Part shown: positions 1-64,000 of the stretch, piece by piece
Layout of the letters: every line of letters starts with the position of its first letter
Numbering within the stretch: the first letter of the stretch is position 1
Source of the DNA: a virus
Lineage: Duplodnaviria; Caudoviricetes
Direction: 5' to 3' (one strand)
Length of the DNA: 64,000 nucleotides
Virus record (IMG/VR): IMGVR_UViG_3300048579_000388
Location: 1 to 64,000 of that record
Translations under genes and position numbers: made by a program
Notes under the pieces: generated by a model
What the model was told of the DNA's origin: nothing
Seen by the model: only the letters and a program-made list of their open reading frames with translations
Database searches by the model: none

Positions 1-498
1 ATGGCTACGGTTGAGTTGTATGGGGAAATTCCAGCCCAAGACCTCATTGAAGCGAATGCCCCGTTGATGGCTGCAATTGGGCGCGTCACGGTTCGCTGGG
101 CTGCAGTGGACCTGCAAATGGTGGCGATCCTGGCCGCGGTGCTGGGAAATAAGCCAGCGGCGCAATCGATCATATTCGGCGGAAGTGGTGCCGGCCTTCA
201 ACGGTTTGACACCTTCCTCGGTGTAATTGGTCAATCGAGACTCGACCAGCCGAGCCGCGAAAAGGTCTTCAACATTGTGCTGGAGCTGAAGAGCATTTAC
301 GGCGAGAGGAACCGGATTGCGCACGGTCCGCTTGGACTCGAGGTGTCAGTGGACGGCAACGCTGTATCGCTGTCTCTCACCCGCTCCGATCGTGACGGCG
401 ATCCGAAGCCGACATCGTTGGAGAAGGTTGACTCGCACCTCACGAAAGTGGGTGAATTGCTGCAGCGGCTGAGGGGGTTGAGCCTCAGGTTCGGATAG
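1..498 (+). CDS. Hypothetical helical protein (accessory; may start before window)
   Basis: 165-aa ORF opposite to the head genes; no family recognised. Confidence 0.55.
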   Translation: MATVELYGEIPAQDLIEANAPLMAAIGRVTVRWAAVDLQMVAILAAVLGNKPAAQSIIFGGSGAGLQRFDTFLGVIGQSRLDQPSREKVFNIVLELKSIYGERNRIAHGPLGLEVSVDGNAVSLSLTRSDRDGDPKPTSLEKVDSHLTKVGELLQRLRGLSLRFG

Positions 499-889
499 CG
501 AGCAGCTTAAACACAATCCGGCCCATGCCGTCGGGCCGCACGCTCGAAATCTCAAAGTCCCGCATGTCGTCCATTCGAAGTCTGTCCCCTTGCTTCGTCG
601 TGCGGGCGCCGGGGTTGCGTCGCGGGTCTGTGTCGACGGAAAGCTCGATGTTGTAACCCCTGACGAGTGCACGGAAGTCATTGCCGACTCGATTGCGGTT
701 CCCCACCTCGACCGCGTCATAAATCGGTTCTTCTGTCAGTACGCCTGTGCCATCCCACACCTCTCGATCGGGATCCGGACCAGGCCGGCCGTTCTGCGTC
801 GACGCCGCCGGGTGGCATTCAAACTTCACCCCATTGGTGCGATCGACAGTGCGGCTGATCATTCGGTCTAGCCGGTCAAAAACGGACAT
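485..889 (-). CDS. Phage head-tail joining protein
   Basis: 134 aa downstream of capsid gene; size and C-terminal GD-x-L...F-x-I pattern resemble 49211..49585. Confidence 0.6.
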   Translation of the reverse strand: MSVFDRLDRMISRTVDRTNGVKFECHPAASTQNGRPGPDPDREVWDGTGVLTEEPIYDAVEVGNRNRVGNDFRALVRGYNIELSVDTDPRRNPGARTTKQGDRLRMDDMRDFEISSVRPDGMGRIVFKLLAIRT

Positions 890-1100
890 GAGAGATGCTC
901 CGTTGGAAAGGGGGCCTCCCGCGCTCCGTATAGCGGTACGGGTCTCAGGGAGGCGTTGTCAGCGGCGACGAGATGGCAGATGGGCTCTGCCTGCCCCGCG
1001 CGCATCCCGGAGAGGGAGGCCGGGTTAGTGGGCGATTATGGGTGATCGCCGGCACCATGCCCCGGCGCGTGATGCCGCGAGGCCAACCGGGGCAATCTTA

Positions 1101-2981
1101 TCACGGCGCGACGGTCACATGGTCCAGACGGGTCCAGGAGCGCCATTCGAGCCAGCCGAAACCGAAGTCGTGCCTGATCTTGAATTTCACGCCGTCGATC
1201 TCGAAGCCGACCTCGGAGTCGGTGTGCGGGACTTCCTCGCCTTCCAGGTACACGCGCACCGCGCCTTCCATGGCCGCCGGATCGCACACCAACCACGACT
1301 TGGTCTCGCTCGTCAGTCTCGGATCGGAGATGATCGTCAGGCGGCCTGCAATGGGGTTTACATCGGCAACGGAGGACGCCTGCACGGCCGCAAGGATCTT
1401 GATGGCCTGACCTTCAAAATCCGGATGGACGAGCCAGAACTTCGGATACGTGCCGATCACAATGTCGCCCTTGCCCTTACGGCGTGCCATCTTCGCTCGG
1501 AATTGCATGAGCTGCATCGACGGATCTTGGCCGGCATACAGAAGAAGATTTTCAATGTTGCCGCGGCTCGAATGAAAGACGGTCACGCCGTCCTTCATTT
1601 TGGGACCGGCGAAAGCGCTCATCTGAGGATAGGCCGCCATTTCAGCGTTGACCTTGCCGGCAAGTGCCTGGCCCTGCATCTTCGACATGTTTTCGAGCGC
1701 GCCAGCGGCGTTTACGATCAGTTGGCGGGTCAAAGGTACGATCCCGCCCCATGTCCGCACTTGGATGCTCTCCCCGCCTTCGTCGATGTAGGAGGACTTG
1801 AACTCGCCGTGCTCGTTGACTTTGTCGATGTCCATCACAGTCCAATCGACGAACGCCTGAGTGTGGACGTTGAAATCGGGGACCGTGCGCCGGCCGAAGA
1901 GCTGCGGGAGCTGGGAGAGGCTCTCCTGGTAGTAGTCTACAATCCGGGTGTTAGCGACGGTCCCGGAGATGTAGGCGAAGTCAGAGGTGGTCAGATATCC
2001 TCGCTTGACGCGTTCATCTGACCAGCCCCGAATATCTCGCCCTTCGTTCAGGAGGCAGCGCCGAGCGAAAGCGGCCTCGCCATCAGCGAACACTGCTGCT
2101 GCCGCGCCCTCCGGCTCTTTGCCGCGTGTGCGTGCCAGTAGCGCTTCTGCCGCATTCCTACGGAAGAAGTCTGGGTCATCGAACGTACCGCCCATGCCGC
2201 GCGTCTCCACATGGGGGAAGGTCGGGTTCGTGCTCTGCCGCTCGACGATCTTATCGAGAAGCGCCGAGCGGAATGTGTCGACGGGCGTGCCGTTGTCGAT
2301 TGCAGCGTCGAGCTCGGCTTCCGAGATGGTATTCGGAACGAGCCGGGCCAAGCCGCGAAGCTCCGTCACCCGCTTGCGTTCACGCACAGTGTCCGGCCGG
2401 GTGTTGATCGGCGCCTGGCGCTGTTCGATCGGCAGCTCGTCAATTTCATTCTCAGGCATGTTGATTTCCTCGGATCTTGAGAGAGCGTGCGGGTCCGCCG
2501 GTATCGGGACTGCCGAAATTTCCATCGGCTCCCAATCGACTGCCCGGATGATGGGGAGGCCCCCGTTCACGCCCTCGGATTTCTCAAATTTGTGGATCTT
2601 GTAGCCAACCGAGACCGGCAGTGGGTGCCCGTCCTTCAGATCCTGGAAGATCTCCTCGGCTCGCTGCCTTTTCGAGAGCTTGATGCGGGCATAGCCCTTA
2701 CCGCCCTCAATGCGAACGCTGCCCGGCACGACCGTGCCAAGCCGCTGGTCCATGGAGTAGTTGTCGTGGGTGTCGAGAAACGACATGGCGTTGAACCGGT
2801 CGAGCCGGATCGTCTTCTTGTCGACGACAAGCTCTTCCATGTAATAGCCGTCGTCCCACGAATACCGCTTCACGCGAGCGCCAGTCGTCCAGCAGACCTC
2901 GAACGTCCGGTCGTCTTCGTTGAAGGAGCTCTGTGCTCCCCTCAATTCCCGCTTCTGCACTTCGTTTAGTAGAGCATCCAT
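1101..2981 (-). CDS. Prohead protease-major capsid fusion protein
   Basis: N-terminal TTGARVKR...FLDTH...SVGY...EISAVPIPAD protease motifs; C-terminal capsid ending KFKIRHDFGFG; start MDALL chosen. Confidence 0.85.
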   Translation of the reverse strand: MDALLNEVQKRELRGAQSSFNEDDRTFEVCWTTGARVKRYSWDDGYYMEELVVDKKTIRLDRFNAMSFLDTHDNYSMDQRLGTVVPGSVRIEGGKGYARIKLSKRQRAEEIFQDLKDGHPLPVSVGYKIHKFEKSEGVNGGLPIIRAVDWEPMEISAVPIPADPHALSRSEEINMPENEIDELPIEQRQAPINTRPDTVRERKRVTELRGLARLVPNTISEAELDAAIDNGTPVDTFRSALLDKIVERQSTNPTFPHVETRGMGGTFDDPDFFRRNAAEALLARTRGKEPEGAAAAVFADGEAAFARRCLLNEGRDIRGWSDERVKRGYLTTSDFAYISGTVANTRIVDYYQESLSQLPQLFGRRTVPDFNVHTQAFVDWTVMDIDKVNEHGEFKSSYIDEGGESIQVRTWGGIVPLTRQLIVNAAGALENMSKMQGQALAGKVNAEMAAYPQMSAFAGPKMKDGVTVFHSSRGNIENLLLYAGQDPSMQLMQFRAKMARRKGKGDIVIGTYPKFWLVHPDFEGQAIKILAAVQASSVADVNPIAGRLTIISDPRLTSETKSWLVCDPAAMEGAVRVYLEGEEVPHTDSEVGFEIDGVKFKIRHDFGFGWLEWRSWTRLDHVTVAP

Positions 2982-3427
2982 CAGACGGCTCCCCTCGCTG
3001 CTTGAGCGCGGAGCGATGTTCGGATGGCGCGCGCGACGACCCTGTGAAGCGCCACGCACCGGGTATGGCGCTGTCCCTCAACTATCTCGCTGACCTTGGC
3101 CGGCGTGTGAGCGAAAGCAACTGTCCGCCCTTCGGTTCCCGGCTTGACGACGATGAGCGCCCAGCAGTCGCTCTCCTCATCGTCGAAGAGCCGCGCAATC
3201 TCATCCTTGCCAGCGCCCACGATCATGGCTGCGTCGTGAGCTGAGACGCCTTCGCTGGTGATCTCCAGTGCCGTGAGGATCAGCAGCTCGTTCAGCGGCG
3301 ATTGCTCTTGCGAACCGATACCCTGCTTTATGCCGGACACCATTCCCTCGGATACACCCGTGACCTCGGCCATGCGCTTTTGCGTGAGTCCCATCGATCG
3401 TTTCCAGTGAACTATCACAGGATACAT
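2981..3427 (-). CDS. XRE-type HTH regulator
   Basis: GLTQKRMAEVTGVSEGMVSGIKQG helix-turn-helix; divergent from the tape-measure gene. Confidence 0.65.
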   Translation of the reverse strand: MYPVIVHWKRSMGLTQKRMAEVTGVSEGMVSGIKQGIGSQEQSPLNELLILTALEITSEGVSAHDAAMIVGAGKDEIARLFDDEESDCWALIVVKPGTEGRTVAFAHTPAKVSEIVEGQRHTRCVALHRVVARAIRTSLRAQAARGAV

Positions 3428-3447
3428 ACAACAGATTTTGATGTATC
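3421..3447. promoter_or_regulatory. Inverted repeat GATACAT-N13-ATGTATC, candidate operator
   Basis: Perfect 7-bp inverted repeat in the AT-rich gap between divergent HTH and tape-measure genes. Confidence 0.4.
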
Positions 3448-3492
3448 ACTAGGGGCGCTTCAGTTTTCGTGAACGGTTCGATGGAGACCCGC

Positions 3493-6273
3493 ATGACCAG
3501 TCGCACTGCCCAGCTTCGCCTTCAACTTCTGGACTCCGTCTCCGGCCCGGCGAAAGGCGTGGCCGGTTCGCTAGGCGGGATCGATCGCGCAATGGCCAGT
3601 TTTGGCAAACGCGGGACACCGGAGGCGCGCCGGCTCGCCAAGGAGCTCGAGTACCTCAAGCGCAAGGCGGACGCTCTCGACGACTTCAAGGGGTCGCGCC
3701 GCGGCCTGAAGGAAATGTCGACCGACTTGAAGGCGGCACAATCGAACCTGCATCGTATGCAGCAGACGATGAAGAATGTGACCGTCCCGACTGGCAAGAT
3801 GAGGGCAGACCTCAAGTCGGCCGAGGCTGCGGTCAAGAGCACGAGTGAAGCCTTTAAGCAGCAAGGCGCGGCAGTGCGAGCCTACGCGAATGCCCTCAAG
3901 ACCTATGGCGTCAACAGCCGGTCCGCGATCGGAACATCGCAGCAGCAGATTCGCGACGACATCGCGAAGACCATCAGGGAAATGCGCAGGCTCGAGCGCG
4001 AGGCAGCGAAGCCGTTGCCGAGGCCGAAGACCGATCCGGCCGCTCGCACGCCGCGAGAGCGCATGTCCTCGCTTCTCCCTGATACTGCCGGCGCCTATCT
4101 CGGCTATCAGGCCGTCAATGCAGGTCGCAACATCGGTGCTCGGTCCTTCAGCAACGCGGTGGGCTTCTCCGAGGTAAGCGAATTCCAGAACGCGCTTGGC
4201 GGCTACGATCAGAAGGACCGAGACGCCCTAAACGCGCAGGCGAAGAAGATCGGAGGCGACACCCGGTTCGATAATGTCGATGTCATCCGAGCGCAAACCT
4301 CCTTACTGCAAGGCGGGATTCGCGACGCGAAGACCATTATGTCCATGATGGGCCCGATCACGGATTACGCCCTGGCCATGGGCGTGTCCCTCGATGAGGC
4401 GGCCGAAACCGTCAAGGGCGCCTCGCAGACCAAGCGCATCAATTTTCAAGACCCGAAGCGGATCTCGGAATTTGTCGATCACCTCGTCCAGATGGCCAAG
4501 TCGTCGGGTATGAATGACGAGGACGTGCGCCAGTACACGAAATATGGCGGCTCAAGCTTGACCGGCATCGGCATGCCAGACGACTACAGCGCCGCCATGG
4601 CCATGATACTTCGACGCTCAGGCGTCCGAGGGGACGAGGCCGGCGTGTTCGCGCGCTCGGCGGCGTCGAAGCTGGTGGCCCCGACGAAGAAGGGTCGCTC
4701 TGCATTGGCGGCCATGGAGATCGATTACGACTCGTTCGTAAAGATGCCTGACGCGCTCAGCCTGAAGGGACTCGAGACCGTAATCCGGACAGAGTTCGGC
4801 AAGTCCTTGACCGACGAAATGCGGGAGAAGGTTGCCGACGTGCTGGAAAACGGCACCTATCTGGATGAGAGCGGAGAGGAGAATCCGATCGCGTCGGACC
4901 TAGGCCAATTTCAGGTCGCGATGGCGGAAATCCTGAATCCGCTCTTCGCAAACGATAAGGGCAAGGTTGCCATGAAAGACGCCAATGCGTTGGCGAAATC
5001 GCTGGGCACCTTCCATAAGAACTCAGCTGAAAGCGTCGACGTCGTCGGTTTGTTCAACTCGATCTTCTCGAAGAACCCGACCCAGGCACAGCTCAACTCG
5101 ATCTTCACCGATAAGCAGGGTGGCCGCGCCAAGAACATTGCGAGCCAATGGCCGGCGTTCCTCGATGCACTCAAACAAATGCGCAACGTGCCGCCCGGCC
5201 TGGCGCACAACATCGGGGAGAAGGCCAACCAAGGCCTCTATGGCGATTGGACGAAACTGACGGGCACAGTTGAGACCGCTCTGACGACGATCGGGCAGGA
5301 CATGGAAGTCGCAACGCGGCCGATGATCAATTCAGCGAACCAGGTGCTCGACTCCTTCAACAACTTGGACCAGGGCAGCCGGCGACTCGCTGAGGCCTTC
5401 GGCGGCGCCGCGTTGACCCTCGCCGGCTTAGAAGCCAAGCGAGTTGCCGGAAATATGATCCGGGGAGTCTTAGGGGGCGCCGCCGCCGGTGCCACCACAT
5501 CCGGGAGTCTCACCGGCAGCATCTTCGGCATGCTCGCCCGCTCCCGCGGCAACATGGCCATGTTGGGCTACATGGCTTCGGTTGGCGCGCTCGCATGGAT
5601 GTTCCCGAACACCGACGCCGGCAAGGCGCCTGCGAAGCAATATGACCAGGGCGAGGATGCGAACCGAGAAAACTATCGCCGTATGTGGGGATCGAAGATC
5701 AACGATGCCGGCGCATGGGAAGGTGGTCGCCACCGCGCGTACTCCGGCTTTGGTCCGGTCTCTGGTCAGTCGTCTCCATTTGGCGACTACCAGGCTCAGG
5801 CGGACGCCGCCGGCACGTCGATCGAGCAAAGCCTCAACGTCTCGGTAAAGCCGAACGTCGACACGAGCGCGATCGAGAGGGCGAAGCAGTTGGCCATTGA
5901 AGCCGGTAACGCCATCCGTTCGCTCGGCGGCATGAGCACGCCAGGTAAGGCGACGTCGGTCAACACCAACAAGTTCGGTGGGCCTCGCGCCAAGGGTGGC
6001 CCCGTGAAAAAGGGCCAGACCTACCTGACTGGCGAGAAGGGTGTGGAGCTCTTCACGCCAGGGGCTGATGGGCACATCACCCCGAACCATGAACTGGCCG
6101 GGGCAGGTGGGACCACTGTGGGCGGCGCGACCATCAACGTGAAGATGACCAACCACTTCGGTGGCAAAAACATGGAGGATGACGCGATGAAGGCTCTCAG
6201 AGCGTTGGATCGCGGCCTCCGACGCGCGCAGCAGACGGCGTTCTCTGGTCTTAAATTCCGAGGAGACACCTAA
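3493..6273 (+). CDS. Phage tail tape measure protein
   Basis: ~926 aa Ala-rich; LLDSVSGPAK N-terminus, GDEAGVFARS core, GPRAKGGPV...GEKGVELFTP C-terminus; GGAG precedes ATG 3493. Confidence 0.85.
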   Translation: MTSRTAQLRLQLLDSVSGPAKGVAGSLGGIDRAMASFGKRGTPEARRLAKELEYLKRKADALDDFKGSRRGLKEMSTDLKAAQSNLHRMQQTMKNVTVPTGKMRADLKSAEAAVKSTSEAFKQQGAAVRAYANALKTYGVNSRSAIGTSQQQIRDDIAKTIREMRRLEREAAKPLPRPKTDPAARTPRERMSSLLPDTAGAYLGYQAVNAGRNIGARSFSNAVGFSEVSEFQNALGGYDQKDRDALNAQAKKIGGDTRFDNVDVIRAQTSLLQGGIRDAKTIMSMMGPITDYALAMGVSLDEAAETVKGASQTKRINFQDPKRISEFVDHLVQMAKSSGMNDEDVRQYTKYGGSSLTGIGMPDDYSAAMAMILRRSGVRGDEAGVFARSAASKLVAPTKKGRSALAAMEIDYDSFVKMPDALSLKGLETVIRTEFGKSLTDEMREKVADVLENGTYLDESGEENPIASDLGQFQVAMAEILNPLFANDKGKVAMKDANALAKSLGTFHKNSAESVDVVGLFNSIFSKNPTQAQLNSIFTDKQGGRAKNIASQWPAFLDALKQMRNVPPGLAHNIGEKANQGLYGDWTKLTGTVETALTTIGQDMEVATRPMINSANQVLDSFNNLDQGSRRLAEAFGGAALTLAGLEAKRVAGNMIRGVLGGAAAGATTSGSLTGSIFGMLARSRGNMAMLGYMASVGALAWMFPNTDAGKAPAKQYDQGEDANRENYRRMWGSKINDAGAWEGGRHRAYSGFGPVSGQSSPFGDYQAQADAAGTSIEQSLNVSVKPNVDTSAIERAKQLAIEAGNAIRSLGGMSTPGKATSVNTNKFGGPRAKGGPVKKGQTYLTGEKGVELFTPGADGHITPNHELAGAGGTTVGGATINVKMTNHFGGKNMEDDAMKALRALDRGLRRAQQTAFSGLKFRGDT

Positions 6274-6395
6274 TGCTGATGAAGTGGGGACCGTTTCGGT
6301 TCACGATTCCGACCTATGGGGTCAGTTGCGACGCTGCTCGGCGATCGCTATATTCAGATCTTATTGTAATGGCGAAGGTCTGTAATGTTTCCTGA
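6273..6395 (+). pseudogene. Probable truncated P2 GpU-like tail gene remnant
   Basis: ATG overlaps tape-measure TAA; MLMKWGPFRFTIPTY resembles GpU N-termini, then unrelated sequence and stop after 40 aa. Confidence 0.45.
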
Positions 6396-6948
6396 CGCAA
6401 TCACTATTGGCGACGCCCTTGCCAACGCGCAGCGGGGGATCGCGGCAGAGCGCCCAGCGATTATGCGACCGTTCCGCGACACTTCCGCAATCACCGCTCG
6501 CCATCTTCAAACCATGCGGGCGCGTGCCGAGGAGTTGAGCCAGCAAATTGAACGAGAGAAGGCGTTTGCGATAGAATGTCAGGAGGCACTTGGCGGTTCA
6601 TTCGCAGAATACGAAGTGCAGCCCGAGCATTTGCAGGAACTCGCTGCCCTAGCTGATTTCGTGGAGCAGAGGCTTCAAGAAACCGCAGGTTTCTTGGACG
6701 AACTGGCAACAGCTAATAAGCGCCAAATGAAGGAATTCCGTAGATATCTTTCACCCACTGAGTTCAAAGAGCTGGAAGGCGAGGTGGCGCGGCTGGGCCA
6801 ACTCCTGAGGCAGGAGTGGGACGTTAGATCTGACTTTGCAATGTTCCTGCGAGGCATTTACGTCGAATATTCTGAGGATCTTTCGAAGGCACCCGTTTTT
6901 GACAATCCGGATGAGCTGGCGGCATTTCTGGACAGAGCCGTTGGATGA
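6385..6948 (+). CDS. Putative antitoxin, coiled-coil rich
   Basis: Overlaps toxin start (ATGA); ends APVFDNPDELAAFL, resembling RelB/DinJ-type C-termini. Confidence 0.5.
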   Translation: MFPDAITIGDALANAQRGIAAERPAIMRPFRDTSAITARHLQTMRARAEELSQQIEREKAFAIECQEALGGSFAEYEVQPEHLQELAALADFVEQRLQETAGFLDELATANKRQMKEFRRYLSPTEFKELEGEVARLGQLLRQEWDVRSDFAMFLRGIYVEYSEDLSKAPVFDNPDELAAFLDRAVG

Positions 6949-7223
6949 CGCCCTATAAGATCCGTGTCGCCGACGGCTACCTCAAGGGTCTGAAGAAACT
7001 GCCGCCCGATCGGCAGAAGGGCGCAAACAAGTCGCTCGTTCTCTTCCAAACCGAGCCGCAGTTGCACCGGTTGAAGTTCCGGCAACTCAAAGGCCAAGAA
7101 TACCACTACATCATCAACGGCAAGGGCGGCGATCGTATCATCCTGCTGAAGGAGAGTGCGGACACTTTCGTAGCGCTCGATGTTGGTCCGCACGACATTT
7201 ACAGAAAATGGGACAGGCGCTAG
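6945..7223 (+). CDS. RelE/ParE-superfamily toxin
   Basis: 92 aa, basic, YLKGLKKLP...LKG...RII...DVGPHDIY pattern. Confidence 0.7.
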   Translation: MTPYKIRVADGYLKGLKKLPPDRQKGANKSLVLFQTEPQLHRLKFRQLKGQEYHYIINGKGGDRIILLKESADTFVALDVGPHDIYRKWDRR

Positions 7224-7414
7224 CGGCGCTTTGTAAGGGCCTCGAGCTGGACATGAGTGAGATAGGAACGGGTCGTTTTGCCTAAGTCCCAACGGCCGTG
7301 TGCCACCTTCCCCTCAATCCAGCCATCCCGCTGAAGCTTTTGCAGCGTGCGAGGCAAGATTCCCAGCACCTCTGCCATCTCATCTGTCGAACATTCGATC
7401 ACCTGAACAGTCAT
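7220..7414 (-). CDS. Nu1/terminase small subunit-like winged-HTH mini-protein
   Basis: STDEMAEVLGILPRTLQKLQRDGWI...GRWDLGKTTRSY; directly downstream of a cos-like site. Confidence 0.55.
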   Translation of the reverse strand: MTVQVIECSTDEMAEVLGILPRTLQKLQRDGWIEGKVAHGRWDLGKTTRSYLTHVQLEALTKRR

Positions 7415-7467
7415 TTTCGTCTCCTAAAACGAATCCGAATCGGAGAAATTTTTTCACCGAATTCGCT

Positions 7468-7523
7468 CAAATACTGCGCTGCCGCCGACCCGCGGACGAC
7501 GTGCCACAGGTCGGAAGAACCTT
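7468..7523 (-). promoter_or_regulatory. cos-like packaging site of left element
   Basis: Minus strand AAGGTTCTTCC...CCGCGGGTCGGCGGCAGCGCAGTATTT, lambda cosQ/cosN-like layout upstream of Nu1-like gene. Confidence 0.5.
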
Positions 7524-7545
7524 AACGGGGGGCGGGGTGCGTCAC

Positions 7546-7833
7546 TCAGTGCGTTTGGCCCTGATGACCGGCTGTCGGCTCATCGTCGACGTGAACGATC
7601 TGAGCGCCCATCTCGACCACAAGGTCGCTTGCCTTGGCGAGCGCGGTCTCGCGGTTCGGTGTGATCGCGGACATAGATCCATCTGGCGTGTCGATGACAA
7701 GCAGCCAGACAGGCACGGGCGTCTCCAGCTTGTTCTCAAGCACGGAGTCGCTGATCATGATCTTCTGCTCGATGATGAAGCCGAGCTTGATTTCGATCTT
7801 GGTGGTCATGGTGCGTGCCTTATCAGTCATCAT
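7546..7833 (-). CDS. Hypothetical phage protein
   Basis: 95-aa ORF in leftward operon overlapping the upstream gene stop. Confidence 0.45.
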   Translation of the reverse strand: MMTDKARTMTTKIEIKLGFIIEQKIMISDSVLENKLETPVPVWLLVIDTPDGSMSAITPNRETALAKASDLVVEMGAQIVHVDDEPTAGHQGQTH

Positions 7834-8380
7834 AGCCTCGCTTGTGCTCTAGCATCGCCTCCACCCTGCCGACGGCCAGGACGGGCATCAGCGTGTCAAC
7901 AGTGGGCATCATTGCGAGGAAGGTCTGCGCCTCGCCAGAAGTCAGGCCAGTGACCATAACCTTCTCCTGCATTTCGAGTGATCGCTTCTCGATGGCAGTA
8001 CGTGCCTGTTTTTCTGCCGCATCAATCTCGCGCTGGGCGATCCGGCGCAGTTCTGCGCAGCGTTCTTTCGTCGCGTTCTGACCTTTGCCGTACCAGCCGA
8101 GCGACAGGCTCGGCGCGAATTCCTTCGGGATGCCCAGCTTCTCGCACTCTTCTGCGATCTTGAGCTTCGCGTCGGCTACCGCGGCTTGCGCCGCCTTGGT
8201 CGCAGCATCCCACACGGTGTTTTCGTTGAAGCTATAGGTCCGATCCAACTGACGTTCGAAATCCGCCATCAGGACAGCAGACCGCTCTTTCGCCTCGGTT
8301 TTCGCGACACGCTCTCGCTGTCGAACGATCTTGACGAGTGTGTCGCGGTCGGACCGAGTCATCGACTCTGTGGTGGTCAT
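7823..8380 (-). CDS. Hypothetical coiled-coil phage protein
   Basis: 185 aa, coding-like composition, co-oriented in operon. Confidence 0.6.
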   Translation of the reverse strand: MTTTESMTRSDRDTLVKIVRQRERVAKTEAKERSAVLMADFERQLDRTYSFNENTVWDAATKAAQAAVADAKLKIAEECEKLGIPKEFAPSLSLGWYGKGQNATKERCAELRRIAQREIDAAEKQARTAIEKRSLEMQEKVMVTGLTSGEAQTFLAMMPTVDTLMPVLAVGRVEAMLEHKRGYDD

Positions 8381-8548
8381 AATAGATTCCTATTGGTTGC
8401 ATTGACTGTTGATAATGGCCTTGATGATGAGGGTGACGTTTGCGGCACCCGCGGTATCTTCTTTTTCTTCTTCTTATATTCTTCTTTGCGATACCCTTCC
8501 GATACGGTCTCGGAACCGTTCGAAACCGTTTCGCAATGGTATTGCGGA

Positions 8549-9019
8549 TCAGAAGTCCGGATCCACTTTTCCAAAGTCAGGATCTCTGCTTGTTGGTCTT
8601 GGCCGACGCGGTGGTGGCGGCTCCGGCTCGCTGGTCTTCGCGTCCCTTGCGAACTCCCGCAGGGCTGCCGATCGCACCAATTCAGACTCCGTTTCGGCGA
8701 TCTGCTTTTGCATGCCGAGTGCATGTTTCGGGTTCTGAGGTGGGGAGAACCGAAACCACCCATGTGCGAACATCTCGTGCGTTTCTGGATCGAAGACGAT
8801 CAAGCCTGCGTCGACGAGCCGCCCGCGCGCTTCGTTGAATTTCGCCTCGGTCCAGCTCAAGTCGGCCGCGGCATACATCGCCGGAATCCGCGCAACCCCT
8901 ACACTGGTCTGGTGCTCCGCCGTCAGGAGATAGAGCATCGCGAGCCGGTCCACGTCTGACAGGCCGGCCACCCGTTTCGAGCGCCAGAACGCAGCGCTCA
9001 CCTTCGAAAATCGTGCCAT
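8549..9019 (-). CDS. Phage replication initiator-like protein (N-terminal winged helix)
   Basis: FWRSKRV...RLAMLYLLT...H...VGVARIP.MYAAADLSW pattern; linker-like text continues in another frame (8377..8763). Confidence 0.65.
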   Translation of the reverse strand: MARFSKVSAAFWRSKRVAGLSDVDRLAMLYLLTAEHQTSVGVARIPAMYAAADLSWTEAKFNEARGRLVDAGLIVFDPETHEMFAHGWFRFSPPQNPKHALGMQKQIAETESELVRSAALREFARDAKTSEPEPPPPRRPRPTSRDPDFGKVDPDF

Positions 9020-9098
9020 CGCGAGCCCCAATTGCATTGACATTCTCCGGCCCTCATCTCAAATGGATCGTGCTTTAGATTCCTATTGGATGACGCCT

Positions 9099-9133
9099 TG
9101 CCCGCCGGCCCTTCAACTGGCGGGTTTTTCTTT
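9099..9133 (+). terminator. Rho-independent terminator-like hairpin, antisense to the operon
   Basis: CCCGCC...GGCGGG followed by TTTTTCTTT. Confidence 0.45.
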
Positions 9134-9313
9134 GCCGTGGCTCAATCGGATGGCCTCGCAGGCTTCGATAGCGCTCAGCCCGAACATTTCGCGGAGGGCG
9201 GGCACCAGAGGCACCGGTCGCTCGCGTGGTGGAGTTATCGCCAGGAAGCTGGCTGCTTCTTCCACGGCCGCGCTATGCTGGTGCTCGACGGCTTCCATCG
9301 GTGGAGCGTTCAT
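9113..9313 (-). CDS. Small hypothetical phage protein
   Basis: 66 aa; start overlaps upstream gene stop. Confidence 0.5.
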   Translation of the reverse strand: MNAPPMEAVEHQHSAAVEEAASFLAITPPRERPVPLVPALREMFGLSAIEACEAIRLSHGKEKPAS

Positions 9314-9642
9314 GCTGCCCCCACGTCATTGGCCGGTGCCCTCAACGCGCCGTCTGGCAAGCGGTCCGCGATTTCCACGACGTGGTTGAACTGCTGCAAG
9401 ATCTCGGATGACAGACGCTCGGCTGCGCCCTCAGGGTCGAGTTCGTCGGCGATCTGCTGCTCAAGCTTCCGAGCATCGATCGCGATCTGGAGAGCGAACC
9501 ACTGGATTCGCTTCGCCGCTTCCTTCGTAAGGACGATCTTGCCGTCCATCTCGACGAGTTGACTGTCGACGTACTCCGTGTGTGCGTCGGCCATTATTGT
9601 AAGGCCCTCTGCCCGGAGGCAGGTTTCGATTTCTTCGGTCAT
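9310..9642 (-). CDS. Hypothetical protein
   Basis: 110 aa, coupled to xis. Confidence 0.55.
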   Translation of the reverse strand: MTEEIETCLRAEGLTIMADAHTEYVDSQLVEMDGKIVLTKEAAKRIQWFALQIAIDARKLEQQIADELDPEGAAERLSSEILQQFNHVVEIADRLPDGALRAPANDVGAA

Positions 9643-9893
9643 GCTGATCTCCGTGCAAAAAGTTGGTCGATTTTGTTTCCGCCGTCGTCGGGCAGGTCGG
9701 TGAAATAGGCGTCAAGCCGGAGCCGATCCCAAAGGACTCGGCCATCGACCCGCTTGGGTTTCGGCATGCGTCCGTCTTTGACCATTAGGTCGAATTTTGT
9801 GGGAGAGACGCCGACGTAGCGGGCGCTCTCGTCGCGGTCTAAGCCGCGCGGTGCGTAGGCGAAGCTGTCAGGCCCGCTGGCCATGGGCATCAC
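9639..9893 (-). CDS. Excisionase/AlpA-like HTH protein
   Basis: PRGLDRDESARYVGVSPTKFDLMVKDGRMPKPKRVDGRVLWD. Confidence 0.8.
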   Translation of the reverse strand: MMPMASGPDSFAYAPRGLDRDESARYVGVSPTKFDLMVKDGRMPKPKRVDGRVLWDRLRLDAYFTDLPDDGGNKIDQLFARRSA

Positions 9894-10041
9894 CCTCCAC
9901 AGCGCCGACCACCTGTTCGATGATGATCAATATTTCGGAGTTGAGAGAACGACGGTTTGCCTCAGCGCGGCGTCGGACTGCTTCTCGAAGGTCCGGCGGC
10001 AGACGAAGCTGGAATGCGTCTGATGGCTTGCTTGTTGACAT
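9868..10041 (-). CDS. Arc-family ribbon-helix-helix regulator (57 aa, below ORF-track cutoff)
   Basis: Manual translation MSTSKPSDAFQLRLPPDLREAVRRRAEANRRSLNSEILIIIE; GGAGG precedes start. Confidence 0.8.
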   Translation of the reverse strand: MSTSKPSDAFQLRLPPDLREAVRRRAEANRRSLNSEILIIIEQVVGAVEGDAHGQRA

Positions 10042-10059
10042 GAATATCCTCCGGGAATG

Positions 10060-10125
10060 ATACGTTAAGCATATCGATACGCTCGCACTATCATTGCGTC
10101 AAGGAAAATAATATGCTGAGCATAT
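10060..10125. promoter_or_regulatory. Two related operators between divergent Arc genes
   Basis: ATACGTTAAGCATAT (10060-10074) and palindrome ATATGCTGAGCATAT (10111-10125). Confidence 0.55.
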
Positions 10126-10148
10126 CATCCGAAACGACGGAGTGTGTG

Positions 10149-10457
10149 ATGGCCAAAATACCGAGCCGCGGCGTGGATCAATTTGTTCTGCGATTTCCAG
10201 ATGGCTTGCGAGAGCAAATTCGCCAACTGGCCGAACAGTCGGGCCGCAGCATGAACGCGGAAATCATCGCTCGGTTGGAGCAAACCCTTAGCGGCGTTGA
10301 CGTCGGCAGGCTCCAGGGAGAGAACGAGGCTCTTCGTGCGAATTTTGCGGTTTTGGCTGAGCAACTTGCAGGGCCTGTAGGGCAGAACCGCGAGGAAGTT
10401 ATACGGGTTTTGTCAGCTCTCCGCGTCCTCGGCAAAGTCGTTCCTGATGAAGGGTGA
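10149..10457 (+). CDS. Arc/Mnt-family repressor with coiled-coil tail
   Basis: [35 protein letters not shown]. Confidence 0.85.
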
Positions 10458-10461
10458 TAAA

Positions 10462-11550
10462 ATGACCGACGAAGAGCGCCGCCCATACCTCTCCAGCTTC
10501 CAAGACCGCCACGGCAAGACCCGTTGGCGCTACCGCAGGGCAGGCAAGACGATCAGCATTCCGGGCGTGCCCGGCGAACCCGAATTCGAGGAGGCCTATC
10601 AAGCGGCCATTGAGAGCAGGGAGCCGCGCAAGGCCGTCGTTGTGCCGCACCCTGGAGCCGTGGTGCCCAAGTCGTTCCGTGACGCATGGAAGCGGGTCAT
10701 GCGTACGCCGGAATGGCTGCGGCTCGACGAGAAGACCAAAGGGCAGGACGTCATGCTTGCCGAGCGATTCCTTGCCATGACCGTCGTCGACGACGCGCCC
10801 GACGTTTGGGCCGATATGCTCGTGGAGGATCTCCGCCGCCGGCACCTGAAAGAGGTACTGGCACGGTTCGCGGACAAGCCGCACGCCGGCAAGCATACGC
10901 TCAAGGTCATCCGGAAGATGATCAGGACCGGCCTTGACGAGGAATGGATCGAGCACGACGTCTCTGCCCAGCTCACCTATCGGCCGGGCTATGTCGGTTG
11001 GCGGGCGTGGACGGACGAAGAGCAGGAAAAGTTCGAGGCGAGGTGGCCGATCGGGTCGGCGGCGCGCACCTGTTACAGCTTGGCCTTATGGTTGGGCAAC
11101 CGCCGCAGTGACATCGCCCGACTGACCTGGCAACAGTTCGACTTCCGCCGAGGCGTTGTCACGCTTGAACAGGAGAAGGGCGGCAAGTTGCTCGTGCTGC
11201 CGATCACACCGATGCTGGCAGAAGCGCTGGCGCCGCTGCCGAGGGCAGGGGACGCGGTTCTACTTACCGCCTACGGCGACCCCTTCTCCGAGAAGAGCCT
11301 CACGGGCCGAATGGCAGATTGGACGAAAGCCGCCGGCCTGCCAAAGGGCTGCGTGCTGCATGGCCTTCGAAAGACGCTCGGCAAGATGATGGCCGAAGGC
11401 GGCGCGTCAACCCGGCAGCTCATGGAGACGCTCGGGCACAGCGATATCAACCACGCCGAGCTCTATTCCCGCGAGGCAGCACAGGCGCTTCTGGCAAAGC
11501 AGGCGATGGAGAAAGTGACCCGTCTGGTCGCGAAAAAGCGGCGTGGCTAA
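10462..11550 (+). CDS. int: Tyrosine integrase
   Basis: LGNRRSD, HGLRK, LGH and ELY catalytic motifs; adjacent to tRNA. Confidence 0.92.
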   Translation: MTDEERRPYLSSFQDRHGKTRWRYRRAGKTISIPGVPGEPEFEEAYQAAIESREPRKAVVVPHPGAVVPKSFRDAWKRVMRTPEWLRLDEKTKGQDVMLAERFLAMTVVDDAPDVWADMLVEDLRRRHLKEVLARFADKPHAGKHTLKVIRKMIRTGLDEEWIEHDVSAQLTYRPGYVGWRAWTDEEQEKFEARWPIGSAARTCYSLALWLGNRRSDIARLTWQQFDFRRGVVTLEQEKGGKLLVLPITPMLAEALAPLPRAGDAVLLTAYGDPFSEKSLTGRMADWTKAAGLPKGCVLHGLRKTLGKMMAEGGASTRQLMETLGHSDINHAELYSREAAQALLAKQAMEKVTRLVAKKRRG

Positions 11551-11607
11551 CCGACTGGCTAACCACCATGGCAAACCCGTATGTAAGTCATTGAAATTTA
11601 AGAATTC
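11546..11607. promoter_or_regulatory. att arm region: TGGCTAACC direct repeats and IHF-like site
   Basis: TGGCTAACC twice after integrase stop; TAAGTCATTGAAA resembles an IHF consensus. Confidence 0.45.
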
Positions 11608-11682
11608 TGGTACGCCCAACGGGACTCGAACCCGTGTTACCGCCGTGAGAGGGCGGCGTCCTGACCGCTAGACGATGGGCGC
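11608..11682 (-). tRNA. tRNA-Glu(CTC)
   Basis: Cloverleaf, anticodon arm CCGCC-CTCTCAC-GGCGG, GGTTCGAGTCC T-arm, CCA end. Confidence 0.97.
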
Positions 11683-11692
11683 AGCGCTGACA

Positions 11693-11721
11693 ACTATAGG
11701 CAAGGCCAAAGCCCGCTGCAA
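11693..11721 (-). promoter_or_regulatory. sigma70-type tRNA promoter (similar ones at 11844-11871 and 12059-12087)
   Basis: TTGCAG-N17-TATAGT; others TTGCGT-N16-TATAAG and TTGCGG-N17-TATAAG. Confidence 0.6.
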
Positions 11722-11750
11722 GCGTCATTGTCATGTCACGATTGTCGAAA

Positions 11751-11825
11751 TGGCACGCCCTAGGGGAGTCGAACCCCTCTTCCCAGAATGAAAATCTGGT
11801 GTCCTAACCGATAGACGAAGGGCGC
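11751..11825 (-). tRNA. tRNA-Glu(TTC)
   Basis: Anticodon arm CCAGA-TTTTCAT-TCTGG, T-arm, CCA end. Confidence 0.97.
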
Positions 11826-11971
11826 ATCCGCTTCGATGGCGCCCTTATAACAGCGGATTCGATTCACGCAAGCGGCTCGCGGCAATTCCCTCATAAAAAT
11901 TTCAAGTGATAGATGACGAAATGCCCGGAAGGCATTCAATGCATGGAATAATCGTTGGAAGAGGGAAGAGT

Positions 11972-12046
11972 TGGCACGCCCTAGGGGAGTCGAACCCCTC
12001 TTCCCAGAATGAAAATCTGGTGTCCTAACCGATAGACGAAGGGCGC
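11972..12046 (-). tRNA. tRNA-Glu(TTC), identical second copy
   Basis: 75-nt exact repeat of 11751..11825. Confidence 0.97.
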
Positions 12047-12180
12047 GCGAACGGGTGGCTTATAGCCAGCTTGTCCCTGGCCCGCAAGCGCAAATTTGCC
12101 TCCAAGCAAAGAAAATGCCCCGGAACGAATTTCCGGGGATTCCAAGCATTATCATGACGTTAGGAGCGGTACCGGCAGCC

Positions 12181-13665
12181 TCAGCTACGCATGCGCTTCT
12201 TGCGACGGCAACGCCAGTTCCAGTCGCGCTCGCCGCCGATATCGATATGGACCGATTCCGTGTGGCAATAGGTGCCGATGCCGCCGCGCCCCGGCAAGGA
12301 CCGCAGGAAGTCGGCGAGCTGCCATTTCGAGACGCCCTGCACCTGGATATCCGCCGCCGCGCACATCGTATGCAGCGAGTGGCGGACGCCGCCGGCGCGG
12401 CGGTTGCGGCGCGGGTCGCGGAAGCCGCTGGTGATGATGGCCGGGCGCTTGTAATGGTCCTCGACCATGCGGATCATGGAAACCAGCTCGGGACGCAGGC
12501 AGCCGACATCGACCTTGTCCGTCTGAATATAGAGGCCGTTGGGCGCGACCCGCGTCATCGACGGCAGCGATGCGAGCTGCATCAGTCCCTCGGATTCGTC
12601 CTCGCCATGGTCCTCGTCCTCCAGCCCGGTCGTGGTCGGGAACATCGCATTGGTCTGCACGCCGGGAAGCGTGTCGTCGCTCAGGGCGGCGGTCTGCATG
12701 TTCGGGATACCGCGCGTCACGCGCTTTTTCTTCTTGCCGAACCGGTCGCCGTCAAAATCGTCGGAGTCGGTCTTGCGGAAGAGATCCGCGAGCGTCAGCG
12801 GCTTCTTCTCCGTCGTCCTGCGGGTCGCGGGCAGGCTGTTGGTCGCCAGTTCGGCCTGCACCGCCGCCAGATCGGCCGAGGCGACTTCCTGTGTCGCGAT
12901 CTTTTCCGGCTCCGCCAGCGCATTTGCGGCGATCGCCGCATTGGCGTCGAGGATCGGAATTTCGGTATCGCCCATGGCGACCTTCTGGACTTCCTCGACT
13001 TCATCGGAATCGGGCATGGGCACGGCCATCCGCTCGGCAAGGCTGTCGTAGCTCGGCACCGCCGCGGCGGGGTCCGTCGCCTGCATGGTGGCCGCGGCGT
13101 CGGCGGCGATCACCGCCTCGACGCTGTTGTTGCTGAAAAGGCTCGCCTTGGTCGCATCCACCGGCTGGTTGACGACGCGGGCGCTTTTCTGCGTCACGCC
13201 CTGGTCGATGAATTGGTTGCCGTCGGTCGAGAAGATGCTGCTGCGGGTCGCCGCGATGTTCCGCGGCTGTGCGAGCAGGCCCTGCTGCTCGGCCTGCGCC
13301 TGCTCGCCGCCGTCGACCGTAGCCGTATCGAGCGATTCGACATCGGCCTGCGCCTGCTGTTCGATCTCGGATGCGGGAGCGTTGTCGGCCTGCTGCCGGG
13401 CCGCGAGCTCGGCGAGCGTGGAAGGAGTGCTGTTGGCGTTGGTTTCGATCTGCGCGAGCTGGTCGGCGGGAGAGGACATGCAGCCGCCCAGTCCAAGCAT
13501 GGTGGCGGCTAGGAGCGCACAGGACAGCAACCGGGTGTTCGCGCTCTTGATCCGGTACTCAGGCAAAATCCGTCCCACCCTGTTCAGTATGGCTTTTGAC
13601 TCCGGCGGAATGTGTTTAGACACAAAATCGCGGAATGTAAACCACGGTAAAATTGTCGTGATCAC
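12181..13665 (-). CDS. Peptidase M15A/YcbK-family lipoprotein (true start probably downstream)
   Basis: Lipobox-like LGLGGC; C-terminal ITSGFRDP...HSLH..CAAADI...HID motifs. Confidence 0.8.
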   Translation of the reverse strand: MITTILPWFTFRDFVSKHIPPESKAILNRVGRILPEYRIKSANTRLLSCALLAATMLGLGGCMSSPADQLAQIETNANSTPSTLAELAARQQADNAPASEIEQQAQADVESLDTATVDGGEQAQAEQQGLLAQPRNIAATRSSIFSTDGNQFIDQGVTQKSARVVNQPVDATKASLFSNNSVEAVIAADAAATMQATDPAAAVPSYDSLAERMAVPMPDSDEVEEVQKVAMGDTEIPILDANAAIAANALAEPEKIATQEVASADLAAVQAELATNSLPATRRTTEKKPLTLADLFRKTDSDDFDGDRFGKKKKRVTRGIPNMQTAALSDDTLPGVQTNAMFPTTTGLEDEDHGEDESEGLMQLASLPSMTRVAPNGLYIQTDKVDVGCLRPELVSMIRMVEDHYKRPAIITSGFRDPRRNRRAGGVRHSLHTMCAAADIQVQGVSKWQLADFLRSLPGRGGIGTYCHTESVHIDIGGERDWNWRCRRKKRMRS

Positions 13666-13791
13666 CGCCCCGGAACGCTAGGCCGCCTGCCTTGCCCGAA
13701 ACCAGCGGCACGGGCGCCCGGCAAACCCGTTGCCTGTCCAATGCGGCGAAAGCGCGGTTCATCCGGTCCGGAGCTTGTGCCAGGCTTGCGG

Positions 13792-14232
13792 CTACCACTT
13801 GCCCGTGTTGGGCATGGAGAGCCAGGGTTCGGCCGGGGCAAGCGCGCTGCCTTTCTGCAGGATCTCGATCGAGATGCCGTCGGGCGAACGGACGAAGGCC
13901 ATGCGCCCGTCGCGCGGCGGACGGTTGATGGTGACGCCTTTTGCCTGCAGGTGGGCGCATAGCGCATAGATATCGTCGACTTCATAGGCGAGATGGCCGA
14001 AATTGCGGCCGCCGGCATAGTCCTCCGGGTCCCAGTTATAGGTGAGTTCGATCGTGGGCGTGCTGCTTTCCCGTGCGCTCGCCACGTCGTCAGTGGAGGC
14101 GAGGAAGATCAGAGTATAGCGGCCGGCCTCGTTCACGTGCCGGCGAATCTCCACCATGCCGAGCTTGTCGCAATAGAAGTCGAGGGACTGGTCGATGTCC
14201 GTCACGCGGACCATGGTGTGGAGATAGCGCAT
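13792..14232 (-). CDS. gloA: Lactoylglutathione lyase (glyoxalase I)
   Basis: [10 protein letters not shown]...IELTYNWD...[15 protein letters not shown]. Confidence 0.9.
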
Positions 14233-14421
14233 GGGAGTTCCTCTCTGGTGATTTGGCGCCGGGAATTTGGACAGAAAGACAGCCTGAGGCAAGCCATTTA
14301 TGGGATCAGATGTCCTGGGTTTTTTGCCTACCGGGACTTGCATCTGTATCATTTCGGGATGTTAATCTCAGTTCTGAAGAATCAGTTAACCGGTATGTGG
14401 CGTAAGTAGGGGCGAGGCAGG

Positions 14422-15000
14422 ATGGCGGATAGGATTTCTTCAAAGAGTGTTTCTCTCTTCGAGGACATGGCTGCCGAGCCGGTTGACCTGATCGAAATCA
14501 CCGGCGTCATCAAATGGTTCGATGTCGCAAAGGGTTTCGGCTTCATCGTGCCGGACAACGGACAGGCCGATGTCCTGCTGCACGTGACATGTCTGCGCCG
14601 CGACGGCTATCAGACGATCCTCGAGGGAACGCGCGTGGTCGCGCTGATCCAGAAGCGTGATCGCGGCTATCAGGCCTTCCGCATTCTGTCGATGGACACG
14701 TCGACCGCGGTCCATCCCTCGCAGCTTCCGCCGGTGCGCACGCATGTCCAGGTGACGCCGTCGAGCGGCCTCGAGCGCGCTATCGTCAAGTGGTTCAACC
14801 GCACCAAGGGTTTTGGCTTTTTGACGCGCGGCGAGGGGACCGAGGACATTTTCGTCCATATGGAGACGCTTCGCCGCTACGGCATTACCGAGTTGCGCCC
14901 CGGCCAGAGCGTGCTGGTTCGCTTCGGCGACGGCGACAAAGGCCTGATGGCCGCCGAAATCCATCCCGACGTCGTCAATCCCGTGAACCGGGCTCATTGA
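14422..15000 (+). CDS. Cold-shock protein with two CSD domains
   Basis: KWFDVAKGFGFI and KWFNRTKGFGFL RNP1 motifs. Confidence 0.92.
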   Translation: MADRISSKSVSLFEDMAAEPVDLIEITGVIKWFDVAKGFGFIVPDNGQADVLLHVTCLRRDGYQTILEGTRVVALIQKRDRGYQAFRILSMDTSTAVHPSQLPPVRTHVQVTPSSGLERAIVKWFNRTKGFGFLTRGEGTEDIFVHMETLRRYGITELRPGQSVLVRFGDGDKGLMAAEIHPDVVNPVNRAH

Positions 15001-15002
15001 GC

Positions 15003-15488
15003 ATGACGCTGTCGCTGCGGTCGATACCGAGCGCCCTCGTGGCGCTCTTTCTGTTTGGCCTGGTCGCGGGATCGGCCTTTTCCGCGACCTTTTCCACCGA
15101 GGCGCTGACGATCCGCCGGTTCGACGGCACGACGGCGGTCTTCACCGTCGAGCTCGCGCTCTCCGCCGACCAGCGCGCGCAGGGGCTGATGAACCGCAAG
15201 GCGATGGCGGACGATCGCGGCATGCTCTTCGATTTCGGCCTCAGCCGCCGCGTGGCGATGTGGATGAAGAACACCTACCTGCCGCTCGACATGCTGTTCA
15301 TCCGTGCGGACGGTACCATCACGCGGGTGGCATCCGACACCGTGCCGCTGTCCGAGGCGATCATCGATTCCGGGGAGCCGGTCCATTTCGTTCTCGAGCT
15401 CAATGCCGGAACGGCCGCAAAGCTCGGAATTGCTTTCGGCGACAAGGTCGAGAGCGCCACCATCGCGGCGGCCGCGGCAAAGCCCTGA
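15003..15488 (+). CDS. DUF192 family exported protein
   Basis: Signal peptide; GLMNR...GMLF...MWMKNTYLPLDMLF...VLELNAG. Confidence 0.88.
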   Translation: MTLSLRSIPSALVALFLFGLVAGSAFSATFSTEALTIRRFDGTTAVFTVELALSADQRAQGLMNRKAMADDRGMLFDFGLSRRVAMWMKNTYLPLDMLFIRADGTITRVASDTVPLSEAIIDSGEPVHFVLELNAGTAAKLGIAFGDKVESATIAAAAAKP

Positions 15489-15551
15489 AGAACCGGTTTT
15501 TTCGGTTGCGGGCCGGGGTCGGTTTGTGTAATCCAGCGGCATCGGACGGCA

Positions 15552-15628
<77 letters not shown>

Positions 15629-15646
15629 TCGAAGCCTTTGAAAAGG

Positions 15647-16909
15647 CTATTCATTTTTTCCTCCATCGATAATCCGGACCTTGCCTTGTGAGTGCATTGT
15701 GGGAGCAAGCAGGCTTCTGCGGGTGTACTTTTGGAGCTTGAGGATGATCTCTTCGGTCGCGCGAGCGGGCGCGTCGAGGTAGTCGGGATCGAATTTTTCA
15801 TACCAATCCGTCGTCGACGAGCCGCTGCGAACCCGGTGGCCGAGCCATAGGGATCGCTGCTCACGCGACACGGCGACCTTGGTGCGGCGCATGTAGGACG
15901 CGATGAAGTGGCGCAGGATGTAGCAGGTCATCTCAGGCATCCAGCCGGGATAGATGATCTCGCCGGAATCGCTCACGCGTTGGTCGCGGCGGCCGATCTT
16001 GTTGATGCGCTTTTCGACGACGTCCTGATAGCCGGCGATGGGACGATCGTCCTTCCAGTGCTCCAGCCATGCGGCCAACTGCGTCGTCAGCCGGAGGACA
16101 GGCCGGCGTTTCTTGGTCTGGCGGCGGCCCTTCGGGTTGAGATCGATGAGACCGAATTCATAGTCGACCTGCTCGCTCACGCGCAGATCGAAGATGGCTT
16201 CATTGCGCGCCGCCGTGTTGAGGGCGATGATGACATAGCGGAAATCATCATCCTCCTCGATCCTGTCAATCCACTTGCCGAGCTCCTGGAAGGTCGGCAG
16301 GTATTCGCGCGGGCCGTTGATGTTGAGGCCGAGGTAGTTGGCGATCTCGGCTTCGTCGCAAAAGACCGGGACCGATTCATCGAGCAGGCGCACTTCTGTC
16401 TCCTCGTCGTCGACCATGATGATCTGCGGCAGGGCGCAATAGTTAAGCGCGGCGCGCACCGAAATCATGTAGGTCGAGATGGATTTAGGCGTGAGGCCGG
16501 CGTGGCGGGCCATATGCGACCAGACCTTCTGCTGATTGATGCGGGTGAGACGGGCGACGGTTGGCACGAGCTCGATCGTCGTCATGGCATCGTTGACCAG
16601 CTGGGCCGCGCGGCGGGCGGCCGCCATCTGCTTATAGCCTGCCGGCTCGGCCTTGTATTTCAGGTAGTGGGCGAGGGCGTCGACGAGATAGACCTGGCTC
16701 GGGGCTTTGGAGGAGATGCCTTTGCCGGCGAGAGCTTCGATGAGTTCGTCTTTTGCGTCGGGTAGATCAGTTGCAAGGAGCGCTTTACGCTTAACGCGTC
16801 GGCTTCCGTCATCATACCAATATCGGTAGTAGCCGGGCCGTCCTGGCTCTTGTCCGATCCATTGTCCCTTATATTCGAAGAGCCCCCGAGATCCTCGCTC
16901 TCGTCGCAT
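15647..16909 (-). CDS. int: Tyrosine integrase
   Basis: TAARNEAI, ILRHFIA, WLGH and WY motifs; GAGGA precedes start 16909. Confidence 0.88.
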   Translation of the reverse strand: MRRERGSRGLFEYKGQWIGQEPGRPGYYRYWYDDGSRRVKRKALLATDLPDAKDELIEALAGKGISSKAPSQVYLVDALAHYLKYKAEPAGYKQMAAARRAAQLVNDAMTTIELVPTVARLTRINQQKVWSHMARHAGLTPKSISTYMISVRAALNYCALPQIIMVDDEETEVRLLDESVPVFCDEAEIANYLGLNINGPREYLPTFQELGKWIDRIEEDDDFRYVIIALNTAARNEAIFDLRVSEQVDYEFGLIDLNPKGRRQTKKRRPVLRLTTQLAAWLEHWKDDRPIAGYQDVVEKRINKIGRRDQRVSDSGEIIYPGWMPEMTCYILRHFIASYMRRTKVAVSREQRSLWLGHRVRSGSSTTDWYEKFDPDYLDAPARATEEIILKLQKYTRRSLLAPTMHSQGKVRIIDGGKNE

Positions 16910-17106
16910 GTAAAATCCTCGTTGAAGGCGCGCTCGAGATCGCTGCGCGCGTAGACCTGCTTCCCCTGCCTGCCGCTGAACACCCGGATCATGCGGGCCT
17001 TGCGCCAGCGCGAGATGATTTGTGCGCTCAGCCATGGGTAGTCGTCAAGCGCAGCGTCATGGGTGATCAGGTCGGCAAAAGTCACGGGCTGGAACGGCTG
17101 GGTCAT
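16660..17106 (-). CDS. Excisionase-like HTH protein overlapping the integrase 5' end
   Basis: WLSAQIISRWRKARMIRVFSGRQGKQVYARSDLERAF; position upstream of int. Confidence 0.55.
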   Translation of the reverse strand: MTQPFQPVTFADLITHDAALDDYPWLSAQIISRWRKARMIRVFSGRQGKQVYARSDLERAFNEDFTCDESEDLGGSSNIRDNGSDKSQDGPATTDIGMMTEADALSVKRSLQLIYPTQKTNSSKLSPAKASPPKPRARSISSTPSPTT

Positions 17107-17345
17107 TTCTTCACCGCTCGGCTGAGGTGGGTGGCATAGGCGCCCACGGCCTTCCAGTAAGCTGCCATCGGCGCCTTGTTTCGTTTCCAGCTCACTTGAG
17201 CGCGTTCGCGAGCGTCGGCGCCAAGCTCTTTGAAGATATCGGCCAGAACGGCGCGCGCGGCCGGATCAAGTTCCTTAAGTCGGGCGGCGGAGGGTAGACC
17301 CAGGACGGGGTTCCGAACCTCTGGTTTTGAAGATCTGTCGCTCAT
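17103..17345 (-). CDS. Hypothetical phage protein
   Basis: 80 aa, overlaps both neighbours. Confidence 0.55.
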   Translation of the reverse strand: MSDRSSKPEVRNPVLGLPSAARLKELDPAARAVLADIFKELGADARERAQVSWKRNKAPMAAYWKAVGAYATHLSRAVKK

Positions 17346-17698
17346 GGCGAAACCTCTTCGCACATGGGAATCGATCTAGCGCGGTCGCGTCTGCGGCAGT
17401 TTTCTTTATGAGTGACCAGCTCGAGATGCGTTCGGCCATTTTCATCGATGTCCGGTCGAACACAGAGGCGATTCCTGCAGACGTGGTCGAGCTGCTTCTT
17501 CCCCGGCACGAAGCCGTGCTCATTGGTCCACATGACGATGTGAACGGCGACGGTCTGGCCGTCGAGCGACATGCGCGGATAGTTCTTGCCGCGGCCGCTG
17601 TCGCCGGAGGTCGGCCCAGTCCAGACGTAGCAGCCGGTTAGCTCGTCGATGACGACGCGAGACATGACCTTTTCGCGGATGCGCTGGCGGCTGCTCAT
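17342..17698 (-). CDS. HNH endonuclease
   Basis: GCYVWTG...VHIVMW...LDHVCRNRLCVRPD. Confidence 0.85.
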   Translation of the reverse strand: MSSRQRIREKVMSRVVIDELTGCYVWTGPTSGDSGRGKNYPRMSLDGQTVAVHIVMWTNEHGFVPGKKQLDHVCRNRLCVRPDIDENGRTHLELVTHKENCRRRDRARSIPMCEEVSP

Positions 17699-17731
17699 AT
17701 TACAGCCGCCCTCGTAGTTTTCATTTGGCGA

Positions 17732-17908
17732 TTATTCATGGGGAAGCCTCATGTAGGCAATCTGAGTGCATGTGATTACTGCCCTTGAGACCGCGTCGAC
17801 GCCCCAATCTCTTTCAAGGAGTTTGAGTTGCCGTTGGATATCCTTGGCGGTGACGTCGCTGCACTTGAAAAGTGCATCTACAACGTTCACAAGCTCCTTA
17901 TCGGTCAT
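17732..17908 (-). CDS. Small AT-richer hypothetical protein
   Basis: 58 aa with GGAG ribosome-binding site. Confidence 0.4.
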   Translation of the reverse strand: MTDKELVNVVDALFKCSDVTAKDIQRQLKLLERDWGVDAVSRAVITCTQIAYMRLPHE

Positions 17909-17922
17909 TTGAAAGCTCCTAA

Positions 17923-18627
17923 ATGTTTCATGTTCCACAACACTGCGGACGCTGCGGTCACCTCGTCGATTTCAGATTCAGGAACGTCTGGCAGGTCGCC
18001 ATGAGGCCGATAGTGTCTGAGCCCGTGCCGGCGTCGAGGGTTGCGCGAGCGATCGCTTCCGACAATCTCGGTCCTGATGTGAAGGGAGCGGCGGTCGCCT
18101 TCTGTCCGAGGTGCTATTTGCCAAGTCTGATCGACTTCACCACGAAGGAGCGCTACCTCGACGGCATTATTGGAAATCTTGCGAGCGAAGAGGGATTGAT
18201 GGGTGGTCCGGACCTTGTGAAGGTTACGGCCGTCTACCCGCCCGAAGCCAAGCCAGATGAAGATCAGGACTGGCCTTCTGACATCGCTCCGATCTTTCGC
18301 GACGCCCAGAAAATGCTTTCTCAGCAGATGACACCGTCCCTGATCATATCGGCATGCCGATCGGTCCTGGATATGGCCACAGCCCAATTGCTGCAGGGAA
18401 CGCCAGAAAAGGTTCTCATGCGCCGCATCGAGCGACTTCATGCCGATGGGGTTATCACGAAGCCGATTGCGGATTGGGCTCACCAGATTCGCATCGACGG
18501 TAATGAATCCGTCCATGAAGGAAGGGGTGAGGTCGAGGATGCGCGCGTTTACGTGCAATTCCTGAAGATCTTTCTGAATGTCGCCTTCAGCCTTCCGATG
18601 GCCATCGACCGAAAGAAGAACCCCTAG
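17923..18627 (+). CDS. Zn-ribbon plus DUF4145 (HEPN-like) protein, moron
   Basis: CGRC...CPRC; ACRSVLD...L..RIERL...WAHQIRIDGNESVH; antisense to the operon. Confidence 0.75.
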   Translation: MFHVPQHCGRCGHLVDFRFRNVWQVAMRPIVSEPVPASRVARAIASDNLGPDVKGAAVAFCPRCYLPSLIDFTTKERYLDGIIGNLASEEGLMGGPDLVKVTAVYPPEAKPDEDQDWPSDIAPIFRDAQKMLSQQMTPSLIISACRSVLDMATAQLLQGTPEKVLMRRIERLHADGVITKPIADWAHQIRIDGNESVHEGRGEVEDARVYVQFLKIFLNVAFSLPMAIDRKKNP

Positions 18628-18628
18628 T

Positions 18629-19330
18629 CTAGCGCGCATATGACGATCCTCCGTCGTCACTCCACGCCGCGATGGCGACGGGTGCGATCTGTGCGGCGAG
18701 CGTCCGCATCGCCTCGGCGTAGAGGCGGATCTCGTATTGCGCGTGAGGATCCATGCGCAGGTCGAGAAAGCCGAGAAGGTTGCGCAGGTCGACCTTGGCG
18801 AACATGTGGCTGTAGGTCGAGACGGGCAGGAGCGCGCGCGCGAGCTCTCGCGGCCAACCTTTGTCGAGCAGAGTGCGATAATGCTTGAAGGCACGTTCGC
18901 AGCTCGCGCGGTAGAGCTCTACCTCGTGGAAGCGATTACCGATATCGTCTTCGGTACGAAGTGCCTCGCGGCCCTGCTTGTTCGACGTCGACTGCTTTCC
19001 GATCTCGAGGAAGTCGGGCACGTAAAATTCTTCCGGCAGCTCGCGGTAGCGAGCCGAGAGTTCGTTGAAGGCCCAGGTCCGGTGGCGATGCCATTGGCGG
19101 AAGACGAAGATCGGCGCCTTGACTTCGAACTGGAACTCGACCGCCTCGAACGGCGAGGTGTGCCGGTCACGCCATAGGCGGCGGATCAGGCGGGTATCGG
19201 ATCCTTCGTTCTCTCCGGCGCGCCACGCCGCGTCATAGGAGACGCGGGCCGCGCGCACGATCGAGAGATCGCCGCCCATATGGTCGACGAGGCGGACGAA
19301 TCCGTGATCGAGGACGTCGATCTTGTTCAT
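18629..19330 (-). CDS. thyX: FAD-dependent thymidylate synthase
   Basis: HTSPFE...RQWHRHRTWAFNELSARY signature. Confidence 0.93.
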   Translation of the reverse strand: MNKIDVLDHGFVRLVDHMGGDLSIVRAARVSYDAAWRAGENEGSDTRLIRRLWRDRHTSPFEAVEFQFEVKAPIFVFRQWHRHRTWAFNELSARYRELPEEFYVPDFLEIGKQSTSNKQGREALRTEDDIGNRFHEVELYRASCERAFKHYRTLLDKGWPRELARALLPVSTYSHMFAKVDLRNLLGFLDLRMDPHAQYEIRLYAEAMRTLAAQIAPVAIAAWSDDGGSSYAR

Positions 19331-19557
19331 GATGGGTTCCTTTTCAGATAATCAGCCAGTCGAGCGGCATACCAAGCCGATTTTTCGTAGTCCTCGGCGC
19401 CGTTCTTCTTTGATGCGCGCGCCTGGTATTTGATGATGTTGAACTTCATGGCGCCGAAGAATTCGTCGCGGCTGAGCCACGCCTCGAGGACCTTGATGAC
19501 CTCGTAGGGGTTTTCTGCGCCCCCATAGTGGGATGGATGGTCGACTGCGGCGCTCAT
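19327..19557 (-). CDS. DUF3310 family protein
   Basis: VDHPSHY...NIIKY..RA.KKNG.ED..K..WY. Confidence 0.8.
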   Translation of the reverse strand: MSAAVDHPSHYGGAENPYEVIKVLEAWLSRDEFFGAMKFNIIKYQARASKKNGAEDYEKSAWYAARLADYLKRNPS

Positions 19558-20549
19558 CTTGCGAGACCCCTTTTGATGCCGAGGAAATTGAGCAGGTTTT
19601 GGCTGTCGGCCCAGCCGGCGTGACCGATCCACGCCGCAAGGAATTTCTCCAATCGGGCATGGTCTCCGGCCGCGCGATAGGCTCGGATCTTGCGCTTGGC
19701 GCGTATCACGCTGTCACGGCGCAGCAGCTTATGGTTCGGCCAGATGCGGTAGCCGACGAAATTGACGCCGCGACTGACCGGCTGGATGCTCCATTTGGAA
19801 AAGCGCAGGCCAAGCTGTTCGCGCGAGAGCATCTCGATCGAGGCGCGGACGCGACGGAGGTGCTCGGCCGATTGGCCGAGCACGACGATGTCATCCATGT
19901 AGCGATACCAGTAGTGCTCGCCGAGCGTCTGTTGCAGGTGGCGATCGACGACGCCAGCATAGATGTTGGCGAAGATCTGCGAGGCAAGGTTGCCGATCGG
20001 CAGGCCGATGCCTGATCGTGGCACGATCGTCTCGATCAATCGCTGCGTCGCTCGGCAGGAGATCTTTGCCTCGATTAGGCGCCAGAGTACACCATGTTCG
20101 ATGCAGGCAAAGTAACGCGAGAAATCCGTCTTCAGCGCATAGAGCGGCCCACGGTCACGCGAAAGGCGGCGGAGGTCGGCTTGGAGGGTGATCGCCGCTT
20201 GGTGCGTGCCCTTGCCGGGGCGGCAGGCATAGGAGCGGGGCAGCAGTGTCGCCTCGAAGATAGGGCCGATGATGGCGCAAAGCGCCTGTTGCGCCACGCG
20301 ATCCTCGAATGGAAGCGCGGAGATCAGTCGTTCCTTTGGGTCGAAGATCCGGAACTCCTGCGGCGTACCTGGGCGATAGGCGCCATCGCGCATGGCCTGC
20401 GCGAGGTCGGCGAGGTTGAGCGCAGAGAATTCCTTGAATTCCAGATAGCCAGGCGTCAGCCGTTTGCCGCGCGACGTGAGGCGCAATGCCTCACGCATGT
20501 TCGCATCGTCGGTGATGCGACCGATGAGGTTGCGATATTTCTTGGACAT
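19554..20549 (-). CDS. DGR reverse transcriptase (Brt-like, 331 aa)
   Basis: KER.I.ALPFEDRVAQ, SYACRPGKGTH, LKTDFSRYF, GLPIGNLASQIFAN, RYMDDIV, FVGYRI; next to avd and TR. Confidence 0.95.
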   Translation of the reverse strand: MSKKYRNLIGRITDDANMREALRLTSRGKRLTPGYLEFKEFSALNLADLAQAMRDGAYRPGTPQEFRIFDPKERLISALPFEDRVAQQALCAIIGPIFEATLLPRSYACRPGKGTHQAAITLQADLRRLSRDRGPLYALKTDFSRYFACIEHGVLWRLIEAKISCRATQRLIETIVPRSGIGLPIGNLASQIFANIYAGVVDRHLQQTLGEHYWYRYMDDIVVLGQSAEHLRRVRASIEMLSREQLGLRFSKWSIQPVSRGVNFVGYRIWPNHKLLRRDSVIRAKRKIRAYRAAGDHARLEKFLAAWIGHAGWADSQNLLNFLGIKRGLAR

Positions 20550-20777
20550 GATCCGCGGATGAAAATGAATTTGATGAAAATGCCGGTCGCGGGTTTCGAC
20601 GGCTCTGCCGCTACTCCCCGCTGTACCGGACCTTGAAGTGTATTCGCCTAGGCCGGACGGCTGGGCCGACCACCCCCGTGTTTTGCCAGAGGCAAAATCA
20701 CGATGTTGCCAGCCAGAGGCCGCAACGGTGGAAGATGACCGGCGTGACCGTGACCAGCGCCGCGTCGGAAAAGGGTC
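20550..20777 (-). ncRNA. DGR RNA 3' spacer (structured)
   Basis: Lies between TR and RT; hairpin TTTTGCC-TCT-GGCAAAA at 20681-20697. Confidence 0.55.
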
Positions 20778-20898
20778 GTCGCAGGCGCCGCGCGCCCCGA
20801 TGTTCTCGTTCGAGTTCTCGGGCCAGTAGTCCAAGTTCGCGTAGCGGGAGCCGGCGTTGTCGCCGTTGATCCACGAGCCGCCGAAGATGGAAGGACGC
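20778..20898 (-). repeat. DGR template repeat (TR)
   Basis: 121 bp, 22 adenines, six AAC codons; matches both VRs almost only outside adenines. Confidence 0.95.
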
Positions 20899-20905
20899 AT
20901 CGACA

Positions 20906-21283
20906 TCATTGCCCCGACCGCCCGCTTTGCTTCGCCGTCTTGACCCATTGACCCAGCATCGCACCCGTCTCAGCGAGCGGCCGAAAAACCGTGGCGAGCT
21001 GATGAGGGGTGATGATCCTGATGTCTGGGCGAGCGGCGAAGCGAAGAGAAAAACGCAGCGTCGCGAGATGCGCATCGGCCTCATAGAGGCGCGACGGCTG
21101 TTTCGATTTCGCTGCCTGGTAGAGCAGGCGTACTTGTTCCAGCAACAACCCAATGAGATGGTCGCGCAGCGTGCCGTGTTTGCGCGGTCCAGCCTGGATT
21201 TTCGGGTAGATGTAGTTCAAGGCAACCTCGTATTTTTCGATGATGGCCAGATCGCGCGCGTCGATGTTTTCGTCACGGGTCAT
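20906..21283 (-). CDS. avd: DGR accessory variability determinant
   Basis: 125 aa helical, between target and TR; LYEADAHLATLRFSLRFA...ETGAMLGQWVK. Confidence 0.88.
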   Translation of the reverse strand: MTRDENIDARDLAIIEKYEVALNYIYPKIQAGPRKHGTLRDHLIGLLLEQVRLLYQAAKSKQPSRLYEADAHLATLRFSLRFAARPDIRIITPHQLATVFRPLAETGAMLGQWVKTAKQSGRSGQ

Positions 21284-21312
21284 CTGGAAATTTCCGATTT
21301 CGGGAGGGTCAG

Positions 21313-21332
21313 GCCTGCGCTTCCGCGCAGGC
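21313..21332 (-). promoter_or_regulatory. DGR target-recognition hairpin after VR1
   Basis: GCCTGCGC-GGAA-GCGCAGGC at the stop codon. Confidence 0.85.
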
Positions 21333-22258
21333 TAAGCAGGGCTCAGGTGGCCGCAGGCGCCGCGCGCCCCGATGTATCCGTGCGAGTACCCGGGCCAGTA
21401 GTCCAAGCTCGCGGAGCGGGAGCCGGCGTAGTCGCCGTTGACCCACGAGCCGCCGAAGATGGAAGGACGCGGGATATCCGGGTGTCCATCCGTGCCCCAC
21501 TGCCACACGGTTCCCGTGGCATCGAACAGCCCGTGCTTGCTGATGAAGCGGTGTCCTTCATCGCTCAGCGTGCCGGTGATTTTGGGATCGCGATCGCGCG
21601 AGCATCGCTCTTCCACGCCATAGGCGGCGGCGAAGAATTCTTCGGCAAACAGAAGGCGCTTGCCATGGGCCGCGTAGATTTCGACCGCCGTAGCGTAGTC
21701 AAGCTTCTTTGTCTTTTCGGATCCGTCAGGATGATCCGGCAAATCCCGACCGTCGGCGATAACGGCGCCACAGCGGCTGGTGCCGTGCGCCAGATGGTCG
21801 GTGCCGAGCAGATAGATATCAACCCAGAAGCGGAGGCCATGCATTTCGACGAAGGTCATGCCGCGCGGGTCTTTGCAGGCCGGGCGGAAGTCGAGATCCC
21901 ATAGCGAGAATGGGTTAATCGCCGGAACAGCGTCGCCGCCTGCTTTGCCAAGGGCATTGCCGCCCGGTGCGAAATGGAAGCCGGCGAAGGCGCCGCTGGC
22001 GACAACACCTGGATGTGCCGGCGCCGCGAAGGGCGCGCCCGACACATCGACATCGATGGCGTAATCGCAGCCAGGCTTCAGCTCGTCGGTTTCGATCGCT
22101 GTATCACTGTCGAAGGCGACCTTGCGGCCGTCGATCTCGATCACGGTTCCGCCTCGGATGGCAATGTCGGCGCGGCCTGCGGTGACGAGAATGGATTTCG
22201 AGGCCTCATGGCGGGCGATCCGGATCGGACGCGAAAGGGTTTCTGCAACTGCAGTCAT
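21332..22258 (-). CDS. DGR target 1, Mtd-like C-type lectin-fold protein
   Basis: GFHFAPGG, INPFSLWDLDFRP, DPRGMT, WVDIYLLG, FGGSW...IGARGAC; VR at C-terminus. Confidence 0.9.
   Translation of the reverse strand: MTAVAETLSRPIRIARHEASKSILVTAGRADIAIRGGTVIEIDGRKVAFDSDTAIETDELKPGCDYAIDVDVSGAPFAAPAHPGVVASGAFAGFHFAPGGNALGKAGGDAVPAINPFSLWDLDFRPACKDPRGMTFVEMHGLRFWVDIYLLGTDHLAHGTSRCGAVIADGRDLPDHPDGSEKTKKLDYATAVEIYAAHGKRLLFAEEFFAAAYGVEERCSRDRDPKITGTLSDEGHRFISKHGLFDATGTVWQWGTDGHPDIPRPSIFGGSWVNGDYAGSRSASLDYWPGYSHGYIGARGACGHLSPA
21350..21470 (-). repeat. Variable repeat VR1
   Basis: 11 mismatches to TR: 10 at TR adenines, 1 G-to-A. Confidence 0.95.
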
Positions 22259-22289
22259 GGGTCTATTCCTTGATTGTGGGGAGGGGCAG

Positions 22290-22309
22290 GACTGCGCTTT
22301 CGCGCAGTC
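22290..22309 (-). promoter_or_regulatory. DGR target-recognition hairpin after VR2
   Basis: GACTGCGC-GAAA-GCGCAGTC at the stop codon. Confidence 0.85.
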
Positions 22310-23517
22310 TAAACAGGACGCAGGTGGTCGCAGGCGCCGCGCGCCCCGATGGTCTCGTCCGAGTGCCCGGGCCAGGAGTCCAAGTCCGCGTAGCGGGAGC
22401 CGGCGCCGGCGCCGTCGAGCCACGAGCCGCCGAAGATGGAAGGACGCGAGAAATCCGGATCGCCATCGGTGCCCCAGATGTGCATGTTGCCGGTGGCCTG
22501 CATCAGGCCGAAACGGCTGGTGCGCGGGGCGTCCAGGCAGGTCTGTTCCGGTTCGCGGGGCGCGGCGGACTTCTCGGTCACGCCATAGGCGGCGATGCGG
22601 AACTCGTCGTATGTCGGCAAGCGTTTGCCGTGCTCGGCCATGATTGCCTTTGCCGTTTCGTAATCGAGCTTATCGAGCGACCAGCCATCGGCGATCGTTG
22701 CGCCGCGATGGCTCGTGCCTGATGTCTTGTGGTTGGTGCCGAGCAGGTAGATGTCGAACCAGCAACGGATGCCATCGGCCTCGACGAGCGTCATACCGCG
22801 CGGATCGGGGCAGGATGGGCGGAAGTCGAGATCCCAGAGGGAGAAGGGATTGATGGCGGGCTCACTGTCGCCGCCGGAGCGAGCTTGCGCATGACCACCG
22901 GGCGCGAAGTGGAAACCCGCGAAGAAGCTTGCGTTCAGCGGGTTGGCGCCGACAGGCGTTGCGATCGGCTCGCCTTTGGCGTCGAGCGTGATGGCGTAGT
23001 CGCGGCCCGCCGCCAGATCGGCGATCGGGACCGTGACAGGATTGGGGAACGCGTGCTCCGTCTCGTCGATGCGAATGACCGTGCCGGCGCGGATGGCCAG
23101 CTCAGTCTTGCCGTGGGCTGAGAGAATGGGGAGCGAAACATCCGGGCGCGTGATGAGGGTTGGCGCTCCAGCGCTTCTCGGCGCGGCCGTGACCAGTCGC
23201 GTGACCAATCCAACCTTCTCGCTCGTTGTATTGAACTTTGCCGGCACCGCTTCGCCGAACAGGTCAATGCCTTCATCCATAGCGATAAGGTCAGCGCAGA
23301 TGACGACGTCGGCCAGTTCTTCTGCCAGTTGCTGGCGTGACGCCCGTGATCCAGGCAGGCCGATGCGCTCGCGGTCAATCTTCTTGATGACGTTGCAGGC
23401 TTCGCCGACTTCTCCGGCGAGCTCATTGCCGCGATAAGCGAGTGTGATCTTGTTGTCCTTATCCCATTCCTTCTGGCGCGCGACATTAGCCGAACGCAGA
23501 TCATTGAAGCTGCTCAT
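22309..23517 (-). CDS. DGR target 2: MazG-like NTP pyrophosphohydrolase fused to Mtd-like lectin-fold domain
   Basis: aa 1-108 ELAGEVGE...EELADV...KFN; remainder paralogous to target 1, with VR2. Confidence 0.88.
   Translation of the reverse strand: MSSFNDLRSANVARQKEWDKDNKITLAYRGNELAGEVGEACNVIKKIDRERIGLPGSRASRQQLAEELADVVICADLIAMDEGIDLFGEAVPAKFNTTSEKVGLVTRLVTAAPRSAGAPTLITRPDVSLPILSAHGKTELAIRAGTVIRIDETEHAFPNPVTVPIADLAAGRDYAITLDAKGEPIATPVGANPLNASFFAGFHFAPGGHAQARSGGDSEPAINPFSLWDLDFRPSCPDPRGMTLVEADGIRCWFDIYLLGTNHKTSGTSHRGATIADGWSLDKLDYETAKAIMAEHGKRLPTYDEFRIAAYGVTEKSAAPREPEQTCLDAPRTSRFGLMQATGNMHIWGTDGDPDFSRPSIFGGSWLDGAGAGSRYADLDSWPGHSDETIGARGACDHLRPV
22327..22447 (-). repeat. Variable repeat VR2
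   Basis: 11 mismatches to TR, all at TR adenines. Confidence 0.95.
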
Positions 23518-24656
23518 AGTGTAATCCCCTGGATTTTCATGGGTACGAGGAGGGTGAAATCGTCGGGCTTGCCGACGGGGCGGAGAATGCTGTTGTCGGT
23601 CGCCCGATTGAGCAGAAGTTCGACCTGGTCACCGGCATGATGGGCCAGCGCCTCACTGAGATATTTGCCGTTGAAGGCGATGGTGATTTCGAGATCGGCC
23701 TCGGCCGGGATCTCGTCCTCGCCTTCGCCGGAGCGGAAATCCTTGGCGGCGAGCGTGACGGTGCCGGCCTCGAAGGCGAAGGTCATGCCCTTCGATGCAT
23801 CCGGCGTGGCGATGAGGACGCGCTCGACCGCGCTCGCCATCGCCGCGCGCGAGAACTGGGCCGAATGGCTGTTCTGCCGCGCTGGCCGGGTGAGCGCGCC
23901 CCAGTCAATGAACTGGGCGTCGATCAGCTTCGAGATCAGGGTGATGGTGCCCGCGGTGACCACCATGCGCTCCTCGGCAAAGCCAAGCGTGATATCGTCG
24001 AAATCGCCGGCGAGCTTGAGGATCCGACCGACGGTGTCTGACGGCACCAATGTGGGCGGGATGGATGCGAATGGATCCTCGGGGTCGAAGGCCATGGCAG
24101 GGATCAGGCGCCGCTCGATGCGATATCGATCGGTGGAGACGAGGTTGAGGCCATCCTCGGCGCCCTGCATGAAGACGCCGCAGATATAGAGGACGGTCTG
24201 GTCCTTCGATGTGGCGTATTCCACGGCCGAAAGCGCTTCGGCGAGGATGCCGGAATCAAGCCTGACCTTGTGAGTGAGATTGCCCGCGTCGAGCTTGGGA
24301 TAGTCCGACGCGGGCAGGACCGGCACCTTCAGGCGGGAACGGCCGGATTTGAGATTGATATGCTCGAGGCGGCCGTCTTCGATGATCGGTTCGACCGTGA
24401 TGGCGGTGTCGGGGGCTCGCTTGACGAACTCCACCATCGGCTGGATGGGGCAGGTGAAGGGCGTGAAGCCCGATGCTGCGGTTGCTTCGAAGGTGCAGGT
24501 CAGCTCGATATCCATGCTGCTGCCGCGCGCGACGAAGGTTTCGTTCTCACGGGTTATGAGAACATTCTGCAGAATGGGCGTCGTGTGCTTCGGCCGGATG
24601 GCCGGCTGCACGGCCGCGAGCGCCGCGGCGAGGGCGGCCTTGTCAGCTTTGAGCAT
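23514..24656 (-). CDS. dnaN: DNA polymerase III beta sliding clamp (phage copy)
   Basis: TPILQNVLI, VSTDRYRI, LISKLIDAQFIDW, IAFNGKYL; 380 aa. Confidence 0.9.
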   Translation of the reverse strand: MLKADKAALAAALAAVQPAIRPKHTTPILQNVLITRENETFVARGSSMDIELTCTFEATAASGFTPFTCPIQPMVEFVKRAPDTAITVEPIIEDGRLEHINLKSGRSRLKVPVLPASDYPKLDAGNLTHKVRLDSGILAEALSAVEYATSKDQTVLYICGVFMQGAEDGLNLVSTDRYRIERRLIPAMAFDPEDPFASIPPTLVPSDTVGRILKLAGDFDDITLGFAEERMVVTAGTITLISKLIDAQFIDWGALTRPARQNSHSAQFSRAAMASAVERVLIATPDASKGMTFAFEAGTVTLAAKDFRSGEGEDEIPAEADLEITIAFNGKYLSEALAHHAGDQVELLLNRATDNSILRPVGKPDDFTLLVPMKIQGITL

Positions 24657-24849
24657 GGAGAGCTTCCTTTGCACGGCCGCTATTGATTCGCCGGACGAGG
24701 CGCAACTCGTCCTGCGGCGGACGAAGACCTTCGCCCTTGTAGCGGTCAAAGAGGAGAGTTAGGGCCTCCTCGCAATCGCCTTCGGCGATGGTGCGATAGA
24801 GATTTTCGACCCAGACATGGAAGGGTTCATTGCCAGGATGCATGGTCAT
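24643..24849 (-). CDS. Small hypothetical protein
   Basis: 68 aa between ssb and dnaN. Confidence 0.5.
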   Translation of the reverse strand: MTMHPGNEPFHVWVENLYRTIAEGDCEEALTLLFDRYKGEGLRPPQDELRLVRRINSGRAKEALHAQS

Positions 24850-24853
24850 TTTC

Positions 24854-25363
24854 CTAGAACGGGATGTCGTCGTCCATGTCCCGGCTGAAGCTGGGCGGAG
24901 ACGATGATGTTGATCGGCGGGAATTCGACTGCCCCCCCGTCGAGCGGCCGGCAGCGCGGTCGCTGTCGTAGCCGTAATCGTCGGGCTCGCCAGCGGGCGG
25001 TCGATTGGAAGGCTGCTTGTCGAGCAGGTCGAGGGCGCAGTTGAAACCCTGCAGCACGACTTCGGTCGTGTAGCGGTCTTGGCCGGACTGATCCTGCCAT
25101 TTGCGGGTGGTCAGATGGCCCTCGATAGCGACGAATGATCCCTTGTGGACGCGCTCTTCGCAGAGCTTCGCCAGCCCCTCGGCGAAGATGACGACCGTGT
25201 GCCATTCGGTCTTTTCCTTCCACTCGCCGGATGCGCGATCCTTCCAGCTTTCGGAGGTCGCGATCCTGAGATTGGCGATCGGGCGCCCGTCCTGGGTGCG
25301 GCGGATCTCCGGCTCAGCGCCGACATTGCCGCGCAGCATCACTCGGTTCATGTAGCGGGACAT
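24854..25363 (-). CDS. ssb: Single-stranded DNA-binding protein
   Basis: NRVMLRGNVG.EPEIR...TEWHTVVIF...DDDIPF. Confidence 0.95.
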   Translation of the reverse strand: MSRYMNRVMLRGNVGAEPEIRRTQDGRPIANLRIATSESWKDRASGEWKEKTEWHTVVIFAEGLAKLCEERVHKGSFVAIEGHLTTRKWQDQSGQDRYTTEVVLQGFNCALDLLDKQPSNRPPAGEPDDYGYDSDRAAGRSTGGQSNSRRSTSSSPPSFSRDMDDDIPF

Positions 25364-25731
25364 CAGGCGACCTCTGCGTTGGCGATGGGCGGAGAAGACT
25401 GCGGCGGCTCGGCCGGCATGCAGGCGGCGATGCCGAGAAGCGCGGTGGCGAGAATATGGATGTGCTGCGATCCGGTCAGCGCGATCGGATCCGAGGCGCA
25501 GACGGCGATAGCGAGCTCGATCGCCTTGTCTGGATCGACCGGGCCAACGATCAGGCGGCCGCCTGGCGCGGTGAGGACGAAGCAGCCCTCGTTGTAGACC
25601 GCGACGGCCGGTGAGCCGTCCTTAGCCGTGCCTGTCCTGACCTCGCCACCTTCGATCACCGAGTAGATGGCGCGTCCCTTGGGCAAGGTGACGAGCGGCT
25701 CGGGTGCGATGCGGATTTCGTCGCGCTTCAT
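25363..25731 (-). CDS. Hypothetical protein
   Basis: 122 aa from MKRDEIR; overlaps neighbours. Confidence 0.55.
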   Translation of the reverse strand: MKRDEIRIAPEPLVTLPKGRAIYSVIEGGEVRTGTAKDGSPAVAVYNEGCFVLTAPGGRLIVGPVDPDKAIELAIAVCASDPIALTGSQHIHILATALLGIAACMPAEPPQSSPPIANAEVA

Positions 25732-26399
25732 GCGAGCCTCGCCTGGGCTGCGATCGCCGAACGATGCGCGATGCGCTCTGGCGTGATCATGTCGCTCAGC
25801 ATGACGACAAATTTTTCCTCTGCGACGCCGGGCAACCACGGCTTGATTGCCCCCGTCGTCTTGGGAATGGTTAATTTGGGAAACTGGCGCTCGGCGCGCT
25901 TGCCAAACAGGGCGACGGCTTCGGCCGCGCACATGCGATCGTCCATCGCCTTCACCAGTTTCCGCTGTTTCGGCGACCACTCGGCCGGCAGCGGCAGGCC
26001 GGCGGCGAGATAGATCACATCGTCCCAGCGCGCCTTGGCGAGGTTGATGGCCTCTTTAACCGCCAGCGTCGGCAGCATGCCGCAGAGCAGCTGTTCCATC
26101 GGTCTGGTTATGTCGCCCAACGCCCATTCATGTGCGTCATGCAGCAGGAAGAGTGCTGCAGTCTGTTTGTCAGCACCTTCATTGATCAGTGCTTGAGCGC
26201 CCATCACAGAGTGCTGCGCGACCGAATAGGCAAGGCCGCCAGGAATGCCATTGAAGCGGGCGATGCGTGAGAGCGTGCCAGAGATCTCGATAAAGCAGAC
26301 CGAGGCCGGATCAGGCTGGGCCAGATCCTTGATGGTACCGTCGCGATTGAAGGACGGAATCATTCGATCGACCAGGCGTGGGAGATTGGCTGCCTTCAC
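25728..26399 (-). CDS. HD-domain phosphohydrolase (YfbR-like 5'-deoxynucleotidase)
   Basis: LSRIARFNG...YSVAQHSV...LLHDAHE..LGDI; GTGA start/stop overlap. Confidence 0.85.
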   Translation of the reverse strand: MKAANLPRLVDRMIPSFNRDGTIKDLAQPDPASVCFIEISGTLSRIARFNGIPGGLAYSVAQHSVMGAQALINEGADKQTAALFLLHDAHEWALGDITRPMEQLLCGMLPTLAVKEAINLAKARWDDVIYLAAGLPLPAEWSPKQRKLVKAMDDRMCAAEAVALFGKRAERQFPKLTIPKTTGAIKPWLPGVAEEKFVVMLSDMITPERIAHRSAIAAQARLA

Positions 26400-26656
26400 T
26401 CGACACTCCATTCGGCGCGGCGCTGGCGCGCAAAGCCTTCGAAATTGGGGAATTTTTCGTCGATGGCGGCATGGTTGCCCGCCACAAAACAGGCCGCGAA
26501 TTCATGCGGCATGTCGCAGCCTTCCTCGGCGACGAAATCCATCGCCACCCGCCAAGGGATGGTGCCGGCCTCTATGATGGCGCGGCTGCGGATGAACTGC
26601 CATGCGACAACGAGCAGGAGGATGAAGACGAGAGCGGTGAGGAGGGTGGTCAGCAT
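26396..26656 (-). CDS. Small membrane-anchored protein
   Basis: N-terminal hydrophobic helix. Confidence 0.55.
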   Translation of the reverse strand: MLTTLLTALVFILLLVVAWQFIRSRAIIEAGTIPWRVAMDFVAEEGCDMPHEFAACFVAGNHAAIDEKFPNFEGFARQRRAEWSVE

Positions 26657-27066
26657 GGATAAACCCTCTCGCTGAGCGATTTGCCAATCGCCTGAGCGAC
26701 CTCCGATGCGCGCTCGGCATCCGACACATTGACCGAGATATGGCTGGTTAGCGCCATGCGCTCGTGTCTTCCGACCTTACGGGCGACTTCCTGCAGTGCG
26801 GTCAGGATCTGCTGCTGGTCGCGCTTCAGCTTCGCGATTTCGGTTGCCAGTTCATCGACGCGGCTTTCCACTTTGAGGCGAAAGGTCTTGGGCATCGCCT
26901 TTGGCGTTGCTGCGCGGTCAAGGGCTGCGGCGCAAGTCAGCAGACTTTCGGCGATCTTGCGGGCGGCATCGGCCGTCATAAGGACCTCTGGCGACACAGA
27001 AAAACCGCGCTCCACGACGTAGCAGCTGACGCTGTCACCGCTGGTCTGAACAAGAAGTCGCGCCAT
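26650..27066 (-). CDS. Hypothetical coiled-coil protein
   Basis: 138 aa in leftward operon. Confidence 0.5.
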   Translation of the reverse strand: MARLLVQTSGDSVSCYVVERGFSVSPEVLMTADAARKIAESLLTCAAALDRAATPKAMPKTFRLKVESRVDELATEIAKLKRDQQQILTALQEVARKVGRHERMALTSHISVNVSDAERASEVAQAIGKSLSERVYPC

Positions 27067-27669
27067 CAGCAGCCCTCCATGCGAAGCTGGCCGGCTGCGA
27101 TCTGGCGGGCATAGCGGGCGCGCTGGCGGGTCGAGGAGTGGGGGTAAGTCCTGCCGCTACGCAGGCGGAAGCTGGGCTTGCCCCAGCTCGCCTGCTTCTC
27201 GGCGATCAGCATGTCGGTGTAAGTGCCACCCACGCCGCCGGCCAGAAGGATGAAGGGCGAGATGATGGAAGACAGGAGACCGTAGGGGAAGCGGCGCATC
27301 AGTAAGCCCCCATGATCGAGCCGACGGCCGAGGCGAGCGCGGCCGAGACGATGACGACGAGCATGAGCGTGATACCAGGGGTCGGCGATGGCTCGGGTCG
27401 GGTGATGAGGTCGGAAAGCTGGAAGCGCATGAAATTCCCCGATGTATTGAATATCCGCCAGCCGCGCGCGGCGGCGGATGCTCAATCCATCGTGCTTAGT
27501 GGATGCTCTCAGCCATCTTGCGCGCCGTGTCGGCGGCGTAGGTGCCGAGCTTTTCGACGGTCTTGGCGCCGAAGAGGGGGATCAGTTCTTCCTTGGTGGT
27601 GTGTCCGTCCAGCATGGCCTTGGCCATTTCGGTCAGGGTCGAGCGGTCGGTGGTGGAGAGGGTCTGCAT
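27066..27669 (-). other. Cluster of small leftward early ORFs (27066-27299, ~27301-27430, 27496-27669)
   Basis: Short ORFs with RBS-like sequences at the head of the leftward operon. Confidence 0.4.
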
Positions 27670-27830
27670 GGCTTTTCCTTTCTGGTGTGCCGCGGTCGGG
27701 TAACGAGCCCGCCCCGGCTGGCGGTGAATTCTCTCGGTGTCTTCAGCTACTTTTTCATGGCTGCCTCCCTTTTGGGTTGCGTCGCTACTCCCTTAGCGCC
27801 AGACTGAACCCGGTGATACGGAGGGGAAAA

Positions 27831-28169
27831 ATGAAGAGGGTGATCGGTGTGATCGGCGCGATGCTGATGGCAGGCTCTGCGGGCGCCAGCGAAAGGCAAG
27901 ATGCGCTTGAGAGGATCGGCGAAGCGGTGGCCTTCAGCCTGGCTTGCCCGCAGGCGAAGCTGAATGGGGACAACATGGACCTTGTCGCGATCGAATACGG
28001 TATCGACCTGACAACCGGTTCCAGCGACAGCATTTCGATCAACGCAGTCTCGTCGCAGCGGATGGACATCTATCGCAAGTATGCGGAGTCCGCGGTTTGC
28101 CTGGTTGCCATCGATCTCTTCGGTCCCAGCGGACGCCGGATACCGAATTTGCTGATCGATGAGCGCTGA
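27831..28169 (+). CDS. Exported protein (moron), superinfection-exclusion candidate
   Basis: Strong RBS; signal peptide MKRVIGVIGAMLMAGSAGA; two Cys; antisense to the early operon. Confidence 0.65.
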   Translation: MKRVIGVIGAMLMAGSAGASERQDALERIGEAVAFSLACPQAKLNGDNMDLVAIEYGIDLTTGSSDSISINAVSSQRMDIYRKYAESAVCLVAIDLFGPSGRRIPNLLIDER

Positions 28170-28300
28170 GACAATTCCAGACATTCCGGCTCCAGCCGGT
28201 GGGATGTCCCGGCCGAACGGCCGGGAAGCCCCAACCGTCCGGCCGGGGTTTGATCTCGCTGGGAGGAGGAGCGCGAGACCCGTGCACCGGTCAACGGAAA

Positions 28301-28309
28301 TGCTTATAA
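28301..28309. promoter_or_regulatory. Candidate OL operator motif TGCTTATAA
   Basis: Same 9-mer at 29374-29382 and 29442-29450 in the cI-cro gap. Confidence 0.55.
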
Positions 28310-28397
28310 TCCATAATTATAAAAAATGACAAGCGAAAATTATAAGAAGAGCTTGGAAAAAGCGACTCGACTCTCGTCTCAAAAGAATCAATTATGA

Positions 28398-28412
28398 GAA
28401 CGTACGTAGAAC
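28398..28412 (+). promoter_or_regulatory. Alphaproteobacterial LexA (SOS) box
   Basis: GAAC-GTACGTA-GAAC 10 bp upstream of ORF 28423 in an AT-rich promoter. Confidence 0.75.
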
Positions 28413-28422
28413 AACGGAGTTC

Positions 28423-28728
28423 ATGATGGGCTTGGCGGATCCCGTGTTGAATGATGCTAACGTCATCTCGATTGAGTGCGGCGATTGCGGACGCAGCAGA
28501 TGGAGGAAGCCGGCTCAGCTTCTTTCGAGAAAAATTTCGCTGTCAACGCCGCTGAGCGAAGTCGTCTCCAAATTCTACTGCCTTCCCTGTAGAGAAGAGG
28601 GTTCAGACGGCAAGAATGTCACGGTGGACGTTATGTTTTGTGTCGATTTCGACCGGGTGACTGCTGAGCAGGCAGTACTTAGAACCCAAGTAGTTCTTTC
28701 GTCGGGATTACACGCCAAAGCGTCTTAA
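28423..28728 (+). CDS. Small Zn-finger protein, probably SOS-inducible
   Basis: CGDC...CLPC; follows SOS box; convergent with cI. Confidence 0.65.
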   Translation: MMGLADPVLNDANVISIECGDCGRSRWRKPAQLLSRKISLSTPLSEVVSKFYCLPCREEGSDGKNVTVDVMFCVDFDRVTAEQAVLRTQVVLSSGLHAKAS

Positions 28729-29374
28729 CGCCGTAGCGATCAAAAATCAGTTCCCGTTCTGGGTTGAACTGTTTGACAACAATATCCTTCGACGTACGGC
28801 GTAGCAGTCGCTTGACGAATGCTTTCCCGGCCTCGCCCTCGTTTTCAGGGAACATTTCAATTACCACATCATCCCCGGGAACAGGTTCGCGTCCCCCGCA
28901 GACAATTACCTCGCCAGCGGAGAATCGGGGTTCCATGCTGTCGCTCAATAGATTGAGCGCGAAGACGTTACGAACGTTGGCAATGCCAGGTGGCCTCCGA
29001 ATGTAGCTTGCCACCTCGCCGTTAAAGGAAAAATCTCCTTCGTCCCCGCCGTAGGCAACGCCGCGCACCTCGAGATCCATCGGGCCTAGCGCATTCGCTG
29101 GGGTGAGATCTGTCACGATTTCTGCGTCACCGAGATCGTCATCTCCCAAATAGATAAGTTCACCGCGGGTCAAGGCGGTCGGATCAACGCGAAGCTTTTC
29201 GGCGGTCCTTACCAAATTCTCAGTCGAGGGAAGGTTTGTGCCGATTTCCCACTGTCCCACGGCGGCGGTTTTAACGCCCACGTGTTCGGCAATATTGCGC
29301 TGAACGAGGCCGCGCCTTTTTCGCGCGGTCCGGATAGCTATGCCGATCTGCTGTGCCAGCGTGCCTTTAGTCAT
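28679..29374 (-). CDS. cI: CI/LexA-family repressor (HTH plus S24 peptidase)
   Basis: N-terminal HTH; SDSMEP and FVKRL Ser-Lys dyad motifs. Confidence 0.92.
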   Translation of the reverse strand: MTKGTLAQQIGIAIRTARKRRGLVQRNIAEHVGVKTAAVGQWEIGTNLPSTENLVRTAEKLRVDPTALTRGELIYLGDDDLGDAEIVTDLTPANALGPMDLEVRGVAYGGDEGDFSFNGEVASYIRRPPGIANVRNVFALNLLSDSMEPRFSAGEVIVCGGREPVPGDDVVIEMFPENEGEAGKAFVKRLLRRTSKDIVVKQFNPERELIFDRYGVKTLWRVIPTKELLGF

Positions 29375-29455
29375 GCTTATAATTGGGCTTGGCCCAACCT
29401 TCCGGTCTACATAATTATCGCTTGCACGAATTTGTAATTTATGCTTATAAGCGGC
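29372..29455. promoter_or_regulatory. OR switch region
   Basis: AT-rich gap with TGCTTATAA twice, including palindrome GCTTATAAGC. Confidence 0.6.
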
Positions 29456-29456
29456 C

Positions 29457-29675
29457 ATGACTGATCAACTTGCCATGTCTGAACTGTACGAGAAGGCTGG
29501 TAGCGCGTCCGAATTGGCGCGCCGGCTCGGGATATCGCCATCTGCTGTTCTGCAGTGGGATAAAGTGCCGGCCAACCGTGTCTTAGCGGTTGAGAAGATC
29601 ACTGGGATCTTACGACATCTTCAGCGCCCTGACATCTTTGGCGATGCGCCCGTTGTGCCGGAGGCCGCCGAATGA
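29457..29675 (+). CDS. cro: Cro/YdaS-like regulator
   Basis: ELARRLGISPSAVLQWDKVPANRVLAVE...RPDIFG; divergent from cI. Confidence 0.85.
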   Translation: MTDQLAMSELYEKAGSASELARRLGISPSAVLQWDKVPANRVLAVEKITGILRHLQRPDIFGDAPVVPEAAE

Positions 29676-29684
29676 AGCGCCCCG

Positions 29685-30089
29685 CTAAGACTGCAGTTTT
29701 GGCTTTAAGCGACGAGCGAGTTGCACCTCAGCGTCTTCGATCCATTTCTGGACAGATGAAGGAGCAAGACGAAGCGTCAGAGAGGTCGCTCCTGGAGATT
29801 TCGCTTGCAGGACGAATTTTTCCTGCAGTTGAAGTTTCTCTATCTTTTTCTCGATCTCAAGTGGTTGCAGTTCCCCAGGGGCAAGAACATGCCCGGCTGT
29901 TGCGTGAAAATCTTTCGATTCTCGTAGGAGGAGCGCATCAACCATGATGTGGACAATCTCCCGATCGAGCCCTTTCGGTATCATGATCGACAGCTGGTCG
30001 CCATCAGCAGTCCTGACGCCAACGTACATGTCCTCACCGCGCACATGGAGTTGCAACAAGTCTGTGACTTCGATCGATTTTGTGGTCAT
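29685..30089 (-). CDS. Hypothetical moron protein antisense to the PR operon
   Basis: 134 aa, strong RBS, AT-richer. Confidence 0.55.
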   Translation of the reverse strand: MTTKSIEVTDLLQLHVRGEDMYVGVRTADGDQLSIMIPKGLDREIVHIMVDALLLRESKDFHATAGHVLAPGELQPLEIEKKIEKLQLQEKFVLQAKSPGATSLTLRLAPSSVQKWIEDAEVQLARRLKPKLQS

Positions 30090-30371
30090 GCGGCCCCCCT
30101 CTGACTTTGCCGTGAAATGCAAGCATATTGCGAGCCTTCTGTCGATGGTGCTGCGCTTGCGTGCGCCTCACCCTGTTCCCTCCCGGCAGCGTGTCGCCAG
30201 GCTGCCGGAAACTCTCCCCGGATCGTCCGTCCCAACTTGCGATCCGGGGTCTTTTCCTTCGATGGCATGCGGTCCTCCATAAGCGTCTGACTGGGCGGAC
30301 CATCACATCTTCAATTCAATCCCACCACGGGATTTTCTGCCACGCAATCCCGTGGCGGGACGGGGGTTTTT

Positions 30372-30872
30372 ATGTCTCAGGACGAAGCCTGGTTTCACCG
30401 CATCAAGAGCGCGCAGCGCGACCTGATCCGCCTGTGCGGCGGGCTCGATCGATGCGTCGAGGTTACCTCGATCTCGCGCAGCCATCTCGGCCGCATGCAG
30501 AATGCCGCCGATGCCGAGATCATGCCGATCGCGGCGGTGATCGCGCTCGAGGCCGATTGCGGCCAGGCGCTGATCACGTCGGTCATGGCCAGCATCAATG
30601 GCCGACGGCTGACCGATCCGGAACAGGAAGAGGCGGTGAGCGCCTGCGTGCTGTCGAGCTATGCTGACTATCGCCGCGAGGATGCCGAGCTCGGCGTCGA
30701 GGTCGCGCTCGGCATGGCCGACGGCGCCTTGACCCCGGCCGAGATAACCCGCGCCGACCGCAAGGCCGCGAAGGTGCAGGAGAAGCTTGCCGATTTCCGC
30801 TCGGCGCTCGCCTCCGGCAAGGCGATCGGCGGCACGAAGACGCGTCTGCGCGTGGTCGGGGAGGGTGAATGA
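30372..30872 (+). CDS. CII-like phage regulatory protein
   Basis: Position after cro; MPIAAVIALEADCG pattern. Confidence 0.6.
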   Translation: MSQDEAWFHRIKSAQRDLIRLCGGLDRCVEVTSISRSHLGRMQNAADAEIMPIAAVIALEADCGQALITSVMASINGRRLTDPEQEEAVSACVLSSYADYRREDAELGVEVALGMADGALTPAEITRADRKAAKVQEKLADFRSALASGKAIGGTKTRLRVVGEGE

Positions 30873-31222
30873 TGCGCCTCCTGTCCTTTGCCGGCATCCT
30901 CCTCGCCTGCCTAGGCATCGCCTTCGGCCTTTGCGTGATGGTGGCGCTGCTGTCGTTGTTCTCGGTCAGCTTCGCGCACACCGCGCCTTCCGGGTGGTCC
31001 TATGACAGCAGCTGCTGCTCGACGACGGATTGCCGGCAGGTGCCGGCGAGCTGGGTGCGCGAGACGGGCGAGGGCTATCTGCTCGTCAAGACGCGCGAGA
31101 TGCTGCGTCATGGCGACAAGCGCATCAAGGTCAGCCCGGATGGGCTGTGGCACTGGTGCACGACGGCCGGCAGGGACGATGCCGGCACCATTTGCCTCTA
31201 TGTGCCGCCGCGGGGGATGTGA
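30869..31222 (+). CDS. Exported Cys-rich small protein
   Basis: Hydrophobic N-terminus; HTAPSGWSYDSSCCSTTDC...WHWC...TICLYVP. Confidence 0.65.
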   Translation: MMRLLSFAGILLACLGIAFGLCVMVALLSLFSVSFAHTAPSGWSYDSSCCSTTDCRQVPASWVRETGEGYLLVKTREMLRHGDKRIKVSPDGLWHWCTTAGRDDAGTICLYVPPRGM

Positions 31223-31410
31223 TGAAGCGATCCTCCGATTTCGAACAGCGCGAAACCGAGCTCGACAGGTCCATCGACGCGATTGCCCAGCAGCATGTCG
31301 AGGACGGTTCGGACTGGCGCAGGCATTTCCACGCCAATCACGGCCGGTTCTGGGCCGGTATCCCGCGCCTCGGTGATGATCGCCGCTGGCAGAATGCGAG
31401 GGCGGCATGA
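31222..31410 (+). CDS. Small hypothetical protein
   Basis: 62 aa, coupled to neighbours. Confidence 0.45.
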   Translation: MKRSSDFEQRETELDRSIDAIAQQHVEDGSDWRRHFHANHGRFWAGIPRLGDDRRWQNARAA

Positions 31411-31901
31411 GCGGCTTCTGGACCATGGACGCAAAGCGGCAGGCCGCAGAGATCTGGAACAATGGCGGGTCGGCGAGCGACATTGCCAAGGTTTTCGGCG
31501 TCAGCCGCAACTCCGCAATCGGCATCGTTCATCGCAATCGCGGTCTGTTCAAGACCAAGCCTCGACAGGTGAAGCAGGCGCGGTTGCCGAAGCCGGAGAA
31601 GATGTTCCGGCCAAAGCTGGTCAAAGCTGCGCCCCGCGCGGCAGCTCTGCGTGTCGTCGCCACGGTGACTGCGGAACTGCACGAGATGTTCGAGGCGGCT
31701 GAGCCGGTCGTCGAGGCCGTCGAAACCAGTTTCTCGCCGATCAGGCCCATCCCCTTCCTCAAGGTGACCGATGCGACGTGCCGATGGCCGCTCTGGACGC
31801 TGCCGGACAATCCGGGCGGCGAGGGGCTGTGCTGCGGCGATCCGACGGACGGCAATAGCAGCTGGTGTTCCTATCATCGAAAGCGGGCGAGGGCGCAATG
31901 A
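31407..31901 (+). CDS. gcrA: GcrA-like cell-cycle regulator (phage copy)
   Basis: W...GGSASDIAKVFGVSRNSAIGIVHR and CRWPLW...CCG...WCSYH. Confidence 0.88.
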   Translation: MSGFWTMDAKRQAAEIWNNGGSASDIAKVFGVSRNSAIGIVHRNRGLFKTKPRQVKQARLPKPEKMFRPKLVKAAPRAAALRVVATVTAELHEMFEAAEPVVEAVETSFSPIRPIPFLKVTDATCRWPLWTLPDNPGGEGLCCGDPTDGNSSWCSYHRKRARAQ

Positions 31902-32320
31902 GACTATCCTTTTCGATAGATAATGACGTGATTGCCGGACGCCTGGTCAGCGAGGCGATGCGGCTGCGCTGCGACCCGAGGCAGCTGGGTGCGGCGCTGC
32001 TCAGCGTCGTGCTTGACGGCAGGCTGGTCGATAGCGTGCTCGATGGCAGCGATCCCAAGCGATACGCCCGGCAGAAGCGGCTGCCGATCGAGGACCGGAT
32101 CGACGCGATCATGCTCCATGTCGCCACCGTGATCCACAACAGTCCCGGCGGACAGGCTGCACTCAGCGTGCGTGACATTGCGCGCGCGACCGGCGTCACC
32201 TCTGGCGTCGCTGGGCGGGCGCTCAAGCTGCTGGTCGCTAATGGACGGCTGAATGCGGCGCGCGGCGGTCACAAGGAAAAGACCATCTATTCACTGCCGG
32301 CACGGGAGGCGGGACATTGA
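31898..32320 (+). CDS. HTH DNA-binding protein
   Basis: LSVRDIARATGVTSGVAGRALKLLVANG. Confidence 0.6.
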   Translation: MRLSFSIDNDVIAGRLVSEAMRLRCDPRQLGAALLSVVLDGRLVDSVLDGSDPKRYARQKRLPIEDRIDAIMLHVATVIHNSPGGQAALSVRDIARATGVTSGVAGRALKLLVANGRLNAARGGHKEKTIYSLPAREAGH

Positions 32321-32523
32321 AATCCGACCTCGTCGACGTCAACGGCGTTCGCCATGCTGAAACCACCAAGGCGGTGATGTTCTCGGCTGACGGCGTGCCG
32401 GAGAATGGTGTCTGGCTACCCAAGGCGCATTGTGAATTCGAACCGTTCCGCGGCCGCGACGGCCGGCCTTACGTCAAGGCGACCATGCCGGAATGGCTGG
32501 CGGTTGAAAAGGGGCTTGTCTGA
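32317..32523 (+). CDS. Small hypothetical phage protein
   Basis: ETTKAVMF...VWLPKAH...MPEWLAVEKGL; TTG start. Confidence 0.55.
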   Translation: MKSDLVDVNGVRHAETTKAVMFSADGVPENGVWLPKAHCEFEPFRGRDGRPYVKATMPEWLAVEKGLV

Positions 32524-33902
32524 TGGATTACGCCGAATTCCTTGCCGCCAAGCGCATCATGGATCCTGCGAGCGGTATACCCTACCGCGTCACGCTGCCG
32601 GATTTCTTCAAGCCGCACCAGGCCGATATTGTGCAATGGGGCTTGCGGCGCGGCCGTGCGGCGGTCTTTGCCGGAACCGGGCTTGGCAAGACGCTGATGG
32701 AACTGGTGTGGGCGCGCGAGGTGGCGAGCTTCACCCGCAAGCCGGTGCTGGTGCTTGCGCCGCTTGCCGTCAGCCAGCAGCATGGCGACGAGGCCGCCAA
32801 GTGGGGTGTTGCGGCCTCGGTTGTAACGGCGCAGTCCGGCGCCGATATCGACATCACCAATTACCAGAAGCTCGACCATTTCGACCTGTCCGGTTTCGGG
32901 GGTATTGCTCTCGACGAGAGCTCGATCCTCAAGAACTATGCTGGCCATTATCGCAACAGGCTGATCACCGAAGCGGCCAAGTTGCCGTTCCGGCTTGCGG
33001 CGACCGCCACGCCTGCGCCCAACGACTTCATGGAGCTCGGCAACCATGCCGAATTCCTCGGCGTGATGAGCTATACCGACATGCTCGCGACCTTCTTCGT
33101 GCATGACGGATCCTCGACCCGCAACTGGCGGCTCAAGGGGCATGCCGAGGAGGATTTCTGGCGCTGGATGGCGAGCTGGGCGGTGATGCTGCGCAAGCCA
33201 TCGGATCTCGGCTATTCCGACGAAGGCTACGACCTGCCGGAGCTCAACTATCGTCACCATGTGGTGAGGGCGGACTATGCACCGAGCTTCGAGACAGGGA
33301 CGCTGTTCCCGCTTGAGGCGCGAACGTTGTCCGAGCGGCTTGCGGCGCGGCGCGAGAGTGTCGGCGACCGGACGAAGCTGGCCGTCGAAATTACGGACCG
33401 GTCGCGGCCGCATGTCTGGTGGTGCAACCTCAATGACGAGGCCGATCTCGTCACCCGGAACCTGCCGGGCGCCGTCAATCTGTCAGGCGCCGACGACGAC
33501 AGGGCCAAGGAACGCAAGCTGCGTGGTTTCGCGGACGGCAGCATTCTCCACATGGTGACAAAGCCCGCCATCGCCGGCTTCGGCATGAACTGGCAGCATT
33601 GCGCCTCGACCGGATTTGTCGGCCTCAATGACAGTTTCGAGCAGATCTACCAGGCGATCCGGCGCTTCTGGCGCTTTGGCCAGACCCTGCCGGTGACCGC
33701 GCATTTCATATCGGCCGAGCGCGAAGGTGCCGTCGTGGCGAACTACAAGCGCAAGGAAGCGGACAACGATCGGATGGCCGCCATGATGGTCAAGCACATG
33801 GCGGATCTCTCCAGCCGCGAGGTGCGCGGCATCACGCGCGACCGGGCCGACTATGCGCCCAAGGTCGAGATGGCAATCCCTGCATGGATGGAGGCGGCAT
33901 GA
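32523..33902 (+). CDS. SF2 (SNF2-like) helicase
   Basis: FAGTGLGKT, LDESS, TATPAPND, QAIRRFWRFGQ. Confidence 0.85.
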   Translation: MDYAEFLAAKRIMDPASGIPYRVTLPDFFKPHQADIVQWGLRRGRAAVFAGTGLGKTLMELVWAREVASFTRKPVLVLAPLAVSQQHGDEAAKWGVAASVVTAQSGADIDITNYQKLDHFDLSGFGGIALDESSILKNYAGHYRNRLITEAAKLPFRLAATATPAPNDFMELGNHAEFLGVMSYTDMLATFFVHDGSSTRNWRLKGHAEEDFWRWMASWAVMLRKPSDLGYSDEGYDLPELNYRHHVVRADYAPSFETGTLFPLEARTLSERLAARRESVGDRTKLAVEITDRSRPHVWWCNLNDEADLVTRNLPGAVNLSGADDDRAKERKLRGFADGSILHMVTKPAIAGFGMNWQHCASTGFVGLNDSFEQIYQAIRRFWRFGQTLPVTAHFISAEREGAVVANYKRKEADNDRMAAMMVKHMADLSSREVRGITRDRADYAPKVEMAIPAWMEAA

Positions 33903-34984
33903 TGGTCGCGAGCGCGAAAAGATCGCCACGCAAGGCAAAGACGGAGAAACCGGAACCGCAATTGACGGTCGACCAGGTCATCACCGACCGGTACGCGCTC
34001 TATCACGGCGACTGCTGCGAGCTGATCAAGGCGCTGCCGACATCGTCGGTGCATTTCGGGATCCATTCGCCACCCTTCGAGGGCCTGTACAAGTTCTCCA
34101 ACGCCGAGCGGGATATTTCCAATTCAGAAGGCGAGACCTTCTGGCGGCACTACGGCTTTCTGATTTCTGAGTTGTTGCGCGTCACGAAACCCGGGCGGCT
34201 GCATGCCGTACATTGCATGCAGCTGCCGACCTCGAAGAATCGCGACGGCGCGATCGGCATGCGGGATTTTCGCGGCGACGTGATCCGCGCCTATCTTGCG
34301 GCAGGCTGGATCATGCACAGCGAGGTCTGCATCTGGAAGGATCCCGTGGTTGCGCAGACGCGGACCAAGTCGATCCGGCTTCTGCACAAGCAGCTGGTCA
34401 AGGACGCCTCGCTTTCGGGTCAGGGACTTGCAGATTACATGGTGATGTTCCGCAAGCCTGGCGAGAACGACACTGCGATCGCGGGAATGTTCGATCGCTG
34501 GATCGGGCCGGGTGCGGGTGATGGCGGGCTTGACCTCACGGAGGACGGCTATGCCGCCTATTGCCGGTCGGTCGAGGCAGAGAAGAAAAAGCCCTGGCCT
34601 TTCGACATGTGGCGGTCGGTGTCGGTCTGGCAGCGCTATGCGTCGCCAGTCTGGATGGATATCCGCCAAACCCGAACACTGCAGTATCGCTCGGCGCGCG
34701 ACCATAAGGACGAGCAGCACATTTCGCCGCTGCAGCTCGACGTGATCGAGCGGTGCATGGAGCTGTGGTCACTGCCTGGTGAGACCGTGCTCACGCCGTT
34801 CCTTGGGATTGGATCCGAGGTCTATGTAGCCGTCGAGATGGGGCGAAAGGGCATCGGGTTTGAGCTGAAGCCCAATTACTTCCGGCAGGCGGTACGCAAC
34901 ATCGAGCAACTCGACCTGCCGCCGGAGGCGCGGCTGTTCGAAGATCCCGAGATCGAGGTAGAGCCGGAGATGGCCGATGTCTGA
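33899..34984 (+). CDS. Beta-class amino (N4-C/N6-A) DNA methyltransferase
   Basis: SPPF motif IV precedes TPFLGIGSE motif I. Confidence 0.88.
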   Translation: MMVASAKRSPRKAKTEKPEPQLTVDQVITDRYALYHGDCCELIKALPTSSVHFGIHSPPFEGLYKFSNAERDISNSEGETFWRHYGFLISELLRVTKPGRLHAVHCMQLPTSKNRDGAIGMRDFRGDVIRAYLAAGWIMHSEVCIWKDPVVAQTRTKSIRLLHKQLVKDASLSGQGLADYMVMFRKPGENDTAIAGMFDRWIGPGAGDGGLDLTEDGYAAYCRSVEAEKKKPWPFDMWRSVSVWQRYASPVWMDIRQTRTLQYRSARDHKDEQHISPLQLDVIERCMELWSLPGETVLTPFLGIGSEVYVAVEMGRKGIGFELKPNYFRQAVRNIEQLDLPPEARLFEDPEIEVEPEMADV

Positions 34985-35411
34985 GATCACCCTCTACATC
35001 GCTACGAATGATCCAGCTCGCGCACTGATGGGCGTTTTGGCTTGTTCCGAGGCGGACCGGCCGAGCTGGTGCGCCGTGATCAGCGATCCCGATCTGATAG
35101 ACCGGCTGCCCGACGGCGTGCGTGCGGTCGGCATCTGGTATGGCGGCCGCTTCCGGTCGGAGGCTGAAAAGGCCTGGCGCGAACGCCGGTCGATGGGCGG
35201 CATCGTCGGCATGTCGGACGAGGATCTCGAATGGATCGAGCGCTTTATCGAGCGCCGCGACAAGCGCGAGCGCGAGCTTGCCTTTGCCCATATGGCCGAC
35301 CGCATTGACCGACCGGCGCTGGACCCTGCGCTTGAAACCGCACCGGCCAGCATCGTGGCCAATATACAGGAAGATTTTCGATCCATGGCACTGTCGCAGA
35401 GGTGGACGTGA
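34977..35411 (+). CDS. Hypothetical protein
   Basis: 144 aa, overlaps neighbours. Confidence 0.55.
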   Translation: MSEITLYIATNDPARALMGVLACSEADRPSWCAVISDPDLIDRLPDGVRAVGIWYGGRFRSEAEKAWRERRSMGGIVGMSDEDLEWIERFIERRDKRERELAFAHMADRIDRPALDPALETAPASIVANIQEDFRSMALSQRWT

Positions 35412-35779
35412 TGGGCGAGAAAATCCTGCTGATCATCGCGCCGACGCTTTACGACTGCTGCAAGACGGCCGTGCATTGGGGATTCACGATCGGGCAGATC
35501 GACAATTTCCGCAACGTGACGAAGCCGATCGAGCTCCGCAGCGTTCATCCCGGAACGCCCTTCATCACCTTCGACCGCGAGAACTGGGGCAAGACCCGCC
35601 AGGGCTTTGATCTCGACCAGCTGGTCGCGACGCTGCAGCGGACGGGCAAGCTCCGGATCGCGCAGGATGACGATATCGCCGCGCATCGGTCCTATGAGGG
35701 CGTGCCGTTCCGGACGCAGACGGGCGAGGCCTTGCGGTCGGCCGTTGCAACGCTTGGCCGGCTGGGAGCGGGGCGGTGA
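35411..35779 (+). CDS. Hypothetical protein
   Basis: 122 aa, coupled to the primase gene. Confidence 0.55.
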   Translation: MGEKILLIIAPTLYDCCKTAVHWGFTIGQIDNFRNVTKPIELRSVHPGTPFITFDRENWGKTRQGFDLDQLVATLQRTGKLRIAQDDDIAAHRSYEGVPFRTQTGEALRSAVATLGRLGAGR

Positions 35780-37005
35780 GCACCGCTATTGACCTATTCA
35801 TCGAAGAAGCACGCGGCGTCTCGGTCACCGAGGCGGCGAAGATTGCGGGCTACAACCTCAAAGGCAAGAACTTTGCTGGGCCGTGCCCGGCCTGTGGCGG
35901 CGACGACCGTTTCTCGATCAGCGCACGGCACCAAGCGTGGAATTGCCGCGGTTGCGGCAAGGGCGGGCGCGACGGGATCGGGCTGATTGCTTTGGTGAAT
36001 GGATACGACCTGCATAGTCGCGCGGGGTTTCTGACTGCCTGCGCCGAGCTGACTGGCAAAGCGATCCCTGAGGGTGGCGAGGTGGAAACCGACGCTGACA
36101 AGAGGGACCGCGAGGCACGGCTGGCGGAGCGCAAGGCCGAGAATGCCAAGGCGGCAGCCAACCAGGCGCGGCAGGAAAATGAATGGCGAGACAAGGAGAT
36201 GGCCAAGGCGCGCGGGATCTATCTCCATGCGCCTGAGGATCCATGCGCTGACGTGGTCGAGTATCTGAGGCTCCGGACCGGGTTTGAGATGCATCCGGCG
36301 GTGTTCCTCTCCATCCGCGGTATCGAGCGTTGCACCTATTGGCACGGCAAGGACGATCGCGGCTATGAACAGGCCTGGCACACCGGCCCGGCCATGGTGG
36401 CGCCCTTCATCACCCTCGAGCGCAAGATCACGGGATGCCACCAGACATGGATCGACCTCGGCAATAAGGGCCGCAAATATCGGCCCGATCTCGGCGTCGA
36501 CGACAAGGGCAAGCCGCTTCCGCCAAAGAAGATGCGCGGCACGAAAAAGGGATCCCTGATCCCACTGTTCGGGCTGATGACGGCAGCGCGCTGGGTTGGG
36601 GGTGAGGGCATCGAGAACGGTCTCGCCATTGCCGGCAGCGAAGGGTTTCGCGAGGACAGTTTCTATTTCGCAGCCGGTGATCTCGGCAATCTCGCCGGGC
36701 CGCGCGACCCGGCCTCCGATTTCTTTCACCCTGAGCTCGTCAAGGAAGATGCGCGCGGTCGGATGCGGCGCGTGAAAGTCGAGGGGCCAGTCCCGCTCCC
36801 GGATCGGTCGGCCGATGACGCAATGCAGGTGCCCGAACACGTCACCGAGCTGATCCTGATCGGGGATGGAGACAGTGAGCCCGTGGCGACGGCCTCGAAG
36901 ATGCTGCGAGCGCAGACGCGGTTCTCGCGGCCGGGGCGGGATGTTTTCGAATGGCCGGCGCCGCCCGGCTTTGATTTTGCGGGACTGATGGCGGTCCGGG
37001 GATAG
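35776..37005 (+). CDS. Primase (P4 alpha-type Zn finger plus Toprim-like domain)
   Basis: GPCPACGGDDRF...WNCRGC; EGIENGL; LIGDGD. Confidence 0.85.
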   Translation: MSTAIDLFIEEARGVSVTEAAKIAGYNLKGKNFAGPCPACGGDDRFSISARHQAWNCRGCGKGGRDGIGLIALVNGYDLHSRAGFLTACAELTGKAIPEGGEVETDADKRDREARLAERKAENAKAAANQARQENEWRDKEMAKARGIYLHAPEDPCADVVEYLRLRTGFEMHPAVFLSIRGIERCTYWHGKDDRGYEQAWHTGPAMVAPFITLERKITGCHQTWIDLGNKGRKYRPDLGVDDKGKPLPPKKMRGTKKGSLIPLFGLMTAARWVGGEGIENGLAIAGSEGFREDSFYFAAGDLGNLAGPRDPASDFFHPELVKEDARGRMRRVKVEGPVPLPDRSADDAMQVPEHVTELILIGDGDSEPVATASKMLRAQTRFSRPGRDVFEWPAPPGFDFAGLMAVRG

Positions 37006-37009
37006 GGGA

Positions 37010-39028
37010 ATGGCAGACAAGAAGAAGACGCCCGAACTGCCTGAGGCGGTGCGGGCCAAGATTGCCGAGCGCGCGGCCGGCTTCATGCCCGTCGTCGAGC
37101 CGATCGCGGTCGAGGCGCCTGAGATCGAGGAACAGCGCCTCGAGCTCTCGCCGAAAGAGATTCTGGAGGAATGCGCTCGCGAACCGGAAACCGATATCGG
37201 CAATGCGAGGCGACTGCTGACCCGGTTCGGCGACAGCATCATGAGTGTCACGCGTGTTGGGTTCTTTGGCTATGACGGGCAGAAGTGGGTTGAAGACGAA
37301 TCCGGAGCCGTTGTGCGCCGCCTCGCCCATATCACCGCCGAATTCATTGACGAGGAGGCAATCCTACTCGATTGCCCGCCAGAGGAGCAGGCCGACATCG
37401 AGGCCGGGCGCCTTGCGCTCGAAGAGATGCGCGCCATGGGCAAGCCGCCGGCCGTCTCCAGCCAGATCGACGACGAACGCATGGCCGAGCTCGACGAGTT
37501 GATCGAGGATGGCAAGGATGCCGAAGTCGAGAAGGTCAAGCTCGGGCCGGCCAAGGCGGACTGGGACGACGGGCTCTTCGACCTGCTTCGCGGTGTGAAG
37601 GAGAGGATCAAGCTCGGCAAGGAAGCCGAACGGCAGAAGAAGAAGATGGTCGACGCAACGTCAGCGTGGACCGATGCCGATTACGTGAAATATGCCGAAC
37701 TCGAGGCCAGCGTCGAACGCATGGACGTCGCGCAGCGGGCGCGCGACGGCCGGATCTCGACCCGGCACACATTTGCCAAATCATCCGCCGGCACCAACCG
37801 CATCAACAATATGCTGGAGGAGGTGCGGCCCTATTGCTCGGTGAAGGTCGACGAGCTCAATCGCGAGACGCATGCGGTCAACACGCGATCGGGCACGCTC
37901 AGGTTCTTCACCGTGCAGCACGAAGGCAAGCGCGTCTGGCGCCTCAGGATGGATCCTCATCGCGCAATCGACAGGATCTCGAAAATGGCGGAAGTGGCTT
38001 TCGACCCGAAGGCGGTGTGCCCTCAATTCGAGCGTTTCTTGACCTTCATGCATCCGAATCCTGACATACGCTCATTCCTGCAGCGTTTTTTCGGCTATAG
38101 CCTGCTTGGGATCACGTCGGAGCAGATCCTGCTATTCTTCTATGGCGCGGGCAATAACGGCAAGTCGACACTGCTCAAGATCATTACCGATATTCTCGCC
38201 GATTATGCCGTCACCATGTCGATCGACAGCTTTGCCGGCGAGGGCAAGCGTGGAGGCGCCGAGGCGACGCCGGATCTCGCCCGCCTGCCATCCGCGCGTC
38301 TTGTGGTGGCTTCCGAACCGGAAGAGGGCGTGAAGCTCAAGGACGCACTGATTAAACTCCTGACCGGCGGCACCAAGATACCGGCGCGACGCCTGCATGA
38401 GGACTTCTTCGAGTTCCTGCCGGCCTTCAAGATGGTGATCGACGGCAACCACAAGCCGGTCATTCGCGACAATTCGGACGGCACGTGGCGGCGCGTCAAG
38501 CTGGTGCATTTCGCGATCCAGATCACCAAGGAGCAGATAGATCGCGGATTGCCCGCGAGGCTGATGACCGAGAGCGCAGGGATCTTCGCCTGGATGGTGC
38601 GTGGCGCTCTCGACTATCTCAACGAGGGCCTGAGGATCCCGCAGGCCGTGGAGCTCGCCACGGCGGCTTATCGCGAGGAAAGTGATCCCGTCGGTGCCTT
38701 CATCCGCAATGCCTGCCTGGTGACCGGGGAGGATAAGGATTGGGCCACGCCAGAGGAGCTGTTCAACGCCTACCTGGTCTATGCCAAGCGCGAGGGCCTG
38801 TTCCTCTTCAACGGCAACACCTTCTCTAAGCGTGTCGTCGAGCAGACGATGAAAGCATGGGAAGGGCCTGATGGGCATATGCATCAGTTCACGCGCAAGC
38901 GGAACAACGGCTCGCGCTACTGCGGCATCCTGATCCGCGATGAATATCGGCGGGGCCGGCAGGATGGTCCGCCCGATGACGACGACATGCCACCCGTGCC
39001 GAACTACGACGAGGAGTTCAATCCATGA
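37010..39028 (+). CDS. P4/D5-family SF3 primase-helicase
   Basis: FFYGAGNNGKSTLL, RLVVASE, IKLLTGG, GNHKP. Confidence 0.9.
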   Translation: MADKKKTPELPEAVRAKIAERAAGFMPVVEPIAVEAPEIEEQRLELSPKEILEECAREPETDIGNARRLLTRFGDSIMSVTRVGFFGYDGQKWVEDESGAVVRRLAHITAEFIDEEAILLDCPPEEQADIEAGRLALEEMRAMGKPPAVSSQIDDERMAELDELIEDGKDAEVEKVKLGPAKADWDDGLFDLLRGVKERIKLGKEAERQKKKMVDATSAWTDADYVKYAELEASVERMDVAQRARDGRISTRHTFAKSSAGTNRINNMLEEVRPYCSVKVDELNRETHAVNTRSGTLRFFTVQHEGKRVWRLRMDPHRAIDRISKMAEVAFDPKAVCPQFERFLTFMHPNPDIRSFLQRFFGYSLLGITSEQILLFFYGAGNNGKSTLLKIITDILADYAVTMSIDSFAGEGKRGGAEATPDLARLPSARLVVASEPEEGVKLKDALIKLLTGGTKIPARRLHEDFFEFLPAFKMVIDGNHKPVIRDNSDGTWRRVKLVHFAIQITKEQIDRGLPARLMTESAGIFAWMVRGALDYLNEGLRIPQAVELATAAYREESDPVGAFIRNACLVTGEDKDWATPEELFNAYLVYAKREGLFLFNGNTFSKRVVEQTMKAWEGPDGHMHQFTRKRNNGSRYCGILIRDEYRRGRQDGPPDDDDMPPVPNYDEEFNP

Positions 39029-39121
39029 TCCTCATCCGCGATTACCCGGACCCTTTGTCGGACGGGACGGGCAGCATTTGCCATTTGCGGCCCGTCCTGC
39101 CCACTTCAAGGGGTCCGGGGA

Positions 39122-39451
39122 ACGGACAGGACGGACAGGTGATGGCAGGCAGCACGGACAGGTCAGCGGGAACGGGAAGGCAAGAAAAGCGAATGAAATC
39201 AATGATAGCGGACAGGACGGACAGGACGGACAGGATATTGTCGCCTTACGCTACGCGCGTTGAAGAAGCGGTGAAGAAAAAATCTAGATCCGGCGGCTGA
39301 GAATTTTTTGAAACTTGGGGCGCAGCGCCATGGCGTAAGGCGCGACAACCTGTCCGTCCTGTCCGTCCTGTCCGTTGGCGTTGAATTTATTGAGAAATCA
39401 GGATGGCCGTCCTGTCCGTTGAGAATGGGGCTACGTGTCCGTCCTGTCCGT
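39122..39451. repeat. Iteron array, candidate replication origin
   Basis: Six ACGGACAGG-type 9-mers followed by six inverted copies around a central AT-richer tract. Confidence 0.7.
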
Positions 39452-39473
39452 TATGACACTCAGGGGAAGCACT

Positions 39474-40262
39474 ATGAGATTGATATCCATCGAAAACTTG
39501 CTGATTTGGGCATTCACTTCAGAACTTCCCAAGGTATGGGCGGGTGTGAGCGGTATTCCGGGGTTCAGCCCGAGCGATGTCATGGTTCAGATGATGGAAC
39601 TGGGAACCTCGATCGACAAAAGCCCCAACGGGTTTGGAGTAGTCTCGGGCTACATCTATGAGGGCGAGCCTCATCCGGATGCTCTGATCGTCGGGCAAGT
39701 CGTCAAGCAGCTCGCTGACCGGGATGGCTTCGAAGTCGGGGATGGTTGGAGACCTTTCCCAGAGTGGGAGGATCCCCATGGACTGATCTCAGCTCAAGTT
39801 GCCCAGGTCGTAGCGGCCGAAATAGGACGTGGCGGCAGGATGAATGGAAAGCAGGTCGTCAATCTGGTGACATCGGCGGCAATCATGAAACGAGGTCCGG
39901 ACTGGCGCGCTGAAGAGCCCAAGGCTATTGTCATGAAAGCGAACGGCCGGGACAGCAGTTGGTATATCAAGAAATCGAAGATCAACCGCCGCAGCGGCGT
40001 CCTGCAGGACTACGAAGAGGATGGCTTCGACCATAAGGCCAGGAGGCCGAAGCCAGGAGCATACCAAAAGTTCCGTCTCAATCGGGCGATCCGCGCCGAC
40101 ATTGTCGCGCGCCTTGAATGGCAAGTGTGGCAATCGGCGCTGGAGATCCTCGCCGAAGCGCTAAAAGGCCGACTCTCGGACCACGAAATCGCTCCCTTCC
40201 GACCAAACCGCGCGCCATGGCTTGCGTCTCAAAGAACAATTGAGACGCTAGACCGGGTCTAA
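39474..40262 (+). CDS. Hypothetical protein at the late-regulator position
   Basis: 262 aa between replication and late genes. Confidence 0.5.
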   Translation: MRLISIENLLIWAFTSELPKVWAGVSGIPGFSPSDVMVQMMELGTSIDKSPNGFGVVSGYIYEGEPHPDALIVGQVVKQLADRDGFEVGDGWRPFPEWEDPHGLISAQVAQVVAAEIGRGGRMNGKQVVNLVTSAAIMKRGPDWRAEEPKAIVMKANGRDSSWYIKKSKINRRSGVLQDYEEDGFDHKARRPKPGAYQKFRLNRAIRADIVARLEWQVWQSALEILAEALKGRLSDHEIAPFRPNRAPWLASQRTIETLDRV

Positions 40263-40382
40263 TTCTCGGCCTTTTGGGCATTTGACTGCGACTGATATTT
40301 GGCGCATCTTATGGACAGTGAAAAAGGTCAAACCAACCCGCTACCGGAAACGGCGGCGGGTTTCGCATTTCCGGGCGTCGTC

Positions 40383-40967
40383 ATGAGCATGTTGAGGCTG
40401 CGCTGGCAGGACATTTCCGGCCTGAAGCGCGTCGAAAATGCCATGGGACGGCTGTCGAGCGACGAGAAATACACCGTCTTCCGACGCGCCATCAATCACA
40501 CGGGCGATAAGGCCAAGACTGTCGTTATTCGCGAACTCGCGGCGCAGACAGGTCTGAAGCAAAAGGTCATCCGCAAGGCCGTCAAGGTCAAGCGCGCGAA
40601 CTTCGATGCGCTCGAATATGTGATGACCACGCGCGGTGGCGACGTTTCGTTGAAGTTCTTCGGCGCACGCGAGACCCGCAAGGGTGTGACCGCCGCACCA
40701 TTCGGCAATCGCCAGCTCTTCGCAGGCGCCTTCATGAAGGGCGGCCGCTTCCCCAACCGGGTGACGGCAAAGGGTTTGAACGGCCACGTCTATCGACGGG
40801 AAGGCAAGGGTCGCGGCCCGCTGGAGTTCGTGGACAGTGGCGTCATCATCCCGGCCGATATGGTCAAGGGCGCGACTGCCTCGGCCTTCTTCGACGTCGT
40901 CAACCGCGAGCTGCCCGCCCGCGTGATGCACGAGATCGGCTTCCTCGCCCCAGGCATCTTCGGATAG
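40383..40967 (+). CDS. Lambda gpZ-like minor tail protein
   Basis: RRAINHTGDKAKT...GLKQKVIRK...VYRREGKGR. Confidence 0.65.
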   Translation: MSMLRLRWQDISGLKRVENAMGRLSSDEKYTVFRRAINHTGDKAKTVVIRELAAQTGLKQKVIRKAVKVKRANFDALEYVMTTRGGDVSLKFFGARETRKGVTAAPFGNRQLFAGAFMKGGRFPNRVTAKGLNGHVYRREGKGRGPLEFVDSGVIIPADMVKGATASAFFDVVNRELPARVMHEIGFLAPGIFG

Positions 40968-41016
40968 GGGCGAGAGGGGCGTCGGGGAGGGGGTACCCAC
41001 CCCCCCCCGGGGGGGC

Positions 41017-41142
41017 AAGGGACCGTACCCCTCAATCGACCCACCACGGGCGGAGAAGCGCCCGGATTTCTTCCAGATTTAGACCCTCCAAAATTGGGTT
41101 GTCAGGGTTGTCAAGGTTGACAACTGAGGTTGTCAGGTTGTC
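41017..41142 (+). promoter_or_regulatory. cos site with GGTTGTCA repeats
   Basis: AAGGGACC...CCACGGGCGGAGAAGCGC, then four GGTTGTC(A) copies and one variant just before terS. Confidence 0.6.
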
Positions 41143-41145
41143 GCG

Positions 41146-41748
41146 ATGAACGATCCATCACTGATCATGTGGTCGGCGGTCGAGATCGCTGGCCGCGATG
41201 GTGTGTCGAAGCAGGCGGTGTCGAAACAGATCAAGGCTTTGCTCGATGCGAAGCCGGAAACGCCGGTGGAAGTCGACGGCCGCGGCCGCGTGATGAAGGT
41301 GAGCGTTGCGCACTACGACGAGTTTCGTCAGCGCTATGCGAACCCGCTGAAAGTGTCGGCGCCGCTAAGGCCGATCGAGGGTGATGCACCCAAGGCCCCA
41401 GAGACGTCGCCAGGCGACAGCCTCGAGGAGGCGCGGCGGCAGTCGGAATGGCTGAAGGTCGGCCGCGAGAAGATCAGGCACCAGGAAGAGCTGGGGCAGC
41501 TGGTGCGAAAGGACATGATCGCAGAGGCGGTGCGCGTCGCCGGTACCGAGATCAAGACGGTCATGGGGCGGTTGCAGAACCGGGCCGATGACATCGCGCT
41601 CGCGGTGTCGCGCGAGGGTGTCCATGGCGTCCGCGTCATGCTGCGAAAGATTGCTTTCGAACTCGGCAACGAGGTTTCCGACAAGCTCGGCGCGATTGCA
41701 GACGTTGCGCCAGCCACAGATGCGCTGATCGAGGATGGCGAGGAATGA
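41146..41748 (+). CDS. terS: Terminase small subunit
   Basis: N-terminal HTH (EIAGRDGVSKQAVSK); ELGQLV..D coiled coil; coupled to terL. Confidence 0.8.
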   Translation: MNDPSLIMWSAVEIAGRDGVSKQAVSKQIKALLDAKPETPVEVDGRGRVMKVSVAHYDEFRQRYANPLKVSAPLRPIEGDAPKAPETSPGDSLEEARRQSEWLKVGREKIRHQEELGQLVRKDMIAEAVRVAGTEIKTVMGRLQNRADDIALAVSREGVHGVRVMLRKIAFELGNEVSDKLGAIADVAPATDALIEDGEE

Positions 41749-43724
41749 ACGCACATCCCGGCGCGCTGCGCCTGGTGTCCGGTGGTCTTGCCGAAGCGAT
41801 CCGCCCGGTGCCGCCGCTGCCGTTCTCGTCATGGCTGGCGAAGAACATCATCCTCGTCGACGGGCCGCGTAAAGGCGAGCTGTGGTCGGCGGTCGATGCG
41901 CCATACCTAGTGGAGATTGCGGACTGCCTCGATCTCGAGCATCCCTGCAATCTGGTCACGGTACGCAAATCGCAGCAGACAGGGGTTTCAATCCTGGCGC
42001 TGGCATGGATGCTCTACATCGCCGAGACGGCGCCGGACAATGCACTCTATGGCGTGCCCGGCATCGACGCACTGCAGGACATCAATAGCGGCAAGATCCA
42101 GCCGCTGATCGACGAGTGGCAACGCCATTCGGGCAAGAGCGTGATCTACCCGGTCAAGGACCGGTCTGGCTCGGGTTCCACGACTTACGAGAAGCGGTTT
42201 GCCGGCGGCGCGATCTATCTCGCCAATGCCAACACCGTCATGGACCTGTCGGCCAAGACCTGCCGCTTCGGCGTTAAAGACGAAGTGTCGAAGTGGCAGC
42301 AGCTGCCGAATGGCGCCGATCCCGAAAACCTGTTCTTCGGCCGCTTCACCGCATTCCGTCGGCAGAAGACATATAAGATTTTCGAGTTGTCGACGCCCGA
42401 GCTCGACAGCGGTGACGCGCTCGGCGAGGGACCTGGTCATTGCCGAATCGACCGATCGTTTCGGCGGTCAGATCAGCGGTTCTGGCATATTCCTTGCGCC
42501 GAATGCGGCCGCGGGCTGGTTCAGAGCCACGAGTTGCTCGTCATCGATCGAAAGCAACCGTTCAAGACGCTGCTGCGCTGCCCGCATTGCACGCATCACA
42601 TCTCGGAAATGGAGCGGGTGCACGGTGTGCGGCTCGGGCGCTATGTCCGAACATTCGACGAGATCGACCGGCACCCGGGCTTCAATGTCGACGCCTTCAT
42701 GTCGCTGATGATGAGCTACGAGGCGATTGCCGAGGACTTCATCGCCTTCGAGGCCAAGGGAGAGGCCGGGGCCAAGGACTATCACAATCTCGTCCTGGCG
42801 CTGCCTTATGCGATGAAGGGCAATGCGCCGGATCATCAGAGACTGATGGAGCGGCGTGAGGCCTATCCATCGCACACGATCCCTGCCGGCGGGTTGATCT
42901 TTGTCGCCGGCGCCGACGTGCAGAGCTACGGCATCTATGTCGAGGGCGTCGCCTTTGCCGAGGACCGGCAAAGCTGGTGCGTCTTCGCCGAGTTCTTCGA
43001 GGGCGCGACGGACAATCCGCAGCAGGGGGCATGGAAGTCCTTCTCCGCCTTTGTCGATCAGGAATTTGTCGACGCGCATGGCGTCTTGCGCAAGCTCGAT
43101 GCCGTCGCAGTGGATAGCGGCTATCGCACCAACCAGGTGCTGGAATGGTGCCGCCGCCACCCTAACGCCTATGCGACCAAGGGCATGCCCGGGCGTGGCC
43201 AACCGGCGATCAGCGTGCCGAGCCGGAAATCTGTCAAGAAGGGCGGCAAGCGGCGGCGCTATGGTTCGGCGATGGCCTGGCCAGTCGGTACATGGTCGCT
43301 CAAGGCGGAGCTTTACGGCAACCTGCACAAGACCGGTCTGGCAGCCGGCGAGGAGCGTGACCCGCCCGGCTACTGCCATTTCCATCAGGGGCTCGGCGAG
43401 GAATATTTCCACCAGCTCACGGCCGAGTATTTCGAGGCCAAGCTCGTCAAGGGCAGGCTGAAGGAAGAATGGAAGAAGCGGCGCGAGCATAACCATTATC
43501 TCGACTGCAGGATCTACGCCATGGCGATGGCCGAGCATCTTGGCCTATCGCGGATGACGAGGGCGGAATGGGATCGGTTGCGCGAGCAGCATGAACCATC
43601 GCCGGTCGCTGATCTTCTGTCGCCGGCGCCGATCGTCGTCGCTGCCGAGGTTGCCGCAAAAACCGCCGTCGCCGTGGCGGTCAAGGAAACGCCACGCGAG
43701 AACAGGTGGAAGAAGCGGAAATGA
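41745..43724 (+). CDS. terL: Terminase large subunit (lambda GpA family)
   Basis: KSQQTGVS, KDEVSKW, LSTP, AGADVQ, NHYLDC. Confidence 0.93.
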   Translation: MNAHPGALRLVSGGLAEAIRPVPPLPFSSWLAKNIILVDGPRKGELWSAVDAPYLVEIADCLDLEHPCNLVTVRKSQQTGVSILALAWMLYIAETAPDNALYGVPGIDALQDINSGKIQPLIDEWQRHSGKSVIYPVKDRSGSGSTTYEKRFAGGAIYLANANTVMDLSAKTCRFGVKDEVSKWQQLPNGADPENLFFGRFTAFRRQKTYKIFELSTPELDSGDALGEGPGHCRIDRSFRRSDQRFWHIPCAECGRGLVQSHELLVIDRKQPFKTLLRCPHCTHHISEMERVHGVRLGRYVRTFDEIDRHPGFNVDAFMSLMMSYEAIAEDFIAFEAKGEAGAKDYHNLVLALPYAMKGNAPDHQRLMERREAYPSHTIPAGGLIFVAGADVQSYGIYVEGVAFAEDRQSWCVFAEFFEGATDNPQQGAWKSFSAFVDQEFVDAHGVLRKLDAVAVDSGYRTNQVLEWCRRHPNAYATKGMPGRGQPAISVPSRKSVKKGGKRRRYGSAMAWPVGTWSLKAELYGNLHKTGLAAGEERDPPGYCHFHQGLGEEYFHQLTAEYFEAKLVKGRLKEEWKKRREHNHYLDCRIYAMAMAEHLGLSRMTRAEWDRLREQHEPSPVADLLSPAPIVVAAEVAAKTAVAVAVKETPRENRWKKRK

Positions 43725-45325
43725 CGAAGCCGAGGGTGAGGGTGCAGGCGGGGCGCGCCGTGGCGGGTGTTGAACCCGTGCGGCCGCAGGCGTCCTATCT
43801 GCGCGATACACGCTCGGCGGTGATCGCGTCGCGGCCGGCGTCGTTGATGGCGCATCGGGACGAAGTCCGGCGGGTGTGGCGGCGGGTCGGGGCGCTCGCC
43901 ATGGATCTCATCCAGAATTCCGGGCGGCTGCGCGGCGTGGCGGACCAGATGATCGCCGACAGCTGCGGCGTCGAGCTCTTGATGAACTACCAGCCGAATC
44001 TGCAGCCGTTCGGCTATTCGCCCGAAGAGGCGAAGGCGTTCAAGAAGCTGGTGCGCGACCACTACCGTGTCTGGTGCTGGGACAAGCGCGAATGCCACGG
44101 CAAGGGCGACTGGACGATCCCGCAGCAGGCGGATCTGTCGATCCGCAACTGGCTCGCCTTTGGCGAGAGCGGCGGGGTAGTCGACTATATGAGCAGCGCC
44201 ACGAGGGCGCGCTACGGGATCAAGACCGGAACGAAGTATTCGGTGTTCTCGCCGACCCGCATCGTGCAGGACACGAGCGAGATGGAGGGGATGTTCCAGG
44301 GCGTCATCCGCGACCGGAACGGCCGGATCACGGCCTATCGCTGCGAGATGCGCGAGCGGGGGATCACACGCAAGGTCGACCTGCCGGCCTATGACCGGCA
44401 AGGTCGCCAGCTATTCGTGCATGTCTTCGATCCAATGTCGGCCGAGGACGAGCGCGGGATCTCGCCGCTGGCGGCGACGTTCCGCAAGTATCTGATGGGC
44501 GAGAATGTCGACGACGCAACAGCCCAGATGAAGTTCCTGCAGACGATGTATGCGATCACGCTGACATCGGAAGCGCCGAGCGCCGACGCCTTCGAAGGCC
44601 TTGAGGCACTGAAGGAGAATGCGAAGCAGGACGGCGACAAGATCGCTCAAGACTTCGTCGATTATTTCTCGGCGCAGCTCGATAAGGCGGCCGAAGGTGA
44701 GATCAAGGTCGGCAACGATCCCGGGATTTCGCACCTGGCGCCGGGTGAGAAGCTCAATTTCGAGCAGCTCAGCGTGCCTGGATCCGATTATACGAGCTTC
44801 CGGGCGGCGATCGACCGCGAGACGGCGCGGGCGCTCGGCGTCTCCTATGGCGGCTATACGCTCGATTTAGAGAATGCGAGCTATGCCTCGACGAACATGG
44901 AGAACGCCGTCGTCTATCCGATGGCCGTTCGCCGGACGGAGCGGATCGTTGCGCCGAACTACCTGGTGCCGTTCGCTAGCTGGCTCGACGAGGCGATCGG
45001 CGAGGGCCGGATCGCGTTCAAGGGCGGATACGACGTCTTCACGGCGAACCGCGAAGCGCTCACCTGGGCCAGCATGGTGCCGCCGCCGCGGCCTTCGGCT
45101 GACGACGAGAAGCGCGATCGGGCGGTGACCGAACGGGTGCTCAATGGCACGTCGACGCTCGAGGTCGAATGCGCCGCGCGCGGGCTCGACCCGGAAGAGG
45201 TCTTCGAAAGCCGCGTCATGTGGCACCAGAAGTATATCAAGGCCGGCGTGCCGAGCCCGTTCGACCGCAAGGCAGGATCGATGCCTTCGCAGGAGGGCAA
45301 GGACAACAAGGAGAAGGCGGCGTGA
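43721..45325 (+). CDS. Portal protein (lambda family)
   Basis: 534 aa after terL; LAPGEKLNF, ANYSS-like ASYAST motif. Confidence 0.88.
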   Translation: MTKPRVRVQAGRAVAGVEPVRPQASYLRDTRSAVIASRPASLMAHRDEVRRVWRRVGALAMDLIQNSGRLRGVADQMIADSCGVELLMNYQPNLQPFGYSPEEAKAFKKLVRDHYRVWCWDKRECHGKGDWTIPQQADLSIRNWLAFGESGGVVDYMSSATRARYGIKTGTKYSVFSPTRIVQDTSEMEGMFQGVIRDRNGRITAYRCEMRERGITRKVDLPAYDRQGRQLFVHVFDPMSAEDERGISPLAATFRKYLMGENVDDATAQMKFLQTMYAITLTSEAPSADAFEGLEALKENAKQDGDKIAQDFVDYFSAQLDKAAEGEIKVGNDPGISHLAPGEKLNFEQLSVPGSDYTSFRAAIDRETARALGVSYGGYTLDLENASYASTNMENAVVYPMAVRRTERIVAPNYLVPFASWLDEAIGEGRIAFKGGYDVFTANREALTWASMVPPPRPSADDEKRDRAVTERVLNGTSTLEVECAARGLDPEEVFESRVMWHQKYIKAGVPSPFDRKAGSMPSQEGKDNKEKAA

Positions 45326-45588
45326 GCACGGTGACCATAAACGGCGCCGCCGTCGACATGGACGATTCCTGCGCGCTCTATCAGGCGCTCTATGCCGTCA
45401 AGCTCAAGATCCTCTCCGGCGAGCATGTCGAGGAAATCTCGATCCAGTCGCCGGTCAGCCGCGAAATGATGCGGGTGAGTGCCGCCAACATGGCGCAGCT
45501 CGACAAGGAACTGCTGCGGCTTGGGGCCGCCTGCACAGCGAAAACGACGGGCAAGCGTGCCCGGTACCGCAAAGTCATGCGGTATTGA
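45322..45588 (+). CDS. gpW-like head completion protein
   Basis: 88 aa, GTG start overlapping the portal stop. Confidence 0.55.
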   Translation: MSTVTINGAAVDMDDSCALYQALYAVKLKILSGEHVEEISIQSPVSREMMRVSAANMAQLDKELLRLGAACTAKTTGKRARYRKVMRY

Positions 45589-45600
45589 CGAGGTAGATCG

Positions 45601-46512
45601 ATGTCCTTTGCCTATGGTCATATCGCACAGCGGCTGTTCGATACGCCGCTGATGTATGATCCGCGCAAGGCAGAAGCCTTTGTCGATGGGCTGGGCGGTC
45701 GCATTGCAGGATCTGATATCGTCGTGGCCAATCCTGGCGGCGCTGTCGACCACAGCACGAGCCGGCCATCGGCCGCCAAGCTCGGCGACAAACTGGCCAA
45801 GCTCTACGAGCGTTACGATGAAATGCCGTTCTATCTCGACGGCACGGTCGCGATCATTCCGATCGAAGGCAGCCTGGTCCACAAGGGCAGTTTCGTCGGC
45901 AAGTCGTCGGGCGTGACGTCTTACGAAGGGCTTCAGGCACAAATCAGCATCGCCAAGAAGTCGCCAAAGGTGCGCGGGGTCGTCTTTGAGGTCGACAGCT
46001 TCGGCGGCGAGGTGAGCGGCGGCTTCGAAACCGCGGCCGCCATTTCCGATCTGTCGAAGGCCAAGCCGACGATCGCTATCCTGACCGACTATGCGTATTC
46101 GGCCGCTTATCTGCTGGCCAGCCAGGCGCGGCAGATCATCGCGCCGAAATTCGGCGGGGCAGGGTCGATCGGCGTGATCATGATGCACGCTGACTATTCC
46201 CGCCAGATCGCCAATGCCGGTGTGTCCGTGACGATCATCCGGGCCGGCGGGCGCAAGGCCGAGGGCAACCCCTATGAGCCGCTGCCGTCGGATGTTGCTG
46301 AGCGGTGGCAGGCGCAGGTCGAGGCGATGCGGCAGGATTTTGCCGCTGTCGTCGGCAAGGGACGCGGTAGCCGGTTCACGGCAGCCAAGGCGCTCAAGAC
46401 CGAGGCCGAGGCCTATGACGCCAACGGTGCGCTGGCGCTCGGCCTGATCGATGCGATCGCCGATCCGGTCGCGGCTTACGATGCCTTCGTGACGGCTATC
46501 AATAGGACCTGA
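45601..46512 (+). CDS. S49-family capsid maturation protease
   Basis: VDSFGGEV, AYSAAYLLAS, GSIGVI, GLIDAI. Confidence 0.9.
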   Translation: MSFAYGHIAQRLFDTPLMYDPRKAEAFVDGLGGRIAGSDIVVANPGGAVDHSTSRPSAAKLGDKLAKLYERYDEMPFYLDGTVAIIPIEGSLVHKGSFVGKSSGVTSYEGLQAQISIAKKSPKVRGVVFEVDSFGGEVSGGFETAAAISDLSKAKPTIAILTDYAYSAAYLLASQARQIIAPKFGGAGSIGVIMMHADYSRQIANAGVSVTIIRAGGRKAEGNPYEPLPSDVAERWQAQVEAMRQDFAAVVGKGRGSRFTAAKALKTEAEAYDANGALALGLIDAIADPVAAYDAFVTAINRT

Positions 46513-46516
46513 GACC

Positions 46517-47056
46517 ATGGGACTTCTCGACACAATCCGGGCGGCAGTCGCCGGGCCGGACGGGACCGCCATGTCCACCGATCCGGCGGACGTGAATGAA
46601 GATATCAACCGCCCCTGCGGGGCCAGCAAGGAGGCCGAGATGGCTGACAAGGATACCGCGCCCGGAGCGGCTACGACCGGGATTTCGGAGGCCGATCACA
46701 AGGCCGCTGTGACGAAGGCGGAGACCGATGGCAAGGCGGCCGGCCGCAAGGAGGCGACCGAGCGGGTGACGACCATTCTTGCTGCCGACGGCATCAAGGG
46801 CGACGGCACGCGCATGTCGGCCGCTCTCGACCTGGCCACCAAGTCGCCAGACATGGCGGCTGAAGACGTGGTCGGCTACGTGACGGCCAATGTCACCGCC
46901 GGCAAACCCAGCGCCGCTGCGTCTTACGAGCAGCAGCGTCTGGCCTCTGCCGGCCTCACCGAGCCTGGCGGCGCCAATGCGACGTCCGCCAAGGCTGATC
47001 TCAACCCGAGCTCGATCTACGCGGCGCGCCGCGAAGCGGCCCAGAAAGGAGCCTGA
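46517..47056 (+). CDS. Scaffolding protein (Nu3-like)
   Basis: Ala/Lys/Glu-rich, between protease and decoration gene. Confidence 0.6.
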   Translation: MGLLDTIRAAVAGPDGTAMSTDPADVNEDINRPCGASKEAEMADKDTAPGAATTGISEADHKAAVTKAETDGKAAGRKEATERVTTILAADGIKGDGTRMSAALDLATKSPDMAAEDVVGYVTANVTAGKPSAAASYEQQRLASAGLTEPGGANATSAKADLNPSSIYAARREAAQKGA

Positions 47057-47058
47057 TC

Positions 47059-47709
47059 ATGAGCGCTATCACTGAAAAGGCGAGGGCTCTGGCCTTCATC
47101 CTGTCGGAGGCGAACGGCTATCAGAGCCGCGAAGTTCTGACCGTTGCTTCCGGCGCCGGCAAGCTTGAGGCCGGGACGGTGCTCGGCAAGCTGTCGATTG
47201 GCGCAGCGACCGCGGCGGCGAAGAGCGGCGGAAATACGGGTAACGGTACTATCAGCGCTGTTACCGTGCTCAGCGGCGCGAAGGCCGGCGTCTACGCGCT
47301 GCGCTTTACTTCTGCAACTGCATGGACGCTGACCGACCCGGACGGTTTCTCGCTCGGCGCCGGCGCCAATGGCGCGGCCAATGCCAACGATCTCGGATTT
47401 ACCACCACTGCCGGCGGCACGCCATTCGTGGCCGGCGACGGCTTCGATATCACTGTCGCCGCTGGAAGCGGCGTGTATTGGCCCTCAACACATGCAGCAT
47501 CCGCCAACAAGGCGGGCATCGAGAGTGCAAGCGCAATCCTGGCCTACGGCGTAGATGCGACTTCGGCGGCCGTCGATGCGGTCTGCATCGCCAACGATGC
47601 AGAGGTAAAGGAGCCGATGCTGCTCTTCGACGCCAGCGTCGACGACAACACCAAAAAACAGGCGAAGATCGCGCAGTTGCGCGCGAATTCGCGCATCAAG
47701 GCACGGTAA
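47059..47709 (+). CDS. Head decoration protein (gpD-like) with Gly/Ala/Thr-rich insertion
   Basis: SEANGYQSRE...GTVLGK...AILAYGVDAT. Confidence 0.8.
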   Translation: MSAITEKARALAFILSEANGYQSREVLTVASGAGKLEAGTVLGKLSIGAATAAAKSGGNTGNGTISAVTVLSGAKAGVYALRFTSATAWTLTDPDGFSLGAGANGAANANDLGFTTTAGGTPFVAGDGFDITVAAGSGVYWPSTHAASANKAGIESASAILAYGVDATSAAVDAVCIANDAEVKEPMLLFDASVDDNTKKQAKIAQLRANSRIKAR

Positions 47710-47720
47710 GGAGAACTGAC

Positions 47721-48731
47721 ATGACCTCTCAGAATGTTCATACCGGCGATCCTTTCAGCCTTGAAAGCCTGACCGCCGCTGTCAACAAGAAGCATTACCG
47801 CCCCGGGCAGGTGTCCGCGTCCGGCATCTTCGAAGAAGACGGCGTCACCACGACGCTGATCTCGGTCGAGATGAAGGACGGCAAGCTCGGCCTGGTCGAT
47901 CCCAGCCAGCGCGGCGGTCCCGGCGAAACGACCGACGACGAAGATCGCAAGAAGATCCCGGTCGAAATCCCGCACTACCAGCGCGATGACAGCATTCTCG
48001 CCGATGAAGTGCAGAATGTCCGCGCGTTTGGCAGCGAGAGTTCTGCCGAGATGCTGGAGGATCGTGTGAACGGAAAGGCGCAGCGTCACGCTGCCGACCT
48101 GACCATGACGCTGGAACATCAACGCGTCGGCGCTATCAAGGGCATCGTCACGTCCAAATCCGGCGGGACGCTGATCAACCTCTATACGGCCTTCGGGATT
48201 GCGGTGCCGGACGCAGTATCGCTGGAGCTCGACGTGGATGCGACGAAGGTCGCTTCCTTGTTCCAGGATGTGCTCTACAGCATCGAAGACTCTCTCGACG
48301 AGCCTTATGACGGACTACACGTCTTCACCGGTCGCGATCTTCATAAGGCGCTTTGGACGCATAAATCCGTGCAGGACACGTTCATCTATCATCAGGGCGC
48401 GGCACAGCTCCGTCTCGATGTGCCGGACACGTTCCAGTTCGCGGGCGCTACCTGGGAGCGCTACAAGACCGGCGCCAAGGCCACAACCGATCTCGGTGCG
48501 CCCTATATCGCAGCCAACGAGGCGCGTGTTGTGCCGAAGGGTGTCGCGGACCTCTTCATCACCCGATTTGCGCCGGCTGATTACAACGAGACCGTCAACA
48601 CCAAGGGTCTGCCGTACTATTCCCGGGCCACCGAGAAGCGGAACGGCAAGGGCTACGACCTCGAAGTGCAGATGAACGCGATTTCGATCTGCACCCGGCC
48701 GGAAGTGCTGCGCAAGTTGACCCTCACCTGA
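47721..48731 (+). CDS. Major capsid protein (lambda E-like)
   Basis: 336 aa; FSLESLTAAVN, TLEHQRVGAIKG, ICTRPEVL. Confidence 0.9.
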   Translation: MTSQNVHTGDPFSLESLTAAVNKKHYRPGQVSASGIFEEDGVTTTLISVEMKDGKLGLVDPSQRGGPGETTDDEDRKKIPVEIPHYQRDDSILADEVQNVRAFGSESSAEMLEDRVNGKAQRHAADLTMTLEHQRVGAIKGIVTSKSGGTLINLYTAFGIAVPDAVSLELDVDATKVASLFQDVLYSIEDSLDEPYDGLHVFTGRDLHKALWTHKSVQDTFIYHQGAAQLRLDVPDTFQFAGATWERYKTGAKATTDLGAPYIAANEARVVPKGVADLFITRFAPADYNETVNTKGLPYYSRATEKRNGKGYDLEVQMNAISICTRPEVLRKLTLT

Positions 48732-48755
48732 TCGGCCCAAATGGATCGACCAGGC

Positions 48756-48783
48756 AAAGGCCGGGCAGGAGCCCGGCCTTTTT
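48756..48783 (+). terminator. Rho-independent terminator after the capsid gene
   Basis: AAAGGCCGGGC-AGGA-GCCCGGCCTTTTT. Confidence 0.75.
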
Positions 48784-48834
48784 GTTTCCAGACGCCTCGA
48801 TCGCGAGGCGTGCGGCAACGGAAAGGATGCTGTC

Positions 48835-49206
48835 ATGTCCAAGAAAATATGGATCAGTGCACCCAACGGCCTCATTCTCAGCGCCGCTGCGATGGACTCC
48901 AAGAAAGATGTCGCGATCGGCGCACATGAGCCGGCGGAAGTTCCGGAGGGTTATGGCCGGCATCTGATCGCCGACAGGTTCGCGGTCGAAGTCGACAAGC
49001 CGAAGGCCGCGCCGGAGAAGGCGCAGAAGAAGGCCACCGTCACCAAGTCCGACGAGGACGCGGCTAGGAAGCTCTCCGATGCGGAGAAGGCTGTTTCCGA
49101 CGCCGAGGCGGCTGTGATCGCAGCCGGCGACGATCTCGCCAAGAAGGCGGAGGCAGAGAAGGCCCTTGAGGCTGCCAAGGCCGCGCTCGCAGCGCTCAAG
49201 GCCTGA
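48835..49206 (+). CDS. Ala/Lys-rich head-associated protein (gpFI-like position)
   Basis: 123 aa after the capsid gene. Confidence 0.5.
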   Translation: MSKKIWISAPNGLILSAAAMDSKKDVAIGAHEPAEVPEGYGRHLIADRFAVEVDKPKAAPEKAQKKATVTKSDEDAARKLSDAEKAVSDAEAAVIAAGDDLAKKAEAEKALEAAKAALAALKA

Positions 49207-49210
49207 TCCT

Positions 49211-49585
49211 ATGGATTTCGCCCAGGCCAAGGCGCGGCTTGTCCGCCAGTCGCGCGAGACGTTTGGGGAAAAGGTGACGATCCGGCCGATGAAGGCTGGG
49301 GAGTTGAAGAGGGTGGCGGACCCGGATCGGGCGGTGATGACTGACATTGCCGCCCGATTTGATTATGCACTTGAGCCGGTCAAGCTTGGTGGCAGCGATC
49401 GGACTGGGCCTCTGATGCCTATTTCTGAGGACAACCCATCGTTTTCCATCCCGCGCGAGCTTCTCTCCTGGGACCCTCGGTCCGGTGATGTGATCGAGCG
49501 TGCAAGCGGCGAGCGCTGCGAGATCGTGCGCGCCGGTGACGACGGTGCGAAGGTTGCCTTGTTCTTTGTGTCGCGAGGTGGCTGA
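49211..49585 (+). CDS. Head-tail joining protein
   Basis: 124 aa; PRSGDVIE...EIV; position in the neck module. Confidence 0.6.
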   Translation: MDFAQAKARLVRQSRETFGEKVTIRPMKAGELKRVADPDRAVMTDIAARFDYALEPVKLGGSDRTGPLMPISEDNPSFSIPRELLSWDPRSGDVIERASGERCEIVRAGDDGAKVALFFVSRGG

Positions 49586-49587
49586 CG

Positions 49588-50394
49588 ATGTCCATCGTGC
49601 GGCAGTTGACCCAGATTTGCATGGTGCGAGCCTTCCGAGGGCAGACCTTGGCCGGCAATGCGGTGCTGGACAGCAATATTACCGGGCTATCGGCCTTCGA
49701 CTACAAGGACGAGCAGCCGGTAATTGCCTGTTCGATCGAGGAGGTTGAACTCGACGACAAGTATGGCCGGGGCCTTTTCGGTCGCGCCGCCGAGACGAAA
49801 ATCTATATTCAGACGGCAGTTGCAACGAAGGGAAGCTATATCGTCGTCACCGGAGAGGGCACCGAGCGGGTCGAGGAATTCAAAGAGATCGGTTCGACGG
49901 ATGCCGCGCGGGAGGCGACCCTCAACATTCTCGATCGGCAATGGAAACAGGCGCTAACCGATCCGGCCAATGTCTGGGGCGACCGATTCCGGCAACTGGT
50001 CCCGCATGTTGGACGCGTCAAGGATTTGCGGATAACCGACCCCGAGGGCGGCCGGAAATATGCCGCCCGTGTTTATGAGATCAGCGGCACCATGATCGCT
50101 GAACCAGATTTCGGCGCAGATCTGCCAGAAGATATCGACGCGATCATGACTGCCGTGGGTGCCATCCCTGATTATGCCGATCTGATAGCGATCTGGCGTG
50201 ATCTCTTCAGCAAGGCCGCGAGCGACGATCCGATTGCGCGGTCGCAGGCCTCGGCGGCACTTTCGTCAACGGCCTTTGCCGCACTGGGCCTGCATCGGCT
50301 CGATCCAGAGGGTGACGACTTCACCACGGGCGTGTTTGCGAATGACGGCCGGGACGATATCGAGGTCGTGGCCGAGGACGAGGATCAGCCGTGA
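49588..50394 (+). CDS. Neck/tail completion protein
   Basis: 268 aa between joining and baseplate genes. Confidence 0.5.
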   Translation: MSIVRQLTQICMVRAFRGQTLAGNAVLDSNITGLSAFDYKDEQPVIACSIEEVELDDKYGRGLFGRAAETKIYIQTAVATKGSYIVVTGEGTERVEEFKEIGSTDAAREATLNILDRQWKQALTDPANVWGDRFRQLVPHVGRVKDLRITDPEGGRKYAARVYEISGTMIAEPDFGADLPEDIDAIMTAVGAIPDYADLIAIWRDLFSKAASDDPIARSQASAALSSTAFAALGLHRLDPEGDDFTTGVFANDGRDDIEVVAEDEDQP

Positions 50395-50972
50395 GCAGGG
50401 ATAGTCTCGGGGAGGATCTCGGCAAGATGGTCGCCGACATGCTCGGGCCGATTATCCGAGACATTCATGTGCTGAAGAATGCTTTCTCAAGCATGGCGCT
50501 CGAAGGTTCGATCGAGGAGGTCGATGCCGAGCAAGGGTATCGCGTCAAGCTTGGCGAGGGGCAGGACGGGCAGCCGTTCCTGTCGGGGTGGATACCGCAT
50601 CCCGAGACGGCCAAGAGCTCAGTGCCTCTGAAAAAAGGGATGCGTGTGGGGCTGTTCTGCCCCGGTGGCGATCTTCGCCAGGCGATGATCGTGCGTGCTG
50701 GCTATTCTGACGAGCATCCCAGTCCCAATCAGGACATGAACGCGAATGTGTTCGAAGATGCCGGGGTCAAGCTGACGGTCGCGGACAACAAACTTACGTC
50801 GGTGATCGGCGGCGCCACCTGGGAGCAGAGTGGTGACGGAGTCAACCTCACCGTCGGTGGCACGACTTTCTCCTTTACAGGCGCCGGGTACACCCAGACT
50901 GGCGGAATGCAGATCCATGATGGGAAAGATGTGGGTGCGACGCATACGAATGAAGGCCTGAAGGTGGATTGA
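50391..50972 (+). CDS. Baseplate spike protein (P2 gpV-like)
   Basis: RVKLG...SGWIP...G..V.LFCPGGD; Gly-rich beta C-terminus. Confidence 0.85.
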   Translation: MSRDSLGEDLGKMVADMLGPIIRDIHVLKNAFSSMALEGSIEEVDAEQGYRVKLGEGQDGQPFLSGWIPHPETAKSSVPLKKGMRVGLFCPGGDLRQAMIVRAGYSDEHPSPNQDMNANVFEDAGVKLTVADNKLTSVIGGATWEQSGDGVNLTVGGTTFSFTGAGYTQTGGMQIHDGKDVGATHTNEGLKVD

Positions 50973-50973
50973 G

Positions 50974-51369
50974 ATGGCCGATTTCGACAGGAATACCGGC
51001 GCGGTGATCGATAATTTCCAGTCGGCGCTGCAAGGGGTGGAAGTCACCTTCATTACGCGGCTCGGCGACACGATCATGCTGCGCGAATTCGGCGCTGGGC
51101 TGCTCGATCTCCTCGGCAGGCTGATGGTGCCGCGATTGATGATGGCGTTTCAGCAGCTGATCGTTACGGCGATCGACCTTTGGGAGCCGCGGTTTCAGGT
51201 GCGGCAGATCCTGTTCGAAGGCTCGGTCGACCAGCTGCGGCTCGGCAGTGCCAAGTTCGGCATCGAGGTCGATTATCGGCCACGCGGCCATCTCGGCGAC
51301 TTCACCGTCGAACGGATGGTGAATTTCACACTGACATTCGACAGCAGGGGCATTCGGGCGGCGGCATGA
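50974..51369 (+). CDS. Baseplate protein (gpW/gp25-like)
   Basis: TRLGDTIMLREFGA...AIDLWEPRF. Confidence 0.85.
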   Translation: MADFDRNTGAVIDNFQSALQGVEVTFITRLGDTIMLREFGAGLLDLLGRLMVPRLMMAFQQLIVTAIDLWEPRFQVRQILFEGSVDQLRLGSAKFGIEVDYRPRGHLGDFTVERMVNFTLTFDSRGIRAAA

Positions 51370-52295
51370 CAACGATCATCAATGTTGCCGACCTCGCGCC
51401 GCCAGAGGCGATCGAGGCGCTTAGCCATGCCGCGATCATGGAGCGCCAGAAGACGCTTTTCCAGTCCTACTGGGAGAGCGTGCGGGCGAGCAATCCAGAT
51501 CTCAATCTGCCCGCCTACGACGTTGACATGCTGGCGCATAGCCCACCTGTCGTCATCGGTCGGGCGGAGAGCTATCGCGAGCTGTTGCTGCGTGCTCGGG
51601 TCAACGATGCGCTGCGCGCCGTGCTGCCCGCCTTTGCGCGCGGTACCGATCTCGATCAGGTCGTCGCACGAGCCAATGTCCAGCGGCTTGCAACGGCTTT
51701 CGATGAGGACGGCAACGCGACGGCATGGGAGAGCGACGCCAAGCTTCTCGATCGCTATCTTGCCGCTTTCGCGCGGCCGGCTGCCGGATCGGAAGATGGC
51801 TATATCTATGCCGCCGCCACCGCGTGGCCGCAACGCCATGATATCAAGGTCTATGGCTATGAAGCGCCTGAGCTCGGTTTCGAACCTGGCGATGTTGGCG
51901 TTTACTTGCTCGCCGCTGACGGCGGTTCGGTTTCCGATGAGGCGATGGCCTCCGTTGTGCGAGCGCTCAACCCCAAGACAGCGCGGCCGCGTACCGATGT
52001 TGTGGAGGTGCGTCGCGCGACCGTGGGCACCTGGTCCCTGGCGGCCAAGCTGATTATCCGCCGAGGGGCATCGCCCGAAGCCGTCGTCGCTGCTCGCCGT
52101 ACGGCAGTGCAGGCCTTCGCCGACGCGCGCCATCACATTGGCGGCCTTGTCACGGCCGTCGGTGCGGTTTCTGCGCTTTGGGACCCCAATGTCATCAATG
52201 TCGAGGTCACCGCGCCGCTGGCCGACATTCCATCGGCGCGGGATAAGGCGCCGTTTCTGACGTCGATCAACCTGACCTATGAGGTGCAGCTGTGA
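51366..52295 (+). CDS. Baseplate J-like protein
   Basis: RELLLRARVNDA...FARGTDLD...AGSEDGY...RPRTDVV. Confidence 0.88.
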   Translation: MTTIINVADLAPPEAIEALSHAAIMERQKTLFQSYWESVRASNPDLNLPAYDVDMLAHSPPVVIGRAESYRELLLRARVNDALRAVLPAFARGTDLDQVVARANVQRLATAFDEDGNATAWESDAKLLDRYLAAFARPAAGSEDGYIYAAATAWPQRHDIKVYGYEAPELGFEPGDVGVYLLAADGGSVSDEAMASVVRALNPKTARPRTDVVEVRRATVGTWSLAAKLIIRRGASPEAVVAARRTAVQAFADARHHIGGLVTAVGAVSALWDPNVINVEVTAPLADIPSARDKAPFLTSINLTYEVQL

Positions 52296-53569
52296 CCTTT
52301 CAGTCGCTTCTGCCATCCTCGTCCGGCATCTTCGAGAAAGCGATCGAGACGGTCTATGGCACCGCGCTCGATCAGCTTGAGCCGGAAGTGATCAAGACCT
52401 TCTGGGATCCTGATCTCTGCCCGGCCGAATATCTGTCTATCCTTGCGCATGCGCTTTCGGTCGATCTCTGGGACGATGATTGGGATGTGCTCAAGAAGCG
52501 CTCGATCATCAAGCGGTGGGTGCAGCTCGAATGGTCGAAGGGCACCTATGCCGGTTATAGGGATTTCATCGAGATCGCTGGCGGGCGGTTGGTCGAGGAT
52601 CTCGCCGCGCCCCAGGGCTTCTATCTTGCCGAGGATCTGACCCAAGCGCAGTGGCAGGCCTGGATCGACCAGATGCCGCGGGTCCGGGTGACCTTCGCGC
52701 AAGGCCAGGGCGAATGGGTGCCGCCGTCTGGCCTCTATCTTGACCATTGGTTTCTGGACGAGGACTTCGAGGAGTTCGACGACGGCGAGGCGCTTTACGG
52801 ACGCCAGGCCTATCTCCGGGAGAATGCCGGCGGCGAGGATCAGAAGCTCTTGCTGTCGCGGGTCTATGAGACGCGCGAGGAGCGACCCGGCTATGCGACC
52901 GAGCGCGTGGTCATTCCCGGGCTTGCCGGCGCGGCCTTCATTCTCGACGAAAGCTTCCTCGAGGACGATGCGACTGGCTTTCTCGATGGCGATGAGCGGG
53001 CGCCGCAGACCTATAGCTATGCCCTCAACCGGAGTTTCATCTATCAGGAAAGCGCCCTCGAGCTAACCGCGGTGCCGATCGGCTATCGGCCGCGCGACGT
53101 GCGCTACATCAGAGAGAGCCTGATCGGCGACGCGCTGGCTGATGCTCACCTCGACGATTGGTATCTCGATGATGATCGCTTTCTGACCGAGGACGAAGGC
53201 GGAATGATGCTCGCCGACGTGCTGCATCTCCTCAATCCGGATATCGCCGCACCCCTGGTCGACGGCATTTCCTTCCTCGACGTCAGCCGGCTCGACATGG
53301 ATCGCTTCACGCTCGAGCTGATGATCGATGCAACGACCATCCTGCCCTGGGGGCATTTCGTGCTCGATGTCAGCTTCCTGGATGAGGACTTCCTCGCCGA
53401 CGAAGATCTCCGCCATCTGGACAAGATCATGCGCGCGATCGTGGCCGCCAAGGCCAAGCGCGACAAGGTTCTTGTCACTTTCGAAACCACCAAACCGCTC
53501 ACGCTCGGCGACGCGCCGCGGCTCAATTCCGGCATGAAACTCGGCGCGCGCGTGCCGGCAACACTCTAA
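52292..53569 (+). CDS. Tail protein I (P2 gpI-like) with acidic extension
   Basis: CPAEYL..LAHALSVDLW...KGT; repeated LD..FLD motifs. Confidence 0.85.
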   Translation: MTFQSLLPSSSGIFEKAIETVYGTALDQLEPEVIKTFWDPDLCPAEYLSILAHALSVDLWDDDWDVLKKRSIIKRWVQLEWSKGTYAGYRDFIEIAGGRLVEDLAAPQGFYLAEDLTQAQWQAWIDQMPRVRVTFAQGQGEWVPPSGLYLDHWFLDEDFEEFDDGEALYGRQAYLRENAGGEDQKLLLSRVYETREERPGYATERVVIPGLAGAAFILDESFLEDDATGFLDGDERAPQTYSYALNRSFIYQESALELTAVPIGYRPRDVRYIRESLIGDALADAHLDDWYLDDDRFLTEDEGGMMLADVLHLLNPDIAAPLVDGISFLDVSRLDMDRFTLELMIDATTILPWGHFVLDVSFLDEDFLADEDLRHLDKIMRAIVAAKAKRDKVLVTFETTKPLTLGDAPRLNSGMKLGARVPATL

Positions 53570-53587
53570 CGAAGATCTGGGGCTCCC

Positions 53588-55957
53588 ATGGAACGTACAG
53601 TCAATTTCCAGTCGAAACAGAAGGTCACCCGCAGCGATCTGGACAATATGGGTGACTTCGCCCGGGAGTCCATGGATCACGTCGTGATGGACGGCATCAC
53701 GGATCTGCAGGGCTTCGTCGGCTTCTCTGTCGTGCGCACCGGTGTCGGCGAAGTGACCGTCGCGGCGGGTCGGTACTATGAGGCCGGCAAGGTGTTCGTA
53801 GACGACGCCGAGACGCGGCTCCCGCTCAACCTGCTCAACTACCTGGCGATCAACCAGAAGCGGATCGTGACGATCGCCGTCAACGGCACGCTTGTCGACA
53901 ATGACCAGCAGCCGCGCACCTTCCTGCTCGATGCGCAGCTGCGCACCACGGAAGCGCGCCAGATTTCGGTCGAGAGCCTGCGGCACGCCGAAATCACACC
54001 GGTACCTGGCGCCGAGAACGCAGATCCGTCGCCTCCGAACCTCAACGCCAATCTGCTTGCCATTGCCTATGTGACGATGTCGACCACCGATGTCATCGAC
54101 ATCACAATGGTCGCGGCTAACAGGCTGCCCTCTGTCAAGTCGCTCAACACTCGGCTCACGCTGGTCGAGAAGCGCCTCGACTTGGCCGGCTCGCGCATCG
54201 ACACGCTCGGCACGGATATTTCCGGCCTGGCGGCGCTCTTGAAGACGAGGGCGCCGATGTCCTTCGTCACCAACCTCGCGCTCGACTACGCACTGACGAA
54301 GAAGCTGGCCGAACTGCCGTCCGACTACACGGCTTGGGAGGCCGACAATTATCTCAACGAGGACTATTCCGATACCGCGTTTTCCGGCTATTCGGCCTAT
54401 GTCCGCGACGGTCTTCATTTTGGCAATGCCGGCCTTGCGCGCTCGGCGCTCGGGCTGCTCAACTCGACCGATCCGCGTATTACCGTCTCCGACAACATGG
54501 TCGGAGCGCGCCACATCAATGTCGCTCGTCTGTCGATCACGGGCAAAGACGCGGAAATCGCGCTGGCGAACTACAATGTTTCCACGACGAGCGTCGAAAA
54601 GCTGACGCGCACTCGCACCGAATGGCAGAATATCCATTATCAGTCGGTGCAACCGGACGGTCTCTATGACGGCAGCTGGACGCTCGACTATGCCAACAAT
54701 GCCGATGGCACCGGCTATGCCGACTATACCCGCACCAATCCCCAGACCGGGGAGAAAGAGCAGTGGAGCTATCAGGTTCTGAGCTACTGGCAATCGGCGC
54801 TCGGCGAGGGCTATGCGACTTACGCGTATGGCATCACCAAGCAGCTCGGCAGCAACTGGACCTATCGCGTCCTCAAGGCGATCGAGGAGCCTTACTGGGA
54901 CACGGTCAAGACGACGGAAACCGTCAATGGCTTCACGCTGGGCCAGACCTTCCTGAATGCTCAGCAGGGTGCGCTGACCAAGGTCGACCTGTTCTTCACC
55001 AAGAAGGCGGCGATCGGAGACGTCCACCTCTACCTGACAGAGCTGGATACCGCTGGCCGGCCCAACATGTCGCGCGTGATCCAGAAGGTCAGCAAAGCGC
55101 CGGGCGACATAGTGGCCGACACCGCCGGCGAAACACCCACTACCTTCGTCTTCAGTGCAGACGCCATGGTCAAGGGCCAGCGCTACGGCCTGGTCGCGAT
55201 CAGCCAAGGCGCGCATTTCCTTGCCGTGGTCAGCGGCAACAAGTACGGCCAGGGTCAGCTGTTTCAGAAAAACAACGGCGAATGGCAGGCTGGTTCCAGC
55301 GATCTCGACCTCGCCATGGTGCTGTGGTTCGCGGGCTATGATCAGACCCGTGTCGAGGTACAGCTCAACCCCGTCGAGCTCTCGGGCGGCATCGGCCGCA
55401 TCGAGATCAACTGCGACACCTATATTCCGGAAGGCACCCGCATCGAGTGGGAGGGTTTCATCGGCGGCGTGTGGAAGTCGCTGACCGTCGTCAATGAGAC
55501 GCTGATCTCACCGCTCGCGACCCGGCCGAATATCATCCAGCTGCGGGCCATTCTGATCGGCACGACGGACAGCATGCCCATGTTCGGCATCGGTGCGCTG
55601 CGGTCATCGGTAACGGTCAGTCGCAACAGCACGTCGCTCACGCATATCTCGAAGATCATCACCCTACCGAGCGCCTGCGACACGGTCGAGGTGGAGCTGG
55701 CGGCCAAGCACTGGAACGCGGGCCACCACACGCTGACCGCCAAGATCCTGGTCGGCGCCGGCTATACCACCGTCGAGAACTCCGACAGCACGATCGATCT
55801 CGAAGTGCCGGTCACCCAGGACGTGCTGAAGCGGCGCAAGCTGGTGTTCAACCTGGCCTCGGCTGTGACGTCTTTCCGCATTCGGATCGAGGCCACGACG
55901 TCCGACGCTGCCGACCAGCTCGCCATTACCAGCCGCAAGTCCGTGGCCTTCGCTTAA
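53588..55957 (+). CDS. Large baseplate/tail structural protein
   Basis: 789 aa after gpI-like gene. Confidence 0.65.
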   Translation: MERTVNFQSKQKVTRSDLDNMGDFARESMDHVVMDGITDLQGFVGFSVVRTGVGEVTVAAGRYYEAGKVFVDDAETRLPLNLLNYLAINQKRIVTIAVNGTLVDNDQQPRTFLLDAQLRTTEARQISVESLRHAEITPVPGAENADPSPPNLNANLLAIAYVTMSTTDVIDITMVAANRLPSVKSLNTRLTLVEKRLDLAGSRIDTLGTDISGLAALLKTRAPMSFVTNLALDYALTKKLAELPSDYTAWEADNYLNEDYSDTAFSGYSAYVRDGLHFGNAGLARSALGLLNSTDPRITVSDNMVGARHINVARLSITGKDAEIALANYNVSTTSVEKLTRTRTEWQNIHYQSVQPDGLYDGSWTLDYANNADGTGYADYTRTNPQTGEKEQWSYQVLSYWQSALGEGYATYAYGITKQLGSNWTYRVLKAIEEPYWDTVKTTETVNGFTLGQTFLNAQQGALTKVDLFFTKKAAIGDVHLYLTELDTAGRPNMSRVIQKVSKAPGDIVADTAGETPTTFVFSADAMVKGQRYGLVAISQGAHFLAVVSGNKYGQGQLFQKNNGEWQAGSSDLDLAMVLWFAGYDQTRVEVQLNPVELSGGIGRIEINCDTYIPEGTRIEWEGFIGGVWKSLTVVNETLISPLATRPNIIQLRAILIGTTDSMPMFGIGALRSSVTVSRNSTSLTHISKIITLPSACDTVEVELAAKHWNAGHHTLTAKILVGAGYTTVENSDSTIDLEVPVTQDVLKRRKLVFNLASAVTSFRIRIEATTSDAADQLAITSRKSVAFA

Positions 55958-55968
55958 GGAGCATTTCA

Positions 55969-56163
55969 ATGGCCAAGAAGCCGACAACCAAAGCTGCGCC
56001 CGATATCAATCCGGAGGCGCAGTATGACGTCACGCTGAAGCGGCCGATCAAGCTCGGTCGCTCCGGCACCTATGCACGGCCGGGCCTTCCCCTGACGCTC
56101 AGTGGCGCCCGTCTCCTCGAACACTTGGAAGACGTTGATGGCTACACAGAAGTCACTGGCTGA
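55969..56163 (+). CDS. Small tail-associated protein
   Basis: 64 aa with strong RBS. Confidence 0.55.
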   Translation: MAKKPTTKAAPDINPEAQYDVTLKRPIKLGRSGTYARPGLPLTLSGARLLEHLEDVDGYTEVTG

Positions 56164-58180
56164 GCAGGTCCGTCTCGACGAGGATTGGGAACTCAGCCTC
56201 GAAAATATCGCGCTGCTGCTCGGCGCGATCGAGGCGCGGCTCAAGACGATCGAGATCAAGGGCGCGGATTTCGACGTCGTGCGCGACCAGGTGCTCGGCG
56301 TGCTGCTGGCGCGCATCAACGAGGTTCTGACACCGCAGATCAATGCGATCAGCAACATCGTCAATATGGGCTTCCTGATCGCCTATTCGGACAGCTCGGC
56401 CGCTCTGGCGCCTGGCAATGTGCTGCTCTTCACCATTGAGGACGAAGAGCAGCGCATGGTATTCACCCCGTCGCCGCGCGTCAGCTTGAGCCGTGTGGCC
56501 AACTATACCGACTATGCCATTGCCCAGGTGTCCGACTGGAACCGGGAAACCGGCGAGCTGGTGGTTGTCGTGGAAGCTGCCTGGGGCAACCCTGGGCCGT
56601 TTACCGACTGGGTCATTGCCGCTCTGCCTGGCGATACGCTGGCTGCTATTCAGGCGGCCGACGAAGCCATCACCGCCATGAACCTGTCCAAGGATTGGGC
56701 CCAGAAGGGTGACGGGCTCGACGTCGATGGCGTTGGCACGCGATCAGCCAAGCACTATGCTGGCGCGGCGCTGGCGAGTGCCTCTGCTGCCGGCGGTTCG
56801 GCATCGACGGCAAGCGGCGCGGCGACAACGGCCACAGGCGCGCGGGACACCGCGGTTGCAGCCAAGGATCTCGCGGTTACCAAAGCAGCTGAAGCTGCAG
56901 CGTCGGCGGCCTTGATCTCAGGCGGACCGGTGACTTCGATCAACTACAAGACCGGCGTCGCCTTTACAGACCCGACCAAGGTGACAGAGGTCAAACCGAC
57001 ATTGGATTTCGACCTCACGAACCTCAACGGCGCGCCGTTCTTCGACAGTTTCTCTCGGCCGTCGATCGGCGGATACCGGCGGAACCACAAAGGCGTGATT
57101 GTCCCGACGACGTTCGATGAGCCTTATGTCGATCGGGACACGGATGGCAAGGCCAAAGGAACGGGATTTTTTGGGGCCTATTCGAACCTGTTGGTTCGGT
57201 CGGAAGAATTCGACAATGCTGTCTGGACAAAGACCAATGTGACACCAACTGCCAATTCGACAATTGGCGCCGACGGTGCGCAGTCCATGGACACCTTGAA
57301 TGCGACCGTGAATAGCGGGGTCGTCTTTCAGAATTACATGAGCGCTCCCGGTTCGACAAAGCACCGACTTTGCGTCCGGCTGAAGCAGGGTACGGCCGCA
57401 TTCACGCGCTGCTATCTTGGCTTTCTCGGCGGCTCATTCAGTTACGCCATCGCTCTGATCGATTGGTCAGCAAAGACGGTGTCAACGTTCGCCGGTGGCG
57501 CAACTTCGGTTTCGGCAAGTTTGGTCGACTTAGGCGGAGGCATCTATGAACTGACCCTCTACGGCGTCGATGGCGGCAGCGCCAACACCTATGTGCAGTG
57601 GGCGATCGAACCGGCCTATAATTCCACGGGAACAGTTATCGCGGGGCAGGCCGAACTCACCCAAACCTCGTTTGCGGTGCCGTACATGCCGACGACGTCA
57701 GCCGCGGCGGCGCGCTCTGCCGACAGCATGATCATCTCGGGAACGGACTTCACGGATATCTTCAACCCGCTCGAAGGTACTTTCTACTGCGAATTCGCGC
57801 CCGGGCAGGCGAGCGGTTTTCCTGGCGTGTTCGCAGCTCAGGACGGTCCTGGCACCAACCGGATTGGACTTCTGCAGAATGGCACCTCGCTCACGTCGAT
57901 AGGCGTTGTAAAAGCGGCAGGCGTTGATCAGGCAACGTTGAGCCCCGCGGCGTCGACGCTCGGTGTATTCGACCGCGTGTCCCTCTCTTACGCTGCCAAT
58001 ATGGCTCGGCTCTCGAGGAATGGCGCCGCTGTCGTAACCGACAGTAGCGTCACCCTGCCGACCGGCCTCTCTGCGCTGATTATCGGCTACTACGACGCCC
58101 CGCTGAACGGCTTCATTCGCCGCCTCATCTATTGGCCGGAGGCGCTTTCCGCAAACGAACTGCAATGGATGACAGCATGA
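56138..58180 (+). CDS. Tail fiber/spike protein 1
   Basis: Ala-rich stalk, then NLLVRSEEFDNAVW...LamG-like IRRLIYWP C-terminal region. Confidence 0.8.
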   Translation: MATQKSLAEQVRLDEDWELSLENIALLLGAIEARLKTIEIKGADFDVVRDQVLGVLLARINEVLTPQINAISNIVNMGFLIAYSDSSAALAPGNVLLFTIEDEEQRMVFTPSPRVSLSRVANYTDYAIAQVSDWNRETGELVVVVEAAWGNPGPFTDWVIAALPGDTLAAIQAADEAITAMNLSKDWAQKGDGLDVDGVGTRSAKHYAGAALASASAAGGSASTASGAATTATGARDTAVAAKDLAVTKAAEAAASAALISGGPVTSINYKTGVAFTDPTKVTEVKPTLDFDLTNLNGAPFFDSFSRPSIGGYRRNHKGVIVPTTFDEPYVDRDTDGKAKGTGFFGAYSNLLVRSEEFDNAVWTKTNVTPTANSTIGADGAQSMDTLNATVNSGVVFQNYMSAPGSTKHRLCVRLKQGTAAFTRCYLGFLGGSFSYAIALIDWSAKTVSTFAGGATSVSASLVDLGGGIYELTLYGVDGGSANTYVQWAIEPAYNSTGTVIAGQAELTQTSFAVPYMPTTSAAAARSADSMIISGTDFTDIFNPLEGTFYCEFAPGQASGFPGVFAAQDGPGTNRIGLLQNGTSLTSIGVVKAAGVDQATLSPAASTLGVFDRVSLSYAANMARLSRNGAAVVTDSSVTLPTGLSALIIGYYDAPLNGFIRRLIYWPEALSANELQWMTA

Positions 58181-59403
58181 CCATAGCAACACGTCATCGC
58201 GGAGGCTTGATGGGCATGGAGCATGCCCGCAAGCTCGACAAGATCAAGGCGGATATTCTGCTCAGCGATCCCGCCGCCTATGGCGATATTGCGCCGACGC
58301 TGGATCTCGACTTCACCAATATCTATGGCGCGCCGTTTCCGGGGAATTTTAGCCGCCCCACCATTGGCGGCTACCGGTTGAATGCCAAGGGCGTGATGGT
58401 CCCGACCGTGGCCAATGAGCCGAATATTGATTTCGGGACCGATGGCAAGCCGCTCGGGACCGGGTTCTACGGCGCCTATACGAACCTGTTGACGTGGTCC
58501 GAAGACTTCACCAATGCAGCTTGGACGAAGGGGCCAAATGTAACGGTCACCCCAAACAACGTGGCAGCCCCTGACGGGAACCTAACGGCTGATCGCATTG
58601 CCGCCAGCAGCGGCGACAATGCTATGTCTCAGAGCGCATTGGTCACCGGCAACCAGTACTACACCTTTAGTATTTGGCTGAGATCAGACAGTTCAATCGG
58701 CCTGACCTTGCTCATTTTCGACGGAACGGGGGGCGGAAACACCACCCTTAATGTCACCGCGACGACCGACTGGCAGCAGTTCAGCCTGACGAGGCTCGTG
58801 CCGGCGGGGCAAACTGGTGTTGTTTGTTACATCGGCGGCGCGGGATCATTTACGAACGAGACTATTTACGCCTGGGGTGCTCAGCTCACCGCCACCGCTT
58901 TCCCGGTTCCCTATGTGCCGACCACATCGGCAACGGTGGCTCGGAATGCGGATGTCTTCTTACTGTCCGGCACTGATGTAACCGATGCCGCGAACTCGCT
59001 TGAAGGCACGTTCTATGCGGAGGCGTATGCGCCGCGCAGCCTCTCCGGCTATCCAGCTCTGCTTCAGCTCGATGACGGCGGGTTCAACAATCGCAGCGTC
59101 ATTTTCTACAACAGTGCGGGGCAAGCAATCGGAGCAGGAACCGACGTCGCAGCCGTCAACACTGCCACCTTTACTTCGCAGACAATCAGCCGCGGCTCTT
59201 TCTTCCGGTTGGCTTACACGTACAAGGCCAACGCCTTCGTCTTTGTTGTGAACGGTGCTCCAATCCTGACGGACACCGCTGGTGCAGTGCCCAGCGGCAT
59301 GAACCGCATCCGGATCGGGGATACCTGGGATGAGCACATCCGCCGAGTCATCTACTGGCCCAAGGCGTTCTCCGCGCTCGACATGAAAAGGATCACGGCA
59401 TGA
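58177..59403 (+). CDS. Tail fiber/spike protein 2, paralog of the fiber 1 C-terminal half
   Basis: PTLDLDFTN...[14 protein letters not shown]...IRRVIYWP. Confidence 0.8.
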
Positions 59404-60404
59404 TCGGTCTCGCGTCACGCCTTGCCCGTGGTTGGATGGGCTCTGGACATGTCCAGAAGCTGGAAGTCCATTCGCCCTACACGCCGGACAATGACCCGAC
59501 GCTGGCGGCGAATTCGGCAAGCCGTTACGCCACCCAGCAAGCCGTCAAAGGCTATGTGGATGGTATTGTCGAGGCGGCCAACGCGCTGCAGTTCAAGAAC
59601 ACGATCGACTGCTCCGGCAATCCGAACTATCCGGCCGCCAATGCCGGCCATTTCTACATCGTCTCCGTCGCCGGCAAGATCGGCGGCGCCTCGGGCCTCA
59701 CCGTCGACGCCGGCGACGCGCTGATCTGCAAGACCGATGGCACCGCCGCCGGCACGCATGCCGCGGTCGGGGCGCAGTGGACGTCGCTGCAGTTCAACAT
59801 GGTGCTGGCGCTGACGCAGTCGGATATCGGCTCACTTGTTCAGGCTTACCACGCTAAACTGGCGGCGCTCGCCGGTCTCTCATCAGCGGCGGCCGACAAG
59901 CTGGCCTATTTCAACGGCGCGAACTCGTTTGCGCTGGCAGACTTCACGACGTTCGGCCGCTCGCTGGTCGACGATGTCGATGCGGCCACAGGGCGGTCAA
60001 CCCTTGGCGTTGCCTGGGAGCAGATTGCCACCGCCAGCATGGCGGGGCTCGCTGCCGCCGACTTCGCGCTGCCAACCGGCTACAAGGCGTTTCGCTTCAT
60101 TGGGTCGGAGATCAGCCTCAACACCAATGGTGAGAATTGGCGCATCGACTATTCAACTAACGGCTCGACCTTCACGACGAACACGCCGATCGCGGCGCTC
60201 AACGCGGCGGATGTCATCTACTGGGACTTCATGATCCATGGGCACCGATCGTCGCTGCCCATGAAGATCACGGGCCACTACCTCAACGCCTCATCCGTCG
60301 TCACCGCTCATATCCAAAGCTACGTTGCCAATGTTCAGGCGATAAGGCTCGCTACAGGCATGCAGTGGGACAGCGGAACCGCAACTCTCTACGGGATGAA
60401 GTGA
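59400..60404 (+). CDS. Tail fiber protein 3
   Basis: [16 protein letters not shown]; LAALAGL...DKLAYFNG...FGRSLVDD...ARSTL-like stalk. Confidence 0.75.
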
Positions 60405-60880
60405 TGCCTGCTATTGCACACGACGGCGAGATAATCGAACTGACCGAGGAAGAGTTCGCAGCGACCTGCGAGGCGCCGGAATTCGGCATGCTGCAGGCCA
60501 CCAAGGATGCCGCCGTACGCGCCCGCATCGAGGTCGAGCTGGCTCGCGGTGCGCCGATCGAGGTGGCGCCTGACGTCTTCCTGCATGTCGCGCTCGATGA
60601 CGGCACGCGGGCAGACGTGACCGGCATGGCGGCGACGGCGCTCGCGGCGGCCAGCTCGGCCGTGCCTTGGCCGGAGAGTTACCAACTCGGCTTCATCGCG
60701 ATCGAGAATGTACGCATCCCGCTGCCGACCCCGGTTGAAGGGCTAGGCCTGGCTGCTCTTGTCGGTGATCGCTATGCGAAGATCCGGCAGAACGGGCGGG
60801 ATCTAAAGGATGCCGTTGCTGCGGCCGTCGATGAGGCGGCGTTGGACGCAGTTGACATCGATAGCGGGTGGCCGGAATGA
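60404..60880 (+). CDS. Tail fiber assembly chaperone (DUF4376-like)
   Basis: Ends LKDAVAAAVDEAALDAVDIDSGWPE. Confidence 0.75.
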   Translation: MPAIAHDGEIIELTEEEFAATCEAPEFGMLQATKDAAVRARIEVELARGAPIEVAPDVFLHVALDDGTRADVTGMAATALAAASSAVPWPESYQLGFIAIENVRIPLPTPVEGLGLAALVGDRYAKIRQNGRDLKDAVAAAVDEAALDAVDIDSGWPE

Positions 60881-61013
60881 CAAATGAGGTTTGTGTTTCG
60901 CGTCAGGTCTGCGCTTGCAGTAGCGAAAAGTGTCGTGCGCATGGTTGCCAAGCGCTGCGGGAGCGCACCCTTACAAAAGACGTCCGGCGAGAGCGCGATG
61001 AATGCAAGGCGGG

Positions 61014-61529
61014 TCAAACCGTCCTGACGGTTATCATCTCCTCGCCGGCGTTTAGTGTGACGTTAGAAAGTCGATGAGCAACACCTAACTCCAACGACTT
61101 AGCATCGTCAAATCTAAAGTCCTCCTCTAAAAAACGGTCCGCGAGATCCTGGTCGGTCCAACCACATTTATCCTTGAACGGGCGGCTAATAAGTTCGGTA
61201 TACGGTGACCTCTTCCCGACATTTGGTCCATCAGAGAATGTCGCCTGATGTAGATTAAACCCGGTGAATGGAGCCACAGTGCGTTCTTTTCCCGCAAGGA
61301 AAATAGTTGCCGCGATCGAGCCACAAAACCCTGCAGCGTGTGTTCGAACGTTCATCTCGAACATCTGTAGGAAGTGAAATAAACCAATCCCAGCAACCAC
61401 ATCGCCGCCGCCACTACAAATGCAGAAAGTGAGATCTTTGACACCCTGTCGGTGAGCGTCAGCAATGAGGATCTGCGCGTTTTTCACGCCGAAATCTGTG
61501 ATTTCGCCTTGATAGAACATGTAGTGCAT
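61014..61529 (-). CDS. ClpP-like serine peptidase, AT-rich moron
   Basis: ICSGGGDVVAG...CGSIAATIFLAG.ER......FNLHQ; antisense to the late operon. Confidence 0.8.
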   Translation of the reverse strand: MHYMFYQGEITDFGVKNAQILIADAHRQGVKDLTFCICSGGGDVVAGIGLFHFLQMFEMNVRTHAAGFCGSIAATIFLAGKERTVAPFTGFNLHQATFSDGPNVGKRSPYTELISRPFKDKCGWTDQDLADRFLEEDFRFDDAKSLELGVAHRLSNVTLNAGEEMITVRTV

Positions 61530-61670
61530 ACGAGTTACCCTCGCCCAAAGAAAGCAAAGCGCCCGGGCAGGGGAGCTGCCGGGCGCGTTGAAGTGTCCGA
61601 GAGGATTGGAACTCTCTCAGCAGGACAATCCCATAGAATAGTTAGCGCCTGGTTAAAGCCATCAAAACGA

Positions 61671-61701
61671 AAGAGCCGGCCTAGGTCAGGGGCCGGCTCT
61701 T
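61671..61701. terminator. Strong hairpin, possible terminator
   Basis: AAGAGCCGGCC-N9-GGCCGGCTCTT. Confidence 0.55.
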
Positions 61702-61801
61702 CACTTGCGGCGATGTGTGCGTAGGGGTTCCACCGCTGCCATATCGTAGCGCAAACAGCCTAACCGCCGGTTCATCGGGATGGTTAGCGAAATCGAAATC
61801 A

Positions 61802-61828
61802 GCCCGCCCATTGAGGCGGGTTTTTCTT
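61802..61828 (+). terminator. Terminator-like hairpin upstream of the sheath gene
   Basis: CCCGCC-CATTGA-GGCGGG followed by TTTTTCTTT. Confidence 0.55.
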
Positions 61829-61857
61829 TGCCGAACTTACAACAGGAGAGAGATCCA

Positions 61858-63108
61858 ATGACCGCACCGGTTTTTGGCATGCAGTTTTCGCGCCCGGACG
61901 ACGAGCCGGTACCGGTGACGGGTGCGGACTTTTCGAAGGTCGTCATCTATGACGAATCTGACGATGCATCGAATAGCGAGTTCCCCTACGGCGACCCGAT
62001 CCGCGGATCGACATCCGACAAGGATTTCCGCGAGGCGCTCGGCACCGGGGCGCTGGCCGACCATGTGCGCGGTATCCACGACCAGCTGTCGAGCCTGAAT
62101 CTTGGCGCCGATGTGACGATCGTTCGCGTTGAGAAAACGCTCGACGAGGACGATGCGCCAGACAAGGCCGCGATCTCGGCCGATATCGTGGCCGCGCTCG
62201 ACGATCTCACCGGGGTGGCGTCGATCGTCAATGCAACGCCGCGCCTGGTGATCTGCGGTTATACCGACTGGCGCGTGAACGCCAATACGGTCAACCCGGT
62301 CGTGGCGAAACTGCAGACCGTGCTGCCGAAGATCCTGGCGATCGCGCCAGTGCAAGTGGATGCAACGAGCGCCGCCAATGCGATCGACATGCGCGAAGAT
62401 ATGAGCTCCGACCGGCTGATGCCTATCGGCATTAAGGCGAAGGTGTTCGAGGGTCAGGACGTCGTCATCCGCGATATGACGAGCCGGGTGGCTGGTCTCT
62501 TCATCCGCACGGACAATGCCCATGAGGGGCGGCCATTCCATCCAATCGCCAACCAGCCGGTGCTCGGTATTGCCGGGCTCAACCGGCCGCTGCCTTTTTC
62601 CTTCCTCGACGGCTCGACGCAGGGCCAGCAGATGCTAGAGGGCGACGTCTCCATCGTCGCGCAGGGAGAGAGCGGCGTCGACGGCGCGGTCGCTGACGGT
62701 GGCTTCGTGTTTATCGGCACGGACAATGCTTCGACTGGTGAGCTCTGGAAACAGATCCACCAAGTTCGTGGCGCCGACTATATCACTGTCGAGTTTATCC
62801 AAATCACCCGGCAGTTCCTCGGCAAGCTGATGAGCGCCGATCTGGTCGAGGCCTGGATCAATTCGATCGCCTTCAAGCTGCGCGACCATAAGGTTGACGG
62901 CGATATCCTCGGCTACACGCCGCCGGAACAGATGTTCAAGCCGGATGCGAACAGCCCGGAGAACATCCGTCTCGGCACGTTGCAGCTCGATATCGGCATC
63001 GAGCCGGCGCCGGCCTTCAAGCTCGCCAATCACGCGATCCATCGTTACCGCCCGGCCGTGGTCGGCCTGGTCGACGAGATCATCTCGCGGTTGAGCAGCG
63101 CCGCGTAA
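61858..63108 (+). CDS. Contractile tail sheath protein
   Basis: PRLVICG, ANQPVLGIAGLNRP, FIGTDN, EPAPA. Confidence 0.88.
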   Translation: MTAPVFGMQFSRPDDEPVPVTGADFSKVVIYDESDDASNSEFPYGDPIRGSTSDKDFREALGTGALADHVRGIHDQLSSLNLGADVTIVRVEKTLDEDDAPDKAAISADIVAALDDLTGVASIVNATPRLVICGYTDWRVNANTVNPVVAKLQTVLPKILAIAPVQVDATSAANAIDMREDMSSDRLMPIGIKAKVFEGQDVVIRDMTSRVAGLFIRTDNAHEGRPFHPIANQPVLGIAGLNRPLPFSFLDGSTQGQQMLEGDVSIVAQGESGVDGAVADGGFVFIGTDNASTGELWKQIHQVRGADYITVEFIQITRQFLGKLMSADLVEAWINSIAFKLRDHKVDGDILGYTPPEQMFKPDANSPENIRLGTLQLDIGIEPAPAFKLANHAIHRYRPAVVGLVDEIISRLSSAA

Positions 63109-63167
63109 TCGCAGCCGTTTCAGGGCTGCGTTCGCAGCGGGGCACCTTACAATCTCAGGAGAACACC

Positions 63168-63677
63168 ATGCCAAAGATCTATATGCTGGCAGCCGTCGAT
63201 GTGCGGCGCGGCGGGGAGGCCGGTTCGGGCCGGCCGAACCTCATTGCCAAGATGGCGATCCCGGCCATCAAGCTGATGACCGCCAATCACAATCCGGGCG
63301 GCGGCGTCGGCAGCGTCGACTGGGTACTACCACGCGTCGAGCCGCCAGAGCCGAAATATGAGGCCAAAGGCATCGATGACGATATTTTCCGCGGCTTCGG
63401 CATCAGCGACAAATGGGTGTTTTCCGGCGCCTACCGGGATCTGAAGTCAGGCAAATACGTCCCGGCGCGCTGCATTGTGGAGGGCGCAATCACCGAATGG
63501 GAGCCGGACGAGGCGAGCCCGGAGGAATATCAGGGCTGCAGTCATGTGTTCAAGGAAGTCACTCACTACGAGTTCCGCTTTGACGGCAAGGAGAAGTGGT
63601 ACTGGGACTGGCACGAGCGCGCGCTGCGCGTCGACGGCAAAGACTATGTGAAGGAATTGAAGCGCGCGCTGGGGTGA
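63168..63677 (+). CDS. Tail tube protein (P2 FII-like)
   Basis: HNPGGGVG...FSGAYRD...THYE...YWD...RVDGKD. Confidence 0.88.
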   Translation: MPKIYMLAAVDVRRGGEAGSGRPNLIAKMAIPAIKLMTANHNPGGGVGSVDWVLPRVEPPEPKYEAKGIDDDIFRGFGISDKWVFSGAYRDLKSGKYVPARCIVEGAITEWEPDEASPEEYQGCSHVFKEVTHYEFRFDGKEKWYWDWHERALRVDGKDYVKELKRALG

Positions 63678-63685
63678 GCCGGATT

Positions 63686-63889
63686 TTAGCTGGCTTTTGA
63701 CCCCGTGGTCAAAAGCCGCACGATCCCCGCTTGGACAGCACTCAGCACATAGGCTGCTGCCAACACTACGATCCAGTGCCAGATCGAGAAGGTCTGGCCC
63801 TCCTTATTCAAGACCAGAAGCACAGATCCAGCGAAAATCAACTGGCTAACGAAAAGCTTGTTCGTGAGTTGCAGGAACGTGTGCGTCAT
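63686..63889 (-). CDS. Small two-TM membrane protein (moron)
   Basis: Two hydrophobic segments; ATGA overlap with an upstream partial ORF. Confidence 0.55.
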   Translation of the reverse strand: MTHTFLQLTNKLFVSQLIFAGSVLLVLNKEGQTFSIWHWIVVLAAAYVLSAVQAGIVRLLTTGSKAS

Positions 63890-63999
63890 TTCTCCAATTC
63901 CCAACCTGAAAGATGAGCGGAATGTCGAACATCATCACGTATAAATTGAAATCGCCAATCACGGTAGAGGGTGGGGCTTTGCTCGAGGATGTAATTCTG
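63886..63999 (-). CDS. 3' end of an unidentified gene running off the window
   Basis: Open frame QNYILEQSPTLYRDWRFQFIRDDVRHSAHLSGWELEK-stop, coupled to the membrane ORF. Confidence 0.4.
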   Translation of the reverse strand, partial: QNYILEQSPTLYRDWRFQFIRDDVRHSAHLSGWELEK

Positions 64000-64000
64000 C

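Follow-up and report, generated by a model that had tools for sequence, protein, structure and literature searches.

The locus at positions 19554-23517 of the window, by which we mean the whole 64,000-nt stretch of viral DNA analysed, raises two questions: whether it holds a complete and functional DGR with two targets, as a preliminary description had proposed, and what the two target proteins do. Every defining component of such an element was found, along with VR variation that favours activity, and we put at about 0.88 the probability that the cassette is a canonical BPP-1-type DGR in an intact prophage, serving two tandem paralogous targets. The machinery is of the textbook BPP-1 type, the element is a member of a large known class, and what is unusual is its position in the repressor-to-integrase operon, the lack of the Mtd N-terminal domain in both targets and the fusion of one of them to a MazG-like domain.

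The cassette and its setting

An intact prophage of ~57 kb, inserted at tRNA-Pro, carries the cassette; the host probably belongs to the Rhizobiaceae/Hyphomicrobiales. The left attachment site is repeated as attR at 72319-72367 of the 74,453-nt record, outside the window, and the two bound ~56.7 kb (Table 1). The cassette is part of the leftward operon that runs from the repressor to the integrase and includes ssb, dnaN and thyX. The tail genes, ~30 kb away, specify a P2-like contractile tail of the myovirus type (sheath, tape measure, baseplate). The stop codon of dnaN overlaps the start of target 2 (ATGA), tying the cassette to the upstream operon. A promoter and terminator scan of 15.5-30.5 kb returned sites no more often than in shuffled sequence, which leaves the cassette without an assignable internal promoter or terminator.

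All parts of the cassette are on the minus strand in the order target 2, target 1, avd, TR and RT, just as had been described beforehand. The RT carries the motifs IGNLASQ and YMDD, in line with the (I/L/V)GxxxSQ and YxDD patterns of the DGR clade, and is 50.6% identical to BPP-1 Brt over 328 aa; its start is most likely the ATG at 20546, giving 330 aa vs 328 aa for Brt. A 464-aa ORF (19554-20948) extends across the TR by chance. Avd is 44% identical to Bbp7 of BPP-1, and the spacer between TR and RT matches the full Rfam model (1-127) at 63.9 bits (gathering score 50; E 1e-9).

Table 1. Positions of the cassette components and neighbouring features in the window.
Feature	Position	Strand	Size and basis
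attL, 3' half of tRNA-Pro	15582..15630	+	repeated as attR
Integrase gene	15647-17035		adjoins attL
DGR reverse transcriptase (RT)	19554..20546	-	330 aa; Pfam RVT_1 3.8e-17; PHROG 1423 'Reverse transcriptase' 4.6e-112
Structured DGR RNA spacer between TR and RT	20582..20714	-	Rfam RF03022 Phage_DGR
Template repeat (TR)	20778..20898	-	121 nt, 22 adenines; ungapped repeat alignment
IMH*-like GC core of TR	20784-20798
Avd (accessory variability determinant)	20906..21283	-	125 aa; Pfam bAvd 1.6e-23; PHROG 3206 'Avd protein of DGR' 1.1e-24
Hairpin/cruciform after VR1	21313..21332	-	8-bp GC-rich stem, GGAA loop; DNA fold
Target 1, Mtd-like beta-sandwich + C-type lectin	21332..22258	-	308 aa; Pfam mtd_2nd; PHROG 11262 5e-74
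VR1, last 46 codons of target 1	21350..21470	-	121 nt; ungapped alignment to TR
IMH GC core of VR1	21356-21370
Hairpin/cruciform after VR2	22290..22309	-	8-bp stem, GAAA loop; DNA fold
Target 2, MazG-like domain + short linker + Mtd-like beta-sandwich + C-type lectin	22309..23517	-	402 aa; PHROG 11262 8.6e-72 (aa 116-399); PHROG 229 MazG-like (aa 23-86)
VR2, last 46 codons of target 2	22327..22447	-	121 nt; ungapped alignment to TR
IMH GC core of VR2	22333-22347
MazG-like domain of target 2	23185-23517		~aa 1-111, in frame
DnaN-like sliding clamp gene	23514..24749	-	Pfam DNA_pol3_beta x3

The three repeats align without gaps. Between VR1 and the TR there are 11 differences (10 at TR adenines and G94->A), and VR2 has another 11, all of them at TR adenines; 21 of the 22 mismatches in both VRs together thus fall on template adenines; the chance of at least 21/22 doing so, given 22 adenines among 121 positions, is P = 5e-15. 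The only substitution identical in the two VRs is A->G at position 81. A change in VR1 at TR position 120, past the GC-rich core of the IMH, may reflect the distinction between IMH and IMH* and not mutagenesis. All 22 template adenines occupy codon position 1 or 2, in six AAC, three ATC, three GAC, two TAC and two GAG codons, from which a stop codon is unreachable by changes of A. Confined in this way, the adenines allow ~1e13 stop-free protein variants per target (4^22 = 1.76e13 DNA variants, equivalent to 15^6 x 4^10 = 1.19e13 protein variants). Our alignment and codon count reproduce the preliminary description, which had placed the repeats at the same coordinates on the minus strand, counted the same changes, seen largely different substitutions in the two VRs, excluded stop codons and estimated about 1.8e13 DNA variants. 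Remote extra targets were ruled out, as VR1 and VR2 are the only TR matches in the 74-kb record.

An IMH is defined as a GC-rich start at the 3' end of the VR with a non-identical IMH* at the TR (PMC5758913). Here, a 15-nt run of G and C only is common to TR, VR1 and VR2 and is followed by GACGACC in the TR vs GRCCACC in the VRs, so the homology stops a few bases past the GC core, with G in the TR and C in the VRs; the same G/C difference recurs in 5/5 related cassettes. The predicted hairpins lie 17 nt past each VR, with none in the DNA fold after the TR, and are kept in five related cassettes, where the stem changes are compensatory. DGR hairpins have been described as a 7-10 bp stem with a 4-nt GRNA loop, 4-34 bp from the VR (PMC3240598), and both hairpins obey this rule in stem, loop and distance.

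The biochemical steps of retrohoming are taken over from the BPP-1 literature. By this analogy, an RT-Avd complex would bind the transcript that holds the TR and the structured spacer and reverse transcribe it, placing random nucleotides opposite template adenines, and the cDNA would then replace the last ~120 nt of either of the tandem paralogous genes. A GC-rich IMH and a GRNA-loop hairpin of its own would mark each target for recognition independently of the other. Variation falls on residues in the C-terminal portion of the Mtd-type C-type lectin fold.

Natural VR variation at template-adenine sites

In a metagenome comparison, contigs matching the window were found in four runs from four independent studies. 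Outside the VRs we counted 3 variable sites in ~3,960 nt, while 27 differing positions were listed inside the 242 nt of the VRs, 25 of them at TR adenine sites (odds ratio for VR vs non-VR variability 166, P = 3e-31). VR1 varies at 20 positions among the contigs, 18 of which are TR adenine sites; for VR2, contig X1 differs at 12 positions over 1206 bases, and each of the seven listed falls on a TR adenine site in VR2. Each of the 22 template adenines is substituted in at least one allele, and the TR itself is unchanged in all three contigs that span it (X1, X3 and X4). One run carries two different VR1 alleles, and the assemblies break at the VRs. Differences away from adenines are G94->A in the VR1 of the window and T8->G in two samples, and the VR1 contig of one sample has a 1-nt deletion, which marks a non-functional allele or else a misassembly of a heterogeneous stretch. 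The populations with mutated adenines come mainly from activated sludge and freshwater.

In the window alone, old and new changes are indistinguishable, and a complete-looking cassette of this kind could also be an inactive relic that no longer retrohomes and whose VR/TR differences are old. We consider this very unlikely, as near-identical phage backgrounds from the four studies bear different VR1 and VR2 alleles whose differences are nearly confined to TR adenine sites, one sample contains two alleles, no contig spanning the TR shows a change in it, and the protein and RNA parts are all intact. Adenine-specific heterogeneity of the VRs in other samples is also what the preliminary description had named as the mark that separates a working element from a relic. 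Since the VRs vary at TR adenine sites while the TR is constant and the flanks nearly so, the DGR looks active or recently active. For mutagenic retrohoming itself these alleles are strong but indirect support; the contigs represent fixed alleles, not ongoing events, so that recent activity is what they strictly demonstrate.

Shortened targets, an enzyme fusion and their possible role

Both targets are 34-37% identical to Mtd, and both lack its N-terminal domain (residues 1 to ~46): the BLASTP alignments begin at Mtd residues 47 and 55, and the PHROG 11262 matches at profile positions 78 and 69 of 393. Target 1, which appears to start at the ATG at 22258 with AAGGA upstream, covers profile positions 78-390 and is 37% identical to Mtd residues 47-378. 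A tblastn search with whole Mtd across the prophage found nothing beyond the two targets. The Pfam mtd_2nd match is above cut-off for target 1 and just below it for target 2, and the AlphaFold model of target 2 matches the Mtd crystal structures 1YU0-1YU4 (E ~2e-27, TM 0.62-0.67).

As read from the open frame, the upstream target is an in-frame fusion to a complete predicted MazG-like pyrophosphohydrolase. Its N-terminus is 65% identical to the stand-alone MazG-like NTP pyrophosphohydrolase of Rhizobium phage RHph_X2_25 (QWY83229.1) over all 121 aa, to the last residue, and shares its acidic ExxGE...EELAD motifs; the known protein ends there, whereas the window has no stop codon and the frame runs on into the DGR target. 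The PHROG 229 match is 1e-6, the Pfam MazG and MazG-like matches are below the curated cut-offs (18.9 vs 22 bits), and the AlphaFold model of the domain is helical and of low confidence. An exact look-up of the target 2 protein returned no record, and among the best 150 matches to 50%-identity cluster representatives no best-scoring stretch ran across both the MazG and the Mtd parts; nor was the exact fusion seen in other protein clusters among the matches listed. In a few cases (P0250, P0254 and P0256) the MazG match extends slightly into the linker, and these proteins may represent this fusion cut off at a contig end.

That stand-alone MazG homologues stop exactly where the fusion reads on could point to a stop codon or frameshift lost to assembly or sequencing error. 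Such an origin is extremely improbable, as the junction (~23150-23230) is covered by contigs of four independent runs with no substitutions and no indels, and other assemblies contain comparable in-frame fusions to enzymes of two further families. Among the relatives inspected, the first target stands unfused or is joined to another enzyme, which in L011 is a PF04447 dATP/dGTP pyrophosphohydrolase and in L006, L013 and P0076 a nucleoside deoxyribosyltransferase. L016, tried as another pyrophosphohydrolase fusion, was rejected, the two parts lying in different frames as unfused neighbours. Long open frames upstream of targets in relatives are mostly spurious in this GC-rich DNA, and those of L027, L030, L024, L044 and L049 have no PHROG match.

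Both targets might be receptor-binding proteins that broaden or switch host adsorption, although this is uncertain. Against it stand the operon site far from the tail genes, the absence of Mtd residues 1-46 and the lack of a Bbp9 or Bbp1-4 homologue, and gene position together with the missing N-terminal domain makes for a poor fit to a classical tail-fibre tip. As to virion association, a late structural gene would not be expected at this position, while the tail-fibre N-termini of distant relatives speak in its favour. The DGR could instead be active on Mtd-like proteins that do not bind receptors as part of the virion but are early or lysogenic-operon binding modules acting in or on the cell, with the upstream module bringing in or anchoring an enzyme that hydrolyses nucleotides. 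Relatives keep the cassette between dnaN/ssb and the integrase gene, on the strand that also encodes the CI-like repressor, which fits such a role, as do the dnaN overlap, the N-terminal loss, the joining of the first target to three kinds of enzyme and the natural variation of VR2 in the MazG-fused target. We nevertheless regard it as possible but unlikely, given that distant family members have genuine tail-fibre N-termini (L052, L055, L059, L062 and P0165), that the nearest solved structure is Mtd, a tail-fibre tip protein, that no known family matches any of the three long upstream extensions examined in an unbiased set of 21 close relatives, and that in L016 the pyrophosphohydrolase is encoded by its own upstream gene, in a different frame. 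The last two observations make the fusions look like sporadic accidents of adjacency. A more far-reaching proposal is that the Mtd-like targets of this Hyphomicrobiales prophage clade have left the virion and are free hypervariable modules expressed from the repressor-to-integrase operon, the first repeatedly joined to nucleotide-metabolising enzymes (MazG, PF04447 pyrophosphohydrolase, nucleoside deoxyribosyltransferase), with the DGR diversifying the targeting of an intracellular enzyme or an anti-defence or exclusion function rather than adsorption; this we think distinctly improbable.

As a DGR, the two-target cassette adds little, since public Rhizobiaceae genomes already contain hundreds of close relatives, annotated as 'phage major tropism determinant'. 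It is valuable as a thoroughly documented case from nature in which both targets of one cassette have been independently diversified, and with every template adenine mutated somewhere it lends itself well to the study of how a single RT serves two targets. The context, with N-terminal loss, replication-gene neighbours and enzyme fusions in several lineages, raises the question of what phage DGR targets do. If the targets are not tail-fibre tips, the usual view of Mtd-type targets as markers of tropism switching would have to be qualified.

Relation to known systems

The closest proteins are short 'phage major tropism determinant' proteins of 287-310 aa from prophages of Rhizobium, Agrobacterium, Shinella, Brucella/Ochrobactrum and Mesorhizobium, with 50-64% identity, avd-TR-RT downstream and usually two tandem copies; on these sequence likenesses, we assign the cassette to their clade. 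Relatives were found by a scan with a target-protein alignment; an RT query by peptide patterns in species-representative genomes gave no confirmed relative. In those genomes, 14/21 close relatives (RT >=70% identical) have two targets and 1/21 has three, and prophages of this Hyphomicrobiales clade as a rule carry two-target cassettes. By comparison, the passages of the survey by Wu et al. (2018, PMC5758913) drawn on here put two-target cassettes at ~13% of DGRs and Mtd-type targets with CLec1 VRs at ~3%, and state that the targets of one DGR often differ in mutation pattern. The Mtd-type targets in those passages are Mtd-sized, bar one with a tail-collar extension, and truncated or enzyme-fused ones go unmentioned there. 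The titles and abstracts of papers on DGRs and MazG, or on DGRs and Agrobacterium prophages, likewise suggest no account of this clade or of enzyme-fused targets.

The preliminary description had likened the locus to the mtd-avd-TR-brt layout of BPP-1 (Rauchvirus BPP1), which holds for the cassette itself but not for its context, as this is not the tail-module cassette of a BPP-1-like podovirus. Homologues of Bbp9 or Bbp1-4 were not found in the prophage, and kinship beyond the cassette was rejected, no other BPP-1 gene being shared. Within the cassette, the likeness extends to gene order and strand logic, the DGR RNA family RF03022, the GC-rich IMH, the 8-bp GRNA-loop hairpin after the VR, AAC-type TR codons, the number of TR adenines (22 vs 23 in BPP-1) and transcription toward the att end of the prophage. 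The window differs from BPP-1 in having two tandem targets instead of one, both beginning at Mtd residue ~47 and one bearing a MazG-like domain, and in placing its cassette among ssb, dnaN and thyX rather than downstream of tail genes, in a phage with a P2-like tail where BPP-1 is a podovirus.

The cassette and the prophage that carries it

By every defining feature testable in sequence, the minus-strand cassette is a BPP-1-type DGR. The order target 2-target 1-avd-TR-RT, which the preliminary description had likened to the mtd-avd-TR-brt layout of BPP-1, was borne out by matches for the RT, for Avd and for both Mtd-family targets. The translated RT contains IGNLASQ and YMDD. Its ORF crosses the template repeat (TR) merely by chance, and the likeliest start of the RT is the ATG at 20546, giving a protein of 330 aa that is 50.6% identical to Brt, the RT of BPP-1, over its full length.

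Features of the cassette, the prophage and related loci (L-numbers, loci of relatives' genomes; L010, the same record beyond the window)
Feature	Position	Strand	Basis or remark
attL	15582-15630		49-nt repeat of tRNA-Pro 3' half; integrase adjoins
attR	record 72319-72367 (L010:12319-12367)		same 49-nt tRNA-Pro repeat
RT ORF	19554-20948	minus	RVT_1 and PHROG family of DGR reverse transcriptases
Phage_DGR RNA (Rfam RF03022)	20582-20714	minus	between TR and RT; 63.9 bits, gathering score 50
Three in-register direct repeats	20774-20898, 21346-21470, 22323-22447	minus	direct-repeat search
Avd (bAvd protein)	20906-21283	minus	44% identity to Bbp7 (Avd of BPP-1)
Hairpin after VR1	21313-21332	minus	8-bp GC-rich stem, GGAA loop
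Hairpin after VR2	22290-22309	minus	8-bp GC-rich stem, GAAA loop
CI-like HTH/S24 repressor	28679-29458	minus	
Tail module	50391-60404 and L010:1780-8808		P2-like order: baseplate, fibre, sheath, tube, tape measure
First target + MazG-like domain (target 2)	22309-23517	minus	in frame
First target + PF04447 dATP/dGTP pyrophosphohydrolase	L011:6001-7194		in frame
First target + nucleoside deoxyribosyltransferase	L006:4934-6262; L013:7001-8338		in frame
Three tandem Mtd-like targets before avd-TR-RT	L013:7001-10256; L015:4157-6924; L034:4058-6864		

The window is part of a 74,453-nt provirus record, and the prophage of ~56.7 kb between the att repeats looks intact. Its minus-strand genes run in the order repressor, unknown genes, SSB, DnaN-like clamp, targets 2 and 1, avd, TR, RT, ThyX and integrase; the ATG of target 2 overlaps the dnaN stop, and a promoter and terminator scan of 15.5-30.5 kb gave no convincing internal promoter or terminator. 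The order repressor-ssb-dnaN-targets-avd-RT-integrase recurs in L007, L011 and L013; L012 departs from it in having dnaN downstream of the RT. The plus-strand arm holds replication genes, terminase, portal, protease, capsid and a P2-like contractile-tail module, and from this module it follows that the BPP-1-type cassette is carried by a myovirus-type prophage, not by a BPP-1-like podovirus. Right outside the prophage, the host flank has three tRNA-Glu genes in a row (11608-12046, minus strand; one CTC and two TTC anticodons).

Adenine-specific substitutions, natural variation and homing signals

The direct-repeat search followed by alignment of the 121-nt cores on the minus strand recovered the gapless correspondence proposed earlier between TR (20778-20898), VR1 (21350-21470) and VR2 (22327-22447). 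VR1 differs from TR at 11 positions, namely 10 TR adenines and G94->A, and VR2 at another 11, all of them TR adenines (11/11), reproducing the counts of the preliminary description. TR has 22 adenines in its 121 positions, and the probability that 21 or more of the 22 mismatches would fall on them by chance is 5e-15. Just one substitution is identical in VR1 and VR2, in line with the earlier remark that the two carry largely different changes. In the frame of both targets, every one of the 22 TR adenines falls at codon position 1 or 2 (6 AAC, 3 ATC, 3 GAC, 2 TAC and 2 GAG codons); adenine mutagenesis therefore cannot give rise to stop codons, as had been claimed. The repertoire, previously put at about 1.8e13 DNA variants, is computed as 4^22 = 1.76e13, corresponding to 1.19e13 protein variants. 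The preliminary description of the repeats holds at every point.

An absence of adenine-specific VR heterogeneity elsewhere had been named as the observation that would mark the cassette as inactive, and we compared the region 19400-23600 with public contigs from four sequencing runs, each belonging to a different study (activated sludge in two cases, freshwater in one and a metagenome of unspecified type in one). Outside the VRs the contigs equal the window save for 3 variable positions in ~3,960 nt, and the 242 nt of both VRs have 27 variable positions listed (odds ratio 166, P = 3e-31), 25 of which are TR adenine sites. The two exceptions are position 94, which is G, as in TR, in the other samples, the A being private to the window, and position 8 (window 21463), a non-adenine site with T>G on the coding strand in two samples. 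Pooling window VRs and contig alleles, all 22 adenines are substituted at least once; no contig spanning TR shows any change in it. Two distinct VR1 contigs occur within one run, and assemblies break at the VR edges. The VR1 contig of one sample lacks 1 nt at window 21376, which would shift the frame; the loss reflects either a dead allele or misassembly of a heterogeneous stretch. The contig variation argues strongly, if indirectly, for rewriting of both targets in nature, now or until very recently; judged from these sequence comparisons, activity of the cassette appears well supported.

Near their 3' ends, TR, VR1 and VR2 have in common a 15-nt run of G and C only, followed by GACGACC in TR versus GRCCACC in the VRs, an IMH/IMH* difference that fits the rule given in a published survey (PMC5758913). 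Each VR end is followed after 17 nt by a hairpin whose GRNA loop likewise fits a published rule (PMC3240598), and a search for a comparable hairpin after TR found none. These homing signals are kept in five related cassettes, where stem changes are compensatory.

Truncated targets, enzyme fusions and possible roles

Both VR-bearing genes match Mtd PHROG 11262. Target 1 also matches Pfam mtd_2nd above the curated cut-off, and target 2 does so at 23.4 bits, slightly under the cut-off of 24.6 bits. Modelled with AlphaFold (mean pLDDT 79.5; >90 in the Mtd-like part), target 2 resembles the five Mtd crystal structures, with E of about 2e-27 and TM of 0.62-0.67. Both targets start at a point corresponding to Mtd residue ~47-55, without the N-terminal domain that BPP-1 Mtd has, and they belong only in part to the Mtd tail-fibre-tip family, with which they share the fold and the VR. 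In target 2 the place of this domain is taken by a complete MazG-like domain, followed by a short linker leading in the same frame into the Mtd-like part. The domain shares 65% identity with a MazG of 121 aa that stands alone in Rhizobium phage RHph_X2_25, the match reaching the last residue of that protein. Contigs of all four runs cover the junction with zero differences, which rules out an assembly error as the source of the fusion.

The target family has more than 1,300 homologues, most of them 287-310 aa long, from Rhizobium, Agrobacterium, Shinella, Brucella/Ochrobactrum and Mesorhizobium, and frequently named 'phage major tropism determinant'. The fusion partners of the first target span three enzyme families, all nucleotide-metabolising; the nucleoside deoxyribosyltransferase fusion is also found in the homologous protein P0076. 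Three long upstream extensions from the 21 unbiased relatives were compared with known families, and none gave a match; the pyrophosphohydrolase of L016 is a separate upstream gene in a different frame, and remoter family members (36-41% identity) bear true tail-fibre N-termini. The enzyme fusions therefore look like sporadic outcomes of gene adjacency, though they may conceivably serve a function. In L018 (2819-6000, Paracoccus MAG) and L019 (3417-6000, Notoacmeibacter MAG), ~2.8 kb lies between a PF04447-like gene and the only target that can be recognised, and this stretch may contain a divergent target.

The targets in this clade are shortened Mtd homologues that belong to an early operon and are in some cases joined to enzymes. 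In the window they are ~30 kb away from the tail genes, and a binding role outside the virion is a live alternative for both, which we nevertheless regard as unlikely; its stronger version, in which the enzyme fusions would be functional in themselves, is more doubtful still. Virion receptor binding is the most likely role of targets 1 and 2.

Relation to BPP-1 and other DGRs

The cassette is like that of BPP-1, whereas the phages are unlike, the one being of myovirus type and the other a podovirus; comparing the window prophage with BPP-1, we found nothing in common beyond the DGR cassette. Elsewhere, two Mtd-like loci lie ~13 kb apart in opposite orientations on one Nitrobacter MAG contig (L036 and L041), and two nearby ones, also in opposite orientations, on one Xanthobacteraceae contig (L049 and L076). 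In each pair avd-RT adjoins just one locus, and the pairs may represent non-adjacent targets or two prophages. Of 21 species-representative genomes whose RT shares 70% identity or more, 6 have one full-length target in the cassette, 14 have two and 1 has three. Two targets per cassette are common among DGRs, making up 13% of the 372 elements in that survey (PMC5758913), and are the norm in the clade of the window.

Follow-up and report, generated by a model that had tools for sequence, protein, structure and literature searches.

Mtd-like targets without a beta-prism in a diversity-generating retroelement among the replication and nucleotide genes of a temperate phage

Phage diversity-generating retroelements (DGRs) are usually explained by the BPP-1 model, in which a tail-fibre tip is diversified to switch receptors. 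Here, a DGR whose two targets are homologous to BPP-1 Mtd lies among replication and nucleotide genes, which raises the question of where these targets act. The window analysed comprises the first 64,000 nt of the 74,453-nt viral record IMGVR_UViG_3300048579_000388. From its sequence, we favour an early role of the targets inside the cell, to which we give a probability of about one half.

The locus belongs to a temperate prophage of about 56.7 kb, inserted within the window at tRNA-Pro(TGG) (15552..15629, plus strand; ARAGORN). The 3′ 48 nt of this tRNA form the attL core (15582–15629), which recurs as an exact 48-nt repeat in attR at 72319–72366 of the full record, beyond the window. The leftward arm is headed by a cI-like repressor with HTH and S24 peptidase domains (28679..29458, minus strand; PF01381, PF00717; phrog_35), divergent from a Cro-like gene (29457–29675, plus strand). 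On the minus strand follow an HD-type deoxyribonucleoside 5′-monophosphate phosphatase (25728..26411; phrog_318, E 1.5e-37), which is kept beside SSB in 18 related loci, SSB itself (24854..25363; PF00436, E 1.8e-32), the phage beta clamp DnaN (23514..24656; PF00712, PF02767, PF02768), the MazG-Mtd fusion, the short Mtd, avd, the template repeat (TR), the reverse transcriptase (RT), a DUF3310 protein (19327..19557; PF11753, E 3.3e-16), and the thymidylate synthase ThyX (Thy1; 18629..19330; PF02511, E 2.3e-55). The arm ends with a tyrosine integrase (15647..17035, minus strand; phrog_1 integrase, E 3.1e-16), for which a Pfam search at E<=0.01 gave no match. An HNH gene was also identified in the window.

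The cassette is a complete, genuine, and recently active DGR with two targets. Its RT (19554..20561, minus strand; PF00078 (RVT_1), E 1.7e-17) adjoins the TR (20774..20898, minus strand), which was delimited by its repeat family and the alignment to the variable repeats (VRs) and lies just upstream of RT, between it and the accessory variability determinant bAvd (20906..21283, minus strand; PF22296, E 1.6e-23). VR1 (21346–21470) and VR2 (22323–22447) occupy the C-terminal, C-type-lectin-fold parts of targets 1 and 2, respectively. Adenines account for 21 of the 119 TR bases, and 15 of these 21 carry a substitution in VR1, VR2, or both. Because 21 of the 24 TR/VR mismatches fall on TR adenines (10 of 12 in VR1, 11 of 12 in VR2) and both VRs have kept the hairpin after the stop, the DGR must be genuine and recently active. 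Each stop codon lies 14 nt past the end of its VR and is directly followed by a hairpin, with a GGAA loop for target 1 (~21314–21331) and a GAAA loop for target 2 (~22290–22309). Further, a GC-rich 3′ segment is kept in both VRs, and the TR diverges beyond it. A blastn search with the TR against the whole record matched VR1 and VR2 only and hence gave no third VR; the three tail and tail-fibre genes of the late operon (56102..60404, plus strand; phrog_5939 and tail-fibre PHROGs) thus carry no VR, as a sequence-only reading of this DNA had claimed.

Both targets are Mtd homologues, with 37% identity to BPP-1 Mtd and 54% identity to each other. Target 1 (21332..22258, minus strand; 308 aa from ATG) matches PF21916 (E 2.3e-6) and positions 78–390 of the 393 in phrog_11262 (E 5.1e-74). 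Target 2 (22309–23517, minus strand) has 402 aa, of which residues ~109–402 (22309..23193) form the Mtd-like part. Its PF21916 match stays slightly below the Pfam cut-off (23.4 vs 24.6 bits), which target 1 exceeds, and its residues 120–399 align with residues 55–378 of Mtd (1yu4; E 2.5e-43). The target 1 model (pLDDT 85.9) superposes on Mtd (1yu2) with Z 36.1 and an rmsd of 2.8 Å over 292 residues, model residues 8–308 corresponding to Mtd 51–381. Thus, the beta-sandwich (second) domain and the variable C-type-lectin domain are both present, the latter showing the lectin/formylglycine-generating-enzyme (FGE) fold with Z 10–12 to FGE, TvpA, and TaqVP. In the full-length target 2 model, computed from a 68-row alignment, the Mtd part reaches pLDDT 30–70, and only the MazG part is reliable. 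A homotrimer prediction with three copies of target 1 (score 0.00, mark 0.42) carries no weight either way.

The N-terminal beta-prism (Mtd residues ~1–48) is absent from both targets by sequence and structure. As had been proposed, neither the alignment to BPP-1 Mtd nor the structure gives the first ~50 Mtd residues a counterpart. Moreover, the PHROG profile match begins at position 69–78 of 393, a tblastn search of the window at E<=1 with the N-terminal 60 residues of Mtd gave no match, and 165 of 197 family ORFs leave no space for a beta-prism. The motifs AIRGGTVI and AIRAGTVI, which had been taken as the beginning of the common domain, are present in targets 1 and 2, and the 32 residues ahead of the motif in target 1 agree with the ~30 estimated; the homology, however, starts ~20 residues earlier. 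In BPP-1, the beta-prism of Mtd forms the apex that faces the fibre, and by analogy with the BPP-1 literature it would serve as the virion anchor.

The targets could nonetheless still bind receptors, a possibility with the odds against it: short Mtd proteins expressed from the leftward operon would remain available and attach to the tail or its fibres via the apex of the beta-sandwich or a short N-terminal peptide, so that the DGR switches adsorption tropism as in BPP-1, the altered gene position being attributed to the mobility of the cassette as a module. The strong homology to Mtd extends to the VR scaffold, and, against an intracellular role, the targets keep the variable face of a proven receptor-binding protein. 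Their PHROG family is annotated “tail protein”, and in a published survey the majority of viral DGR targets were likewise annotated as tail structure proteins (PMC8144416). However, the missing beta-prism does not fit docking of this type, nor does the lack of a Bbp9-type fibre, which was not found in this phage. Among the related loci, a Bbp9 fibre and an Mtd N-terminus occur in a single BPP-1-like locus only (L043).

The genomic setting speaks for coupling to replication rather than to the tail. The cassette sits between dnaN and DUF3310-thyX on the repressor-to-integrase arm, and its coupling into the leftward replication/nucleotide operon, noted before, is borne out by the overlaps of the dnaN stop with the start of target 2 (ATGA), the RT stop with the DUF3310 start, and the DUF3310 stop with the thyX start. 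The targets would be co-transcribed and co-translated with replication and nucleotide genes, and gene order together with the overlapping codons suggests their early expression. A promoter/terminator consensus scan of 15500–30000 returned sites no commoner than in shuffled sequence and is therefore uninformative on transcription units. Against an intracellular role it may be said that an early-made, low-copy protein could persist to assembly, and that gene position does not fix function.

The position downstream of cI on the same strand also bears on a prophage defence sensor, which we consider improbable. According to this explanation, the targets are expressed in the lysogen as hypervariable cytoplasmic sensors of proteins from superinfecting phages, and in the fused forms the nucleotide-hydrolysing domain is the effector, which lowers or changes the nucleotide pool. 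The union of a variable binder and a nucleotide enzyme does resemble sensor plus effector, bacterial conflict systems diversified by DGRs have been proposed (PMC10053308, PMC10907252), and a putative defence gene, weakly PD-T7-4-like, lies near the cassette on the opposite strand. Yet no NCBIfam or PADLOC model matches either target, and most family members are unfused. Further, the neighbouring ssb, dnaN, thyX, and RT genes represent lytic functions that are normally silenced by the repressor, and with the DGR silenced no repertoire could arise in lysogens.

Placement among early genes is the rule in a large clade of alphaproteobacterial phages. We surveyed 124 related loci, representing 77 distinct cassettes, 76 of which are placed among early genes. 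Within 10 kb, early markers were found at 55 of the 124 loci and structural markers at 2. In all seven gene-called relatives, targets, Avd, and RT lie on one strand amid early genes, with DnaN in the same gene string in six, an upstream cI-like HTH repressor in five, and a Pfam-confirmed integrase within 10 kb in five. Across the related loci, the neighbours are DnaN, SSB, repressors, methylases, primases, and integrases. When the four closest ORFs to either side of 37 non-redundant cassettes were classified with Pfam, the upstream set comprised DnaN, repressor domains, SSB, methylases, and DUF5131 and the downstream set integrase, DUF5131, and methylases; no tail family ranked in the top 25. 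In one locus (L037), the cassette lies directly upstream of tail-fibre genes (two genes away) and near assembly and sheath genes, as expected for receptor-binding targets. The short N-terminal peptides of the targets are not conserved between phages; against an intracellular role, they could be phage-specific docking peptides. Clade members were not matched among isolated phages: a tblastn search with target 1 against 50,697 GenBank phage records hit only BPP-1-type, Synechococcus, and Marinomonas phages and engineered T7 records. A literature search of incomplete coverage did not turn up this layout.

Because the N-terminal domain is absent and the early-gene layout is common to many related phages, the targets may function within the cell instead of at the tail tip. 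The sequence-only reading had gone further and seen a tropism-switch fold repurposed for an intracellular function. The loss of the beta-prism, the location of the cassette in a repressor-proximal replication/nucleotide operon, the clade-wide layout, the enzyme fusions at the N-terminus, and the spread of the cassette over unrelated virion modules support this claim in part, while L037 with its tail-fibre neighbours does not conform to it.

The tail genes themselves vary independently of the cassette. The ~33 kb that had been given as its distance from the tail fibres apply to the map of the integrated prophage; after excision, the shorter arc of the circle measures ~18 kb, and the cassette and the tail gene set, located on opposite strands, converge. 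Five related viral genomes (>=93% complete) share only RT (61–76% identity to the window RT), Avd, and targets with this phage and encode no homologue of its tail fibres. Their tail types differ as well, since a sheath is found in G000 and G004, a weak match in G002, and none in G001, G003, and G005. No tail-fibre protein accompanies the cassette throughout the six genomes, whose virion modules differ, and this argues against docking on fibres. These comparisons support transfer of the cassette among phages whose virion modules are unrelated.

Such mobility would also suit a selfish cassette that spreads between phage early regions and keeps truncated Mtd genes only as retrohoming substrates of little use to the phage. 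Only the cassette is common to the otherwise unrelated genomes, and fusions with neighbouring genes occur. We regard this explanation as very improbable, as more than 1,300 family homologues have well-conserved, full-length open frames in which many scaffold residues are invariant, both VRs are intact here, as are their signals, and targets are often duplicated (two in 67 and three in 3 of the 124 loci).

In target 2, the place of the beta-prism is occupied by a whole MazG-like domain in an in-frame fusion (23194..23517, minus strand; phrog_229, E 1e-6), predicted to be an all-alpha NTP pyrophosphohydrolase from its four-helix fold and acidic motif. These first 108 residues show up to ~80% identity to stand-alone MazG-like proteins of ~105–125 aa ending in TRLVAA. 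Residues E32, E36, E39, E67, and D70 of the EXXE…EXXD motif, invariant in 37 homologues, are all present. The model comprises four helices (7–18, 26–51, 61–81, and 86–101; pLDDT ~83), for which Foldseek reports probability 1.00 and TM 0.63–0.65 to mouse dCTPase, with the MazG proteins of cyanophage S-2L and Bacillus also in the list. In sequence searches, the part scores below the PF03819 cut-off (19.4 vs 22 bits); its profile matches MazG 1vmg with E 0.0022, and a single-sequence PDB search returned nothing significant (dCTPase, E 0.42).

Among 332 longer proteins with this MazG-like domain, only target 2 has Mtd as the partner; in the few others for which Pfam recognises a partner, it is a DUF551, DUF1937, Lar, or NDT domain. 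The fusion probably arose by stop loss between two coupled genes, and it may be a neutral accident because it is unique to this genome. Three different kinds of cytoplasmic nucleotide enzymes occur at the target N-terminus. Besides the MazG-like domain, a relative (L001) carries PF04447, a dATP/dGTP pyrophosphohydrolase (E 7.5e-24), and L002, L047, and P0075 carry a weakly matching Nuc_deoxyrib_tr-like domain (E 0.016). The deoxyribosyltransferase-like identity of P0061 and P0075 is tentative, given a Pfam E of 0.016 across almost the whole profile; a single-sequence PDB search with the P0061 N-terminus gave CMP N-glycosidase as a non-significant hit (E 0.57). The apparent long N-terminal extensions in L036, L077, L114, L027, L058, L079, and L088 were dismissed: they are out of frame and rich in Arg and Pro, artefacts of GC-rich DNA. 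Bulky enzyme domains at the very end expected to face the fibre argue against attachment of the targets to the virion, and we take the MazG fusion to show that target 2 works where a nucleotide enzyme does.

If the targets act early and inside the cell, they would be made as soluble cytoplasmic proteins and not as tail-fibre tips. RT, Avd, and TR RNA would be produced together and VR codons rewritten during induction or replication; new variants would therefore be passed on in the progeny genomes. The hypervariable lectin face might then bind a strain-variable intracellular ligand, most likely a protein of the host or of a rival element, or else a nucleotide-derived molecule, and the cassette would tune the usable hosts after DNA entry rather than at adsorption. 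In its widest form, which we put forward as a rather doubtful proposal, a large temperate-phage clade would aim DGR hypermutation not at a tail-fibre tip but at a cytoplasmic early binder, in some cases fused to a nucleotide-processing enzyme, of strain-variable intracellular targets such as host defence proteins or their nucleotide signals, that is, at a post-entry host-range or counter-defence diversifier and hence an intracellular version of tropism switching. In any case, at least 77 distinct cassettes and more than 1,300 homologous proteins constitute a clade in which an Mtd-type target lacking its N-terminal domain resides amid replication/nucleotide genes, passes between phages whose tails are unrelated, and is occasionally fused to a cytoplasmic enzyme. 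With an intracellular site of action, targeted hypermutation of phages would gain a second purpose besides adsorption, and the clade would offer a natural supply of intracellular binders open to diversification. If the targets were on virions instead, they would reveal a new way to attach an Mtd-type receptor-binding domain, in an unusual regulatory placement.

Compared with the BPP-1 DGR (mtd-avd-TR-brt), the cassette shares the order of target, Avd, TR, and RT, the adenine-specific TR-to-VR mutagenesis, the hairpin after the VR, and a target whose homology spans the beta-sandwich and C-type-lectin domains. In BPP-1, however, Mtd has a beta-prism, and mtd is the gene directly after bbp9, which encodes the tail fibre, in the late operon, with lysis genes thereafter. 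Here, beta-prism and bbp9 are both missing, and two targets, one with a MazG-like enzyme, are encoded between dnaN and avd on the strand opposite to the tail genes, in a cassette flanked by dnaN and thyX. The partner domains of cellular DGR targets are of kinase and NTPase type and differ from MazG. Cellular DGRs diversify cytoplasmic multidomain proteins, such as cyanobacterial regulators (PMC7517822) and putative antigen sensors of multicellular bacteria (PMC10907252). As in target 2, their variable domain is C-terminal to non-surface enzymatic or signalling domains, and an intracellular ligand is presumed; in contrast to the phage-borne cassette, they are chromosomal, and their targets are expected to be unrelated to Mtd beyond the generic lectin fold. 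Finally, target 2 resembles stand-alone phage MazG-like enzymes in the sequence of its first 108 residues, its intact acidic motif, and its predicted four-helix bundle but, unlike these, joins the whole enzyme without a linker to a DGR target.

The two targets correspond, by sequence alignment and predicted structure, to Mtd without its first domain. Residues 120-399 of target 2 match Mtd 55-378 (E 2.5e-43), while target matches to the PHROG 'tail protein' profile, which includes Mtd, begin only at position 69-78 of 393. The model of target 1 (116 sequences, pLDDT 85.9) superposes on Mtd with Z 36.1 and an rmsd of 2.8 Å, its residues 8-308 aligning with Mtd 51-381. Alignment and superposition thus confirm the sequence-only reading, which had proposed that the N-terminal domain is missing. 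From the structural literature on BPP-1, we take Mtd residues 1-48 to be the beta-prism that forms the fibre-facing apex. Neither the first 60 residues of Mtd nor the BPP-1 fibre protein Bbp9 has a match in the window, and among the 124 related loci both match solely in L043, a BPP-1-like element in Castellaniella that provided the positive control, with its canonical tail setting. This locus (L043:77-12700) encodes a Bbp9 homologue of 50% identity and a full-length Mtd with a 77% identical N-terminus; a 2,297-aa ORF lies upstream. Overall, 165 of 197 Mtd-like ORFs leave no room for an N-terminal domain.

The DGR in the window is genuine and has been active, displaying every DGR feature that could be tested. 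The 125-nt alignment of TR, VR1, and VR2 has 90% identity, and 21 of the 24 mismatches fall on TR adenines, which make up just 21 of 119 TR bases; 15 of these 21 adenines differ in VR1, VR2, or both. VR1 and VR2 have a GC-rich 3' end in common, beyond which TR diverges, and in both genes the stop codon is directly followed by a perfect hairpin whose loop has four bases. A blastn search with TR across the whole 74,453-nt record finds no third VR; the tail-fibre genes are therefore not DGR targets, as had been read from the sequence.

The targets belong to a putative early operon, a placement claimed beforehand and borne out here. A single minus-strand gene string spans about 29.5 to 15.6 kb, headed by a cI-like repressor (28679-29458). 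Several small ORFs separate the repressor from an HD-type dNMP phosphatase (25728-26411; phrog_318, E 1.5e-37), followed by SSB (24854-25363), DnaN (23514-24656), target 2 (22309-23517), target 1 (21332-22258), bAvd (20906-21283), TR (20774-20898), RT (19554-20561), DUF3310 (19327-19557), ThyX (18629-19330), HNH (17342-17698), and the integrase (15647-17035). The cassette is coupled to the early genes at the codon level. Phosphatase, MazG, ThyX, and DUF3310 give the operon a strong nucleotide-pool character; the phosphatase also adjoins SSB in 18 related loci. On the plus strand, genes from 29.5 kb onward begin with a Cro-like gene, SNF2 helicase, methylase, primase, and D5 helicase and continue with terminase, portal, and capsid, then baseplate and tail genes, three tail/tail-fibre genes (56102-60404), and the sheath. 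The 3' end of tRNA-Pro (15552 to about 15629) contains an exact 48-nt direct repeat (attL, 15582-15629) that recurs at record positions 72319-72366 (attR), so the prophage measures about 56.7 kb and extends 8.4 kb beyond the window end. Upstream, the host flank carries three tandem tRNA-Glu genes (11608-12046, minus strand). Between thyX and HNH, on the opposite strand of the leftward operon (17923-18627, plus), lies a DUF4145 gene (PF13643, E 4.2e-13; phrog_1305) whose product gives a weak hit (E 1.2e-4) to the PADLOC defence model PD-T7-4; it may be a defence gene carried by the prophage.

Over its first 108 residues, target 2 reaches up to about 80% identity with stand-alone MazG-like proteins (about 105-125 aa), a match that extends to their C-terminal ...TRLVAA. 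The acidic motif residues are invariant, and this part is modelled as a four-helix bundle that matches dCTPase and MazG structures. It joins the Mtd part without a linker, as would be expected if two coupled genes had lost the stop codon that separated them. The MazG-like domain of about 110 aa also occurs in 332 longer proteins (221-704 aa), among which only the window protein carries an Mtd domain; the other partners are DUF551, DUF1937, Lar restriction alleviation, deoxyribosyltransferase-like, or unannotated. The domain thus fuses readily with adjoining genes, the MazG-Mtd combination being a singleton, and the 332 fusions suggest that coupled early genes are often read through into one another, or that genes were miscalled. 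Cytoplasmic enzymes are also fused to related targets: that of locus L001 carries a PF04447 dATP/dGTP pyrophosphohydrolase (E 7.5e-24), while L002, L047, and protein P0075 tentatively carry a nucleoside-deoxyribosyltransferase-like domain. Of the targets in L001 and L002, the fused one comes first behind DnaN.

Early-gene placement is the layout of the whole clade. Target 2 has 1,364 homologues, and the best 120 of these are nearly all about 290 aa long and come from Rhizobium, Agrobacterium, Shinella, Brucella/Ochrobactrum, Mesorhizobium, and related MAGs. In all seven gene-called relatives, targets, Avd, and RT lie on the same strand amid early genes, with DnaN in the same string in six, a cI-like HTH repressor upstream in five, and a Pfam-confirmed integrase within 10 kb in five. 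The wider survey drew 38 loci from species-representative genomes and another 79 out of IMG/VR; searched with the window's own proteins, 55 of 124 loci carry early markers within 10 kb of the cassette and 2 of 124 carry structural markers. For 37 non-redundant cassettes, a Pfam census of the four ORFs closest to the cassette on either flank returns DnaN (8), repressor domains (5-7), SSB, and methylases upstream, and integrase (10) and methylases downstream; the top 25 families of either flank include no tail family. DUF5131 proteins stand out by their frequency in these 37 loci (4 upstream, 9 downstream), and DUF7220 and MT-A70 methylases are common neighbours as well.

L037 (Bradyrhizobiaceae, 7306-19993) is the sole surveyed locus in which a short-Mtd cassette abuts tail genes, with ParB and methylase genes on one side and a phrog_17470 protein, tail fibre, fibre-assembly protein, and sheath on the other. 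This run of tail genes, the homology of the targets to a proven receptor-binding protein, and their varying N-terminal peptides favour the main rival reading, that the targets continue to attach to the tail in some other way, which we regard as doubtful. Five viral genomes of at least 93% completeness share with the window's prophage only RT (61-76% identity), Avd, and targets, and none contains a detectable homologue of its three tail-fibre proteins. The window's phage and G004 have sheath genes; G002 gives a weak match, and G001 (complete, with terminal repeats at its ends), G003, and G005 give none. All five genomes carry the cassette amid replication genes or upstream of them; relative to terminase, it occupies either strand. 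The cassette is hence independent of any particular virion module.

We infer, with a probability of roughly one half, that the targets are soluble cytoplasmic binders. They would be produced alongside the early genes; the DGR would diversify them while the prophage is induced or replicates, and their ligand would be a variable one inside the cell. A defence sensor expressed in the lysogen is less likely and appears improbable, and a mostly selfish cassette is very improbable. The arrangement itself is solid. Of the earlier proposal that a tropism-switch fold has been repurposed, truncation and early-gene setting hold, while it is genomic context that points to an intracellular function.

A literature search found no description of this cassette clade or its enzyme fusions. 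Cytoplasmic, multidomain targets have been described for cellular DGRs (PMC7517822, PMC10907252), and in a global survey most viral targets in the main viral DGR clades are annotated as tail proteins (PMC8144416). An Mtd-type DGR in an early operon would surprise DGR specialists. The late operon of BPP-1 closes with the fibre gene bbp9 and then mtd, behind which come avd, TR, brt, and lysis genes, whereas the targets of the window's prophage lack the Mtd N-terminal domain and lie outside the tail module, thus departing from the Mtd family in two defining features.

What the first reader, a model, noticed from the sequence alone, without database searches (positions are those of the whole stretch)
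22309..23517. DGR-diversified protein fused to a MazG-like nucleotide pyrophosphohydrolase
Seen: the 402-aa ORF has an N-terminal 108-aa module with ELAGEVGE...EELADV...KFN, joined without a stop or internal ATG (junction R-L-V(GTC)-T-A-A) to an Mtd-like domain ending in VR2, which differs from TR at 11 adenines. Known: ExxE/ExxD is the metal site of all-alpha NTP-PPases (MazG family), and some phage MazG-like proteins degrade nucleotides or alarmones such as (p)ppGpp. Inference: a hypervariable binding surface tethered to a cytoplasmic nucleotide hydrolase could be an evolvable anti-defence or host-targeting enzyme. I do not know of a characterised DGR target with this architecture.
Basis: partly seen in the sequence, partly recalled or inferred. 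Interest (0 to 1): 0.93.

Follow-up and report, generated by a model that had tools for sequence, protein, structure and literature searches.

The report
MazG enzyme fused to hypervariable phage protein
A prophage gene really does join an intact-looking nucleotide-hydrolysing (MazG-type) domain to a receptor-binding-type domain that a retroelement is rewriting in nature today; related prophages carry other nucleotide enzymes fused at the same spot, but whether enzyme and binder work together is unproven.

Summary
On the minus strand, 23517-22309 is one 402-codon ORF. Residues 1-108 form a MazG-type all-alpha NTP-pyrophosphohydrolase module: ExxE-27-ExxD is intact, the AF2 model has pLDDT 94, and every top PDB fold hit is a MazG-superfamily enzyme. 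Residues 109-402 are 34% identical to Bordetella phage BPP-1 Mtd and end in VR2. VR2 differs from the TR at 11 adenines, and an IMH-like tail and an 8-bp hairpin follow it. Contigs from four metagenome studies span the junction with no difference. They differ from the window only inside VR2, at 18 positions that are all TR adenines. The fusion is therefore real and stable, and VR2 is being diversified now. MazG::Mtd is a singleton in the databases searched. Syntenic prophages carry a DUF550 dNTP pyrophosphatase or a nucleoside-deoxyribosyltransferase-like domain fused at the same Mtd start. Split forms and forms with no enzyme gene also exist, and about 95% of relatives are stand-alone. The join is end-to-start with no linker. 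My best reading (0.5) is a tolerated fusion of neighbouring genes whose halves act independently. A retargetable enzyme or sensor-effector (0.25) is not excluded. It is a new variant of a known kind. The scan noted this same stretch before, on the same DNA.

The parts
22309..23517 (-). 402-aa fused ORF (P0001): a MazG-like module plus an Mtd-like DGR target
   Evidence: contigs from four independent metagenome studies span it without indels
23194..23517 (-). N-terminal MazG-like all-alpha NTP-pyrophosphohydrolase module (residues 1-108); motif E36xxE39-27 residues-E67xxD70
   Evidence: phrog_229 at 1e-7. 66% identical to the Rhizobium phage RHph_X2_25 MazG-like protein. All family-invariant residues are kept. 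AF2 pLDDT 93.8 with four helices. The Foldseek top hits are DCTPP1, MazG, MazZ and HisE. Pfam PF03819 scores only 16 bits, below its cut-off of 22.
23182..23208 (-). Fusion junction (L104-A112: LVTRLVTAA). MazG-family homology ends here and Mtd-family homology begins. V109 (GTC, 23193-23191) sits where stand-alone relatives have Met1. There is an in-frame TTG at 23208-23206.
22312..23193 (-). Mtd-like body (mtd_2nd beta-sandwich plus C-type-lectin-fold domain); it lacks the Mtd_N domain
   Evidence: 34% identical to BPP-1 Mtd over residues 120-399, E about 1e-35 to 1e-37. phrog_11262 at 8.6e-72, profile positions 69-390 of 393. PF21916 scores 23.4 bits.
22323..22447 (-). VR2, the variable region at the C-terminus
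   Evidence: 90% identical to the TR, with differences only at A. It varies between four metagenomes at 18 sites, all of them TR adenines, and contigs break at its edges.
22290..22309 (-). 8-bp GC-rich hairpin with a GAAA loop, starting at the last base of the stop codon; a retrohoming target signal like the one in BPP-1
   Evidence: z = -3.4; target 1 has an equivalent hairpin with a GGAA loop
21332..22261 (-). Second, stand-alone Mtd-like target (309 aa) with VR1 at 21346-21470; 52% identical to the Mtd part of the fusion
20906..21283 (-). bAvd accessory variability determinant
   Evidence: PF22296 at 1.6e-23
20774..20898 (-). Template repeat (TR), with 23 adenines on the coding strand
19554..20600 (-). 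DGR reverse transcriptase
   Evidence: PF00078 at 1.8e-17
23514..24749 (-). DNA polymerase III beta-clamp-like gene directly upstream; its stop codon overlaps the fusion's ATG
   Evidence: PF00712, PF02767 and PF02768

Best explanation
The gene encodes a genuine two-module protein that arose when the stop/start boundary between two neighbouring early-operon genes was lost. One gene was a MazG-like NTP pyrophosphohydrolase sitting in a variable 'nucleotide-enzyme slot' downstream of dnaN. The other was the first of two Mtd-type DGR targets. The whole ORF is probably translated from the ATG coupled to the dnaN stop codon. The C-terminal module works as Mtd-type proteins do: it is a C-type-lectin-fold binding surface whose residues templated by TR adenines are continually rewritten by the adjacent bAvd/RT. 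That rewriting is shown here to be happening in nature. The N-terminal module keeps every catalytic and family-invariant residue, so it probably still hydrolyses (d)NTPs (inferred). Most likely the two halves act independently. The fusion is tolerated because the N-terminus of this Mtd subfamily is free. It is hard to undo, because a new stop codon would also need a new ribosome-binding site and start codon. So it persists without the enzyme being 'aimed' by the variable domain.
For: The ORF is real and stable. Contigs from four studies span the junction with 0 differences and no indels. VR2 is an active target. The 11 differences from the TR are all at adenines. The 18 of 18 sites that vary between samples are all TR adenines. 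An IMH-like tail and a hairpin are present. The N-domain has a MazG fold with an intact motif. The join is end-to-start with no linker. Stand-alone MazG homologues end at ...GLxTRL(x1-6)* and stand-alone Mtd relatives start at MTAA..., and the two meet at TRLVTAA. The same slot in syntenic prophages takes several forms. DUF550 is fused in L001. A nucleoside-deoxyribosyltransferase-like domain is fused in L002, L010 and L089. DUF550 is split in L033, in the same frame and one stop codon away. The deoxyribosyltransferase-like gene is split in L085. The slot is empty in L014 and L042. Fusions are rare: 4 of the 120 closest protein clusters, and no large Atlas cluster. This argues against a strong general advantage.
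Against: In three loci the deoxyribosyltransferase-like N-domains are 93% identical while the Mtd bodies are only 58-75% identical and the linkers differ. The fusion has therefore been kept or re-made across substantial divergence, which hints at selection. All credible fusion partners are nucleotide-degrading enzymes. Where such a gene directly abuts the first target, it is fused more often than split: 3 fusion types against 2 split cases. The targets sit in the early-left operon about 36 kb from the tail-fibre gene and lack Mtd_N. A purely virion-bound role is therefore not established.
Confidence: 0.5

Rival explanations
1. The two halves are functionally coupled as a 'retargetable enzyme' or sensor-effector. 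The DGR-diversified lectin-fold domain binds a changing intracellular or surface ligand, such as a host defence protein, a competing phage's protein or a receptor. It thereby localises or switches the tethered nucleotide hydrolase, for counter-defence, superinfection exclusion or local nucleotide depletion.
For: The gene lies in the early-left operon between a cI-like repressor and the integrase, among nucleotide-pool genes (ThyX, an HD dNMP phosphatase, DUF3310). It does not lie in the tail module. Mtd_N is absent. Three different nucleotide-hydrolysing N-domains are fused at the same position in related prophages, and the deoxyribosyltransferase-like fusion is kept across 58-75% divergence of the Mtd body. 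The catalytic residues are intact. The N-terminal-domain-plus-C-terminal-diversified-lectin syntax is the rule in cellular DGR conflict systems (PMC7159879).
Against: There is no linker or dedicated interdomain element. Split and empty-slot relatives exist. Only a few percent of the family is fused. MazG::Mtd is a singleton. The partners are simply the genes that lie upstream. No STAND, vWA or other signalling context is present.
Confidence: 0.25
2. The long ORF is mostly a by-product. The Mtd-like protein is made on its own from an internal start, the TTG at L104 (23208-23206), which is preceded by GAGAAGG. The cell would then effectively have a MazG-containing read-through form plus a normal 299-aa Mtd-like protein, and the latter does the binding job.
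For: An in-frame TTG lies 5 nt after an AAGG-containing purine run. In-frame GTG or ATG codons also sit near the junctions of L001, L002 and P0194. The resulting N-terminus would be a normal length for the family, about 36 residues before the AIRAGT motif.
Against: The ancestral Met1 position is GTC, which is not a start codon. The SD-like string is made of the invariant MazG codons S-E-K-V-G-L, so it would be there anyway. GTG and TTG codons are common in GC-rich DNA. The upstream ATG has a good AGGGGA SD and is coupled to the dnaN stop codon.
Confidence: 0.15
3. It is an artefact: an assembly or sequencing frameshift, or a recent inactivating lesion in one strain (a pseudogene).
For: It is a singleton protein cluster. 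Some other 'fusions' in the family are artefactual. The ParB-like::Mtd ORF (L081/P0247) has an Arg-rich, wrong-frame-looking linker. Long open frames upstream of Mtd in L014 and L042 overlap dnaN in another frame.
Against: The junction is identical, with no indels, in contigs from four different studies (2021-2025; activated sludge and other metagenomes). VR2 differs among them, so they are not one assembly. Both modules keep all invariant residues.
Confidence: 0.03

Closest known systems
Bordetella phage BPP-1 Mtd (major tropism determinant) and its DGR (mtd-avd-TR-brt)
   Same: The mtd_2nd and C-type-lectin body is 34% identical over 280 residues. The VR is at the C-terminus. Mutagenesis is adenine-specific. 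An IMH-like tail and an 8-bp hairpin with a GAAA loop follow the VR. bAvd and the RT lie downstream.
   Different: There is no Mtd_N domain. The gene sits in the early-left operon rather than beside the tail genes. There are two paralogous targets. This copy carries a 108-residue MazG-like enzyme at its N-terminus.
Stand-alone 'phage major tropism determinant' proteins (~290 aa) of Rhizobium, Agrobacterium, Shinella and Brucella prophages
   Same: They are 54-64% identical to residues 109-402. The cassette order is the same (Mtd-Mtd-bAvd-TR-RT), downstream of a cI-like repressor.
   Different: They begin with their own Met at the position of V109 and carry no enzyme domain.
Enzyme::Mtd fusions in syntenic prophages: DUF550 (PF04447 dATP/dGTP pyrophosphohydrolase)::Mtd (P0150, L001) and nucleoside-deoxyribosyltransferase-like::Mtd (P0180 L002, P0194 L089, L010)
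   Same: They occupy the same slot (SSB-x-DnaN-fusion-Mtd-bAvd-TR-RT). The join is at the Mtd start. Their VRs differ from the TR only at adenines.
   Different: The N-domains are unrelated enzymes. As far as I could find, none of these fusions has been described or tested.
Small phage MazG-like / all-alpha NTP pyrophosphohydrolases (e.g. Rhizobium phage RHph_X2_25 MazG-like protein; structural neighbours DCTPP1/RS21-C6, S-2L MazZ, iMazG)
   Same: The fold is a four-helix all-alpha bundle with the ExxE...ExxD metal motif. Identity to phage homologues is 63-81%.
   Different: The homologues stop at ...TRL(x1-6) or carry other, mostly unknown, C-terminal extensions. None found carries an Mtd or lectin-fold domain.
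Cellular DGR-diversified conflict-system proteins (N-terminal effector or signalling domains plus a C-terminal FGS/C-type-lectin VR; PMC7159879, PMC10907252)
   Same: The syntax is the same: a catalytic or other domain at the N-terminus and a DGR-diversified lectin fold at the C-terminus.
   Different: Those use TvpA-type FGS domains in cyanobacteria and other multicellular bacteria, together with vWA-MoxR or STAND partners. Here an Mtd-type domain sits in a prophage with none of that context.

Membership tests
DGR variable (target) protein | A VR near the 3' end that is homologous to a TR, with substitutions confined to TR adenines | tested here: met
   11 of the 11 internal differences are at A; the twelfth is the shared IMH-edge G->C
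DGR variable (target) protein | Cis retrohoming signals: an IMH-like VR-specific 3' tail and a downstream hairpin | tested here: met
   The VR1 and VR2 tails differ from the TR tail. There is an 8-bp stem with a GAAA loop at the stop codon.
DGR variable (target) protein | A linked DGR reverse transcriptase and accessory protein | tested here: met
   RVT_1 at 1.8e-17 and bAvd at 1.6e-23, within 3 kb on the same strand
DGR variable (target) protein | Ongoing diversification of the VR | tested here: met
   In four metagenome studies, 18 of 18 variable sites are TR adenines and the rest of the ORF is identical
MazG / all-alpha NTP pyrophosphohydrolase superfamily | A four-helix all-alpha fold | tested here: met
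   AF2 pLDDT 93.8 with helices at 7-18, 26-51, 61-81 and 86-101. The Foldseek top hits are all NTP-PPases, with TM about 0.62 and E from 6e-3.
MazG / all-alpha NTP pyrophosphohydrolase superfamily | The ExxE-(12-28 residues)-ExxD metal-binding motif | tested here: met
   E36-V-G-E39, then 27 residues, then E67-L-A-D70; these are invariant in 30 homologues
MazG / all-alpha NTP pyrophosphohydrolase superfamily | Reaches the Pfam PF03819 gathering score | tested here: not met
   16 bits against a cut-off of 22. NCBIfam gave no hit. The PDB profile search was weak (1vmg at 0.004). Membership therefore rests on fold, motif and PHROG 229 (1e-7).
MazG / all-alpha NTP pyrophosphohydrolase superfamily | Hydrolysis of (d)NTP to (d)NMP plus PPi; dimer or tetramer assembly | not testable with these tools
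   This needs an enzyme assay and SEC-MALS
BPP-1-type Mtd tail-fibre receptor-binding protein | The mtd_2nd beta-sandwich plus a C-type-lectin VR domain | tested here: met
   tblastn 34% identity, E about 1e-35 to 1e-37. phrog_11262 at 8.6e-72. PF21916 scores 23.4 bits, just under its cut-off of 24.6.
BPP-1-type Mtd tail-fibre receptor-binding protein | The N-terminal Mtd_N (PF18454) domain | tested here: not met
   There is no PF18454 hit. The PHROG profile is matched only from position 69. In this copy the place of Mtd_N is taken by MazG.
BPP-1-type Mtd tail-fibre receptor-binding protein | Encoded with the tail/late genes; a virion component | tested here: not met
   For gene position: the gene is in the early-left operon between the cI-like repressor and the integrase end, and the tail-fibre gene is at 59400-60404. 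Virion association is not testable here.
Cellular DGR conflict systems (VMAP / iSTAND ternary systems) | vWA-MoxR or STAND NTPase partners and a TvpA-type FGS domain | tested here: not met
   No such domains were found in the neighbourhood, and the domain is Mtd-type

The most novel reading that the evidence does not exclude
In one lineage of temperate alphaproteobacterial phages, the DGR does not (or does not only) retune a tail fibre. It continually retargets an early-expressed intracellular binding domain that carries a nucleotide-degrading enzyme (MazG, a DUF550 dNTPase or a deoxyribosyltransferase-like hydrolase). This would be an 'antibody-enzyme' used for counter-defence or superinfection exclusion.
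Probability: 0.2. Interest if true: 0.9.

Novelty: new variant of a known kind. Interest (0 to 1): 0.58.

Why it matters
Phage DGR targets are almost always read as tail-fibre receptor binders. Here an actively diversifying Mtd-type target lacks the Mtd_N domain and sits in the early operon. In several related prophages it carries a complete nucleotide-hydrolysing enzyme on its N-terminus. At the least, this shows that the N-terminus of this Mtd subfamily tolerates bulky cargo, which is useful for engineering DGR or Mtd display scaffolds. It also shows that the first target may not be anchored to the virion the way BPP-1 Mtd is. If enzyme and binder are coupled, this would be the first phage example of a DGR-retargetable enzyme. 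The element is common enough in wastewater and activated-sludge metagenomes to be followed in nature.

Tried and rejected
- **Single-sequence AF2 of the whole protein:** pLDDT 32, unusable.
- **Complex prediction, MazG module against the Mtd body:** no verdict. It is not evidence either way.
- **The search for related loci with P0001 in viral contigs:** nothing found.
- **DnaN query against genome contigs:** only one irrelevant distant hit.
- **The look-up of encoding contigs for P0001:** not on record.
- **NCBIfam:** no hit.
- **RNA evidence:** no RNA holder is listed for the stretch, so nothing can be said about expression.
- **Long open frames upstream of Mtd in other loci** (L042, L014, L026, L024, L023, L074, L067, L034): they have no Pfam domain, and in L014 and L042 they overlap dnaN in another frame. 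I rejected them as fusions.
- **ParB-like::Mtd (P0247/L081):** rejected as a probable wrong-frame artefact because of its Arg-rich linker.
- **P0299 (MTase fragment) and P0250 (unknown N-terminus):** left unresolved.
- **The SD-like GAGAAGG before the internal TTG:** I considered it as evidence for a separate start. It is discounted because it is encoded by invariant MazG codons.
- **A 9-nt near-repeat at the junction (TGGTCACG...TGGTCACG):** I considered it as a duplication scar. Both copies encode residues that the MazG family conserves, so it is not informative.
- **Literature searches:** no paper was found that links DGR targets to MazG.

Full report
**What is there.**
The finding's coordinates hold one ORF on the minus strand (23517->22309, 402 aa). 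Its ATG overlaps the TGA of the upstream beta-clamp-like gene and follows an AGGGGA Shine-Dalgarno. Reading downstream on the same strand, the order is:
- a second, stand-alone Mtd-like gene (21332-22261, with VR1);
- bAvd (20906-21283);
- a 125-nt template repeat (20774-20898);
- a reverse transcriptase.

The record is a 74.5-kb provirus rated 100% complete, and it holds only this TR and the two VRs. The prophage abuts tRNA-Pro. Its leftward early operon runs: cI-like HTH/S24 repressor, an HD dNMP phosphatase, SSB, the beta clamp, the two targets, bAvd, TR, RT, DUF3310, ThyX, HNH and a putative integrase. Primase, terminase, portal, capsid, tail and tail-fibre genes lie to the right, and the fibre gene is about 36 kb away.

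**The DGR target half.**
- Residues 120-399 are 34% identical to BPP-1 Mtd (E about 1e-35 to 1e-37) and match the PHROG 'tail protein' family 11262 from profile position 69 onward.
- The Pfam mtd_2nd score is borderline, and no Mtd_N domain is detected.
- TR and VR2 differ at 12 sites. Eleven are TR adenines. The twelfth is a G->C at the 3' edge that VR1 shares, where the VR-specific (IMH-like) tail begins.
- An 8-bp GC stem with a GAAA loop starts at the last base of the stop codon. Target 1 has the same structure with a GGAA loop.

**It is being diversified now, and the fusion is not an artefact.**
I laid contigs from four metagenome runs of four different studies (activated sludge and unlabelled metagenomes, 2021-2025) on 22200-23700.
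- Outside VR2 they are essentially identical to the window and show no indels.
- In every run a contig spans the junction (23182-23208) with zero differences. One 1206-nt contig covers the ORF from the 3' edge of VR2 (22323) past the start codon.
- Inside VR2 each run differs from the window at 11-15 positions.
- The 18 distinct variable positions all fall on TR adenines, although only 23 of the 125 TR bases are A.
- Contigs tend to break exactly at the VR edges, and one run shows two variants. This is what within-sample VR heterogeneity would produce.

**The enzyme half.**
- Residues 1-108 are 63-81% identical to a large family of small alphaproteobacterial phage and prophage proteins annotated as MazG-like or NTP pyrophosphatase.
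- All family-invariant residues are kept, including E36xxE39-27-E67xxD70, the ExxE(12-28)ExxD signature of all-alpha NTP pyrophosphohydrolases.
- Pfam MazG is below threshold (16 against 22 bits), NCBIfam is silent, and a profile search of PDB sequences is weak.
- An alignment-based AF2 model is confident (pLDDT 93.8, four helices). Its Foldseek neighbours are uniformly superfamily members: DCTPP1/RS21-C6, AF1178, S-2L MazZ, iMazG, YpjD, HisE and DR2231, with TM about 0.6.
- The fold and the motif are therefore met. Activity is untested.

**The junction.**
Stand-alone MazG homologues end at ...KFNATSEKVGLxTRL plus 1-6 residues. Stand-alone Mtd relatives begin MT(A/T)A... about 30 residues before the AIRAGT motif. 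In this ORF the two meet at ...GLVTRL-V-TAAP..., with GTC (Val109) where relatives have Met1. The join is thus end-to-start with no linker, which is the signature of a lost stop/start boundary between neighbouring genes. An in-frame TTG (L104) follows a GAGAAGG string, but that string is made of invariant MazG codons. It is therefore weak evidence for a separate start.

**Relatives.**
- *MazG::Mtd is a singleton.* It did not turn up anywhere else:
  - among the 120 best of 317 long proteins with this MazG module;
  - among the 120 best Mtd relatives;
  - in an exhaustive HMMER search of 1.8 billion cluster representatives;
  - in 50,697 phage records;
  - in about 85 fetched loci;
  - among the large Atlas clusters.
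- *Most relatives are stand-alone.* They are proteins of about 290 aa in Rhizobium, Agrobacterium, Shinella and Brucella prophages with the same Mtd-Mtd-bAvd-TR-RT cassette.
- *The prophages that share the SSB-x-DnaN-target synteny carry other fusions at the same slot.* These are:
  - a PF04447 dATP/dGTP pyrophosphohydrolase (DUF550)::Mtd in L001;
  - a nucleoside-deoxyribosyltransferase-like domain (phrog_12607, 5.9e-58)::Mtd in L002, L010 and L089.

  Their VRs also differ from their TRs only at adenines.
- *The slot varies in other relatives.* DUF550 is a separate gene in the same frame, one stop codon away, in L033. The deoxyribosyltransferase-like gene is separate in L085. There is no enzyme gene at all in L014 and L042.
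- *The three deoxyribosyltransferase-like fusions diverge unevenly.* Their N-domains are 93% identical while their Mtd bodies are only 58-75% identical, and their linkers differ.
- *One apparent fusion is probably false.* The ParB-like::Mtd 'fusion' (P0247/L081) has an Arg-rich, wrong-frame-looking linker and is probably not real.

**Interpretation.**
Four things are shown:
- the fusion is real and stable;
- its C-terminal VR is under active mutagenic homing;
- its N-domain has an intact-looking MazG fold;
- the fusion belongs to a recurrent but rare pattern (about 3-5% of the family) in which the first DGR target is fused to whichever nucleotide-enzyme gene lies upstream.

My inference is as follows. 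A zero-linker join, the coexistence of split, fused and empty slots, and the rarity of fusions are most simply explained by a fusion ratchet between neighbouring genes. Stop-codon loss is easy, whereas re-splitting needs a stop codon, a ribosome-binding site and a start codon. The fusion is tolerated because this Mtd subfamily has a free N-terminus. I give that reading 0.5.

Some observations keep a coupled 'retargetable enzyme or sensor-effector' reading alive at about 0.25:
- the deoxyribosyltransferase-like fusion persists across divergent Mtd bodies;
- every credible partner is a nucleotide hydrolase;
- the targets sit in the early operon;
- Mtd_N is absent.

Cellular DGR conflict systems provide the conceptual precedent, because their extra domains always lie N-terminal to the diversified lectin fold (PMC7159879). 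Internal initiation (0.15) overlaps with both readings. An artefact is essentially excluded.

**Novelty.**
The DGR surveys and reviews I could search do not mention MazG, pyrophosphatase or such fusions. I rate this as a new variant of a known kind, a DGR target with an N-terminal enzyme in an Mtd-type phage context. Earlier first-stage notes of this scan flagged the same stretch on the same genome. They are not independent support.

Noticed in passing
L002, L010, L089 (loci); proteins P0180, P0194: Three nucleoside-deoxyribosyltransferase-like::Mtd fusions have N-domains that are 93% identical, Mtd bodies that are only 58-75% identical, and different linkers. This points either to mosaic recombination at the junction or to very unequal evolutionary rates.
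   Followed up: partly
L033:3644-4888: A DUF550 gene and the first Mtd target lie in the same reading frame, separated by a stop codon and about 14 codons. This is a 'pre-fusion' state that shows how easily such fusions can form.
   Followed up: partly
window 22323 and 22447 (VR2 edges): Metagenome contigs in several runs start or end exactly at the VR2 boundaries, and one run carries two VR2 variants. This is consistent with within-sample VR heterogeneity breaking the assemblies.
   Followed up: partly
proteins P0002-P0120: The same 108-aa MazG-like module occurs in at least 317 longer proteins (221-704 aa). It sits at the N-terminus, the middle or the C-terminus, next to very diverse and mostly unannotated extensions. 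These include tandem MazG-MazG forms and forms with DUF4406/Nuc_deoxyrib_tr, DUF551 or Lar_restr_allev domains. In Rhizobium phages it sits next to a DUF2829 gene.
   Followed up: no
L081:2873-4873 (P0247): A called 594-aa 'ParB-like::Mtd' protein has an Arg-rich linker that looks like a wrong-frame translation. It is probably a gene-calling or frameshift artefact and not a real fusion.
   Followed up: partly
L002:8001-11256: This related prophage has three Mtd-like targets in a row (one fused and two stand-alone) ahead of bAvd, TR and RT. Other loci (L035, L054, L056, L084) have an extra Mtd copy about 2 kb upstream.
   Followed up: no
window 15647-17035 (-): A 462-aa ORF next to tRNA-Pro, in the position where an integrase is expected, gave no Pfam hit at E <= 1e-3. 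It may be a divergent tyrosine recombinase.
   Followed up: no
window 18629-26411 (-): The DGR is embedded among nucleotide-pool genes: ThyX (PF02511), DUF3310, the MazG module, and an HD deoxyribonucleoside 5'-monophosphate phosphatase (phrog_318). Whether these pool enzymes influence adenine mutagenesis by the RT is an open question.
   Followed up: no
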